Under the pieces are notes generated by a model, which saw nothing but the letters and a program-made list of their open reading frames with translations, was not told the origin of the DNA and did no database searches. DNA of 53,477 nucleotides, filler included, from Dirinaria sp. TL-2023a (Eukaryota), in NCBI GenBank assembly GCA_051941275.1. It is 2 parts of 2 records of this genome, joined end to end, with 100 filler letters (N's around TTAATTAATTAA, not from the genome) between each part and the next. Parts side by side here need not be neighbours in the genome. Positions count along the whole stretch, not along the records: positions 26,797 to 53,477 come from JAVEBF010000158.1; 1 more part is not named here. One strand, given 5' to 3'. The position numbers and the translations under genes are program-made. Of the stretch, positions 1 through 53,477 are shown in pieces; within the stretch, counting starts at the first letter, position 1, and each line of letters begins with the position of its first letter.

Positions 1-99
1 CCTCTTCTCCTGTATTTTAAAATCTTCATGTTCATTATTAGTTGTATATGCCCTTTCTCTTCTCTCTTCTTTTTCTTCGTTTTCCTTCCTTTCCTTTCC

Positions 100-170
100 C
101 AAGAGAAAAAAGAAGAAAAGAAAAAAAAAAAAAAAAAAAGAAAAAAGAAAAGAAAAAGAAAAAGAAAAAC
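100..170 (+). repeat. A-rich / (GAAAA)n low-complexity tract
   Basis: Directly visible. Confidence 0.9.
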
Positions 171-1074
171 CGCTCGCCTTGCTTATGAAGGTATATCAAC
201 AACGCACACATTCATAAATAAATTTTAAGATCGTCCTTCAAGTCTATAAAGAAGACAAGGGTCCAAGAAGGAAAAATAAGGTGTATTGATATGAAAAAGA
301 AAGAGAAGAGAAAGATAAGCGAATTGAGGATCTTCTATATATTCATGTCATCCCAGTATGTATGTATATGTATGGTAAGTATGAATGTATGTATAGGTGC
401 ATGACAGTGAACCCACCGCCCCACCGCCCTTCGCCGCTCAGGCCCCACTGTTAACCTTCCTTCCTTTCTACTTTGATGTAAGGGAGAGGAGTGCGGCGAA
501 AGTAAAGTGTAAAAATAAAAAAAAAACAAAGGGGCAGCTCCACTGTGGAGCTATGCGGCAAATATACCCTTTGAATGGATTCGCATTGTAATTGAAGAAA
601 TCCTAACTAAAAGAAGCAGCATTAAGTAAGATGGATTACAAGAACGCCCGGTTCGCTTTCTCTCTGCTGAATCTGAGTGAGTCTGAGTGAATTAGCTAGC
701 TACCTCCCCTGGACTCCAGCATCCAGCATCCGGCATTCGGGTGCGTATACAAACAAACAAAGATAAGGGTGCTCTGAGGAAGGGATTTCGAGAAGAGAGG
801 GGGGGGGGGTTTTGCTCTCTCCGATTGTTCGAACTTGATTGTAGCAGGCTAACTGAGATGTTAATTGCCGGAGTCCCCCCGGGTTTTTTTTTTTTTTTTT
901 TTTTTGTGGTGGTGGTGGTGGTGCGCTTCATCATAGGATGGGATTCTCGGATTTTCCTTGCTTTGCTTGTTTGTCCACTCATGACTTGACCGAGAAATTC
1001 GCCGAGAAACTTGCATATTATTCCCCGTTCTCGATCTTGTTTCTCGAGCTCAAGGGGGGGAAAAAAAGAAGGAT

Positions 1075-3528
1075 TCATGCCGAAACGCCATCTTCCAACC
1101 CAGAAGACTCAGCTGGGACGGCGCATCCCTGGGCGAAGAAAATCCGGGCGGTCGTCTTGGAGGGGTTGGCGATGCCGTACCAATTACCTGCCATGGAAAA
1201 CCAAAAAAATAAAGCTGTCAGTTTTCTTGAACTTGATTTTTTCGGAGAATGGTAAGAGGGTTGCATAAATTAATACGAGGAAGAGAACGTTGGCAGTGGC
1301 AGTGGCAGTGGTGGTGGTGGTGGTGGTGGCAAAAGAGTTTAAGAAGAAAGTCGCGTGGTATCTGCAGGAGCCGAACGCCACAACCGCTTTCTTGCCTCGG
1401 ACCAGTCAAACCGCTCCAAGGGAGGGGGGCAGAGGAAAAGAAGGCAAGAAGTACCGACAACCCCCAGAAAGAAAAAAGAATTAAAGAAAAAAATAAATTA
1501 ATTGGAAAAAAGGGAAAAATTAGAAAAAAAAAAGAACAAAACTCTAAATCAACCAACTCACCTCGTGGAACCTGCCACATTCCGCCTTTTCCAATCCCAA
1601 ACCGCGTCGGCGGCGTTCCCATTTCCACAAGGATACGTCCGTAAAACACGAAGAAGACCATGTGCATTTTCCTGCTATTCTTGCTTCTCTTCGAGCCACC
1701 CGGTGGCAAATCCACCATCCCGGACCCGAAGAATGGAAGCGTCAGCGTTTTGGCAAAGAGGAATCCTTGCCCCGTTTGCCCGGCCACTTCTCGCATTTGA
1801 ATCGCGCGGGCAGAGTAAGCAAGTTCTGTCATCCCGGGTCAGTGTATCGTCCTGCAAGAGCGAAGAAGACTTTCTAGGATGGCATGGCATGATTAGATGG
1901 CCTGAAACATACCAATGGTTTCGACTTCGTCCTGGTTATAGCTCCCTTCAACGCCGTCCCACCCCATTACCGTCCCTGTCATCACTCCCGTGTCTCTCTC
2001 CCAGTCTTCCATTTCTTCCTCTTCCTCTTCGACATCCTCCAGCTTCTTACTCTGCGCCCGTGCTGTTCGTCTTCCCCCCTTATTCTTCCTGAACGGCTCT
2101 AAAATCTCATCCGTCCTGACAACCGATTGAAACCCGCCCAAAGTCGTCCCAACCTCGTCGATGGTGGTCGGCGCGAGCACTGCGCGCTCACCCCGCCAAC
2201 CAGCAAGTGGTTTGATAGAATGGCGACCTGAGCGCGTAACGAGTGCGCCGGAACCTTCAGCGGGGGTTTCGCTCCGGAGGATGAGATTATTGCGGGACGA
2301 GGGGCGGACAGAGCCGGATCGGGAAGTAGAGCGCTTTTTGGTGGGGGTGGTGAGGGCTTTGATCTTGGCGTTGGGGCCTCGGTTCGCAGGCGTAGGCTTG
2401 AGAGCGGTTCTCTTGCCACGACCTTTGCCTTTCGGGGTTTCCGCAGGTCGGACGGAAGAGTCGCGGTGAACCCTAGGTCGGCCACGAGGTCTGGCTGCTG
2501 AAAGCGATATTTGGGAGGATTCGAAATTCTCGTTTACGGAGGGTCGCCCGCGCCCTCGTTTGGGTTTTGGGACTGTTGCAGCGTTTTCCAACGTGCCTGA
2601 GGGTTCAGGTTCGTCTTCGTCAGCGCCTGCCCCAGCCATAGTGCCTTCCAATGCCTCGGCATCATTTTGAGGCATGGTCAGTGAATCGTCTTCAATACCC
2701 GGCAGTGGGGTATCTTCGTTCGCGTAGCCGTTTGCTGTCGTATCATCGTTCATGGTGACGTCCCCATTAGTCAATGCCATTGTCTGGTCTGGTTCCGGCT
2801 CATCCTCGATGTTCATATTGACCGTGCTGCTCATTATGCGGGCGGAAGGCGGGGTTTTCTTAGGGCGTTTCAAGGTAGAGGCACGACCACCTTGAGGTGT
2901 AGGTTCGTTGACGGACTCGTTGTGTTTCCTCTTCGCTAAGGAGCTTGGAGGCGGATGTGAAAAGGCGCGCGATGGTGTATCCGGCTCATATCTTTTTGAC
3001 GGAGACATTGGGCCAAGTGATCTTCGGGGAGAGGAACCTGTGTGAGTTTTCAATGGCGAGCGTGCTTGAGGCAGAGGAAACTTGATGTTGCTTGTCCGGC
3101 TAGGCCGAAGACGTTCGGTAGGCTCTGCAATCGTACCTAGCAGGATCACAAATCAGCTCAAGGCGCTGCAAGCAAGCCCGCACGTCTTCCACAACAAGCG
3201 TCCAAACTCACTCTCACCGATCTCCATTGTTACATCTTCAGTGTATGAGCTATGTGCGCCATTCGTGCCATTCACGTTTGGCGCCGACTTTTCCGGGGAT
3301 GAGAAGGACGGCACGGGCTCAAGGCCGTGTTCGTCTCGAATACCAGTATCTTTTAAGGTCGCTCCAGTTCGCCTAGGAATGATTTCAGCCCACGTATGAA
3401 ACAAGCAGCTTGCTATTCTGATAGTATGCCGAGTAATCTTCTATCAATGCTGACCTTCCTTTGACTCCTATTGCCTGATAATCTCCCTCTCTGGCAGCGC
3501 GCCGCGGGGTCCTGGATGTAGGCGCCAT
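1075..3528 (-). CDS. MIF2: Kinetochore protein Mif2/CENP-C, multi-exon
   Basis: Exons read MAPTSRTPRR...IGVKGR / RTGATLKDTGIRDEHGLEP (fungal Mif2 N-terminus). Also AT-hook-like RGRGRP/RPRGRP, the CENP-C motif RSGRHSIKPLAGWRGE, and a C-terminal cupin (FFGSGMVDLPPGGSKRSKNSRKMHMVFFVFYGR...WQVPRG / NWYGIAN...ARIFFAQG). Last intron 1188-1561 (GTGAGT...CAG). Confidence 0.92.
1290..1330 (+). repeat. (TGGCAG)n/(GTG)n microsatellite inside the last MIF2 intron
   Basis: tggcagtggcagtggcagtggtggtggtggtggtggtggc. Confidence 0.9.
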
Positions 3529-3841
3529 TTTTGGCAGGGCGCGTTCGTGCGCGGTCACTTGCAATTCCGCAGCGAATTCTGTAGATGCGTCGACAAGGTC
3601 AATATCCTGGGTACGTCGTATGTTTACGGTTGTCACCAATGGATGTTCGATCAGCACGTTGAGTTGCGAGTGGGATAAGAGAAGAAACCGCTGAGGATAA
3701 ACACGCGGGCTACCCTAGTGGCTTGGCGGCCAACGACACGTCCTCGAGGCCATCGCGTCTACTCAGGGCAGTCCTTTGGTACTCGTACTACACATTTCCG
3801 GATGATGTGACGATTTTTCGCAGCTCCTACATCCCAATACC
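3529..3841. promoter_or_regulatory. Short bidirectional promoter between MIF2 and RNH201, with MCB-like ACGCG cores
   Basis: Divergent ATGs 313 bp apart; ACGCG at 3703-3707 and CGCGT at 3754-3758. Function inferred. Confidence 0.4.
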
Positions 3842-4913
3842 ATGGAGGACGAGCAATCACAGACCATTGCCCAAGAGACGCCTGCTGAGGACGTATTCGT
3901 GGCTCCTTCAATCCATGAACATGATCTCATTGCAGGCAAATCATACACACACCACACTGCTCTTCCACGCAGCGTCGCGGATGAAATATCTACAGAATGT
4001 GTCTTGGGCGTCGATGAAGCTGGCCGAGGTCCTGTATTAGGTTCGTCCGCTTTGTATTCCCAGTAAAGCAAGCTTCTAATGGATAAGTAAAGGACCCATG
4101 GTATACGGCCTGCTGTATCTTCCCTTACCGCTCCATCGCTCATTGCTGGCCGAAGCCCATCATTTTGACGACTCCAAAGTCCTAACTCCTGCTGTCCGAT
4201 CGGCGCTTATGCAGAAACTCTGCACACCCGACAGTGATCTCCACCAGAGCTGCGGATGGGCAACACGGGTCATGTCCGCTCGAGACATTTCAGCCGGGAT
4301 GCTGAAACCAGCAGGGACGTACAATCTCAACGCGCAAGCGATGGACGCTACCATTGACCTGATCAAAGAGGTTTTCGCTAAAGGAGTTAACGTGAAGGAA
4401 ATATACGTAGATACAATAGGAAGCCCTGAAACCTATCAGAAAAAGCTTCAACGCGTCTTTCCCACCACAAGGATCACCGTCGCAAAGAAAGCAGACTCCC
4501 TGTACCCATGCGTGTCAGCCGCCTCCGTTTGCGCCAAAGTGACTCGTGATGCCGCACTGGGTGTATGCTATCAAGCGTGCAATTATGCCTCTTCTGCCGA
4601 AGACCCTGCCGTTTCCACAGAAGGCTGGGGCTCAGGGTATCCAGGTGACGCCCGCACTGTGGCTTGGCTGAAGGAGCATATGGATCCCGTTTTCGGATGG
4701 GGGAACGAGTGCCGTTTCAGCTGGGGCACGGCCAAAGATATACTTGAAGCCAAAGGTGGCGCAGTGAAGGTGGAGTGGCCAGTGCCAGATGACGAGGAGC
4801 AGGGCATGCGCATGACAGACTTCTACCACGCGTCAGGAAATGACGGAAATGACGCCGAAGTCGATGAGCTCGCAAGCTGGTACGGCCAGCCGGCGTCCGA
4901 AGCGGTCTTTTGA
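3842..4913 (+). CDS. RNH201: Ribonuclease H2 catalytic subunit A
   Basis: GVDEAGRGPVLG|PMVY joined across intron 4041-4092 (GT...AG, frame restored); DDSK, YVDT, KADSLYPCVSAASVCAKVTRD and GSGYPGD motifs. Confidence 0.96.
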
Positions 4914-7076
4914 GATCCCTTCCTGCTAGCCATGACTGTTAATGATCTGTGGCCATTTTCCCATTCGCTGGCGACGTTCACGCTCACGGATTAGGCTGTG
5001 TGCCGAAAATCCGGTGTGAACTTACCATAGCCGGCGAATGGAATAGAGACTTATGACCACCGCGACGCGCTTCTTGCAGACTAAAGCACCGCATATTATA
5101 CGTCGATTCAACGCCACAAAGAGTAAGCGCTACACGGTCTAGTAATACCTTAAGTCCGTGTCGTCGTAGAAGACCCGCAAAGGAAGGATTCGACCATAGA
5201 AAGTGAAGCCTTCAGCGGTAAAGGCTGGGAAGAAAGCAATGGAGATGATTAGGCTAGCTTAGAGATGAAGAAGCACAAGCTAGAGTTCTATGGGATTTTG
5301 TACGCAGAACTTGTGGGTGGTGTATAAAACCTTCTACATGCTCTGCAAGGGATGAATAGATAGGTAGCGGCTACACAAAGCTTCTCTTTCGCAGCTTATA
5401 CAATAAATAGCTTTACCTAATCTTCCGCGATCATTACTTTGTGGCATGAGAGAGTACAGACTTTTAAAGAATATAGAATCTCGATCCTGTTCATCCAATA
5501 TACCCGCCCACCATCGAAGCTCGCTTTAATAAACATCTTGCTCGATTGTTTCAGTAGTCCCAGAGCAACTGTGAATATATCAGGAACTATCCATCTGAAC
5601 TGCCCTTTGCGGAAAATTGAAGGGGCTATCTAGATATAATCTTGAACGAGCATTGAGAGGTATTGCGCGTAGGTCAGCAGATAGCTTCCCCAATCTCCCA
5701 TACCTTTCACCCACAAGTTATCTCTAAAATGAGCTAGATCAATAACGAGTAGCGTGCGTTGGAGCCGCTGCCTTCTTCGCCCCGTCTGCCAGTAAGCGGT
5801 TGATGGGCAATTATTGCACTCAGCCCACCCTTCGCTATTTTCACACCCCCCTTTGTTCCCCCCCAAGCTTCGTAGGACTACTCCTTCAAGAGACCTATAC
5901 AGCAGGATCGCGATGCAGGGAGGAGTCTATGAAACCTGGTGAGGGGCTGTCAAGTCCCTTCGCAGTCGATATTTCTGACGCAAATCCTTCGCATCATCAG
6001 ACTCGATCGCAGCTTTGATATTTGTATGAGTCGGAGAAGCGCTGGTGTACGATTCGTCGATGACAAGAATTTTCAGCTTGTATCATGTTATGAAATTTCT
6101 TTCTGTTACTTCGTAGAGGGTCACTGAGTTCGAATTGGCCTTTCTAATAGAGGAAAGGGGGTTTTTGGCATAGATAGTAGAGAAGGGTGTGCTGAACATA
6201 GGGGAATAAAAAAGGGGGTAGGAGAAAAAACCGCTCTGAGCATGTAAGATTCGCTTGGTAATAAGTAGTTCTGTCAATGGAAGAACTGCCAGGATGCAAG
6301 GCATAAAGGCAATGCCGTGGAATCGTGGGGGCGAAGTTGGGGGTGTGCGCAGCTGCAGTAAGTAGAGGACTCGGTAACCAAGAGTTTTTGGATAGCCTCA
6401 AAACAACGGGACTGCGTTTCTCTGTCCGATTCCGATTCGAATCCCCAGGATGACCACAACTTTTTCAACAAAAAGTAGTCCTATGCGAGGATAGAATGGG
6501 GAGAAATATAATCAAGGATAAAAATGGCAAAAGAGTTCAGCTTCGAAGAGGCCTATACAGTCACCCCAGTGCTTACTTCTCTTCAGATAGAGCAACTCCC
6601 CAACCAGTCACCCACCCAACTATCGTTGGAACAACCGTCTGGTTTTGTAGGCCTTTGGGTTTAGGTCTTATCCGTTACACCAAGCGGGTTCCCGCTCCAG
6701 GTGCGAAAAATTTCCTCCAATTCTAATATATATACTTTTTAATTCTTTTTAGTTCCATCCCTTGGTAAAACACCCCAGCCTCTGCTGGTTCTGTAATGAT
6801 TGATTGATCTTGTCTTCCCGTCGCTCCGTCTTCATACAGAAGCTCAACATTCCGCAACGCTTCACGGTAAGTAAGCCCACATAATGCATTGCAATTATCA
6901 CGACATCGGTCAATTGATTGCTTTGCACATTGCAGCCGCTTTGTTTCCACAGCTCTTTCCACAGCTAATCCACAACAATGATTCGTCATGACACTGGAGC
7001 TTAGCAGAACTCACCTTCGCATTGACTTTCAACCGAGTCCTAGGCCATCCAAATTCCTTCACCAAAGTACATTCGA

Positions 7077-7904
7077 TCAATCAAGAGGCCTTTTTATTGC
7101 GATAGCCCACCAGTTGTCCTTTTCGTACCCCGACTCAATAACCTCACCGCCAGCAGCTTCAATGTCATTTTGGAGTTCTCCGCGTCGGTAGAGATGGTAG
7201 TAACGGTCGAACGTCTTGGACCCATTATCTTTTTCATTTGTTCCCTTCATGACCCATGGGACCATGACATCTTGATCATTGCCTTCGTCCCAGCCTCTGC
7301 GGCTGTGCTTCTGCTCAAGAGCCCATACATATATCAAAGCACGGTACTTGTACGCAGTACTATTTGGTGAAGGCTTTAATACATCCAGTACAGCAGCAAT
7401 AGCATCGATCCTCCTGGCAGCGGTAGAAAGATGATGGACCACGGCAATAGAGATAGCAAAGTCCAAGGAAGAAGGTAAATGAGGTAAATTAAGATTGTCG
7501 GCAACGATCGAAGAATGAGGCTGATGCCTTCTGGCTATGTGAACTAGGTTTGGTGATCTTTCAGAACAGTCAATGGGCATCCATGAATATGGCACGATCA
7601 CCAACCGATCAGAAGCGATGATGAATATGTTCGGATTCACTGTCAAGTACTTGCCATTCCCGCAACCAACATCAATTCCAATCGAGCCATCAGGGAGCTC
7701 CGACAGGAATCGCTCGACAATAGGCCAGGGCTACCTTAGAATTAAGCCACGCCCGATAGTATCGCCCCAAAATCAAATCACAGAGCCTCAATGAAAGAAC
7801 CCACATACCTTGTAACGAGTTGATGAAAAATGAGAAGCTATCTGGTCATACACTTCATGGACGTGGGAGATCTCGAAGGCCTCACCAGCAGTGGATTCAG
7901 CCAT
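7077..7904 (-). CDS. TRM9: tRNA (carboxymethyluridine(34)-5-O)-methyltransferase, Trm9-like
   Basis: MAESTAGEAFEISHVHEVYDQIASHFSSTRYK | PWPIVERFL...IDVGCGNGKYL (SAM motif I)...DFAISIAVVHHLST...ALIYVWALEQ...RYYHLY...YEKDNWW; two introns. An alternative in-frame ATG lies at 7913. Confidence 0.93.
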
Positions 7905-9180
7905 GCTGGCCATGCAGGATTGGTCTGCGAAGTCGGTGCTCCTCATTCATGGCAAAATTCATTGCAGCACTCATGGCTTTCAGCAGCACCTAAAGCATGA
8001 ATTTGACGCCTAGCCTACGACACATTGTACAAGAGATGAATTGTCTGCAAGCAGTCGTCGTCGTACTAGACGTTGCCGCATGGTCGCATATTTGCCGCGC
8101 AGTCTTGCCAAGAAGGCCAAGAAGGCCAAGCTCGTCCGTCCACTTCGTCCAGCTACAATCGGGGACTAGCATTTACGACGCCAGGATCGATACGCGGGCA
8201 TCATAGCTGTGAATTTTGATGTTCGACAAAAGCGCAATGAACGTTCATCCAAGTCGTCTCGAAACCCAAGTATTTGAAAACTGGCCAGATATCTTCTCAA
8301 TATGGTATATCTTCTACGATACAATGTAGCAAAGTTCTCCCATCACTTTTCCGTCCCTGAAGACTCCTTTCTCACAATCCTTCATCAGCAAAAATATTTC
8401 GCATCGGGGGTGCTCATTCAGTCTTCAACTCTGATAATTACCCATGACATCGAAATCGCAGCTGCTAGAACTTCAATCTCATTCATCTGATACAGCTAAA
8501 AGATCGTACACGCCTCCACTGCTGATCAGCACGCCTGTTCTTTGTTTACATCCTGGGAGTGTCTATAGTCAATACTCCGTGCTTTTACTTTGACAATCTA
8601 GTATATTGTCCTCCTCTATCCTCCCCTCCACCATAAGCTTCCAATGCAGCTATTATTCCCTTCAAAAGCGCTAGATATTAATAAAATAATGCCTCTAGGT
8701 TCAGCATTGAGTGCTATCATAATGTCGTGAAAAGTATTACCTAGAGGCAAATGCAACAAGTACCTTCGCCTGCTACCAACATGGTACTAAGCCAGGATCT
8801 GGGTTTATTCATTCATTGATGAGCCATATCATCGTTTCTTTCCCTCGATGCTCTCTAAAATGAGGCTCTTATGGTTCATATTCTGGAAGGGTTTTGATGT
8901 GAGGAATAGCAAACTAGGAGAGTGGTGGGCATTGATTTTCTCGTATTTTCGGGCGATCACTCTGCTTCTCAGGAGGTTATGCTGTGCTTGAGTAAGTGCT
9001 GTTGGAAGAGGAAGAGAGCTATAATCTTTTCCGGAAGTAGCACACATTACTGTACTATCCTGACATCGGTAAGACGAATGTTAATAGAGCTCGGTCTCGA
9101 CCAGCAAAGTCTTGGTTACAGTGGTGGATACAGACGGATTCGAGATGCTGCAAGGGCATATGTAAAGATACCTCTAGCTG

Positions 9181-9308
9181 ATATATATATATATATATAT
9201 ATATATACCTGGATCATATCGCTCTACTAAAGGCTCCGATATACTCCGTACATCCTGTACACTTAGGTACCTACTTTAAGGGTAAAGATAGCCACACACA
9301 CACACACA
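9181..9308. repeat. (AT)13 and (CA)n microsatellites downstream of PEX16
   Basis: AT run at 9181-9207; CA run at 9293-9308. Confidence 0.9.
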
Positions 9309-9404
9309 TATGCCCGCTTTATTCTTGACATATAGAGAAACGCCAACCATCACCCCCAACTCCTCGCATGTGACGCCGGATCCCGGGACATACATTCCAT
9401 GTTC

Positions 9405-10678
9405 CTACATCGTCGCCGTCGAGAAATAATATTCGTTCCACAAATACTCGTAATCTTCGATAACGCCACCCACAAGGTCCAATAAAGGCTTACCCTTCAA
9501 CCGATCAGCGAAACCTTGGATCCAAGCTCTCGTCACATTTTCATAGAATGCTCCTCTCATTCCCCACCATGCCACCGACCAACCTCTTTTTGACCATTCA
9601 TCCCTTTCCACGCTAGTCATGCTACTCATCCCGCCTGGGTGCTCTCTCAGCTCTCTTTTCGCTAGTTGTCGAGCTGCTACCTCCATGACTAGTCCTATGG
9701 CCCATGGCCGCCAGTCGCGCTTGTTACCTTGCAACCGCTGCATCGCTAGCGCATATATGACGGGTCGGGCAATGTAGAGCAGTTCGGCCGCTTGGGCTTG
9801 GTAAGTTGACAATCGCCTCACTAGTAACGAGGCGTGTTTGATCGTGTCTGGGGATACGACCCTCGTCGACAGATACGCTTGTATGGACGCTCCAGGTTCT
9901 GGAAGCGGGCTGAGCCTATGTTTTGTTCGCGGCATCCGCCATTGTATCTCTTCGGGTGGGCCGCCATTCATAACCTCCCCCAGCTCATTCTCTGAGTCTT
10001 CTGATGACCGTGTTTCTTCTTCGCTCGCTCTCTGATCTGGCACGGCGGGGCTGAGATTCATCTTCCACCCAGTGATTTTTAGCATTATAGTACGACAAAT
10101 GGCTTTGATAATTTCGAGCAACACGACCAGTCGCCAACGTGCTTTGTCGCCACCGCGTCGCTTAAAGAACATTTCGCAGAGGAGCTCTGTGTATTGGATC
10201 GTGCGCAGGAGGGTGGAAGAGCGGGCATAGAGTCGGGAGCGAACGCGGTGATGGGTAGTGTAACGGGTGTGGGGCGTGGGCTGCGACGGAGAGGGAAGAA
10301 GGGAGGTGTGATATGTCGAGAGGAGGTTTATCGTTGTATGGACTACTCATTGAACACCGTCAGCTTAAAGATCCCTCGTATGCGTGCCTTGTACTTTTGG
10401 GAGCTGTACGTGACTCTGAGGCGATCTCTGCTTCATTGAAGCGGCCTTGCTTGGGTATTAGCCTGGGGTTTTCAGGACGGATTCGAAGATGTACCAGGCA
10501 GTATATAGGTCAGGGAGCGGAGAGCTGACTCAATCTGCGATACCTGGCTGGTATTCTTCTGCACGAAGTCTTCGTAGGACTTGATCCAATGTCTGGGGCT
10601 GAAGACTGAGGAGGGTATGCGGGATTGAGCTTGCTGATACAGGTCATCCATTGCGTGCGTGGACCCTGCAATGGCCAT
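9405..10678 (-). CDS. PEX16: Peroxisomal membrane biogenesis protein Pex16
   Basis: YEDFVQKNTSQVSQIESALRSLTYILPG|RFNEAEIASES...IQYTELLCEM...RWRLVVLLEIIKAICR...AELLYIARPVIY...WWGMRGAFYENVT...DYEYLWNEYYFSTATM; two introns. Confidence 0.93.
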
Positions 10679-11188
10679 AGTAATCTTCTAGACGGATTTG
10701 CGCAGCACGCAGAGGTACGTTGATAATACAACAAGAAGTACGTGGTTGGGATGCGTTCCCTGTGACGCGAAAGCGAAGCCGAGGCTCTATCAGAACAGAC
10801 CGGCTAGCCTGATGCTTGGCACCCGCCCGAAGGGAGCACAGTTGGACTCCATTGGGCTTAGCTCATTCTTAGGGGCAATGAGGCATAAGGTATTCCTGAG
10901 TCTTGTATTCTAGATTCCTACCTTCAAGTAGGCATCATTTTCTACCTCCTCCAAGTCCTCATTGTACATACATGTACACATGGACTGTAGCCTGATTTGT
11001 TTCACATTTCTGTATCTCCTCGGAAGTTGATAATAGCTTCACTTTTGCTACCACATTAAGGTCGGTAACTGGTCCTTACACTATTAAGTGACTATTGGAC
11101 TACTGAAAGAAGCTCACATTAGTGCGAATCAAGAAGAATGAACTTTGAAAAGATTAGCATATATTGGCCTATGTTTAGAAGTATGTTG

Positions 11189-12587
11189 TCATGTTTCCGG
11201 ACTACGAGTATCGCCAACCTCGATGCGAATCTGCTGATTATCACCTAAACGCAAACGTAAGCTTTTGTCTTCTAGACTTGTGCTCTGACACATCTATGGC
11301 CACACCATCTTAGAAGTTCCGGTATCTATTAAGAGACCCCCCAGTCTCCCCGCAATAGCAGAATGAATGCTCAAAAGCTGTGCAAGGGTACCAAACTTAC
11401 CGAGCCCGTTCACTATGCCACTCATACCACCTTCTACACACCTCGTCAATATATCTATGCCTGCGGCCCAAATGTTGTACCAAGTTTCCTGCGTAGCACC
11501 AGAAGCCGGATCTCGTGAGACGGCGACTTCACAGATCCCCAGAGATTGACGATCTAAGGCGATCAAAATCGACGTTAGTGATTGGCTTTTTTAGGGTGAT
11601 TTGGGAGAAAGCACAAGGACTCGAAAGCTTTTGTGTAAATGTACCACAGGCATTGCCCTTCTCAGAATTTCTTTGAGCTCAGTTGGATGGCCGAGTTTCT
11701 ACGAAAGCTTGCGTAGAGAGGCCATGAAAGTATGTCGCAAGAGATAATGTGCTCACCATGTCTAAAGAACCTGGGAAGTCTAGCATATTTACCAGGGTGT
11801 GGATCATCTGGCCCAACGAAAGAGAAGGATCGTCGAGACGCAGGCATATCTTCAAGGCTTTGCGCACATGGTTCCAACAAAGCGATCGTTCGAGGAAAGT
11901 ACACGCACGAGGCCTTGAATTTGTAATCGACTACGTTGACTTGGAGCGCGTTACGTGCACCTTTGTAAATTGAGGCATTAGCAAGGATGCTGATTATGCA
12001 TCTATCTTCAACAATAAAAAAGGATGAAAGACACCGTCATACATGCCCGGACTGTGCAGTACATAAAAGTCTAAAGCAATTATGTAGCAGCAGAAAGATA
12101 AAGAGACAAAAAAAGTAAGAATTGATCGCTTACTGAATCCAGACAATACGCCTCCTCGTCCTGACCTCTGCACACATACTTCAATGATTTTATCTGCCGC
12201 ATCAGAAATGTCGATGCTCCGCGCTATATCGCCTGGATCAGGGACAGTGTCCCTCTCCCTTGCGCGGAGGTCAATTGCACAGAGACCATCATCACTGAGA
12301 TAGCGTATCGGTACGACAATGTCAGACGCGGCGGGTGGGCTTTCACGTCGTGATACATAGACATTTTCCGAAGTTGTGCGTGGTATCTTGGCCCATGCGT
12401 TAACACAGCTGTTCCCGAGTTTGACACCATCAAAATTGGTCCTGCAGGCGAAGTAATTTGGGCCAGTAGGAATTGTGGTGCTGTTTGTTGAAGGTACACC
12501 GGCTATAGTTAGATTATTTGAAAGGAGGCTTGGGCGCGGAGTTGTCAATGCAGAAATTGCGGGAACAAAGAGGAGCAAGAAGACCAT
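11189..12587 (-). CDS. Secreted Cys-rich hypothetical protein with two related domains, multi-exon
   Basis: Hydrophobic signal peptide MVFLLLFVPAISA. Domain 1: C..SC.NAW..IP...VPIRYLSDDGLCAIDL...IIEVC...GG. Domain 2: C...PC...MP...LPR...C.V...W..IW.A..DI..RC...G. GTAAG/GTGAG donors sit at the ORF ends; last exon read as GDNQQIRIEVGDTRSPET*. Confidence 0.7.
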
Positions 12588-14479
12588 CTCAATGGTTTTC
12601 CGCGCTTGACCTATCTAAGCTCCTGGAGAAGCGGGTGATAGGCCTTGATGGGAACTGGTAAGATATTAACCTATCAAGCATTTAACGAAGAAGAAGACGT
12701 CGTGAAGAGACCCGCTAGAAGAATGCCTAATTGTCCTTCCAGAAATCTTCGGAACCTAAGGTCTTATTATTGGACGCAAAATAGATCAACCACTTTCGTA
12801 GGACTCAGAGATGGGGGAAGATACCCAGGTGGCATGCGCTGCTGCCTCATGCGCATCGTGAGGATTGCGCCTGTAGGGAACACAAATGCCCATTACTAAG
12901 TTACTCGCGCGTTCTGTAACGGAGATGAACAAATAGCGAGCCAATCACCGATATAATGCTGGCATCTGAAACTGCCACCTTGCTAAGTAGCTTAGTCCCT
13001 TGGTATTTTCTGTGACGAGCCATGCTGAATAATAGGCTTATAAGTACGGTGCTTCTAGTCGGAGCCTAGTGCAATATTGAAGCGGTTGAAGCGAAGGCTG
13101 AGAGGAACAGGTATATAGCCCAAGGCTATCTCGCGGTTGTCAAAATAATTCGGACACTTGATGCGCCAAGCCTCGCCCAAGGTGTCCGAATTATTTTGAC
13201 AACCGCAAGATAGCCTTGCAAAAGACCCCAAGCGTACGGTGTTGTCTCCATAATGTATTTGGTTCGAATTCTGGGAGATGTTGCCTATGAAATATTGGAG
13301 AGCGTGTGGAATCGCAACTTCGTCCTTTACCCTACCATTTACATCATTAAGCTTGGCAACAGATCGACGCATGGGCCGGCCCTTAGGGAACAAAGCTTAT
13401 GCTTCCAGGATACAATTTGGCAGGTTAAAGTCTAAAACGAGATGCAAACCAAACAAGAGGAACAGTTAAGATATCGATGATTGGCTGTCCGTAATAGGAG
13501 CCAAGGAACCTCAACGATGGAAAATAATAGATAATATTTGCTAGAAAAGTGCTCAACAAAGCTCGAAAACCTAAAACCAAAAATCGGTTAAGTTAGGGGA
13601 GATGACGACAAAAGTTTGGAATACTAGATGAGTTGCATGAATCGCCCTCTGTTGCTTCAGATTTGGCACGTTTCCAGCGTCTCGGTGCTGTCAGCAAATC
13701 CTTGATATGCTCTAGGTAGATCAGTCGTGAGTAAGGTAAGATACATGTAGATCGTCGCTCATGTCTACTTTAGGATAATGGTACCGTCAGCAAGGCCCGA
13801 AGGTGTGGCTCAGTCCATTAGCGTTATGCAACCGACTCTAGATGCCTTACCTTAGGTAAGGTACCTACCTACCTTGAGGTAAGTCGCATTCATACCTCTA
13901 GGCATATCGTCTGTAATCTTGCATAGCAAACTGATCGTCAGCGTAGATCGTCAATGGGAGGATTGCGCTGGTCTACGGTCGATGATTAGACCGAATTGAT
14001 CGAGAGCTGAGACGATCTATGCCAATCTACCGTAATGTTGCATAACAACGCGTTCCAGGTAAGGCGTTCAGCTTCAAAAGATCCGGCCATGCGTGGGACC
14101 CAATTTATACTTTATATTCTGATCCTACGAACTCGAGTACTACGCGTATGCTACGGGAACTATGCCTATGTAGGTATACTGAGGGCAATAGCTTCCCTTA
14201 GTGTGCGGCATAGCTATAATTCCCGCGGTACCAGGGACAATCACCTTCAGAACTACAACTCCTTCGGGATCGATGAATACTTTAGTCTTGAAGAGCGCGC
14301 GCGCATCGGACATGGATTGTTTAGTAGAAATATGTGATATGTATTTTCCTTTCATTCCGTTTGGTGCGCTGGGGTCCTGACTGTAGGCGTTCTTCCAGCC
14401 TTGTATTACGAAGAGCAACTAATGCGTGCCAAAGAAATTCGAGAAATTAGAATGTTCTTGTCTGATGCTGATCAACGAG

Positions 14480-15873
14480 ATGACTACCTTGCACTTCTCC
14501 TTCACGGAGCATATCCTGCCCTGTCAATACATCAGAGAATATCCCGGCGCGGTCAAGACCGACGATGCGCCTCTAAAACTAGCAATAAAAGAGTATCGGC
14601 CACTTGACAGTGTCAACATCGCAACAGACGCTGTAACCATCATCGCTACCCACGGCAACGGATTCCCCAAAGAAGTATACGAGCCTCTTTTTGATGATAT
14701 GTGGGAATGTATGGGAGGCAAGATTCGCAGCATTTGGTTCGCGGATTGCTCTCACCAAGGAGCTAGCGGCGTTCTGAACAGATGTATCCAAGGTGATGAT
14801 CGTACGTATATTTTATATTTTTCCAAAAAAAAAAAAAAAACAAAAAACTTTCTAATATGCCCGAAAATGCATAATCATTTCACTTACTTTGGCTACAGCG
14901 AACTGGTTCGATCATTCCCGGGATCTGCTGCACATGGTGAATCATTTCCGAAGTAGCATGCCGCGCCCGATTGTTGGCATCGCTCATAGCTTGGGTGCTG
15001 CGCAATTGTACAAGTCTTCGTACTTGAGAGCACTATAGAGGCTGATGGCGGCACAGGGTTTACCTATCTCTATGTCACCCTCGCCTGTTCCATAGTCTTG
15101 CTTTGATTGAGCCCGTCATTCAGCCTGACGAGCCTTTTGGCTCTAATGCCGCCTTGCCGAGCTCTTTGCGACGCGATGTCTGGCCATCTCGAAGTGTAGC
15201 CGAATTATCCTTTCGCAGAAATAGAGTCTTCAAGAATTGGGATCCTCGAGCTCTGGAACGTTATGTGAGGTACGGCCTACACGAGATACCGAGCTCCTCC
15301 AACCCTACTTTAATCACAGAAGCGCCCCACCCTGTCACTCTCACTACTTCAAAAACACAGGAGGTATGGACGTACATGCGCTCCAATTTTGTTCCTGTGC
15401 CGGATAGTCGTCAAGCACGGCTCGTCGCTCCAGATGTGGCGACCGAAAGCGCGGCACAGCTTTTCTATCGCCCTGAAATGATCCTCACGTTTCGGAACCT
15501 ACCAAGTGTGAGACCAAATGTCTTGTGGCTGTTTGGGGCCAAAAGTCATATAAATAGCTCTGAGGCGTCGCGAGTTGACAAAGTTGAGCGCACTGGAACA
15601 GACGTCGGTGGTAGTGGCGGTACTACGAGCGGGAGTGTGGAGAGTGTGGTCTTGGCCGAAGCAGGACATTTTCTACCTTTCGAATCAGTACGTGAGTGTG
15701 CCTCAGAGCTCGCGCCATGGATCGAAAGGCAAATCCAGGATTTCAAGACCGCGGAAGAGTTCCTGCGGAGTCACAATAGCGGTAAATCTGAACACGAGCA
15801 ACTGTCGAAACTCTGGCTGGAGAACGTGCGGCTGGGGTCACACGCAAGGAGGAATGACAAGTCGAGACTGTGA
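14480..15873 (+). CDS. Alpha/beta hydrolase (Abhydrolase_6; AflJ/MpaH-like) with C-terminal PTS1
   Basis: EHILPCQYIREYP...IIATHGNGFPKEVYEPL...DCSHQGASGVLN; nucleophile elbow AHSLG (~14982-14996); catalytic His in GHFLPFE; ends -SRL. Introns at ~14802-14899 and ~15008-15056. Confidence 0.88.
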
Positions 15874-17662
15874 AGGCCACTTGCATAGCTGCTACTCGGC
15901 CTTAGTGTTGCGAACATTCTACAGGCCTTGATACGATCACTCGAGGCCAACACTATATAACTTATATTGCAGACGTCAAGGGACATTATCCGTAGTTCAT
16001 TACTCTTACCAGAGCTTACATTTGGTGAGTACCTTATTATTATTGTACAGCCGAAGCGAAGTTGGCTTCCATTAGCGGCAAGCTTTCGAAAACCAGGGAC
16101 AATTTTCGAAGAAAGTAAATTGGAAAAGATATGACGAGGACTTCGATTGCCCAAATGCTTGACGGCATGAAACAAGTACACCTACCTAATTGTAGGCGAG
16201 AGGAGCAGATTGGAAGGAGGAAACGTAAAAATCGTTGCTCGTCTTCAGAGCTTGGGAAATCTCAGACTATGATGGTTTGATGAAGAGATATGACGCTGAC
16301 AACAGAATTCGCACTAATATAATATATTTTGACCTTAATAGCTGGATTCAAGAAAATTCTTACCTTATTTGTATGTATGTGTTTGCATCCTTAAGGTACG
16401 GAGACGGCTTTATAATCTTCAGCCAAGCCACCCCGCAATTCATTGGTCCCTTACAGCAGGTAGAAGTATGCGGTGGCATGACCCTAGGCTCAAAGCAGCC
16501 AATGCATAGAGCTGGAGGCTCAGCTTGAATGCTGAGCAATCCGTCCTCTTACTTGGCATTCAAGGCGTCTATGAATAATGCACGGAAATCGACGGATGGG
16601 CTAAAAAGCGCCGAGTGAATCATTGCTCTTCTAAGTTGCTGCAGCGTAGACGGAACGATAAGCTCAATGCTCCTTGATTGGTTCAGTAGGCTTTGTGGCT
16701 TTCATCCTTCGGATCAACATTTCTCCTGGCTCTGCTTTTTTCTTGATGCATAAGACCCGAATGGCGGTGGTGGTGGAGCTGGTGTCGGTGCAGAATCTGG
16801 CACGACCTACGGGGCGCAGATCATCGCTCTTCTAGCATCGGCCTTGAGAATGGAAGAATTACCGCCATCTTGATCAAAAAACCGCCGACATGCTCCACTT
16901 AGCAACACTGAGGGGCCGTTGTGCTCGGTCTGTCTTGGTTCTGCTTCACGAGTCAAGAATAATTGGATGCTGACTGTTCTGGCTATTCGTGAGTCGTGTC
17001 ACCCAGAATGGAGTTGACTTACTTACTTTTCCAGATTGATAGCGGCTGAAGAAACTTGGTCAATTGGGGATGAGCATAGCGAGCATGTACAGAGGACCAC
17101 AATGCTGCTAGTGGGATCGACAGCGAGTCGCACAAGAGACCATGCTATCCAAAGTTATTACCCGGACACCAACTTGCTACCTGAAGTGCAGCTGTGATGG
17201 CTGGAACGCAAATGCAGTCACATTAGACCACACAGTCTTGGCATACATACATTGCGCTAGCCACGACTTTGATTCTCCGTACTGCAACAGCAAGATCAGA
17301 AATGATGATGATTGGAGATGCATAACTTATGGTGTGCGGAGAAAATACCCCGTACTCCGCGTCATTGTCCTATCTGTCAGCAATTAATCCTGGCAAGCAG
17401 TCGCATATCCCTATCATTAGGTGCTTACGGCCGATCAGCGGCTGACTCATGTTAAAAGCTCCGAACGACCTTACGAGCGAGTCCGTAGACTGGAATCAAA
17501 CACCTGCTCATTTGCTACATGGCATCGTTCCTCGACTCCCTCCTGGTTTTACGGGCTCCTTGATTGATACTGATGGCGCTCCGCCAGGACAAGAAACCCT
17601 GCTAGGATCATTGTCACCGTGGCCATCTCTACGTTGGGAAGCCTACGGACAAGCAAGGAGCG

Positions 17663-18997
17663 ATGGGATCAAAGGAGATCACGTATCATCAGCATTTGAT
17701 AATAGGTGTCACAACCTTCACTGAGATCCTCGGCATTACGTCGTATGGTCTACGCTTATTATCACGGCATTTATCAAGGTCTGGCTTGTGGTACGATGAC
17801 TACGTGATGGGCATTGGCTTGGTCAGTAGTCGGCCGACAAGACAAGAGCTTCAAAGATGAAATACAGGCTCATGAGAAATAGATCTTCGCGTCCATTCCT
17901 GGAATATGTAATCTTGTTGGTAAGCGGGGGACGTTTCATTTCTCAACCATCAAGGGACATGCTAAAGCTCACAGGCCTCAGATATGGACTGGGCAAACAC
18001 GTGTTCGAGAACGATGAAGAAGCCACGAAAAATTTCCTAATCGTTAGTACTCTAGTCAGTACGACAGCCATCAGATCGTGACAAGCTTATCAGGAGATAG
18101 TGCTTCTACGTCCTGCAATTGAGTTACGTGTCTACTTTGCCAACAGTCAAGATCGCAGTATTGCTGTTCTACCGTCGGATATTCCCCTCAAAAGCTTTCC
18201 GCTGGGCTCTATACTTGATCGGGACCTTCTTGTTACTCTTTCTTCTCAGCAGCTTGCTCACATCTGCGCTTCAATGTCTTCCAGTTTCCAGCTTTTGGCA
18301 GCCTAGTGTGAAACACCACTGTATCGACCAAGTGAGATTCTATATTGCGCAGGGAAGCTTGAATTTCGTATCCGATCTTTTTGTGGTTCTGATGCCAATG
18401 CCGCTTCTTTGGCGGCTGCATCTGCCTGCAGGTCGCAAGTGGAAGCTCCTTGTTCTTTTTCTCCTTGGTGGCTTGTAAGTCTAGCTCCGACAATGCAAAA
18501 TGTTGTGCAGTTAATAATTCGTTGTTCGTAGGGCCTGCGCAGTGAGTTTAGCCCGGATCGTTTCTCTCCAAGGAGTCGATCCAGAAGATATCACATGTGA
18601 GCCACCTCTCATCTCTAATCGACGCAACCCAAGATTCCATAATTACTGACCTATCAAAGGGTCAAACGTAGATCCAGGCCTATGGAGCACCTCCGAAGCA
18701 GGAGTTGTCGTTCTGAGCGCCAACCTTCCATCGATGAACCCAATTTTCAAGCGCTTGCACCCCAAGTCCCTATCGCATGCTAAATATACACCTAAAGACG
18801 AGGAGAGCAGCCATATCTTGGAATATCTCGACTTGAGCGGGCACAAGACTGAGCGTGGAGTAAGCGCAAGCGTTCAGCGCACAGGTCTGTCCACAACCGC
18901 TGTTCACACCGTAGATAATGGCAAGACTGCTTCTACATTACCGGATAATGGAATCTTGGTTGAAATGGGCTTAGAGCAAAGCGTGCGAAGTATGTAA
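17663..18997 (+). CDS. PTH11-like / fungal rhodopsin-domain integral membrane protein
   Basis: LRLLSR...LWYDDY, YGLGKH, VKIAVLLFYRRIF, QCLPVSSFW, LNFVSDLFVVLMPMPLLWRLHLP...KWKL, EAGVVVLSANLPSMNPIF; several short introns. Confidence 0.88.
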
Positions 18998-19809
18998 ACG
19001 AAGAATCTTTGTAGAATAGACTTTATCACCTGTGTGGACTGGAGTCGATTTCGCAGAGTATAGCTATGAAAGCGCCTCACTAAAAGCGGTAATCAAGATA
19101 GTGGATCTAACTCATGTCATCAAATGACGATATGATCACGCCCCCCTTTAATCTTTTCTTTTCTTGTTTTTTTTTTTTTTTTCACTTTCTTTTCTCTTCT
19201 TTTCTCTTCTTTTCTTTCCCTTTCTTTCTCCTTCTTCTTCCTGCCAGCTTGCGAGCTGTTTCAGGCATACTGCCAAGATGGGAAATTCCATCAGCTACAA
19301 TGTATCGCTTGAATAAGAATTCGTTTAGACAGCATTATGAAGATCTAAGAAAAAAAAAAAAAGAATTCAGCCAAGATTACCTAGTAAAAACATTGCACCA
19401 CTCGGCTGCAAAAAAATTTCTCGCCCTAACACATGCACACACTCATATGCATAGCCTCTCCGCTCTTTAACATGACTGCTCTCAAACAATGACCCTACCC
19501 CTGGCACTCTCCAATCTGAGGCTCATAGTGCGACTCGATTATACAAACCTGTCCAAGTACGGCTGCAGGTTGGGAAAGCGACAATTGGGCTCAACCGCCC
19601 AAGTTGGTACATTCTGGCCTCCAATAATTGCAATTTTGTCTCAAGGCCGCGACTTACAAACAACTCTCGATTTCAAAAGATCGAGACCATGCCGAACTGG
19701 GAGAGATGATTGACTTTCAAGCCATCTCTATTCATGAAGAGTGCTGCAGGAAGTGGGCGAAGGGGATGCAAGTAAAATGAATTTGCGCAAAAAAAATCCA
19801 AAGAGATTT

Positions 19810-19883
19810 GACCCGAGTCAAGTATCGGTTCTGTGATCTTTGGATTATGAGTCCAACGCTCTTACCAACTGAACCACTCAGGT
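19810..19883 (-). tRNA. tRNA-Met(CAT)-like gene with disrupted T-arm (probable pseudogene)
   Basis: Minus strand: ACCTGAG TG GTTC AGTTGGTAA GAGC G TTGGA CTCATAA TCCAA AGATC ACAGA ACCGATA CTTGA CTCGGGT C. Acceptor, D and anticodon stems pair. The T-stem is mismatched and the loop lacks TTCGA. A T-run (Pol III terminator-like) lies ~14 nt downstream. Confidence 0.8.
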
Positions 19884-20076
19884 GGAATTCACCAAAAATT
19901 TGATGAATACTTGGTACTAGAACGTGGCTATGCTGTGAGGCATTCGAGCCATGGCAATGTTACGCCAATTCTTGACGTTCTGAAAGAATTAATGACTTAA
20001 CCCGCAATACTCAATATCGATTGATAAAGAAAATTCACTTCATTATTGACGGGAAAGCAATATCTGATTATTTTGT

Positions 20077-20265
20077 TGGAAATAGCATTGACTATTGGAA
20101 ATCTATCTGAGGTCATAACCAGGTGCCTATATAGGCATTAGGTGTTCGCCTACCTGGTTGCCAAAATGACAAAGATAATGAAAGAAATCAAAGAAATCTA
20201 TCTAGCATGCAAACATCATGCAACCTATGGCATCATGCAACCTATGGTAAGGATGATTTCCAACA
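20077..20265 (+). repeat. Left arm of long inverted repeat (partner 22914-23126)
   Basis: tggaaatagcattgactattggaaatctatctgaggtcataaccaggtgcctatataggcattaggtg...aaagaaatctatctagcat matches the reverse complement of ~22996-23126 with few differences. A second block, cctatggtaaggatgatttccaaca, matches 22914-22938. Confidence 0.95.
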
Positions 20266-20818
20266 TATTTCACCCTGGGTAAGGATGCTTCGGGGAAACG
20301 GTCCATTTATGGTAGATTGCGGAATATCATTTGGTAGGTTTATCTCTGTACTCGAATCTGAAGGTAGTCATCATCGCGACACTTCACGGCTTCTGCAACT
20401 AGAGGGATCAGTTACCTGAGTCGCGGTCAATATCCTCAGATCATGCGTAGATCATCGCTGGGTCAAACCATTGGACTTATGAAGCATTGATGACTGCTTC
20501 GAGGCGTGACCTGGCCTGAGAATCCAGAACAGAGATTTTCGATGCCCGCAGAAGCGAATAGTATTGATCCGTACAGATTAATGTAATGCCATCAGCTACC
20601 TTTTTATGCCTGTAAAAGTCTGAAGGCGAATGCCGGCGAAATCTCGGGCCGAAGAAAAGACTTGATGTAATCACGTGATTAGATTTCCATGACCACGAAA
20701 CAGCGCCCACAGGATCTGCAATAGGTCTGATAACTATTCGTGACTTATTGAGATTTGACACGAAAGTGCTCGAGCGGGCTAAGACGGCTCTCCATGAACG
20801 TTTACAAGTGCTGGAAGA

Positions 20819-21577
20819 ATGGACGTTTCGTCTTGCAAGCGCAAAACAATTCCAGATTTCTTCTTACCGAACCCAAAGCGGACTGCTATCGATCGAACGC
20901 TTTCCAATCACTGTAAAAACAGCAGTACTGGAGAAGCTGCTGTCGACTGTGTTCCCGGTCTGACTCTTTGGCCAGACTTCATCAGCAAGGCTGAAGAGTA
21001 TAATATCTTGAACTTCCTCAATGACACTCGTAAATGCACCTGGCGCACCGACCTCAGCCGTCGAACAATGCACTTTGGTGGGACATACTGCGTTATGCCT
21101 TCCAAATCTGCTGGTGAGTTGGTGAACTCGAAACCGCAAGTCGTGCAAGCTCCGGCAATGCCTACGGAGCTATCCTAGCTCATCCAGCGTATGGTCGAGA
21201 GTTCCATTTTCCAAGCTGACAAACGGCCTCAATACTGCTTTATCAACGAGTATATCGGCTCGCAAGGCATATCAGCGCATACGGAGAATTTCGAATTTGG
21301 AGAGCCGGTGATAGGCCTCAGCTTACTGTCGCCGTCTTCCATTCGATTTCACGAGTTGTGTAAGCCATACGATGGGTCTGTGAGGAGTGGAAAAGCAGCG
21401 AAGGCAGAAAAAACTGGCAAGAAAGTTGATGTGACGTTGCCAGGAAGGAGTCTATTAATAATGAAAGGGGACAGTCGGTGGAAATGGCAGCATGAGATCT
21501 TGAGAAGCAAAAGGGGGAGGGGCTCCGGGTGGAAAAGAGTTAGTCTGACATTTCGATACAAAAGGGATTGGGACTAG
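20819..21577 (+). pseudogene. AlkB-family Fe(II)/2-oxoglutarate dioxygenase interrupted by one in-frame TAG
   Basis: ORFs 20819-21178 and 21191-21577 share a frame, split by TAG at 21176-21178, with no intron signals there. Motifs: PGLTLWPDFIS, RRTMHFG, INEYIGSQGISAHTE, GLSLLS, LPGRSLLIMKGDSRWKWQHEI, RVSLTFR. Confidence 0.85.
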
Positions 21578-22130
21578 CAATCCCTTACTACTCACACACT
21601 GTGATAGAAAGGCGAGAAGTAGGACTCCTGCATTGCAAAGGATCCATATGCCTGGAATTAGCTTCTTGCCTGGAAAGCCGGAAACCAAATCGGAGAATCA
21701 CGCTTGAGTTCGACAGTTCGTTACAATGCAAGTCCTTTTTATCAGAAGCTCTGCAATGCGAGGCAATTTTTAGCTTCTTGGGCCGCCCTTGCCAGCAAAC
21801 CAGAGAATCTCCAAAGCGCATGAATGTGTCTTACTACCAGTGTCAATTGAAAAGTGTTAGTCACTCTGACATGCTCTGACAAAAATTGTACAAATGAAGC
21901 CAGAGAGGCTAAGAGCTACTTAGCAAACATCCTGCATGCCCTTTGAGGTACTTTTTAATGTCTCGCAGCCGTCAAAGAATCTTTCTCAGCAGTTTGTCTC
22001 ACCAGCAAGAATAGTGCCCAAAATATAAAGAGCCTATCCTACCTACTCTACTATCTCACCACAAACTGAATTCCTTGCGGTACCATCTTACTTGTCGACT
22101 GTTACTCAGATTCTGATACCTCCCAGCAAC

Positions 22131-22799
22131 ATGGGCAGGTTTTACCGATGTGCCAACTGCAACAAATCCGAGAACGAACTGTCCGGGCCTCTACTTCTTT
22201 GCAGCCCCTGTCACTCAGTCCGGTACTGTAGCAAGGCTTGCCAGAAGGATCACTGGGAAGCTCACATAGTAAAATGCTTCGCGGAATGGGGACCAGCTAC
22301 TCCACCAAATCCTTATCCTTCCGACCGTTTACCCGACCTCATTCCTTGCGAAGATGATCGAGACACGGAGGAGCCCTTACTAGCCCGATCTCCGTATGGG
22401 CTTCCCTGTCTGCCCAGTGAATCAGGTCGTTACGCTAAGGAATGCCTTTATCTGTTCCTCATACGACTGCGGACGAGTGATTGGTCTGAAACTCTTTGTG
22501 CCTTCCACCATCTGTTCCCGCACCATTTAACAGCCTTTGCACTCGAAAAGATTTCAACGGAAAGCCATCTTCGCTCGCTGTGGAAGGGCCAGACATACTT
22601 CCCTACCAATCCGGCTGCCATGAGGGCGAAAGCCCAAGCCCTGAAACATATTGGAGAAATATTCCGTGGAGTAGGATCAGAGGCTGGCCAGACTTTCGGC
22701 TTGGTCGCAGTGGAAAAGCTGCTGCAGGACACCTTGGACAAAGCGGGTATTGGTCTCGGTCGCAACGTGCAACGACTGCCTGAACCGTTCGAGTTATGA
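22131..22799 (+). CDS. MYND-type zinc finger protein
   Basis: CANC-x13-CSPC-x4-YCSKACQKDHWEAHIVKC at the N-terminus; intronless ORF; TATAAA-like element at ~22024. Confidence 0.85.
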   Translation: MGRFYRCANCNKSENELSGPLLLCSPCHSVRYCSKACQKDHWEAHIVKCFAEWGPATPPNPYPSDRLPDLIPCEDDRDTEEPLLARSPYGLPCLPSESGRYAKECLYLFLIRLRTSDWSETLCAFHHLFPHHLTAFALEKISTESHLRSLWKGQTYFPTNPAAMRAKAQALKHIGEIFRGVGSEAGQTFGLVAVEKLLQDTLDKAGIGLGRNVQRLPEPFEL

Positions 22800-22913
22800 A
22801 ACGTATGTATGGCACTTCTCCATGTTCGAGCTGATCAGCGATGGGCGATTTCTATGGGTCTGGTCTGTGGCTGGTCTTTCGGGGTCTTACTGGTCACGGA
22901 GACGATACGTGAG

Positions 22914-23126
22914 TGTCGGAAATCAGCCTTACCATAGGGCTGAACCGAGGTTTGGCCGATGCATGTGATGTTTACTATGATGTTTACTACCATGTATGCT
23001 AGATAGATTTCTTTGATTTCTTTCATTATCTTTGTCATTTGGCAAACAGGTACGCAAACACCTAATGCCTATATAGGCACCTGGTTATGACCTCAGATAG
23101 ATTTCAAATAGTCAATGCTATTTCCA
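22914..23126 (-). repeat. Right arm of long inverted repeat (partner 20077-20265)
   Basis: atgctagatagatttctttgatttctttcattatctttgtcattt...cctaatgcctatataggcacctggttatgacctcagatagatttcaaatagtcaatgctatttcca is the reverse complement of the left arm. Confidence 0.95.
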
Positions 23127-23965
23127 GCAGTGAGCTCGCCATACCTTTCTGAAACTGGAAACTCTTGGCCCCGGAATCCATAGGCGTTTCATATCATTCA
23201 ACTGCATGTTCTAATGTACTGAATGTACTTCAAAAATGCTTTAACCGCACAATATGATGCTGCTCATTGTTGCTTGTTACTGGTCACTGACCTTACTGTT
23301 CGGCTCGGAAGTTTGGTCAGCGCTTAGGGCTTCGCTTAGGTCACCTGACCTTTCTCATTTCCCGCGCTTCTCTGATCTTCGAAAGAGCATTCCATATACT
23401 GATGGAAACTTCATTCTTTCACTTGTATTGGAGGCTCACACCGCAGGCAGACTTGGTCATCTCAACACCCTGCCGCTTCTAGTGGCTTTAACATTTGCTT
23501 GCCGTGATCATGTGGAGCTTTGTGGTAAGGAAATCCGAGGCACGATCACAATTGAGCCTTGCTAACCGAAATGAACAGTGTTATAGTCGATGCTATTGTC
23601 CGAAATCCCACAATACGAGGACCCACTCACAACATCGTTCCCTTTATAAACCCACGGTGTCGTTCTTATTTTCCTTTGTCCTCAATCCTAAGCGCTCGCA
23701 CTAGTTGCAGATCTCGCACACAGTGGAAAGTGTCAAGGCCTTCTTCTATACTATATAATCCTCCTCCTTCTCTTCTTCCTCTTCCTTCTTTTTCTTCTTC
23801 TTCTTCAACAACCTTTGTACCGTGCTCTCTCCTGCGATTTGGCTTCTTGCTCGCTGCAGACACAGACTTGGCCAGTTTATTGCTACGTCAATACCATTTC
23901 GCTCTTGAACTTCTGGCTCCGACCATCCCCCTTGCTCCTCGATTTCAGATAGGCCTATACGCAAG

Positions 23966-26233
23966 ATGTCTTTTATCAGTGCATGCATTTTGCTCGTCGC
24001 TCAATTTGTTCTTGAGCTTGACCGCGTGACCCACGCTGCGTCAGCTATGAACAAGAGAAGCCGCAGGATCGAAAGGTCTCCAGTGTATCGCTGGACCTCT
24101 TCGGACTTGCCAAACTTCTTCTCCAACGGCGTGCATGCTTTCCTTGGCACTGGCGATCTTCATCATGGCATTTCGCGCACGGTTCTGCCACCGCCATCGA
24201 CTGTTTCAGAATTCTTGTCGGCAACACGGTTTGCGAGCCCGTTGATCCCATCGGCGATGGTGATCACAGGAACCAACCCGTGTCCGACTGCTGAAACGTC
24301 GATGGCGATGGCTAGTACCTCGCACCTAGGCCTTTGTAAGTTCACAATCAGGTTCATTATATTCAGTGGGACTAACGCAGATGTAGTTGAGCTCAATACC
24401 ATCATTGTCGCACTTCTAGCGCTGACATTGTTGGTTACTGGGATGCTGTTCTTTTGGTACCACAGGCGTATGGCCAGCAAAGTGGCCTCCCTCTCGTCCA
24501 GCCACGCCGCCTTCTTGTCTCGTTACACCTCCCTCTCGGCCAGTCACTCGTCCTTCTCGTCGATTCACGCGTCCATCCAGCAGCTCATCATTGAAACCGT
24601 GACGAATGCACAGACGTCCGTGTCACGCCAGTTTAACAGCGCAACCGCTCCACAACACCGAATGGTTCCTGCGATCATCGGTGCGGAATACCTAGGCAAG
24701 AGCATCGCCGAGATCACATTGGACTTGCTCTGCCGCGGTATGAACGCTATCACGGACGCTCTGGATCAGCTCTCAACTGCTGCCATGATCGATGCTCAAA
24801 ACATCGATGACAAGGATGCTGAGATCCGCCGGTTAAGGTCGGAGCTTGAGCAAGTTAAGAACGACGACAACCGAAAAGCTCTTGAGAAGGATACCGAAAT
24901 CCGCCGGCTGAAGGCTGAGCTCGAGCAAATCAAGATCGACAGCAACCAAAAAGCCATCGAGAAGGAGACTGAAATCCGCGGGCTCAAGTCTGAGCTAGAG
25001 CGAGTCAAGAAAGACGGAGACCGAAAAGGCGTTGAGCGGGAGGCGAACAAGCCGGCAAATGCCTCAACGGCTGTGGCTGAGTCTCAACATGGCTCAACAA
25101 AATCCGTTGAAACAAATGACTCACCAGCGGATGGCGGGGCAGCTATTAAAGAGAAAGGGACTCGTGCTCCCGAGAAGACTGGCCCACCTATCGCTCGTCC
25201 GGAAAAGGCTTCTATAGACATCACTGCTCCAGGAAAGACTGCTCCAGAACCATCCAATCAAGACAGAATTGGTCAGTGGAAAGCTTTCGCATCGGAACCG
25301 AGACAGAACAAGATGTCTGCAGAAACCGTCGTGCCCTCTCCAGCAGCGAGCAAACCTTCTGCTCAACCGGCTTCTCCCTCAACCCCAAAGCCGGTCGAAA
25401 AGAAGGTCCCTGCCGCCACACCCCAGTCTGCCCCCTCTGCCCTCGCTGTCCCCGCTGCCCGAGCTCCGTACGGGTACATCATGAACCCCGATTTCATACC
25501 CGGGGTCTCCAAGCCAAGTGAGACGGCAAGGTATCTCCCTGCGCCACTGGAGCCGGCACCGGAATCGGTACCAAGCAAGCCATGGATCCAGCCGCTCCCG
25601 CCCGCCAAGGTAAAGGCTGGTTGGAAGATCAACCCCGACTATGTGCCAGGCAAGAACGAGAGGTACATTCCACCTCCAGGCACGCCTTCCTCCGCCCAGT
25701 CAGCCCCGGCTAGCAAACCCACCGCCCAGCCAGCTCCTCCCGCACCTCCCAAGCCGGTTGAGAAGCCGACCGAGGCTCAATCACCACTACCGGCGAGCTC
25801 AGTGTTCACGGAAGCGCGAGCGCCGCCGGCGGGTTATATTTGGAACCCCAACTATATCCCCGGTGAGAACTCGCGGCTATTGCCGCACGTGGACACGACG
25901 CCGTTTGTGCAGCCAACGCCGCCGTCAAGGATGAAATGGTCGGGGCCCCCACCGCCAGCAGCAGCAGCACCACCACCACCGGCCAAGCCCGCCGCTCCGC
26001 AACCAACGACGCCGAGCAAGCCAGCGCCGTCAGAAAAGCCCACCGAGGGCAAGGCGCCGGCACGGGAGACCAGAGGGTTCAGAGAGGATCGGCCACCACC
26101 ACGGGGGTACATCTGGAACCCCAACTATGTCCCCGGGGGTGAGGTTCCGCGGCTGCTGCCGCATGTGGACACGACGCCGTTCGTGCAACCGACGCCGCCG
26201 TCGAGGAGGAAGGGGCCTGGGCCGAGGAGATGA
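23966..26233 (+). CDS. Orphan protein: transmembrane segment, 3x25-aa coiled-coil repeat, Pro-rich tail with repeated GYIWNPNY(I/V)PG motif
   Basis: 755-codon ORF. The true start may be downstream (e.g. MVITGT at ~24257), with an in-frame intron at ~24336-24386 (GTAAGT...CTAAC...TAG). TM segment IIVALLALTLLVTGMLFFWY. Repeat copies differ mainly at synonymous sites. Confidence 0.75.
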   Translation: MSFISACILLVAQFVLELDRVTHAASAMNKRSRRIERSPVYRWTSSDLPNFFSNGVHAFLGTGDLHHGISRTVLPPPSTVSEFLSATRFASPLIPSAMVITGTNPCPTAETSMAMASTSHLGLCKFTIRFIIFSGTNADVVELNTIIVALLALTLLVTGMLFFWYHRRMASKVASLSSSHAAFLSRYTSLSASHSSFSSIHASIQQLIIETVTNAQTSVSRQFNSATAPQHRMVPAIIGAEYLGKSIAEITLDLLCRGMNAITDALDQLSTAAMIDAQNIDDKDAEIRRLRSELEQVKNDDNRKALEKDTEIRRLKAELEQIKIDSNQKAIEKETEIRGLKSELERVKKDGDRKGVEREANKPANASTAVAESQHGSTKSVETNDSPADGGAAIKEKGTRAPEKTGPPIARPEKASIDITAPGKTAPEPSNQDRIGQWKAFASEPRQNKMSAETVVPSPAASKPSAQPASPSTPKPVEKKVPAATPQSAPSALAVPAARAPYGYIMNPDFIPGVSKPSETARYLPAPLEPAPESVPSKPWIQPLPPAKVKAGWKINPDYVPGKNERYIPPPGTPSSAQSAPASKPTAQPAPPAPPKPVEKPTEAQSPLPASSVFTEARAPPAGYIWNPNYIPGENSRLLPHVDTTPFVQPTPPSRMKWSGPPPPAAAAPPPPAKPAAPQPTTPSKPAPSEKPTEGKAPARETRGFREDRPPPRGYIWNPNYVPGGEVPRLLPHVDTTPFVQPTPPSRRKGPGPRR

Positions 26234-26696
26234 GTGGGCTGTCTGGTGGCTGATTGGGGAAGGACCGGCGGATGGATATTTGGGGGATTGAGAGAGATTG
26301 TTAGGGCTCGGGAAAGTATTAGAGACGATTGTGGTCTGGATGATCGATTGGGTCGTTGTTGGCATCTGTCTTTTTGTTTTTGTTTTCGTGTTTTTTATGT
26401 GTTTGCTTCACTGTTTATTAGCGTTTAGGGATTTTTGTTTTTGCTGTTCCAGGAGTTCTCGCGATGCTTTTTCCGCGATGCTTTTTATAGTCCTTGCTTT
26501 TTTTGCTGTTTGATAGATAGATAGATTCCAATGGAATTGGCCGCAAAGCTATACACTTCGATTTCCTCATCTCTGCCCAATACTATGATCCTGTGCTCTC
26601 GCTTTCCTAATTACTCCCCTGCCTCCCCAGACCGCGGTCCATGATCCCCTCCCTCACCTTCCCAAAAAGGAAACCCAGCCCCTCTACCTTGACCAC

Positions 26697-26796
26697 NNNN
26701 NNNNNNNNNNNNNNNNNNNNNNNNNNNNNNNNNNNNNNNNTTAATTAATTAANNNNNNNNNNNNNNNNNNNNNNNNNNNNNNNNNNNNNNNNNNNN
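26697..26796. other. Artificial contig-joining linker (44 N + TTAATTAATTAA + 44 N)
   Basis: Exactly 100 nt and symmetric; the central 12-mer gives stop codons in all six frames. Confidence 0.97.
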
Positions 26797-28074
26797 CCCA
26801 TGCTCTAGAACCTGCGATCGAATTCCTGGCGAAATGTGCACGTGAGGCAATCGTAGCCCAACAGCGTCGTCAACGCGCACCACCACTGCCATCCCCGTCC
26901 GCAATCGCTCCTGTCGACCAGGAAAATAGATACAGCATACTGGAGAATTGCGATACTGTATTTCTGGTGGATGATTCACCATCCATGGCTGGGGAGCGTT
27001 GGGAGCTGGTCAAGAAGATACTAGATTACTCGACTGCTGTGGCGATGAAGTATGATCCTGACGGTATTGATATTCATTTCCTCAACAATAGGGCTGCCAA
27101 CCAAGACAATGTCAGAGATCCTGCTTTCGCTGTGGAGATACTTCGGACGATTGCGCTAAAAGGGAGCACCCCGATACGCAATCAGCTGTCGCGACACCTG
27201 CACATCTATCTTGAAGAGTACAGGCAACGCAAGAACGACTTGAACATTAAAGGGTACAATCTAATTCTGCTCACGGATGGGGAGCCAGATTCAGATTATG
27301 ACCCTCTGGGCGATACTTCCGACCTGCAAGATGCGGAACGTACAAAGCCAGCATTTCGAAGAATCCGCAAAATGCTCGTCGAGATCGCGCAGGAATTTGA
27401 TAAACTAGATGCTGAGGAGAATCAAGTCGGCATACAGTTCTGTAACGTTGGCAATGATCCAGGAGCTCAGGAATTTTTTGATTTTCTGGATGATAGGCTG
27501 CAAGGGCAATGGAACCTGGACCGAGATGTAAGGGTATCGTGTCCGGCTTACCTACGGATGCTGACTATAATAGATGATTGATACAATTTCATGCAAGGGG
27601 GAAGCTGACCTTGACATGAGATTCTTCGAAAAATTGTTATTAGGTGCTGTTGATAAGGTCGTCGATAATCGGAAGGATGGCACTAGAAGTCAAACCATGC
27701 CAGCTAGACCAGCAAACGGAGGGCAGTCCGAGACAACGCGTTTTACAACATCACAGCATCATTCTATGGCGCATCGGCCAAAGCACGCCGCAGAAGCTCA
27801 AAGAGACTCCTGGCAATATTCCCATCAACCGTTCGAGCCTCGTCCATCCGGTATGCAGGCACCGCGCGAGGCTCGGGCCTCTCATATACCTCCCGCAGCC
27901 TCGACGCCACGGTTTACACCACAGCCTAGTGGATACGGAGAGCGGTTCGAGCCTCCGCAGCCTCGCAGACAGACGACAGATCCGCCCGCTGAACTTCCAA
28001 TGCAGCCAACGCCGCGATCAAATACTTCCGGCCCAGCGAAAGCAGCTGATAAAGGATGGCGTCCATGGTCCTAG
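26797..28074 (+). CDS. von Willebrand factor type A domain protein, 5'-truncated by the gap
   Basis: Frame is open from the gap: ...DTVFLVDDSPSMAGERW (MIDAS DxSxS), YDPDGIDIHFLN, GSTP, LILLTDGEP, QVGIQFCNVGND, LDDRL...RD|MIDT. Intron 27528-27573; low-complexity tail. Confidence 0.88.
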
Positions 28075-30593
28075 CTTCGAAGTCGTGACCGGCGTGAGTT
28101 ATGCTCGCGATGTAATAGACACTTTTCTAAAGTGGATCAATGCGGGGCGTGATAGCAATTTCCCGTTTTCCTCTTTGATGAGCTAATTCTCATGCGCTGC
28201 CGAACTTGGAATTAAGTGCGGTGAGCTTCAAATTGAGCATGCGGCAATGAAAACCGCTATGCTACTGGCGGGTCTACTGTTTGTTTTCTGGTTTAATGGT
28301 TCTCCCTCGTCAGTGGCATATTCGTTTCTACATGGATTTCCTTCACCATTTTGGGACGATTCTCGAAAAAGTACTTAACGAATGAATGAACACTGTATGA
28401 CAACCGACGCAAGAATAAATTAGAAAGAAAATTCTTCAGCTTTCCAAACTCCGTCGACAGGATATAACAAGGTCTCTTCTTGTAACGCCGCAGCCGCAAA
28501 GCTGGAAGAGTACAGCGGAACAAGAGATCTCGCTCAGTTGCAACGAAAGCAAAACCCAGAACCGCGAGGAGAAAACAAAAAGCAAAAAATAGAGAAAACC
28601 GAGAGACTTACTTGATTTAAAAAAAGGAAAAAAAAATATTGAAAGCTGTGGTCACATAATGTGATCGAACTGCATACATAGTACATATATTGTGTTGGAT
28701 ATGATTTTCTTTACAAATGCATTTAAAACGTTCTTATAATGATCAGATATACGATGATCGTGCTCGATTATATTCTCAGCGTCTGATGATCCACGTGCAT
28801 GCTCTCTAAATGCGAGTTGTATGTTCGAAATTTATCGGCTGCTTATCTTATAATTCCTTCTTTTATCTCCTTTCATGCCTCCTGTGAAGGAAATAAAAAG
28901 AAAAAAGCACATCAAATAGCCACCAAATCAATCCTTCCCTCATAATAAACCATTGAAACTTCAACAGCACACTAAAGTAAGCCTAAACCCCATCTATCTA
29001 ACCAATCAGATTTCATAAAATCTTTTTTTCTACGCTATGGTAAGCCAGACCTTAATCCACCTTAACCACCCCACCTATTTACTCTCAGCAGACTCTCCAT
29101 CTCAGCACGAAAAACTGGCCGGATCCCGCACAGCCCGCGTCGCGCACTCTCCACTTCCTTTCCCAAAATCGAGTTTCATGAAAGCCGCCGCTGAGATATG
29201 AATACCATGCTCACACTCGAGACATGATGAAAAGGAGTCCGAAGCCGAAGTAACAATGAGACTTACGTCCAAAACCACGGTGGCAGGGGGGGGGGAAGGA
29301 GGGATGTTTCGTGGATGTCATGATGTGAAACACTCTTTGAGAAAGTAAGAAATGATAGAAAAGGATCAGAATGATGCATCAGACATCAGGATTGGTGGAG
29401 TGCGTTACTGGGTTCGCGAGTTGAAAGAGATGAAGCTGGGGTCTTCGGTGCGATATTAAGGTTCATGAGTGGGGAAAGGGGTAGAAGAATGAATCCGGTA
29501 TGAAAGATATCGAATATGAAGATTCTCGAGGAGTGGGAATATATGGCTCATGGCTAGAACGAGAAAAAGGAAATAATGGTATTTGTTTGAGAAATAACAT
29601 TCGAGACACGAAATCCGAATACTCATTTCAGTACCGACAAAAAAATAGTAAATAGCAAGAAAAAAAAGAAAGGAACATAATCTCTATCTCACGACACGCG
29701 TGACTTCACAGATGTCACGTCTAAGATATATCCGCTCTTTTTTTGATCTTCGGGAATTTTACTTAGTCAAACAATGAAATAAGCAAATATAGATCTCCCC
29801 CCGGGGAACAAATTCGTATAGTGCCGCAATGGAATGAATAGCCAAATCAAAGACCCTCTATCAGGCGAGCGAAGAACCACTGTCATCGCCTCGAATGCTT
29901 CTGGCTTATGTATTAAAATTGCAAACTCCGAGAAAAATTGGTCTGTGAGTTTAGGATTATAATGATTTCAGGAAGAGTTTCTGAGTATCGCAGCAAGCTA
30001 GGGAAAAAGTTGAGAAAGAGGATTTGACAAGCTATTTTTCGCTTCAGAATCTCCACGCGCGCTGAATGTGATAGGTTTCCATCTTTTTACTGGATCGACT
30101 TTTGTTGGATTGCAAAACGGAAATTTTCGATTTGTAGTTGAGGATTGATAGGGGATATTTAGGAAGTATCATACTCGTTCGTGTTCGATCTCTAGTTTCA
30201 AAAATTGTGGCAAGATAAACATGTACCGTCTAGCGATGCTTATTCCTTCTTAATATTGAAATGTTGTTAATGATAAACTAGGGCCTGCGGCCTCAGTCTT
30301 GGAATACTAGCCGGATTACCTAACTAGAGACGGAGTGAGCTATTACTATACTCAAGGAGTGCCTATTGATGTTCTCGATCAATTGGCTTTGATCAGCTTG
30401 TTGACTTACCGTTGAGTGGTGAGAGGCAGTCTGGATATGACATGTGGTTATGAGTGAGCTACTTTACAATCTGTAGTAAATTAAGGTTTTTTGAGTTGGG
30501 CAAATGTCTACTAGGTCCCACACTTGTCTTGGATGGCATAGAACATCTTCATTCCATGCTGGATTATGTACAGCGCTTTCTTATGATCTCTAT

Positions 30594-32249
30594 CTATAGC
30601 ACTCCAATCGGATATGCAGATGGTATACTTTTCGTATTTGGCACAATACTTGGCATAGCCTGCAGTGCTTTCGACTCAACAAACCCCTCGGTCAATGCGG
30701 GCATCTTCCTAATTCTATGAACCTCTGACACGAGTTTCGCAAGTCTCAACAGCTTCGCCTCGCTCCACGGGAGACCAAGGATCTCCATGCCTATGGGTAT
30801 ACCCTTTGGTGCATTGAGGTTAGCAGACGAAAATCCTGCAGGGACAGTCACGACAGGCGAACCAGTGACCGCAGCAAGTATGCCATTGCGGCCAAATTGC
30901 GAGGCAGCTCCTATCGGTACGACTAGATTCGACTGTTCAGGATAAATAAGCGCGTCAAGGCGCTGCGTCTTGAATACATTTTGCAAAGCAAGGGTTAGAT
31001 TTTGGATATCACTTTTTCTTGACGCATATGTCGCGTTATCCGTTGAAGAGACCAGAGCAGTGTTGACATATGAGTACTGAGACGGTATGACAAGGAACTT
31101 ATGGCCTTCGTAAAGCTCGCTAAGCGTAGCGGGACGTGATCCGCGAAGTACAGGCCGGGCAAGATACTCGTCCATGTCCTGGCGGTATTCAAATCTCTGC
31201 ACATCGTATTCATTGATGATAGCTGCCGAGTTGAAGATTCCCGAGAAAATTGGAACGACTGTAGCTCCAGCAGCGACGATTGCAGACACAACACTGTGGA
31301 TTGCAGCCTTGACGGGCGTGGTCTCATTGCTAGAAGTATTGTTAAAGAAACCCTCAATCAGCCCAAAGCGTACATTTCGCAAAGAACTGCCCTGATTGAG
31401 CGCAGCAGAGTAATCCACATCGAGCGAGGCTGTCGGTATCAGTGCCGTGGTATTGTCATCAGCGTCATAACCTACACTAGCCATGACAGTCAGAGCGACC
31501 GCGAGATCCTCGATGTTCCGAGCAATGGGTCCAATCGCGTCCTGAGTATAGGATATTGGAACAATACCCGCCTGAGAAATCAGACCTCGTGTCGGACGTA
31601 TGCTGAACAAGCTATTCGCACTTGCTGGGCTCCGCAGGGAGTTGACTGTATCAGAGCCGGTGCCGAAAATAGCGAATGAGGCCGCGACAGCTGCGCCAGT
31701 ACCTCCGGAGCTTCCACCCGGGGTTCGGCCAAGGTCATACGGATTGAATGTCTGCCCTCCCAGCGACGATACGGATAAACCTTCTAATGCTAGTTCATGT
31801 AAATTGGTTTTACCCAACATGATAGCCCCAGCCCTTTTTAGCGCAGTAACCGCTGGTGCATCAGCAATTGGCTGTGAATTTTTAAGGCCTAAGCACCCGC
31901 CAGTAGTCTTCATGTCTTCTGTATCGTAGTTGTCTTTCAGAAGGACAGGTATACAGAACAACGACCCTGTAGCATTACCAGCCGCAAGTGCAAGATCCAA
32001 AGCATCAGCGGCCGCTAATGCTTGGGCGTTCAAGGAAATGATGGCGTTGATTGAAGGATTGTATGCTTCAATGCGTGCTACGAAGGCTTCAACCAAACCC
32101 CGACAGGTCGTAAGTCCATTGAAGAGGGCATTGTGCACACTCTCGATAGTGGCTTCGCGAACATCATACGAACAGGAATGTCTGTTAGACTGACTTGAGG
32201 CGAGTGGAAGGACTTGGAATAATGTCCAAAGTGAACAAAGGCGCCGCAT
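30594..32249 (-). CDS. Secreted amidase-signature family enzyme
   Basis: Signal peptide; LKDNYDT (catalytic Lys), GKTNLHE, PGGSSGGTGAAVAASFA, GSDTVNSLRSPASAN, QDAIGP; intronless, 551 aa. Confidence 0.93.
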   Translation of the reverse strand: MRRLCSLWTLFQVLPLASSQSNRHSCSYDVREATIESVHNALFNGLTTCRGLVEAFVARIEAYNPSINAIISLNAQALAAADALDLALAAGNATGSLFCIPVLLKDNYDTEDMKTTGGCLGLKNSQPIADAPAVTALKRAGAIMLGKTNLHELALEGLSVSSLGGQTFNPYDLGRTPGGSSGGTGAAVAASFAIFGTGSDTVNSLRSPASANSLFSIRPTRGLISQAGIVPISYTQDAIGPIARNIEDLAVALTVMASVGYDADDNTTALIPTASLDVDYSAALNQGSSLRNVRFGLIEGFFNNTSSNETTPVKAAIHSVVSAIVAAGATVVPIFSGIFNSAAIINEYDVQRFEYRQDMDEYLARPVLRGSRPATLSELYEGHKFLVIPSQYSYVNTALVSSTDNATYASRKSDIQNLTLALQNVFKTQRLDALIYPEQSNLVVPIGAASQFGRNGILAAVTGSPVVTVPAGFSSANLNAPKGIPIGMEILGLPWSEAKLLRLAKLVSEVHRIRKMPALTEGFVESKALQAMPSIVPNTKSIPSAYPIGVL

Positions 32250-32649
32250 TCCGCACCAGGCTCGTGCTGGCCTTCACCTTGCGACTAGACGGGAAGAACC
32301 ATTGCTGAAAGAGGTAGCAGGTACATGCGCGGGCCAAAATGCTCGACAGGTTTTCGTCATCGTGACACGATAAAAGCTAAGGTACTTACTACCAACATGT
32401 AGCTCAGATGCTGGCATCACTAAAGACCGTCTACCAGACCTCAGGCTTGGCGCCAAGAGTACATATTGGGTAAGGCTGAACTTCACTCTCATTCACAAGG
32501 TCAGCATCGCTCATCCCAGATCGGACCTTGGAGCCTTGCTGCGGCCTGATTTGCCCATGTGTAAGGCAGAAAACTCACTATCACTAACAAAACGCCAAGG
32601 ATGGTTTGACGGAAGCGGTTAGACTGTAGCTTCGTCAGCAGACCCGGGT

Positions 32650-32790
32650 ATTGACTGCCCACAAAAGTTCTTCCTTTAGTTTCAGGCAATTGAGCACAAA
32701 TACACATACAAAGCGCATTCAATTCACCTACAAATCTAAAAAATTGAAAAAACATCGAGAAGCTCCTTGCAAAATACTGCTCGGCAAAAA
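32650..32790 (-). pseudogene. Possible remnant of an MFS sugar transporter C-terminus
   Basis: LPETKGRTF (sugar-porter PETKG motif) after a hydrophobic stretch; no rest of gene recognisable. Confidence 0.35.
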
Positions 32791-33354
32791 AAAAAAGGGC
32801 TTCGCAGGTATTCTCTTGGATTTTCGAGAGCTGTGTAGTTTCTGAGGCCTCATGAGACAAAGACGCGTGGCACTATCCCTCCACAATACAGATGAGAAAT
32901 GCTCGGTTGAATCAGCTCGTTAATTCGAGAGAGAGAAAGATATTGGATTGATAGATGCACAAGAGGTCCGCTGCAAAGTTAAGATCTAGCATCAAGTGAG
33001 AGCTAGAATTCGACCCAAATCCGTGCCCGTATCGTGTTACATTGCTGCAGCTGGGCGCCTGTTCTTCGCTGCATCCATGCATATTCAATCCTACAATAGC
33101 GCTCACAAGGCCAACCATGGTACACTCTCGACTCATGCACGAGGTTTCCTTATCCCCGTCCACTCATGTGCAGATTTCCATTTCCCCTAATTACATTGCT
33201 TTTCTCTTCCGAGCGTCGTTCATATCTGAGATCCGGCGTCCAAGTTTGCAGTTGGTATTTAAGACTCTCTTCTCAATTTGTGTCGATCAAATTCACTACC
33301 TCTTCGCAAGACGGCTAAAAAGCTAAATCCCGAGCGAGTCCAGCCACCAACAAC

Positions 33355-33984
33355 ATGTTCGCTTTCCCCTTAGCCAACAAGACTGAACTGATCACAGGCT
33401 CATGCTCAGGTATCGGATGCACTGTTGCTCTCGCGTTCGCGATGGAGGGCGCTCGGCTTGTAGTCTGCGCTGACCTGACTCATCATGCATCACGCGAAAC
33501 AGGCGCGAAGGCCAATGTGCCCACTCATGAGCCCATCGCTCGAGACATAGCCGGTGACCAGAACGGAGTGATTTACGCGCGAATCGATGTTTGGGTCGTA
33601 GAATATGTTGGTGCATGTGTAAGGCAAGTGGTGAGATCGGTGGGAAACTTAGATTGTGCAAAATCCCCCTTTACTGCAGTCACCCGATTCTCCAAACCTT
33701 AAGGGCATCAGCTTCGTCAATAACGCTGGTGTCGGAGCAAATGGACGGCCAGTCCAGCAGCTTGAATCTGAGAGGTATCAATCGATGATGTCGGTAATTA
33801 CTGAACCCTTACGGCTCGTATGGTTTCTGTCAGCGTCGCAGAAGAGTCAATGCTTATGGCGCTTTCTTGGGGGTATAAGAGCGTCTGCGCTCAGCTCTTA
33901 AGTCAGGAAAATGATGGACTGGGTAGACGAGGATGCATAATCAATGTTGCAAGTGCCGGTGGACTGGTAGGAGTACGAGATTGA
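33355..33984 (+). pseudogene. Truncated short-chain dehydrogenase/reductase
   Basis: LITGSCSGIG (TGxxxGIG), VVCADL, FVNNAGVG, GRRGCIINVASAGGLVG, then a stop before any YxxxK. Fragments are spread over several frames and abut the 3' end of the esterase gene. Confidence 0.75.
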
Positions 33985-34011
33985 CCCTAGCTTCGAGACC
34001 TCAATTTCGTG

Positions 34012-35139
34012 TTATTGACTCTTGAGGAACTTGTATGCACTCTCAGCCGCGTCAATGGTCTGCTTTTCAAATCCAAGTAGGTCGCCCACGAGGAATATAT
34101 CATGAGGCACATTGGGCATCTCTAATCGCTCAATATTATTGCTGGGAATCTCTCTCATCTGCAAGTAGAACGCTTTTTGCTCGTCGAAAAGAACTTCAGC
34201 AGTGCTATATTGCATGAAGACTGGAACTTTCGTGGCAAATGGGTTATTTAGCGGAGACAAATACGGGTGATTTGCTTTCAGAAATGGCGGTCGATACGGG
34301 CGCGAACCCCATTGAAGGAGGGCGTGGGTGAGATAATCCGTCTGGCTGTTGCGGTGGCGTTCAACAGCATAAGGGTCTGCAGCAAGATCCAGCCAAGGAC
34401 TCCATAGAAGCATTGCGGAGGGCAGTGGCATAAGCGAAAAGTTGTTCTGTTCACCGAGGTATCTTAACAAAGCCAGTGCAAGATTGCCGCCAGCTGAGTC
34501 TCCAGAGATTATTATTCGAGAACTCGGGATCCCCAGCGCTAGCAAGTATTGATAGGAGGTAATGCTGTCTTGTAGAGCAGCGGGAAATCGACCTTTGAGT
34601 TTGGAAGAGAGCCGATATTGAGGACAAAAAACTGATCCATTAATTGCTTTGGCAAGGATCTCACGACCCCAGCCGCCCTCTTTAGGTCTAACACCACCAA
34701 TTACGTAGGCACCTCCATGAAAGTGTAAGATAATGTGCTTGTTCTTGTCGACATTAGACTCGTAGAGCTTTGGATACCACATGCCCCCAGTAGAAGCTGG
34801 CTGAATCCACTCATCGTTTACGACGCCTGAGTAGATTTCCGCTTTTGCGGGATTCATTACTACAAAACGTTCTTTCTCGGAACCAGGCTCTAGAGACTTC
34901 TGAGATTGATACTCTATGGTGCTTGCAAAAGATAACCAATGTTCAAGTAGTGCATTGGCCACTGCTTGATAATACGTCCATTGTGGATGTTGACGAATAT
35001 TTTTTGGTATAAATCGCAGAAGTAGGAACGTCAAACGGAAGGGAGCAGTAAGGATGAGGAATATGGTCCAAACCGCTTTCCAAGGCTGAACTGCGAGGAA
35101 AGGTTTTGTAGAATATTCTCGAGCATTAGTGACGTTCAT
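34012..35139 (-). CDS. GDXG/HSL-family esterase (Abhydrolase_3)
   Basis: HFHGGAY, YRLS...FPAALQD, GDSAGGNLA, SPWLDL, EVL, PHD; N-terminal hydrophobic anchor; intronless. Confidence 0.92.
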   Translation of the reverse strand: MNVTNAREYSTKPFLAVQPWKAVWTIFLILTAPFRLTFLLLRFIPKNIRQHPQWTYYQAVANALLEHWLSFASTIEYQSQKSLEPGSEKERFVVMNPAKAEIYSGVVNDEWIQPASTGGMWYPKLYESNVDKNKHIILHFHGGAYVIGGVRPKEGGWGREILAKAINGSVFCPQYRLSSKLKGRFPAALQDSITSYQYLLALGIPSSRIIISGDSAGGNLALALLRYLGEQNNFSLMPLPSAMLLWSPWLDLAADPYAVERHRNSQTDYLTHALLQWGSRPYRPPFLKANHPYLSPLNNPFATKVPVFMQYSTAEVLFDEQKAFYLQMREIPSNNIERLEMPNVPHDIFLVGDLLGFEKQTIDAAESAYKFLKSQ

Positions 35140-35941
35140 ATTGAAGACAGTTGATTGTTAATGCCCTTCGACCTTGATGATTTTCTGTACAGAGAGGTGA
35201 GTACTAGGTGAAGGTGTCCAACTGCATTCTGACAGCAATGCAGAATTTTGACGGGACTCACGTATTGACTTGTGAGGCAAGGACCCCTCCCCTCGGGAAT
35301 GCACCTCATGCCTGCGTTTACGCATGCCTAGGTGCATCACCTAGCTGAGTTTACCTCCGCGCGTCATTTGATAGGATGGCAATAGGAAGCCAGTCAATTT
35401 CCCACATTGTGACTTTTGCATATAAAGCGTTTCCTATTTATCAATTAACACCTGATTATGCTTGGATGCTGCATGAATATGCATCTTGAAAAGGACCTGG
35501 CTTTTAGGATATTGATAGAAGGGAAATAGAGGTGTTATGAGAAGGAGCTACGATGAGACACTTATGCGATGAACGGACATTTAGATGGTTTTCGAGGAGT
35601 TTCTAGCAGTCACCTCTCTAATAGTCTCACTGTTTTCTGGAACGTTATGGCGTGATGTAAGGCTTCTTGGAGAGGGGTTATCATTTTACTACTCGATTGG
35701 GCTTGGATGCTGCGTTATTGGTTATTCTGAAAGGGTGGTGTACGAGCGAAGTACGTGTAGGAGTATGCGCTTAGTGGGATCTCATTTTTTGTTTAAACCA
35801 CTACAAAATCTCTGACGATGTCAGTGGTGACGCAATCCAAATTTTGATCATGATCCAGAGACTCACTTGTTTTTTAGATTTGAATGGACGTGAGAAACCA
35901 TTTGCTACCACGTATATGCCTGGCCACCAGCATATTTCCTT

Positions 35942-37471
35942 TCATGACCAGCCCCTCATCTTCGCCTCTGCAGCCCTGCTATCCCGATTGGATTCGACGT
36001 TAATATCTATGGTCCTCCTGATCTCGGTCTGCGACTCCCGCTTCGGCGGTGCACGTAACTCCATGCTGTCACCTTCAATTTGGCCATAACTGCCAGCAGT
36101 AGCCAGAGTGGTGGAATAGTAGTCGCTATGCGAGTGCTTCGGTCGCCTCCTTCTGGCAGCTGCTTCCCCTTCGATATCTGAACCCGGAGTTAGCGAGTGG
36201 AGCTCACGGTATTTGGTGCGGTCGGTAGTGGCAGGGTGGGGAGTAGACAGACTGGGAGCACCGCCATTGGCCAGAGATGAGGGACTCCTTTTGAGGAGCA
36301 GGAAGATCGGACGGAGAGTAGGGATACAGGAGGCAATGATGATTGTTGCGGGTTCCACACTGAGACGAACAAGCTTGAGTCAGTAAAGTTTTTGTTTTAT
36401 TGAGTAGGTACCGCAGTAAGGCCAAGCAAGCTAAAAGAAATCAATGAGATTGACCATGTCATTATTTGGATGTTCGAGGTAGTCCCTGTTTGACACCCAT
36501 CAACTTCTGAAACGTTTACGGGCCAGGCAATCTTCGCTTACAGGTATAATCTGCATGCTCTTCGAGTTCGTGTAAAGTGGCGCATTTGTAAATGGCCACA
36601 GCACCGGCGCTAGCAAGAGCAGTCATGTCAACCACAGCTTATAGGCGTTTTATGGAGATTCAGCACACACATGACACCAATTCCCATAACGCAGCTTAAC
36701 CCTATTTTCTTCTTCATGTTGATTTTCAACTGGAATAGTACAGTTGTGGGGTATAACGCAAGATAGAAGTCGACTAATGCAGAATAGGCTGCAGTAGCTC
36801 AGTCAGTGAGTCATCTTGATTTTGTTTCCTGTAGGAGATTTTGTCCTACCGCCAGCAAAATAGGCGAAATTGACCAGAACTGAAGGGCTCCAACAAGCTG
36901 GCTTCAGCGATGGATCCCACAGCCCGGCGGCAGGCTTGCACTGCGCGTAGAAAAAGACAACGCACAGGGTTTGGAGGATGATGGAACCAATGCTGAGACA
37001 ATACATAAGAATACGCTGCCGTCTATCGATATTTAGGAGTCGCATCAGGAGAATTGCAACCGCTAGCTTTGGTAAGCCGACTGAAATGATGCCGGGGACA
37101 TAAGCGATGGTGTTGAACTTGATAGCATTTGAAAGGCTTTCGGGGGCCAGATAGTAGACATGTCGGCCACCACCAAAGGCTATAGAGACGGATTCGATGG
37201 CAGTGTAGCTGATACTAAAAAGCTATTGGATTGATATCGTCGGAAGATAAGCTATGTGGATACAAGGGTCTTGGGAAGGGAACCAGCGTCTCACCAGTGA
37301 TACAAGGATCCAAAAGTCGTCCCATCCAATGTTATGAGTCAGCGCCAGTCGTCCGATGATTCTTCCAGTCACAGCTAGGATGGCGATGGTCGTAAAAGTC
37401 CAATTGACGGCGTTGATAGTTCGACCTGCGTTCTGATCGCCCCCTGCTGGAGGCGAGGCAGATCCCACCAT
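35942..37471 (-). CDS. Second PTH11-like / fungal rhodopsin-domain membrane protein
   Basis: TGRIIGRL...IGWDDFWILVSL, GGGRHVYYL, LPKLAVAILLMRLL, QCKPAAGLWDP...CW, YSALVDFYLALYP, VEPATIIIASCIPTLRP; multiple introns. Confidence 0.88.
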
Positions 37472-39153
37472 ATCAGGAGCTAGCGAAAGGTATTCGAAAA
37501 CAAACGCTCGCTGCCTGTTCACCAAAATCAAATTCTCCGGACCAATGGCCACATGCGCAAATACACATGTTCAAACAAAAGGCCAGGGCAGCTTGTCTTA
37601 TATCTATCAGGCGTCCAGAAAAAATATAAGGCAGATGTCAACAAATCGAAGAGTTGCATACGGCAAGTTGCGTCTCGCTTTCCGCGACGGCTAGCGTTGT
37701 GAAGGTGTACTGGCAAACTCTTCGATTTGCAAGATGTTCTGTCACCTCAGCCGTATGCATCATGGGCGTGAAATAATTCCGATGTACTCTCCGCTTAGTG
37801 CATGATGCCTGAATAAAGGTCGAGATCTTGCATGCTCTTCTTGTGGGACCAGCCTACATCGACAAATCGAATTGATCATGGCACGGAGTCTACTCTGCCT
37901 GGTGCGGACATCGAATGACGAAGTTGAACGCCAAACATTGCTCCTAGCGCTAATTGTAATACTAGCACCATCGGCATAAGGCAACTAAGTACCGTAAGGT
38001 AGAAATTGCCAACAGACTTACTTATTCGAGAGATCTAGCAATCAGGTGTTGCGTCGGAAATTTCACTAGAGCATGTAAGTAGTCGTACGTGCCGTAGCTA
38101 CCCAACGGGCACGGTCCCCCGTTAGCCCATCAACGTCCATCTCATCAAGTGGCCCTTGTAAATGGGTCTTGGCGTGAGGGCGATGTATGGCGTCGACCTT
38201 CGTACGCTCGAGCATAAAGGACTGGGGTACGAGCGCCCTACCTAGTTTGTTAGACTTTCGATTGAAGATTAATGTACAGTACATAGTGCAACAGGTTGGG
38301 GGTGATTGTGGGTGAACACTGGCGCATACGCGAGGGGGATACCTTCCACTTACCTTACGTCGGGTGCTTCCATTGGACTTCCTCCTTACTTACTTTCCGG
38401 GGCCTAGTGGCGCGTCCCGAGGCCCGTTCTGCCGGCGTCTAATCCTACCTTACCTTTCACTCCCAAAGGCAGCCATGGAGCATGGCGCCACCTCTCCCAC
38501 GATCTGGGGAAAACGGCAATCTCTCCAAAGAGCCTTGAACCATTTTACCGGGGCCATCTTCAAAGTACAGACGAACGGTCGGCAGACTTCAAAGTTCGAG
38601 TATGTATGTATGAACAAGGAGTAGATCTAGATGCAGCCACAGACTGGATCATGGCTCGCCGATCACCCTACTTCGGTTGGCTGTCAAGAGTCAGGATGCA
38701 TGCAAAACGCCCACTCCGGTCGAGGTCGAAGCGGATTACACTGGCAGTACGACACCCTCATTTGACCGATCTCTCACATAGAGCGGCTCACTCCCTACTT
38801 CTCGAAGCTAGTGCCTCGCCTTGACGGGAAGCAACCTTCTCCATCCTCGTGTAACACGAGATAAGCAGCTTCTCTGAGGTAAGAGACTACAGATGTGCCG
38901 GCAACTTGATCCCACTCTCCACGCCGACGATGCGTGATTGGCGTTTCTGCCGTGCAGACGCTCGACGGGATGCAGCAGGAAGAAGAAAGCTGTCGCAAGC
39001 CGCTGACCAATTGTATCCGCTGTGCTGGATTGCCGAGCGCTTCTTGGGTTATGTGTGGATTGAGCGGTCATTGCATTTTCTGAAATTGGGTCTGCTCTGC
39101 GTATGTTTTTGCAGTTCTCTTTACATTCCTTTGCGATTCAGGCTTCTACCACG

Positions 39154-41122
39154 ATGAACTCTTCACACGAACATTCCGCTGCATCGATCAATGGCCTGAC
39201 CACCTTCCTTGCACTGTCAAGTCCTAGTGCCACGATCGCTCTGTATTTTGGCTTGGCAATTCTACCTTTGGTCATCCAGACGCTATACAATGCTTACGCA
39301 ACTCCGCTCCGTCGCGTACCTGGCCCATGGCTGGCCAAATTCACCCGTTTCTGGCTGTTCAGAGCCATCAACTCTCGAAAGTTCGAGAGCATCAATCTTG
39401 AATTGCATCGTAAATACGGCCCAGTTGTCCGCATCGCGCCCAACGAATACAGCATTGATGATCCCGAAGCTGCCAACATAATTTACCGACCCAGGGATCA
39501 GCTTGTCAAGGTCTGCAGCATATCTTGCTATTTACAGAATCCCGGGATTCAAATTTGTGGACTGACCCCGGTCTAGGCACCAAGATATTCTGCGTGGGGC
39601 CTGCCCACTGGAGAACCAAATATATTTACTGCTACAGATATCGAGCACGCGGCCAGCAGACGTCGCGAAGTAGTCGCTCTTTACTCGTTGAGTGCTTTGA
39701 GTCAAATTCAAGATAAGATTGATTTGAGCACAACGACTTTCCTTGAAAAAATGGCGTTTCTGAGTGCGAACAATGAGATTGTGGATTTATCTGAGTGGTT
39801 TCAATACTATGCCTTCGACGTCATTGGCGCTTTGACGGTCCTCTTTTCTCTCCCCAAATTCCTGCTGGATCATAAGCTGACATTCGTTCAGTTCGGTAAG
39901 CAATTCGGCTTCTTGCAAAGAGGCGCAGACATTGCGGAGATCATGAAAACGGTCCACAACTACGCACGATACGGTGGGGTGGTGGGAGTATTCAGTGAGT
40001 GGCATCCTTGGGTATTCCGTCTCTTGAACGCTATGGCGCCTGGAGGCGCTGTCGGATATGCTTATATAGCCAAATTTACATCGCAAGCCATCGCAGAATG
40101 GAATGCGAGACCTGAAGACGAGAAGTCTGTAAATGCACAAAGAAGCGAAAGTGGAACTGTTCTGCATTCCGATTACCTTAGTACGTGGCTTGCAAAACAT
40201 AATGAACATCCGGAAGAGTTCACCATCAGCGACATCTATTATCATGCGTTCCCTCACGTTGCGGCTGGTGCAGAAACAACGGCAATATCTTTGGTTGCCA
40301 GCATATACTTCCTGCTGAGACACCCTAAGGTATTTACCAGACTACGCCAAGAGCTGGACCAACAGTGGAGTGATACGCCCAGCGAAAGAATATCGATGAA
40401 GGAGGTACAAGACTTACCATACCTCCAAGCCGTGATTAAAGAAGTATTGAGGATATTTCCTCCGACTGGCTTGCCCCTACCTCGCATTGTGCCCAAAGGA
40501 GGTCTTGCTCTTGCAGGACATTTCTTCCCAGCAGGAGTACGTATCTCTTAGCCTCGTGGCGAATGGGAATATGCAAAAGCATTCCTCTACGTCTACACTT
40601 TTCTTCGTTGGAACGGATACGAGATTATCGGTTCTAATTGCACCACATTCACAGAGTATCGTCGGCATTAACAGTTGGGTTGCCAACTTCAACGGCTCGG
40701 TCTTCGGTCCCGATCCGGACTCGTTCCGCCCCGAACGCTGGCTTGAGGATGAAGCCTCCAGCTTCCGCATGGATCAATACTTCTTCACGGTGAGCTTCTG
40801 CCTTTTTCCCGGAATCTGAAACCACCGTACAAACACCTTGTCACCTCTTCACCCTGTCCATAATAAAGCAGATGCGGCACACAAGAACATTGTACTGATA
40901 CTTGTCTCGAATCAAAAGTATGGACGTGGCCCCCGTATCTGCGGGGGTAAGACTATCCCTGCTCTAGAACTCAGCAAAGCGATACCTGAATTGTTGTTGC
41001 GGTACGATATCGAATTCGCAGATCCGAAGAAGGACTGGACGGTTCACAATGACTGGTTCGTGCGGCAAACTGATTTTCGTGTCCGCTTGAAGTTAAGGAG
41101 AGACACTCAAAGCCAGCTTTGA
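39154..41122 (+). CDS. Cytochrome P450 monooxygenase
   Basis: TM anchor, PLRRVPGPWLA, LHRKYGPVVRIAPNE, YYAFDVIG, I-helix AGAETT, ExxR (KEVLR), FRPERW, heme loop YGRGPRICGG; about four introns. Confidence 0.94.
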
Positions 41123-43146
41123 TATTGGCGAACAAAACTTGAGGGATAAGACCCACTTTTTTGGGATTCTACTGTGTTTAGTTGCTACCAGAGGGATGTA
41201 TCTGCTTTTAACCGCGAGCAAACTGTAGGGCTGTATCAAATGACATTGAAAGAAACAATATCGATAATGTAAGTGGAACTTGAATACTGTACGTAGCAGC
41301 TTTACAAACATCACCCACAGCATGCACTTACATTAGAGGAGACCAGCCAAAAAATTCGACAATCTCCAAGAGACAGCAATGGAAGTCCCCTAAGGATGCT
41401 GATCATCACCACAAAAAGCAGACCTTGTGTTCATGTCGTTTGTAAGATAAGACCAGTTCAACCGGAGGATTGTATCAAGTTGATCGTCGGAAGGCTCTGG
41501 ATTACCTTATTTGAAAGGGGTCATGAATCCAATGCGGAGTCCATGAAACTCGCGACACACCAAGCAATGAAAAGCTTCGATCCACATATGAAATAGAACC
41601 CAACCGCAGCATAAGACCCATTGACCTCTTTTGGTCATTCAATCGTGAACATGGCCTTGATCAGTGCAAACTTTAATGATTAGCTTTACGAGACGCGTGG
41701 GATCGATATCGTGGGGTAGCCTTGTTTTAGGAGGTTGGATCCCGATGGAGGTTGGAAGCCGGGGGGGGAGCTGCGCGCCGGAAGGACGTTTCTCGCACGG
41801 CCCACGATCCGGCTTATTGGAATGAAGGAAGGTCAGTGGAGCTAAAATTTCGTGGCAGCTGCAGTGTGATATCTCTGATCAGATCTTGTGGGGGTGCCAG
41901 CATGTCTGCTTTTAGCCACATCAAAACGAGGCGGGCACGGAGTGGAAGAATCGCTTGCGCTTTCCGACTACGGCGCTGCGAATGTTAACAGAATGGGCCG
42001 TTTGTGAAGTTGCCTTGCTCTGCGAGAGTAGCAGTGATGATGCATTGTCAGTGCGTCCTATGTTCTGCTGTAACATGATCTAGCCGTTCAACGATTTACA
42101 CACCACCTTAGTGCTACCGCTTGGAGATCGCCGGTGCAACCACCCAACAAGATCGCCTACCTTACCTAGAAGAACCCTGATCTCACTAGCTACAGTAGGA
42201 AGGGCTCACCTGGTTTCACCCAAAGCCCGCTACCAATCAACCAGTCATGCGACTGGAAACCGCAGCTGCGACCGACGAAGGACCCCTGTCGGCAAACTCT
42301 GCAGCTTGCACACACCTTTTTCCACCCATTAATTCGACCAGTACAGATATTCCTGAATTGAATATTCCATCTCTTTGCATAGATTGAAGTAGATTGGTAC
42401 TACAGTTCTTCATGGCAACACCGTACGGCGTTAAACATAGACTGCTATCTCCGTAAAATAGAGCGACTGCTGCAGGTGGGTGTCCTACCTGAGATTCACA
42501 GTACGACGCTACCTCGCGTACAGTATATGTGGAAGTTGGTATTCTCTTCCATTTGGACCTTGAGATACTGTAGCTACAAAGCCTTAACGACAGATGATAA
42601 CGTCTTTTCTTTTCTTTAGAAGAGGTTATAATAATTGACCCTCTATCAGCCTCTGCTGTAGGCCTGACTTTTTCTTACAAGCTCGGCCGGGGCCCATGGT
42701 TGCATACTGCTTCTATCAGCGGCAGATACTCTCCGTGGAACGATGAGGCTTTCGCTCTGTCCTTAAGAAAAGCTCTTGAAGTGGAATACTTAGACTCTCC
42801 GCTCTTGGCCCTGTTGATGCAACAAAGCCCTGTGGGACGTCGAGCAATGTCCCCACGGAGTACTCGTACGAAGGTGCGTAATATAGCTCTCATTGGGTGG
42901 TCCTTGCAAAAGTAGTTCTATAAATTCATTGCGAATATCTCAGATTGCGTGCTTAGACCATTTCAAAGATGTCCGCGTGTTCCAGAGCATGCCTTCTACA
43001 CAAAACATTTGGCGTCTCCTATATTACAGATTTAGCGTTGTTAAGGCCCCGCTTCCTTACTATGGTATTGCCGGGGACCCAGAGAACGCTGACCAATTGG
43101 TCTGTGATACGATGAGTCTTATACTTCCTATGACTGCTCACTGCCC

Positions 43147-43758
43147 TCATGGTACAATGTAACCCTTGATTGCCACAGTCTTCCGGTCTTTGCTTGGAGT
43201 TACAGAAGCGATGATGAACTCATCCATCAGTGGTGCCTCTTTCCCACCAACCTCGAGAATCTGGAAATAAATGAAGATCAGCCGGGTTTTGTCCTAATAT
43301 ATGACTTCTTGCCAGCTTGCAAATGCGGCGCAAAGAGCTACTCACAATCCTGGTGTTTTGGTGGGCCAGGCTGCCAACTCCAGCCTCTTGAACTAGGAAG
43401 GACGAGTTGTCTGAAGTAGTCCCATACAGAATGATTTGCGGAACAGAAACAGTACCATTCTCGAAGACTTGAGGATATGCGACACCGCCCTCAATGGTGG
43501 CATTGATAACGCCAGAAAGTGTTCCTCCAATGATCGGTTCGACTATCATGTTTTAGTCTTGCAAGAACTGTAGCGATGTGCGGAAAACTCACTGTTCCGG
43601 GACCCTCCGGGCACGGTGATACTTCGAAGAGGCTTACCCAAACGAATGGTACCAATAACCGCAAGCTCGAGACCAAGAGGACATTCGGCGCAAGATCCCA
43701 GGGCCGGGACCGCCAAAGCAAGCAAAAGACCTCGGATTAAGACTTGGAAGAGCTGCAT
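43147..43758 (-). CDS. Small secreted protein, DUF3237/UPF0311-like
   Basis: Signal peptide MQLFQVLIRGLLLALAVPALG; three exons: ...ITVPGGSRN | EPIIGGTLSGVINATIEGGVAYP...LYGTTSDNSSFLVQEAGVG...QNTRI | ILEVGG...IKGYIVP*. Family assigned from pattern only. Confidence 0.72.
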
Positions 43759-45364
43759 CGTTGTGTGCTCTGATCAACGTGGGAGCGTCCAATGCTAGAA
43801 AGTCTTCAATGGTTTCTGAAATTCTGGAGCAAGTTCTCGAGAAGCGGTTTGTGCGAGCTGATACCAGAAAAGAAAGGGTACCCGTTTACTTATAAGATAC
43901 GTAAAAATGGACGCCGCACCGACAATGTCAGCATATCCCCTAGAAGCAAGCTACATGTAGCTCGTTATTTCCAAGGGCCTAAGATTGTGGAGACCGACAC
44001 ATATTGCTACTTGGATATGAGCGGCTCAGATGCTTGAAGCTAGGCTACTTTAGGATGCAACCTGCGAAGCTATACGTGCCAAGACTCACGATAGTTACGC
44101 TATTTTAAACCTACGAGCGGCGATTGAGCCTCTCATCCAAGTCTTCCTCAATGCGAGCTTAGTACGAACATTGCCGGTCCAGTGCGGTATTTATTTCACT
44201 CTAATCCTGGCGCGCAATCAAGTTAGACGTCACCAAGAATGGTCATAATCGGCGACTGCGAGGCTGATCCAGAAAAGCCAAAGTTAAACCGAGCACACAG
44301 ACCTTTAAGCACAGTAGCATAATTTACTTGTGTGCAGTTGCCACTATGATCCATTGTTATCCGCTTACATGCATAATACTACCAGCGGGCGCATCAGAGA
44401 AAATGCGTTGGTGATAAGTGAGCAATTCAAACCCTCGCTGTTTCGAGCTACTATCAATCGTCATTTTCTTTGTTCTGATAGAGATTCGGTAGGAATTTCC
44501 GGTGTCTGCTACATCTGACCCTTCGAAGGCTTCAGTGCTACTAGCTGGAGAGATCAATGATCGGCTTGACTGCATCAAACGAGCGCTTCGGCTGCTGTGC
44601 GGCTCAATGGCTTGGGTCTGGTTGCTAGTTCGTCCTCATATTAAAGAGAGCCGTCTTTCTGCCTACGATGAATCTTGTCCTGAGTCATGTCCCGGAAACG
44701 CTTGGAAGGGTAATTACACTTCTATGGCTTGTTAATCTTCTTTGCGGAATCTCAATTTGCCCGCTAAAGCGTCTCCGTAAATACGGACCACTCGCCCCAA
44801 TCGAGATGAAATATGCTTACTGTAGGTGGCAGTGGCAGCTTCTTCTCGGTTCCTTTTGATCCAAATACAAGTGACTTGATCAAGATGTATATTGTTATTC
44901 GCCGCATTGCTTTGGGTGCATGTCGCAGCATAGCATTAAGGTACGTACCAAACAATGATTACTAGAGTGGCGATTGCATGTTCTATAATATCCTCCGCCA
45001 ACCCCAACAATGATTGCCATAGGTTTCCGCGGGCATGGCTGACCCTCTATCCCCTGGCATTCCTACCAATTACCCAAGACGATGTCTAGAGAAGGTAAAA
45101 CCGAAGTAGACCCCGCAGAGTGGTCACGATTATCCGCGGCCTTGAGAATGTGGTTCTGTGGCTTGGTGGCACTCGACCGCTGAGACCCGTTGCGCCAAAC
45201 TCCGGTTCATTGGAAGACGGAAATAGTGAAGATATCTTTATATCTAGTCGGTCCCTCTCAGAGGAAAACAAATACTGTATTCTGTGGGAATATCTCCCAA
45301 AGCTCAATCACCTCTCTCAAAATCCACCAATCTATCGCTCCTATCGCACCTTTGTATTACAACA

Positions 45365-45850
45365 ATGCGTTTCCTCGCCGTCGCCCCCTTTCTGGGCCTC
45401 ATACCCAGCATGCTTGCCACCCCGTCTCCCGCAAGCTACAGCCCCTCGAGCTCGCTTCCAGCTGGCCCCTACTGCCCTCCCCATCACGTCAATCCCAGCG
45501 AGCAAGAGGCCATCTTCTTCGACTTCATCGACAAGCTCTACGTACAGCAGAACGCCACGGACGCCTATCTCACCTACGTGTCGCCCGACTACATCAATCA
45601 CAGCCCATACGCGCCTCAAGGCCGCGCCGCCGCGATCAGCTTCCTGTCCTTCCTCATCCCTTCCCTCAACCGCACCATCCTGCACGAGACATTCGACAAT
45701 GATGTGGGCTTGGTCCATCTCAAAGTGGATAGCAAGCCGCTGCTGGCCCTCGTGGATCTGTTCCGCTTGAATGGAAGCTGTGTTGTCGAGCATTGGGATG
45801 TGAACCAGGCGCTGCCTGCTAATGCGACGAATCCTATTGCTCTGTTTTGA
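45365..45850 (+). CDS. Secreted SnoaL-like (NTF2-fold) protein
   Basis: Signal peptide; YVSPDYINHSP...GRAAA...VHLK...VDLFRLNGSCVVEHWDV; strong C-ending codon bias. Confidence 0.88.
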   Translation: MRFLAVAPFLGLIPSMLATPSPASYSPSSSLPAGPYCPPHHVNPSEQEAIFFDFIDKLYVQQNATDAYLTYVSPDYINHSPYAPQGRAAAISFLSFLIPSLNRTILHETFDNDVGLVHLKVDSKPLLALVDLFRLNGSCVVEHWDVNQALPANATNPIALF

Positions 45851-47440
45851 ACGTCAGCTGGAGAGCGGTTCAAGAGCATCTGCTACTTCGAGCGTCCACA
45901 AAAAAAAGCGTAGGATAGTCTTGCATTAGGATTCCTACTTCACGCTACAACCCAGCGATCTACGCTCGCCTCGTTCGTACTGCTTGGCTTTACACTTTGG
46001 GCCGCGCAACAGAACAAGATATATAGCAATAAGCAATCTTAATCTTCCCGTAACCCCTCCATGTTCTCCACCGCATGTGACTCGCTCTCGTTGTAAAAAT
46101 CACTCCCTAAACTTCTCTGCATTCCTGTCCCTAAAACCCCCTATGCTGCTCCAGCCGTGCGCTCCTTCCTTTTTTTTTCTCATGTTAATTCCCATAGTTC
46201 CAAATGTTTCGAGGAGTCAAAGACACTTAAGAAAACTTAAGAATGAGACCCAAAGACGCCCGTTCTGAAAATGATGCTAGTAGAAAAGTACACAACTAAT
46301 GAAGTCACATCCCGTACTTATCTCTGCGACTTCAGAAGGGAACGGCTACTCCTACCTTCTCCTGACTATTTCCGTTCTTCTTTCCTCCTGCCATACCTAC
46401 TCGTATCCCATAACCTTCGACATACCTTAATTCGGTTTCATCGGAACTCCATCCACTCATCCGCGGTTTCATATCATTCTTTACTTGAATTAGACAACCT
46501 GAGCCTTCTTCCTTGGAGCCTCTCCCCTGCCCTGAATCTTTTTTTTATTTTTGGAAGGGCTTAACGCACGCATTTGTAGCTCCATAAACTCAAGTTAGAT
46601 TGCTCCTACAAGTTCTTTTCATCACTACAATAGAACGGAACCTTCTTTTTTGGCTCGTCTCTACGCGAAAAACCTATTATTATGAAAGTAGGCATGTGGA
46701 ATTTCCATCTGGCGGAAAACAGGTGCCAAGATTTGGTTGACAAGACTGCATGCCAAGATGGGCTGAATTAGGCAGGGAGGTTCGGATAAGGTACCTTAGG
46801 TACCTTAGGCTTTGTCAGATCCACTACATACCTTACCTTAGCTTCGGGCAATCGCATGGAACGTTTCCAGCATGAAGACGTTGGGCTTCGTTCCGGATCG
46901 TGTTTGCCTCGTGGCAAACTTGCTTAAGCCAGATATATATGTTTGCTTCTCGGTACTACTGTATGTCCATTGCTCTGCGCAGCTGTGGCAGTTTCACTCC
47001 TCGATGGGCTTTCAGCCATATGTTCTCTAACGAGAGATGACATATAATGCATTGTTCTCTGCAGTTTCTCTCGCCTTCTCAGGCTTCGCCTCAAGTCCAA
47101 CGATATCTTCATTCGATGTCGCATTCGGTATCGTGTTTCGAAGGCATTCTTTTTACCTCCCCATCTCCCTACTATAGGTAGCGTCTTCATGGGTGGGGGG
47201 AGTGATTGCTGCTGGACCTAGCAAATTTTTGCGAATCTCTGCTTGTGTGGTGAGTAGTTGCCTCTGGTGGCTCACTCGTTGCTTCTGGTCGGTGTCATGC
47301 TTATTTTTCGGAAATTGTGAAGATTTCACAAAGCGCCAAGAACCATATGTTTAGGAATCTTATGCATGTAAGATCTTACCTGACAGCTCTATTCTAGGAT
47401 CGTAATCTGCACCGCAGTGCTTTCTCAGGTAGGTAGAGGT

Positions 47441-48796
47441 TTATCTCTGGTTCTCAAACTCCAGACCGCTCATTTGTCGCAGTGCGCCGTAGATCCCCGA
47501 CACATCTCCCTTTGCACCGGCATGGTCTTTCACCAAATCCATGTGCTTACGTGCAGCCTGATAAGCCGGTATGGTGACACCGGAAGCTGAGGCCAAGCCT
47601 GAAACTTCTTCAGCTAGGTGCCTTGCCATGTCGATGGCAACAACCGGCTGGTCTCGTCAGCTTCACGACGGAGTAACGCTTGAGTCGCTCAGACAGACCT
47701 CATCTCTACTATAATAATCGCCACTGATCATCCGCCTCGAGTATAGCGCATGCGGCCCCGGGAAAATGGCTTCGATGAATTTGTGCAAGTTCTCCACCCC
47801 GAGTCCGGCCTTTTCTGCAAGGATTAGCCCTTCTCCGACTGTCTCAATCATGTTGACGATGAAGACGTTTCCGATGACCTTCAGCAGCGATGCTTTACTA
47901 TGTGGTTGATCGCTGAAGTCAATGACCCCTCGACCGATTCTATGAGAAATTTGTCAGCCTTAGCTGACCCACCCCAAAGAACCACAAAACTCACACTCCG
48001 GTGCAGTAAGGTAAGACCTTGGCGACCAAATCTGCTCGACCAGCAGGAATGCAAGTCAGCATTCCTCTTTCCGCCATGCTTGGTTCTCCGAAAACTATTA
48101 CATCCCATAGTCAGTCATCGTACGCTCCCGTGTCTCCTTCGCTATTCCAAATACTATCATTGGCATCTTGATCAAAGGTCAATCTGCAGGTTGCCGCTCA
48201 ACCTTTGAGCAGTTGGAAGGGGAAAAAATGAGAAGCTAACTATGACCCACTGACCGACCTCTAAGGACTAAACGAGTGCGACACGAAGGATACAGGAGGT
48301 CTGTGGACGGGTGCTAGATTGACTGGCCATTGCACGAAACATTGATCTGGTAACGCTGGACCTACCAGGCATGGTGACAAGCCCTGCGCCCCGAGACTCC
48401 ACCATACTGGCCAATTTATCACTCGTCTCTGGTTGGGTGGTTGAGCAGCTGACGAAGAGTTTCCCCTTGACCTCGTGCTTCAGTATCTCTGTAAAGGTCT
48501 CGAAGACAGCGCTGTCATCGGTCAGGCAGGAGAAGATGATGTCGGCATCTGCAACGGCGTCGACGACCGAGTAACACACAACACAGTTGCCTAAACGGTT
48601 GGACAGTTCGCTCGCCCGACTAACTGTGCGGTTGTACAGTATCAACGGCGAGGAAAGGTTCCCTTTTCGCACCAGGTTCCCACACATGGCCTAGTACACC
48701 ACTATTAGTCAGGACATGGATTCAACAATGCGCGCACTTGATTGGAAGCACCTGGCCCATATTGCCCAGCCCCAGATAAGCAAGGCCTGGTGCCAT
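47441..48796 (-). CDS. NAD(P)-dependent beta-hydroxyacid dehydrogenase (6PGD/3-hydroxyisobutyrate DH family)
   Basis: YLGLGNMGQ|AMCGNL (Rossmann GxGxxG), YNRT, DIIFSCL, CSTTQP, MP|VFGEP, LK|VIGNVF, E-G-x-x-LAEKAGLG, GALRQMSGLEFEN; several introns. Confidence 0.9.
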
Positions 48797-49900
48797 TTCC
48801 TACTAGATGCTCCCGAACCTTAGCTGTCAGACTCAGATCCGGCTATTGCCAAGCACCAATCAACTTGCTTGCTCTGATCAGCGATGTCAACCTTTGAGAA
48901 AGTGCTTTGCTGCACCATAAAATCGAAGATTTTTGGCCAAAGAAACCTGCTGTAGATGCTGCGAAAACACTTCCATTTAGCTTTACGGACAAGGCAGCAA
49001 CTGAAGTATATTCACACACACGTCTCTGTTCAAAGGATTCATTGACGCTGTGTTGAATGCAAAACCTCCCAAGGCCTACCAGCCCATATCACGTGATTCT
49101 TTCTGTGAGTCAGCATTGTGCGTAGACCGCTCGTTTGCTTGCACAAAAGCGGCCCACTTTCTGATAAGCGCTAGTCCAGATTGAACTCTCTACCCTATAG
49201 GAACATTGTTAAGGCATCTAACTAACTAGGTACTCTAGTTTATCGTAAATATCATAAGAGATACTACATACTACGCTGATATCTGCCGGCTTAGATCAGA
49301 TGCAGTGAAATGTTGTAGTATCTGACACTGCTGAAGTGGGTTCACTGTCTATTGATTTCAAGCCAGTGAAGTGGGAGCAGCTGAGAGACTCACTATTCAA
49401 GACAACACTTGACTGGTCAGAGACCATACTCTGGGTTTTCATTGTTAAGATCCTACGTTCTTTCGAATATCCACACCTGCAGGAGAGGCCGAGACTCTCA
49501 GTCAGACAGTCTTCATTCTGTGCGAAGCTGACACAGATGAATATCACTGCTGTAAGTCTAGGAGCTGACGCGTATCTGAACGTTCGAGAAAGTTGATAAA
49601 CTCTGTCAACAGCTGCACAGACTCTACACTCTTATCTTCTTCGTCATTGTTTTCCCAGGATAAAGCTGGCCCATTTAGCAATTTCGTTACTGCCAACTTC
49701 TCAACACTTGACGCCTTCTCTCGATATCTCCAGAATTGGCCTTTAAGTCGCAAAAATGAAGCTGGTAGAAGAAAAGTACGTATTTTGATTTCTTTACATG
49801 GAGTCGAAGACACTTTCCACTAGATACCCCTTGTTTCCTGCAGATCCTCCGATAACTTTGTGAAAATGCAATATACGCGCACACTTCAAGGACAGCAAAG

Positions 49901-52803
49901 ATGCTACATCGGACATCGAATTCGATGTAGTATTTGCAAGATCATAAGCTGATGTATATAGTGCGTTTGGTTTCAGTGAAACGAGTCCAGATCATAAAGC
50001 GAAACCCAAGAATCTTTATCAGCTACTTGCAAAGGCGGCGAGAGATTCAGCAGATCGGGGTATTCTCTATTACTCGCCTGGAAACGTCGATCGAGTCGAC
50101 GCAACCATTTCCTACAGCGAGCTTTTGCGGATTGCACATAAGCACGCAGCACTCCTTCCCCCTATCAAAGGCGTGGATACTTCCATAGTTCTTCTTCACT
50201 TCGACAACCATAGAGATGGAATAGAGTGGTTCTGGTCCGCCATCACAGCGGGATACACGCCAGTCATCTCCACTCCCTTTACCAATGACCTGGAACAGAG
50301 GAAAAAACACATTTCACACCTCCAGACTCTCTTGAAAGATCCGTTGATCCTGACTACCGAAAAATTAGTCCCTGATTTTCTAGGCATGGAAGGCCTCAAG
50401 CTAGAGACTATTGAGAAGATTCGAAAAGGAAGTTCGGTGACGGACGGAGTGTCCCGCCATGATCCGACGACTGCTGGCTCTTCGAAGCATCCCGAGGCTG
50501 TTGCCGTTTTGATGCTTACGTCTGGCTCTACAGGCAATGCCAAAGCTGTCTGCCTCCGTCATGGTCAACTATTACTATCGATTCAGGGGAAATCGAAGCA
50601 CCATGGTACGGATAGATCAGATACATTTCTCAACTGGATCGGCCTCGATCACGTTGCCAATCTCACTGAGACACATCTGCATGCTATGCTGCATGCCGCA
50701 GACCAGATACATGTCAAAGCAGCAGATTTACTGCTGGATCCTCGGATGTTCTTGACGCTCATCTCAAAACACAAAGTCACACATTCTTTTGCACCCAACT
50801 TCTTTCTCGCAAGCTTACGAGCTGCACTCGAGAAGCCTGGACCCTTCAAATCGACTAGCGAACCAGATCTTTCGCAATTCAGGATCCTAATTTCAGGAGG
50901 AGAAGCTAATGTGGTCGAGACGGCGAGTGCATTAACCAATCTCCTTCGTAAATATAATCTACCAACCGACACCGAAGTAGTTCGACCAGGTTTTGGAATG
51001 ACAGAAACCTGTGCAGGCTCCATCTACAGCAAAAAGTGCCCTTCTTATGATGTTGCCCACAACCTCGAGTTCAACTCCTTGGGAACCTGTATACCTGGTC
51101 TCAATATGCGCATCACGACCGAGGATGGTGTTGCTGCTGGACCCAATGAAGTTGGTGGCTTGGAGCTCTCTGGAGAAGTTCTGTTTCGGGAGTACTACAA
51201 CAATCCAAAAGCGACAGAAGAGGCTTTTACATCTGACGGCTGGTTCATTACGGGCGACAGAGCTCTGGTTGACACAAATGGCTACTTGTGCTTGACTGGC
51301 AGGGCCAAAGAGAGCATCATCATCAACGGCGTCAAATACTTTCCGCACGAACTCGAATCGGCTTTGGAGAACGCGACTATTGAAGGTGTAACACCATCTT
51401 ACACCGTCGTCTTTCCACACCGGCCCAAGGGGTCCCAGACCGAAGTATTGTGCGTAGTTTATCTCCCGACCTACCGACCGGACGACATATTGGCTCGCGT
51501 TAGTGCAAACGATGTCATCTCGCGTGTGTGTGTTATGCAGTCTGGCGTCAAGCCTTACCAGATCATACCACTTGAAGCACATCTGCTGCTCAAATCATCC
51601 TTGGGAAAGCTCTCGCGAACGAAGATACGTACAGCATTTGAGAGTGGTGCCTACTCGGCTTATCAGAAAGTCAATAATGAAATTTTATTGAGTTACCGCG
51701 AGGCCCACCGAGAAGCCCCATCGAATAGCGCCGAAGCCAGAATCTTGACACTGTATGCCGAACTCTTCGACCTTCCAGAGGACGATATTGGGGTCAACAC
51801 AAGTTTGTTTGAGATGGGTGTCAGCTCTGTTGAGATCATCAAGCTGAAGACAAGGATCGAAAATGAACTAGAGCTTGAGGACGAGATTCCTATCATAACC
51901 ATGATGACAAACCCGACTATTCGCAATCTAGCAGCTGCGCTCAAGAGGCTGAAATCACCCCAAAAATACTCTCCTGTTGTGACTCTGCAAGCAAGTGGTA
52001 CCAAGACACCGCTGTGGCTCGTACATCCTGGCGTCGGCGAGGTACTCGTCTTTCTGAACCTTGCAAAATACATCGTTGACCGACCCGTCTACGCCCTACG
52101 GGCTCGAGGGTTTGATGTGCGCGAGAGCTACTTCAATGATATTCCCGAGGTCATCAGCACGTACCACGCCGCTATCAAAGAAGTGCAACCCTCAGGACCT
52201 TATGCCATCGCGGGTTACTCTTACGGTTCCATGATCGCGTTCGAGACGACCAAGGTTCTCGAGAGCAAAGGCGACAAGGTGCAGTTCCTAGGAGCCTTCA
52301 ACTTGCCACCGCACATCAAGTTCCGCATGCGCCAGCTCGATTGGGTAGAGGTGATCCTCAACCTTTCTTACTTCTTGGATCTCATTCCAGAAGACTACGC
52401 CCACGAGATCTCGCCCGACATGCACAAGCTAGCAACACACGAGGAAGTTCTCGATTTCATCATCTCCAAGGCACCTCCAACGCGGATGGCCGAAATGGCT
52501 CTCGACAAGCCGAAACTGACCAACTGGGCCGATCTCGCTTACCGCATGCAAGCTATCGCGCAAGACTACGATCCGTCCGGCATGGTCACCAGCATGGACG
52601 TGTTTTACGCCATCCCTTTGGCGGCGGTCGCGCAGAACAAGCAGCAATGGCGCGAGCAGCATCTCAACAAGTGGAGCGATTTCGTGGCCACGCCGCCCAA
52701 ATTCCATGAGGTTGAGGGGGCGCACTATACCATGATCAGCCCTACACACGTCTTCACATTCCAGAAGACTCTCAGAGCTGCGCTCCATGCGAGAGGGTTG
52801 TGA
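49901..52803 (+). CDS. NRPS-like A-T-TE enzyme (aromatic alpha-keto-acid dimerising synthetase); start uncertain
   Basis: A domain: LTSGSTGNAK, WIGLDHVA, FAPNFF, SGGEA, GFGMTETCAG, WFITGD, GRAKE, SSLGKLSR. T domain: LFEMGVSS. TE: HPGVGE, GYSYG, GAHYTM. The frame is open from 49948 without an early ATG; a first exon at 49901-49926 with intron 49927-49976 would restore the frame. Confidence 0.95.
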
Positions 52804-53477
52804 GAGATGCTGGAGCCAAAGCAAAAGGGGGGAGGGCTTATCATGAGTCGAGTATCGGGTGAAAGGAATGAGCTCTCACAAAACTTGACATTTGGACGGT
52901 TCTTTTTTTTGCAAAATGCACATAGTTGATCATTAGAATTTCCTCCCTACCTCTCAAAACTAGGGCTGGGCTTTAAGTCTCAAGCGAGACACTCAAAGCG
53001 GTTCATGGCGTGGCGAACGGCGAGTTGAACTCGATTTACGGACATGTGGCTTCTTACCCCTTGCTTCTTTCCTACCCACCTATGTAAGTACTGTTACATT
53101 AGATAGAATCCCAATTAGCTAAGCTAGCGCCATCCCATCGCTCCCCCCAAAGAAGATGTTCTTGTGGCTCCAAATTTCAATTTCAATTTCAGTAGTCTTC
53201 TACGATTAAATATCCCCCCTAAGAAAAAAAAAAAAAAGAACCCCAAAAAAATTGAAAGCTGGCCTTTATTGGCGTAATGACTTCGCATGTGTGGTGTAGT
53301 TATGTATGTATTCCTCTTAATACGCCTACGCCCCCTTGCTCTATATATACCTCCACCTACCTATATCGAAGTACTATACACGCACGCACTGCCCTTATCT
53401 GCAATCTATCATATAATCCAAGACATGCATGGCGATTGGGGTATTCTAGACTGTGAGGTGGCTTTTTTAAGAGGTAG

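What the first reader, a model, noticed from the sequence alone, without database searches (positions are those of the whole stretch)
49901..52803. A-T-TE NRPS-like enzyme with a quinone-synthetase signature: candidate polyporic acid/atromentin synthetase
Seen: A-T-TE architecture with no condensation domain. The A domain has DHVA, with Val where amino-acid-activating A domains have the amine-binding Asp. My hand-read pocket is roughly V-A-E-F-S-G-G-A-S-K. The TE reads GYSYG...GAFNLPPHIK...GAHYTM, i.e. Ser-Asn-His (Asn within 52291-52320). Established: such enzymes dimerise aryl-pyruvates. Quinone formers (TdiA, AtrA, GreA) carry Asn in the triad, whereas furanone formers such as RalA carry Asp. 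Terphenylquinones are the accepted precursors of pulvinic-acid pigments. Inference: this enzyme makes polyporic acid or atromentin. If the host is a lichen fungus, it could be an entry enzyme for pulvinic acid-type pigments (vulpinic acid, calycin).
Basis: partly seen in the sequence, partly recalled or inferred. Interest (0 to 1): 0.75.

Follow-up and report, generated by a model that had tools for sequence, protein, structure and literature searches.

The report
Lichen polyporic-acid-type quinone synthetase gene
This is an intact gene from a lichen fungus (Dirinaria) for a three-domain enzyme that most likely joins two phenylpyruvate molecules into the pigment precursor polyporic acid; it is a new lichen member of a known enzyme family, and its link to lichen pulvinic-acid pigments is unproven.

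Summary
One open frame (49948-52803, +) encodes adenylation, carrier and thioesterase domains with no condensation domain.

The protein is 100% identical to a hypothetical protein of Dirinaria sp. TL-2023a, a Caliciaceae lichen fungus. Its closest characterised relative is AcyN of Ascocoryne sarcoides, a proven polyporic acid synthetase, at 65.8% identity overall and 71.9% in the thioesterase. The two share a strongly supported clade.

Specificity-code position 5 is Ile, the phenylpyruvate state, not the states reported for 4-hydroxyphenylpyruvate. The thioesterase has Asn at the triad acid position like AcyN, whereas butyrolactone-forming BtyA has Asp. Polyporic acid is therefore favoured over atromentin.

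Caveats:
- The ancestral in-frame start is lost and a TAA follows it, so a spliced upstream exon must supply the ATG.
- No DAHP synthase, transcription factor or ring-cleaving oxygenase lies nearby.
- The pulvinic-acid idea has no support here.

Verdict: a new member of a known kind, of moderate interest.

The parts
49756..49775 (+). Candidate exon 1 (ATG AAG CTG GTA GAA GAA AA), the start used in the public annotation (MKLVEEN...)
   Evidence: P0001 begins MKLVEEN|ETSPDHK. ATG at 49756 is followed by GTACGT at 49776. This is a prediction only; no transcript was seen.
49776..49976 (+). Annotated intron, 201 nt (GTACGT ... GCTGATG branch-like ... CAG). An alternative acceptor AG lies at 49960-49961, and an alternative short intron spans 49927-49976 after ATG 49901
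   Evidence: Sequence read. All variants keep the frame. Local introns in the neighbouring gene are about 51-61 nt, with one of about 270 nt, and have CTGAC branch sites.
49915..49947 (+). Relic of the ancestral unspliced N-terminus: ATC where relatives have the start Met, and TAA (49945-49947) where P0002 has Cys
   Evidence: The window frame reads IEFDVVFARS*ADVYSAFGFSETSPDHK. P0002 reads MDEDVVLARSCADFPSATGFSGTSPDRK. P0002-P0007 all start at the aligned Met.
49977..52803 (+). Main exon of the NRPS-like gene, stop included; encodes residues 7(part)-948 of P0001
   Evidence: The translation of 49978-52803 equals P0001 residues 8-948 plus the stop. P0001 is a 100% match.
50035..51198 (+). Adenylation domain, Pfam AMP-binding core. 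The C-terminal subdomain continues to about 51690 and includes Lys551 (51607-51609)
   Evidence: Pfam PF00501, E 7.3e-35. Best solved matches are McyG A-PCP 4R0M (2.2e-80) and 6ULX/6ULW. The motifs LTSGSTGNAK, GFGMTE, TGD and GKLSR can be read in P0001.
50647..50658 (+). DHVA; Val233 is code position 1 (keto-acid mark), Ala234 is position 2
   Evidence: Val occupies this column in 171 of 186 aligned homologues. [quoted passage not shown]
50890..50892 (+). Ile312, code position 5 in the published mapping (the phenylpyruvate state)
   Evidence: The rule is taken from PMC10316625, passages and the legend of Fig. S1.
51739..51942 (+). Thiolation (carrier) domain; GVSS with the presumed phosphopantetheine Ser at 51823-51828
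   Evidence: Pfam PF00550, E 1.7e-11. Motif located. Which of the two Ser carries the arm is inferred.
52009..52800 (+). Thioesterase domain with Ser755 (52219-52221), Asn782 (52300-52302) and His923 (52723-52725)
   Evidence: Pfam PF00975, E 2.4e-24. Coordinates. Asn aligns with Asp of 7CRN. The domain is 71.9% identical to the AcyN thioesterase.
47441..48796 (-). Context only: intact five-exon beta-hydroxyacid (HIBADH-like) dehydrogenase, transcribed divergently from the synthetase; membership in a pathway is not shown
   Evidence: Pfam NAD_binding_2 and NAD_binding_11. The exons are mapped against P0121, with 75-82% identity per exon. The family is widespread, with 462 hits at E<=1e-10.
45365..45850 (+). 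Context only: 161-aa SnoaL/NTF2-like protein with a hydrophobic N-terminus; membership in a pathway is not shown
   Evidence: Weak Pfam SnoaL_2 match (E 0.0092, below the cut-off). PDB 3G0K at E 1.7e-13. Atlas look-alikes are SnoaL-like clusters scoring 0.97.

Best explanation
The gene encodes a non-reducing NRPS-like synthetase (A-T-TE) of the lichen fungus Dirinaria sp. It most likely acts as a polyporic acid synthetase.

Proposed mechanism:
1. The adenylation domain activates phenylpyruvate with ATP. Val at code position 1 replaces the amine-binding Asp, and Ile sits at position 5.
2. It loads the acyl group on the phosphopantetheine arm of the carrier domain.
3. One unit is passed to Ser755 of the thioesterase.
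4. The thioesterase (Ser755-Asn782-His923) joins two units head to tail by Claisen/Dieckmann-type condensations and releases 2,5-diphenyl-3,6-dihydroxy-1,4-benzoquinone.

Shown here: the architecture, the motifs, the residue states and the kinship with AcyN. Inferred: the substrate, the product and the order of steps, which are taken from published work on AcyN and basidiomycete quinone synthetases.

The start codon must come from a small spliced upstream exon, because the ancestral unspliced start is destroyed in this genome.
For: Architecture and host
- A-T-TE with no C domain.
- The protein is 100% identical to a Dirinaria sp. TL-2023a protein, lineage Caliciaceae.

Kinship with AcyN
- AcyN (P0021) is the best named characterised hit. 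Identity is 65.8% over 918 aligned positions: A 62.9%, T 66.3%, TE 71.9%.
- AcyN makes only polyporic acid in Aspergillus oryzae and in vitro (PMC9047271: abstract, introduction, the section on expression of the gene cluster, and discussion).
- In an IQ-TREE quick tree of 58 rows, which I chose from those held, the window sits in a 15-row clade with AcyN at SH-aLRT 99.
- FastTree on the A domain alone and on the TE domain alone keeps the window and AcyN in one clade of 23 of 186 rows and 22 of 185 rows. Local support is 0.56 and 0.92.

Residue states
- Code position 5 is Ile in the window and in all 25 rows P0001-P0025. BtyA, a 4-hydroxyphenylpyruvate user, has Leu.
- The published rule is Ile/Val for phenylpyruvate; Asn (basidiomycetes) or Phe/Ala/Leu (ascomycetes) for 4-hydroxyphenylpyruvate; and Asp for indolepyruvate (PMC10316625).
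- The triad acid position is Asn in the window and in AcyN, and Asp in BtyA.

No sign of decay
- The window deviates at only 2 of 336 sites that are invariant in the other 24 clade members. The range across members is 0-17.
- Its end branch is 0.083, against 0.065 for its sister.
Against: - No product, substrate or transcript was observed.
- The main frame has no usable ATG. The ancestral Met is ATC and a TAA follows it, so expression depends on an unverified splice.
- Position 5 relaxes specificity but does not strictly fix it. CorA I298N kept its specificity (PMC10316625).
- MicA and PngA also use phenylpyruvate but make a furanone and a dioxolanone (Table S2). The A domain therefore cannot settle the product.
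- Asp-type paralogues lie as close as 58% identity (P0056), and the triad rule rests here on few characterised anchors.
- The genes co-expressed with acyN, a DAHP synthase and a zinc-finger transcription factor, were not found in the 50 kb upstream.
- From recall, no terphenylquinone is known from Dirinaria. I found no paper bearing on this.
Confidence: 0.7

Rival explanations
1. It is an atromentin synthetase: the same chemistry, but with 4-hydroxyphenylpyruvate as substrate.
For: It belongs to the same family and has the same Asn-type thioesterase. Purified AcyN makes traces of atromentin from 4-hydroxyphenylpyruvate alone (PMC9047271 discussion). The pocket string differs from VAEFSGGACK, found in 15 of 186 rows, by one residue. 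From recall, VAEFSGGACK is the atromentin-synthetase code.
Against: Position 5 is Ile, not Asn or Phe/Ala/Leu. The protein lies in the AcyN clade. In AcyN, 4-hydroxyphenylpyruvate behaves more like an inhibitor.
Confidence: 0.1
2. It dimerises phenylpyruvate into a non-quinone core (furanone, butyrolactone or dioxolanone), as MicA or PngA do.
For: Product type is set by the thioesterase and cannot be read with certainty from sequence (review statement in PMC8403587). The triad acid position is Asp in 42 of 186 homologues, spread over several clades. Some are 53-58% identical to the window protein.
Against: The thioesterase is 71.9% identical to that of AcyN and shares its Asn. The TE-only tree groups it with AcyN. 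All 25 rows P0001-P0025 have Asn.
Confidence: 0.07
3. The gene is silent or freshly inactivated: loss of the ancestral start plus an in-frame TAA has cut off translation.
For: ATC replaces the start Met, and TAA replaces a Cys codon of the closest relative. Six relatives (P0002-P0007) keep the unspliced start. The annotated rescue exon is only 20 nt and has no homologue among the N-termini seen.
Against: There are 941 codons without a stop. All core motifs are kept. The window has only 2 private changes at 336 clade-invariant sites. Donor, branch and acceptor signals are plausible. AcyN starts only 4 residues before the conserved NLY motif, so the lost extension is dispensable.
Confidence: 0.13
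4. It is the entry enzyme of a pulvinic-acid pathway (vulpinic acid, calycin) in this lichen.
For: Reviews place lichen pulvinic acids and terphenylquinones in the shikimate pathway. Homologues occur in Pseudocyphellaria aurata and Thelocarpon, which from recall contain pulvinic acid derivatives.
Against: Those homologues sit in a different clade from the window's. No ring-cleaving oxygenase or O-methyltransferase lies beside the gene. The window's own clade is Caliciaceae-like plus Teloschistaceae, which from recall are not known for pulvinic acids. No chemistry of the host was available.
Confidence: 0.07

Closest known systems
AcyN, polyporic acid synthetase of Ascocoryne sarcoides (P9WES4; PMC9047271)
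   Same: A-T-TE architecture. 65.8% identity overall and 71.9% in the thioesterase. The two are identical at the DHVA, FAPNFF, ISGGEA, GMTETCAGSIY, GYSYGS, NLPPH and GAHYTM motifs, and share a clade.
   Different: The class differs (Lecanoromycetes versus Leotiomycetes). The acyN neighbours, a DAHP synthase and a zinc-finger regulator, are absent upstream here. The start needs an intron here. The product is untested.
AlfA of Allantophomopsis lycopodina (polyporic acid synthetase of the allantofuranone cluster; PMC12105029)
   Same: AlfA is reported as 69.6% identical to AcyN and makes polyporic acid. Its cluster holds a 306-aa dehydrogenase, AlfC, that reductively dehydrates polyporic acid. 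A dehydrogenase of similar length lies beside the window's gene.
   Different: The AlfA and AlfC sequences could not be fetched, so no direct comparison was made. The window lacks the alf-type ring-cleaving dioxygenase, O-methyltransferase, DAHP synthase and regulator.
Basidiomycete polyporic acid synthetases CorA, HapA1, HapA2, PpaA1 (PMC10316625)
   Same: They have the same domain logic, the same product, and an aliphatic residue at code position 5.
   Different: Their sequences were not compared here. PpaA1 carries an extra C-terminal dioxygenase domain, which the window protein lacks.
Atromentin synthetases AtrA, InvA1/2/5, GreA, NPS3
   Same: Same family and same condensation chemistry. 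The NPS3 thioesterase motif quoted in a preprint (GLINIPPH) matches the window's GAFNLPPH around the Asn.
   Different: They use 4-hydroxyphenylpyruvate. Code position 5 is Asn in the basidiomycete enzymes, against Ile here. Their sequences were not fetched.
BtyA, butyrolactone IIa synthetase of Aspergillus terreus (Q0CU19; P0303)
   Same: A-T-TE architecture, keto-acid activation, Ser and His of the thioesterase.
   Different: 44.1% identity. Leu at position 5. Asp at the triad acid position (LDLPPF). Distant in the tree.

Membership tests
Non-reducing NRPS-like aryl-alpha-keto-acid dimerising synthetases (A-T-TE) | Adenylation, thiolation and thioesterase domains in that order, with no condensation domain | tested here: met
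   Pfam hits in that order; no C domain among the 4 families at E<=0.01.
Non-reducing NRPS-like aryl-alpha-keto-acid dimerising synthetases (A-T-TE) | Val, not Asp, at specificity-code position 1 | tested here: met
   Val233 in DHVA. Val in 171 of 186 aligned homologues. The rule is quoted in PMC10316625.
Non-reducing NRPS-like aryl-alpha-keto-acid dimerising synthetases (A-T-TE) | Intact catalytic residues: carrier Ser, thioesterase Ser and His, adenylation Lys | tested here: met
   GVSS, Ser755, His923 and Lys551 located. In the aligned homologues, Ser is present in 174 of 186 and His in 182 of 186.
Terphenylquinone (quinone) synthetases | Asn at the acid position of the thioesterase triad | tested here: met
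   Asn782 aligns with Asp of 7CRN. AcyN has Asn and BtyA has Asp. The discriminating power of the rule was checked on these anchors only.
Terphenylquinone (quinone) synthetases | Groups with experimentally proven quinone synthetases in A-domain and TE-domain trees | tested here: met
   With AcyN: whole-protein clade at SH-aLRT 99; A-only and TE-only trees. TdiA, AtrA, GreA and InvA could not be included.
Terphenylquinone (quinone) synthetases | Releases a 2,5-diaryl-3,6-dihydroxybenzoquinone | not testable with these tools
   Needs expression and LC-MS.
Polyporic acid synthetases (phenylpyruvate-specific) | Aliphatic Ile or Val at code position 5 | tested here: met
   Ile312. The rule comes from PMC10316625.
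Atromentin synthetases | Asn (basidiomycetes) or Phe/Ala/Leu (ascomycetes) at code position 5 | tested here: not met
   Ile312.
acyN/alf-type gene cluster | Synthetase clustered with a DAHP synthase and a zinc-finger transcription factor | tested here: not met
   No such Pfam family was found in six-frame ORFs of the upstream 50 kb or the last 674 bp. Anything further downstream lies beyond the window.
Pulvinic acid pathway | Host makes pulvinic acid derivatives, and an oxidative ring-cleaving step is encoded with the synthetase | tested here: inconclusive
   No oxygenase lies beside the gene. The nearest are a P450 about 9 kb upstream and an AlkB-like 2OG oxygenase 28 kb away. Host chemistry is unknown to me, and no pathway gene is defined in print in the searches.

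The most novel reading that the evidence does not exclude
The Caliciales/Teloschistales clade to which this gene belongs would be the first genetic handle on shikimate-derived lichen pigments. Its conservation in lichens not known for terphenylquinones would point to hidden terphenyl chemistry. In that reading, the divergently transcribed HIBADH-like dehydrogenase, perhaps with the nearby SnoaL/NTF2-like protein, reductively dehydrates polyporic acid. That would be an analogue of fungal AlfC/UcdB or bacterial EchB/EchC, and would lead to p-terphenyls rather than pulvinic acids.
Probability: 0.1. Interest if true: 0.65.

Novelty: new member of a known kind. Interest (0 to 1): 0.4.

Why it matters
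Reviews state that lichens make terphenylquinones and pulvinic acid pigments from the shikimate pathway: polyporic acid in Sticta coronata, thelephoric acid in Lobaria isidiosa. In my searches of the held library I found no paper that assigns a lichen gene to these compounds. Of the papers returned I read only the listings and a few passages.

This gene and its orthologues give a concrete, easily testable candidate. One intron-poor coding sequence expressed in Aspergillus should give a coloured product.

If it does make polyporic acid, two questions follow. What do Dirinaria and the Teloschistaceae do with it? And is the second lichen clade of homologues (Thelocarpon, Lobaria, Pseudocyphellaria) the one tied to pulvinic acids? 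The enzyme family and its chemistry are already well described, so the finding extends a known kind to a new host group.

Tried and rejected
1. The searches list only the best 120-150 proteins. Three exact look-ups of 30 representatives yielded one characterised enzyme, BtyA. The full comparator phylogeny therefore stayed undone.

2. Testing whether the neighbouring dehydrogenase is an AlfC/UcdB homologue.
- An exon query found 15 relatives.
- A profile of 13 relatives found 462 proteins at E<=1e-10. The 120 listed come from many fungal classes, and the 116 that were not profile members are 47-57% identical to P0121. None is named AlfC or UcdB or comes from Aspergillus ustus.
- This looks like a widely conserved enzyme, so I do not claim it as a tailoring gene.
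- The family of AlfC is not stated in the paper or its supplement. My link rests on recalling that its best Swiss-Prot hit is HIBADH-related.

3. PDB search for TerB/TerC-like partners. The dehydrogenase homologue hits only generic beta-hydroxyacid dehydrogenases. The SnoaL-like protein hits only 3G0K. The paper on TerB/TerC (PMC8751757) is not held.

4. Literature on Dirinaria chemistry and on 'pyxiferin', a Pyxine pigment I recall as a terphenylquinone. No paper holds the word, so this stays recall.

5. The Pfam scan of 41.2-47.4 kb found nothing at E<=0.01. The SnoaL-like ORF was recognised only by eye and then.

6. Long Peltigerales homologues were checked for a fused dioxygenase as in PpaA1. 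None was found. They carry an unrecognised insertion inside the adenylation domain instead.

7. Synteny in relatives could not be examined.

8. Structure prediction was not run, because the tool gives no coordinates with which to measure the triad.
Full report
**What is in the sequence**

A single open frame runs from 49948 to 52803 on the + strand, 951 codons from stop to stop. Pfam finds AMP-binding (E 7.3e-35), PP-binding (1.7e-11) and Thioesterase (2.4e-24) in that order. No condensation domain is reported.

Positions are in the numbering of P0001:

| Feature | Residue(s) | Window nt |
|---|---|---|
| DHVA | 231-234 | 50647-50658 |
| Ser of GYSYG | 755 | 52219-52221 |
| GAFNLPPHIK | includes Asn782 (52300-52302) | 52291-52320 |
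| His of GAHYTM | 923 | 52723-52725 |

The core adenylation motifs (LTSGSTGNAK, GFGMTE, TGD, GKLSR) and the carrier motif GVSS are intact.

**Host and relatives**

The translation is 100% identical over its whole length to 'hypothetical protein Q9191_001809' of Dirinaria sp. TL-2023a. This is a lichen-forming member of the Caliciaceae, Lecanoromycetes.

The search scored 8000 candidates, of which 2296 had E<=0.001. The best 120 are listed:
- unnamed records at 76-88% identity;
- Teloschistaceae genomes (Usnochroma, Fulgogasparrea, Seirophora, Wetmoreana, Pyrenodesmia, Caloplaca) at 71-75%;
- AcyN of Ascocoryne sarcoides at 65%;
- Helotiales fungi at 63-64%;
- many other lichens (Thelocarpon, Sclerophora, Lobaria, Pseudocyphellaria aurata, Usnea, Lepraria) at 51-62%.

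A scan of 1.84 billion representatives found 3914 proteins at E<=1e-30. The family is large.

**Closest characterised enzyme**

AcyN was shown to produce only polyporic acid from phenylpyruvate, both by expression in Aspergillus oryzae and with purified protein. It made traces of atromentin when given 4-hydroxyphenylpyruvate alone. I read the abstract, the introduction, the section on expression of the gene cluster, and the discussion of PMC9047271.

Identity of the window protein to AcyN is 65.8% (604 of 918 positions): 62.9% in the adenylation part, 66.3% in the carrier and 71.9% in the thioesterase.

AlfA of Allantophomopsis lycopodina, reported as 69.6% identical to AcyN, also makes polyporic acid (PMC12105029: abstract, passages and the section on elucidation of the pathway). 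I could not fetch its sequence.

**Trees**

- I aligned all held homologues of 850-1400 residues, 186 of the 268 held at that point, and ran FastTree.
- I then ran IQ-TREE (quick search, LG+C20+F+G4) on 58 rows of my own choosing: named lichens, Helotiales, Asp-type paralogues, BtyA, and bacterial and basidiomycete rows.
- The window protein sits in a 10-row lichen clade (SH-aLRT 100), inside a 15-row clade with AcyN, Phlyctema, Phialocephala and Mollisia (SH-aLRT 99).
- BtyA lies elsewhere. Quick-search stars deserve some caution, and several distant rows have long branches.
- FastTree on the adenylation columns alone keeps the window and AcyN in one clade of 23 of 186 rows, local support 0.56. 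On the thioesterase columns alone the clade is 22 of 185 rows, support 0.92.

**Substrate**

[quoted passage not shown] The window has Val233, as do 171 of 186 aligned homologues.

The same paper links code position 5 (GrsA Ile299) to substrate (passages, legend of Fig. S1):
- Ile or Val goes with phenylpyruvate.
- Asn (basidiomycetes) or Phe/Ala/Leu (ascomycetes) goes with 4-hydroxyphenylpyruvate.
- Asp goes with indolepyruvate.

The paper shows by mutation that this position relaxes specificity without fully fixing it.

In the window this position is Ile312 (LISGGE), as in AcyN and in all 25 rows P0001-P0025. BtyA has Leu.

As a family signature it is reproduced in 97 of 186 rows, but the informative residue is the Ile. 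Among solved structures the best matches to the adenylation part are McyG (4R0M, 2.2e-80) and 6ULX/6ULW. From recall, the latter are keto-acid-selecting domains.

**Product type**

The Asn lies 27 residues after the nucleophile Ser. It aligns with an Asp of the best-matching solved thioesterase, 7CRN. That this Asp is the triad acid there is my recall.
- AcyN has Asn at this position.
- BtyA (butyrolactone IIa) has Asp.
- A preprint quotes GLINIPPH as the stretch of atromentin synthetase NPS3 that holds a triad residue (passages only).
- A review states that ring type depends on the triad, citing van Dijk 2016 and Geib 2019, which I did not see.

Among the 186 aligned rows the position is Asn in 142 and Asp in 42. 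Among the 120 best hits it is Asn in 112 and Asp in 8, one of which is a truncated record.

Asp-type rows form several clades, some only 53-58% identical to the window protein. The state therefore switches easily, and the rule is verified here on few anchors.

The second His that the preprint's text seems to mark aligns with PTH in the window. It is Asn in AcyN, so I take GAHYTM as the catalytic His.

No solved structure of a thioesterase from this enzyme family turned up. The best match covers only the first 118 residues.

**The start of the gene**

The main frame has a TAA at 49945-49947 and no ATG before the adenylation core.

Six close relatives (P0002-P0007) read straight through from a Met. 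P0002 reads MDEDVVLARSCADFPSATGFSGTSPDRK, and the window reads IEFDVVFARS*ADVYSAFGFSETSPDHK. The Met codon is ATC here, and the codon at the Cys position of P0002 is TAA.

Three splicing solutions keep the frame:
- The public annotation uses ATG 49756 plus 20 nt, a GTACGT donor at 49776 and the CAG acceptor at 49974-49976.
- An earlier acceptor lies at 49960-49961.

Introns of the neighbouring gene are about 51-61 nt, with one of about 270 nt, and have CTGAC branch sites. A 201-nt intron is therefore not out of line.

AcyN starts only 4 residues before the conserved NLY motif, so the lost extension is dispensable. The coding region shows no decay. It has 2 private changes at 336 sites invariant in the other 24 clade members, against a range of 0-17 across members. 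No transcript was available.

**Surroundings**

Six-frame ORFs were scanned against Pfam.
- Upstream and divergent lies an intact five-exon beta-hydroxyacid dehydrogenase (48796..47441, minus strand). Its exons are 75-82% identical to a Heterodermia speciosa protein.
- Further upstream lies a 161-aa SnoaL/NTF2-like protein (45365..45850).
- A cytochrome P450 lies at about 39.1-41.1 kb.
- Beyond that come an alpha/beta hydrolase, a short-chain dehydrogenase fragment, an amidase and housekeeping genes (Pex16, RNase HII, Mif2).
- No DAHP synthase, zinc-finger regulator, aminotransferase, ring-cleaving dioxygenase or nearby O-methyltransferase was found.
- Only 674 bp follow the stop codon.

The dehydrogenase is tempting because AlfC, a 306-aa 'dehydrogenase', reductively dehydrates polyporic acid. 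However, its family is very widely conserved. A profile search found 462 hits at E<=1e-10. The 120 listed include the profile's own members; the other 116 are 47-57% identical to P0121 and come from many fungal classes. None is named AlfC or UcdB. I leave it as a lead.

**Comparison with what is known, and novelty**

It fails the position-5 test for atromentin synthetases. It lacks the cluster partners of acyN and alfA.

I found no paper assigning a lichen gene to terphenylquinones or pulvinic acids:
- 'polyporic acid' + lichen + NRPS-like: 0 papers.
- 'pulvinic acid' + lichen + 'gene cluster': 18 papers; I saw the listing and read passages of two.
- 'vulpinic acid' + atromentin + lichen: 0 papers.
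- 'lichen-forming' + atromentin: 1 unrelated review.
- 'polyporic acid' + lichen + genome: 2 reviews.

The library lacks most subscription journals.

The pulvinic-acid idea remains conjecture. The window's clade is separate from the clade holding Thelocarpon, Lobaria and Pseudocyphellaria. The host's chemistry is unknown to me.

**Verdict**

This is a real, well-read feature. It is a new lichen member of a known enzyme kind, with an unusual but probably survivable 5' end. Interest is moderate.

Noticed in passing
window 49915-49947: The N-terminal extension that six close relatives translate without an intron is broken here. The aligned start codon is ATC and an in-frame TAA follows, so this stretch now lies inside the annotated intron.
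   Followed up: partly
window 47441-48796 (-): An intact five-exon HIBADH-like dehydrogenase is transcribed divergently from the synthetase, about 1 kb between the starts. Its length matches AlfC, the polyporic acid reductive dehydratase, but the family is widespread in fungi and no link was shown.
   Followed up: partly
window 45365-45850 (+): A single-exon 161-aa SnoaL/NTF2-like protein with a hydrophobic, signal-like N-terminus. It was missed by the Pfam scan at E<=0.01. Its best solved match is 3G0K (E 1.7e-13).
   Followed up: partly
window 41200-45300 and 45900-47400: About 5.6 kb around the SnoaL-like gene has no ORF with a Pfam match and no marked drop in G+C. It is either non-coding or holds genes of unknown family.
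   Followed up: no
P0039, P0040, P0044, P0045, P0047 (Peltigerales-type homologues, including Pseudocyphellaria aurata) and P0153: These homologues are 1266-1377 residues long. The AMP-binding match starts only at profile position 131-153, about 490-600 residues into the protein, so extra sequence of a few hundred residues lies in or before the adenylation domain. It has no Pfam match. It could be a real insertion or a shared gene-model error.
   Followed up: partly
tree; rows: Lichen homologues fall into at least two clades. The window's clade (Caliciaceae-like plus Teloschistaceae) groups with Helotiales enzymes including AcyN. Usnea, Thelocarpon, Lobaria and both Letrouitia (Teloschistales) copies form another clade. 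This suggests old paralogy or gene transfer; it was not tested.
   Followed up: no
P0052, P0056, P0060, P0102, P0109, P0115, P0117 (unnamed records): These close paralogues, 53-57% identical to the window protein, carry Asp instead of Asn at the thioesterase triad position. They cluster with Sordaria and Phyllosticta proteins and are possible non-quinone formers.
   Followed up: partly
P0217, P0226, P0232, P0237, P0249, P0256, P0261 (distant representatives): A distant clade has Cys instead of Ser as the thioesterase nucleophile and Ser instead of Val at code position 1. Cys occupies the nucleophile column in 8 of 186 rows.
   Followed up: no
P0198 (Trametes punicea): This homologue has an A-T-TE architecture plus a C-terminal 2OG-Fe(II) dioxygenase (DIOX_N and 2OG-FeII_Oxy). 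It is the same four-domain layout as the published PpaA1 of Psilocybe cubensis.
   Followed up: no
window 18101-18475 (+) and 36806-37222 (-): Two ORFs carry the fungal rhodopsin domain (PF20684). An amidase (30597-32273, -), an alpha/beta hydrolase (34015-35157, -) and a P450 (about 39064-41119, +) lie between them and the synthetase. None is tied to it.
   Followed up: no
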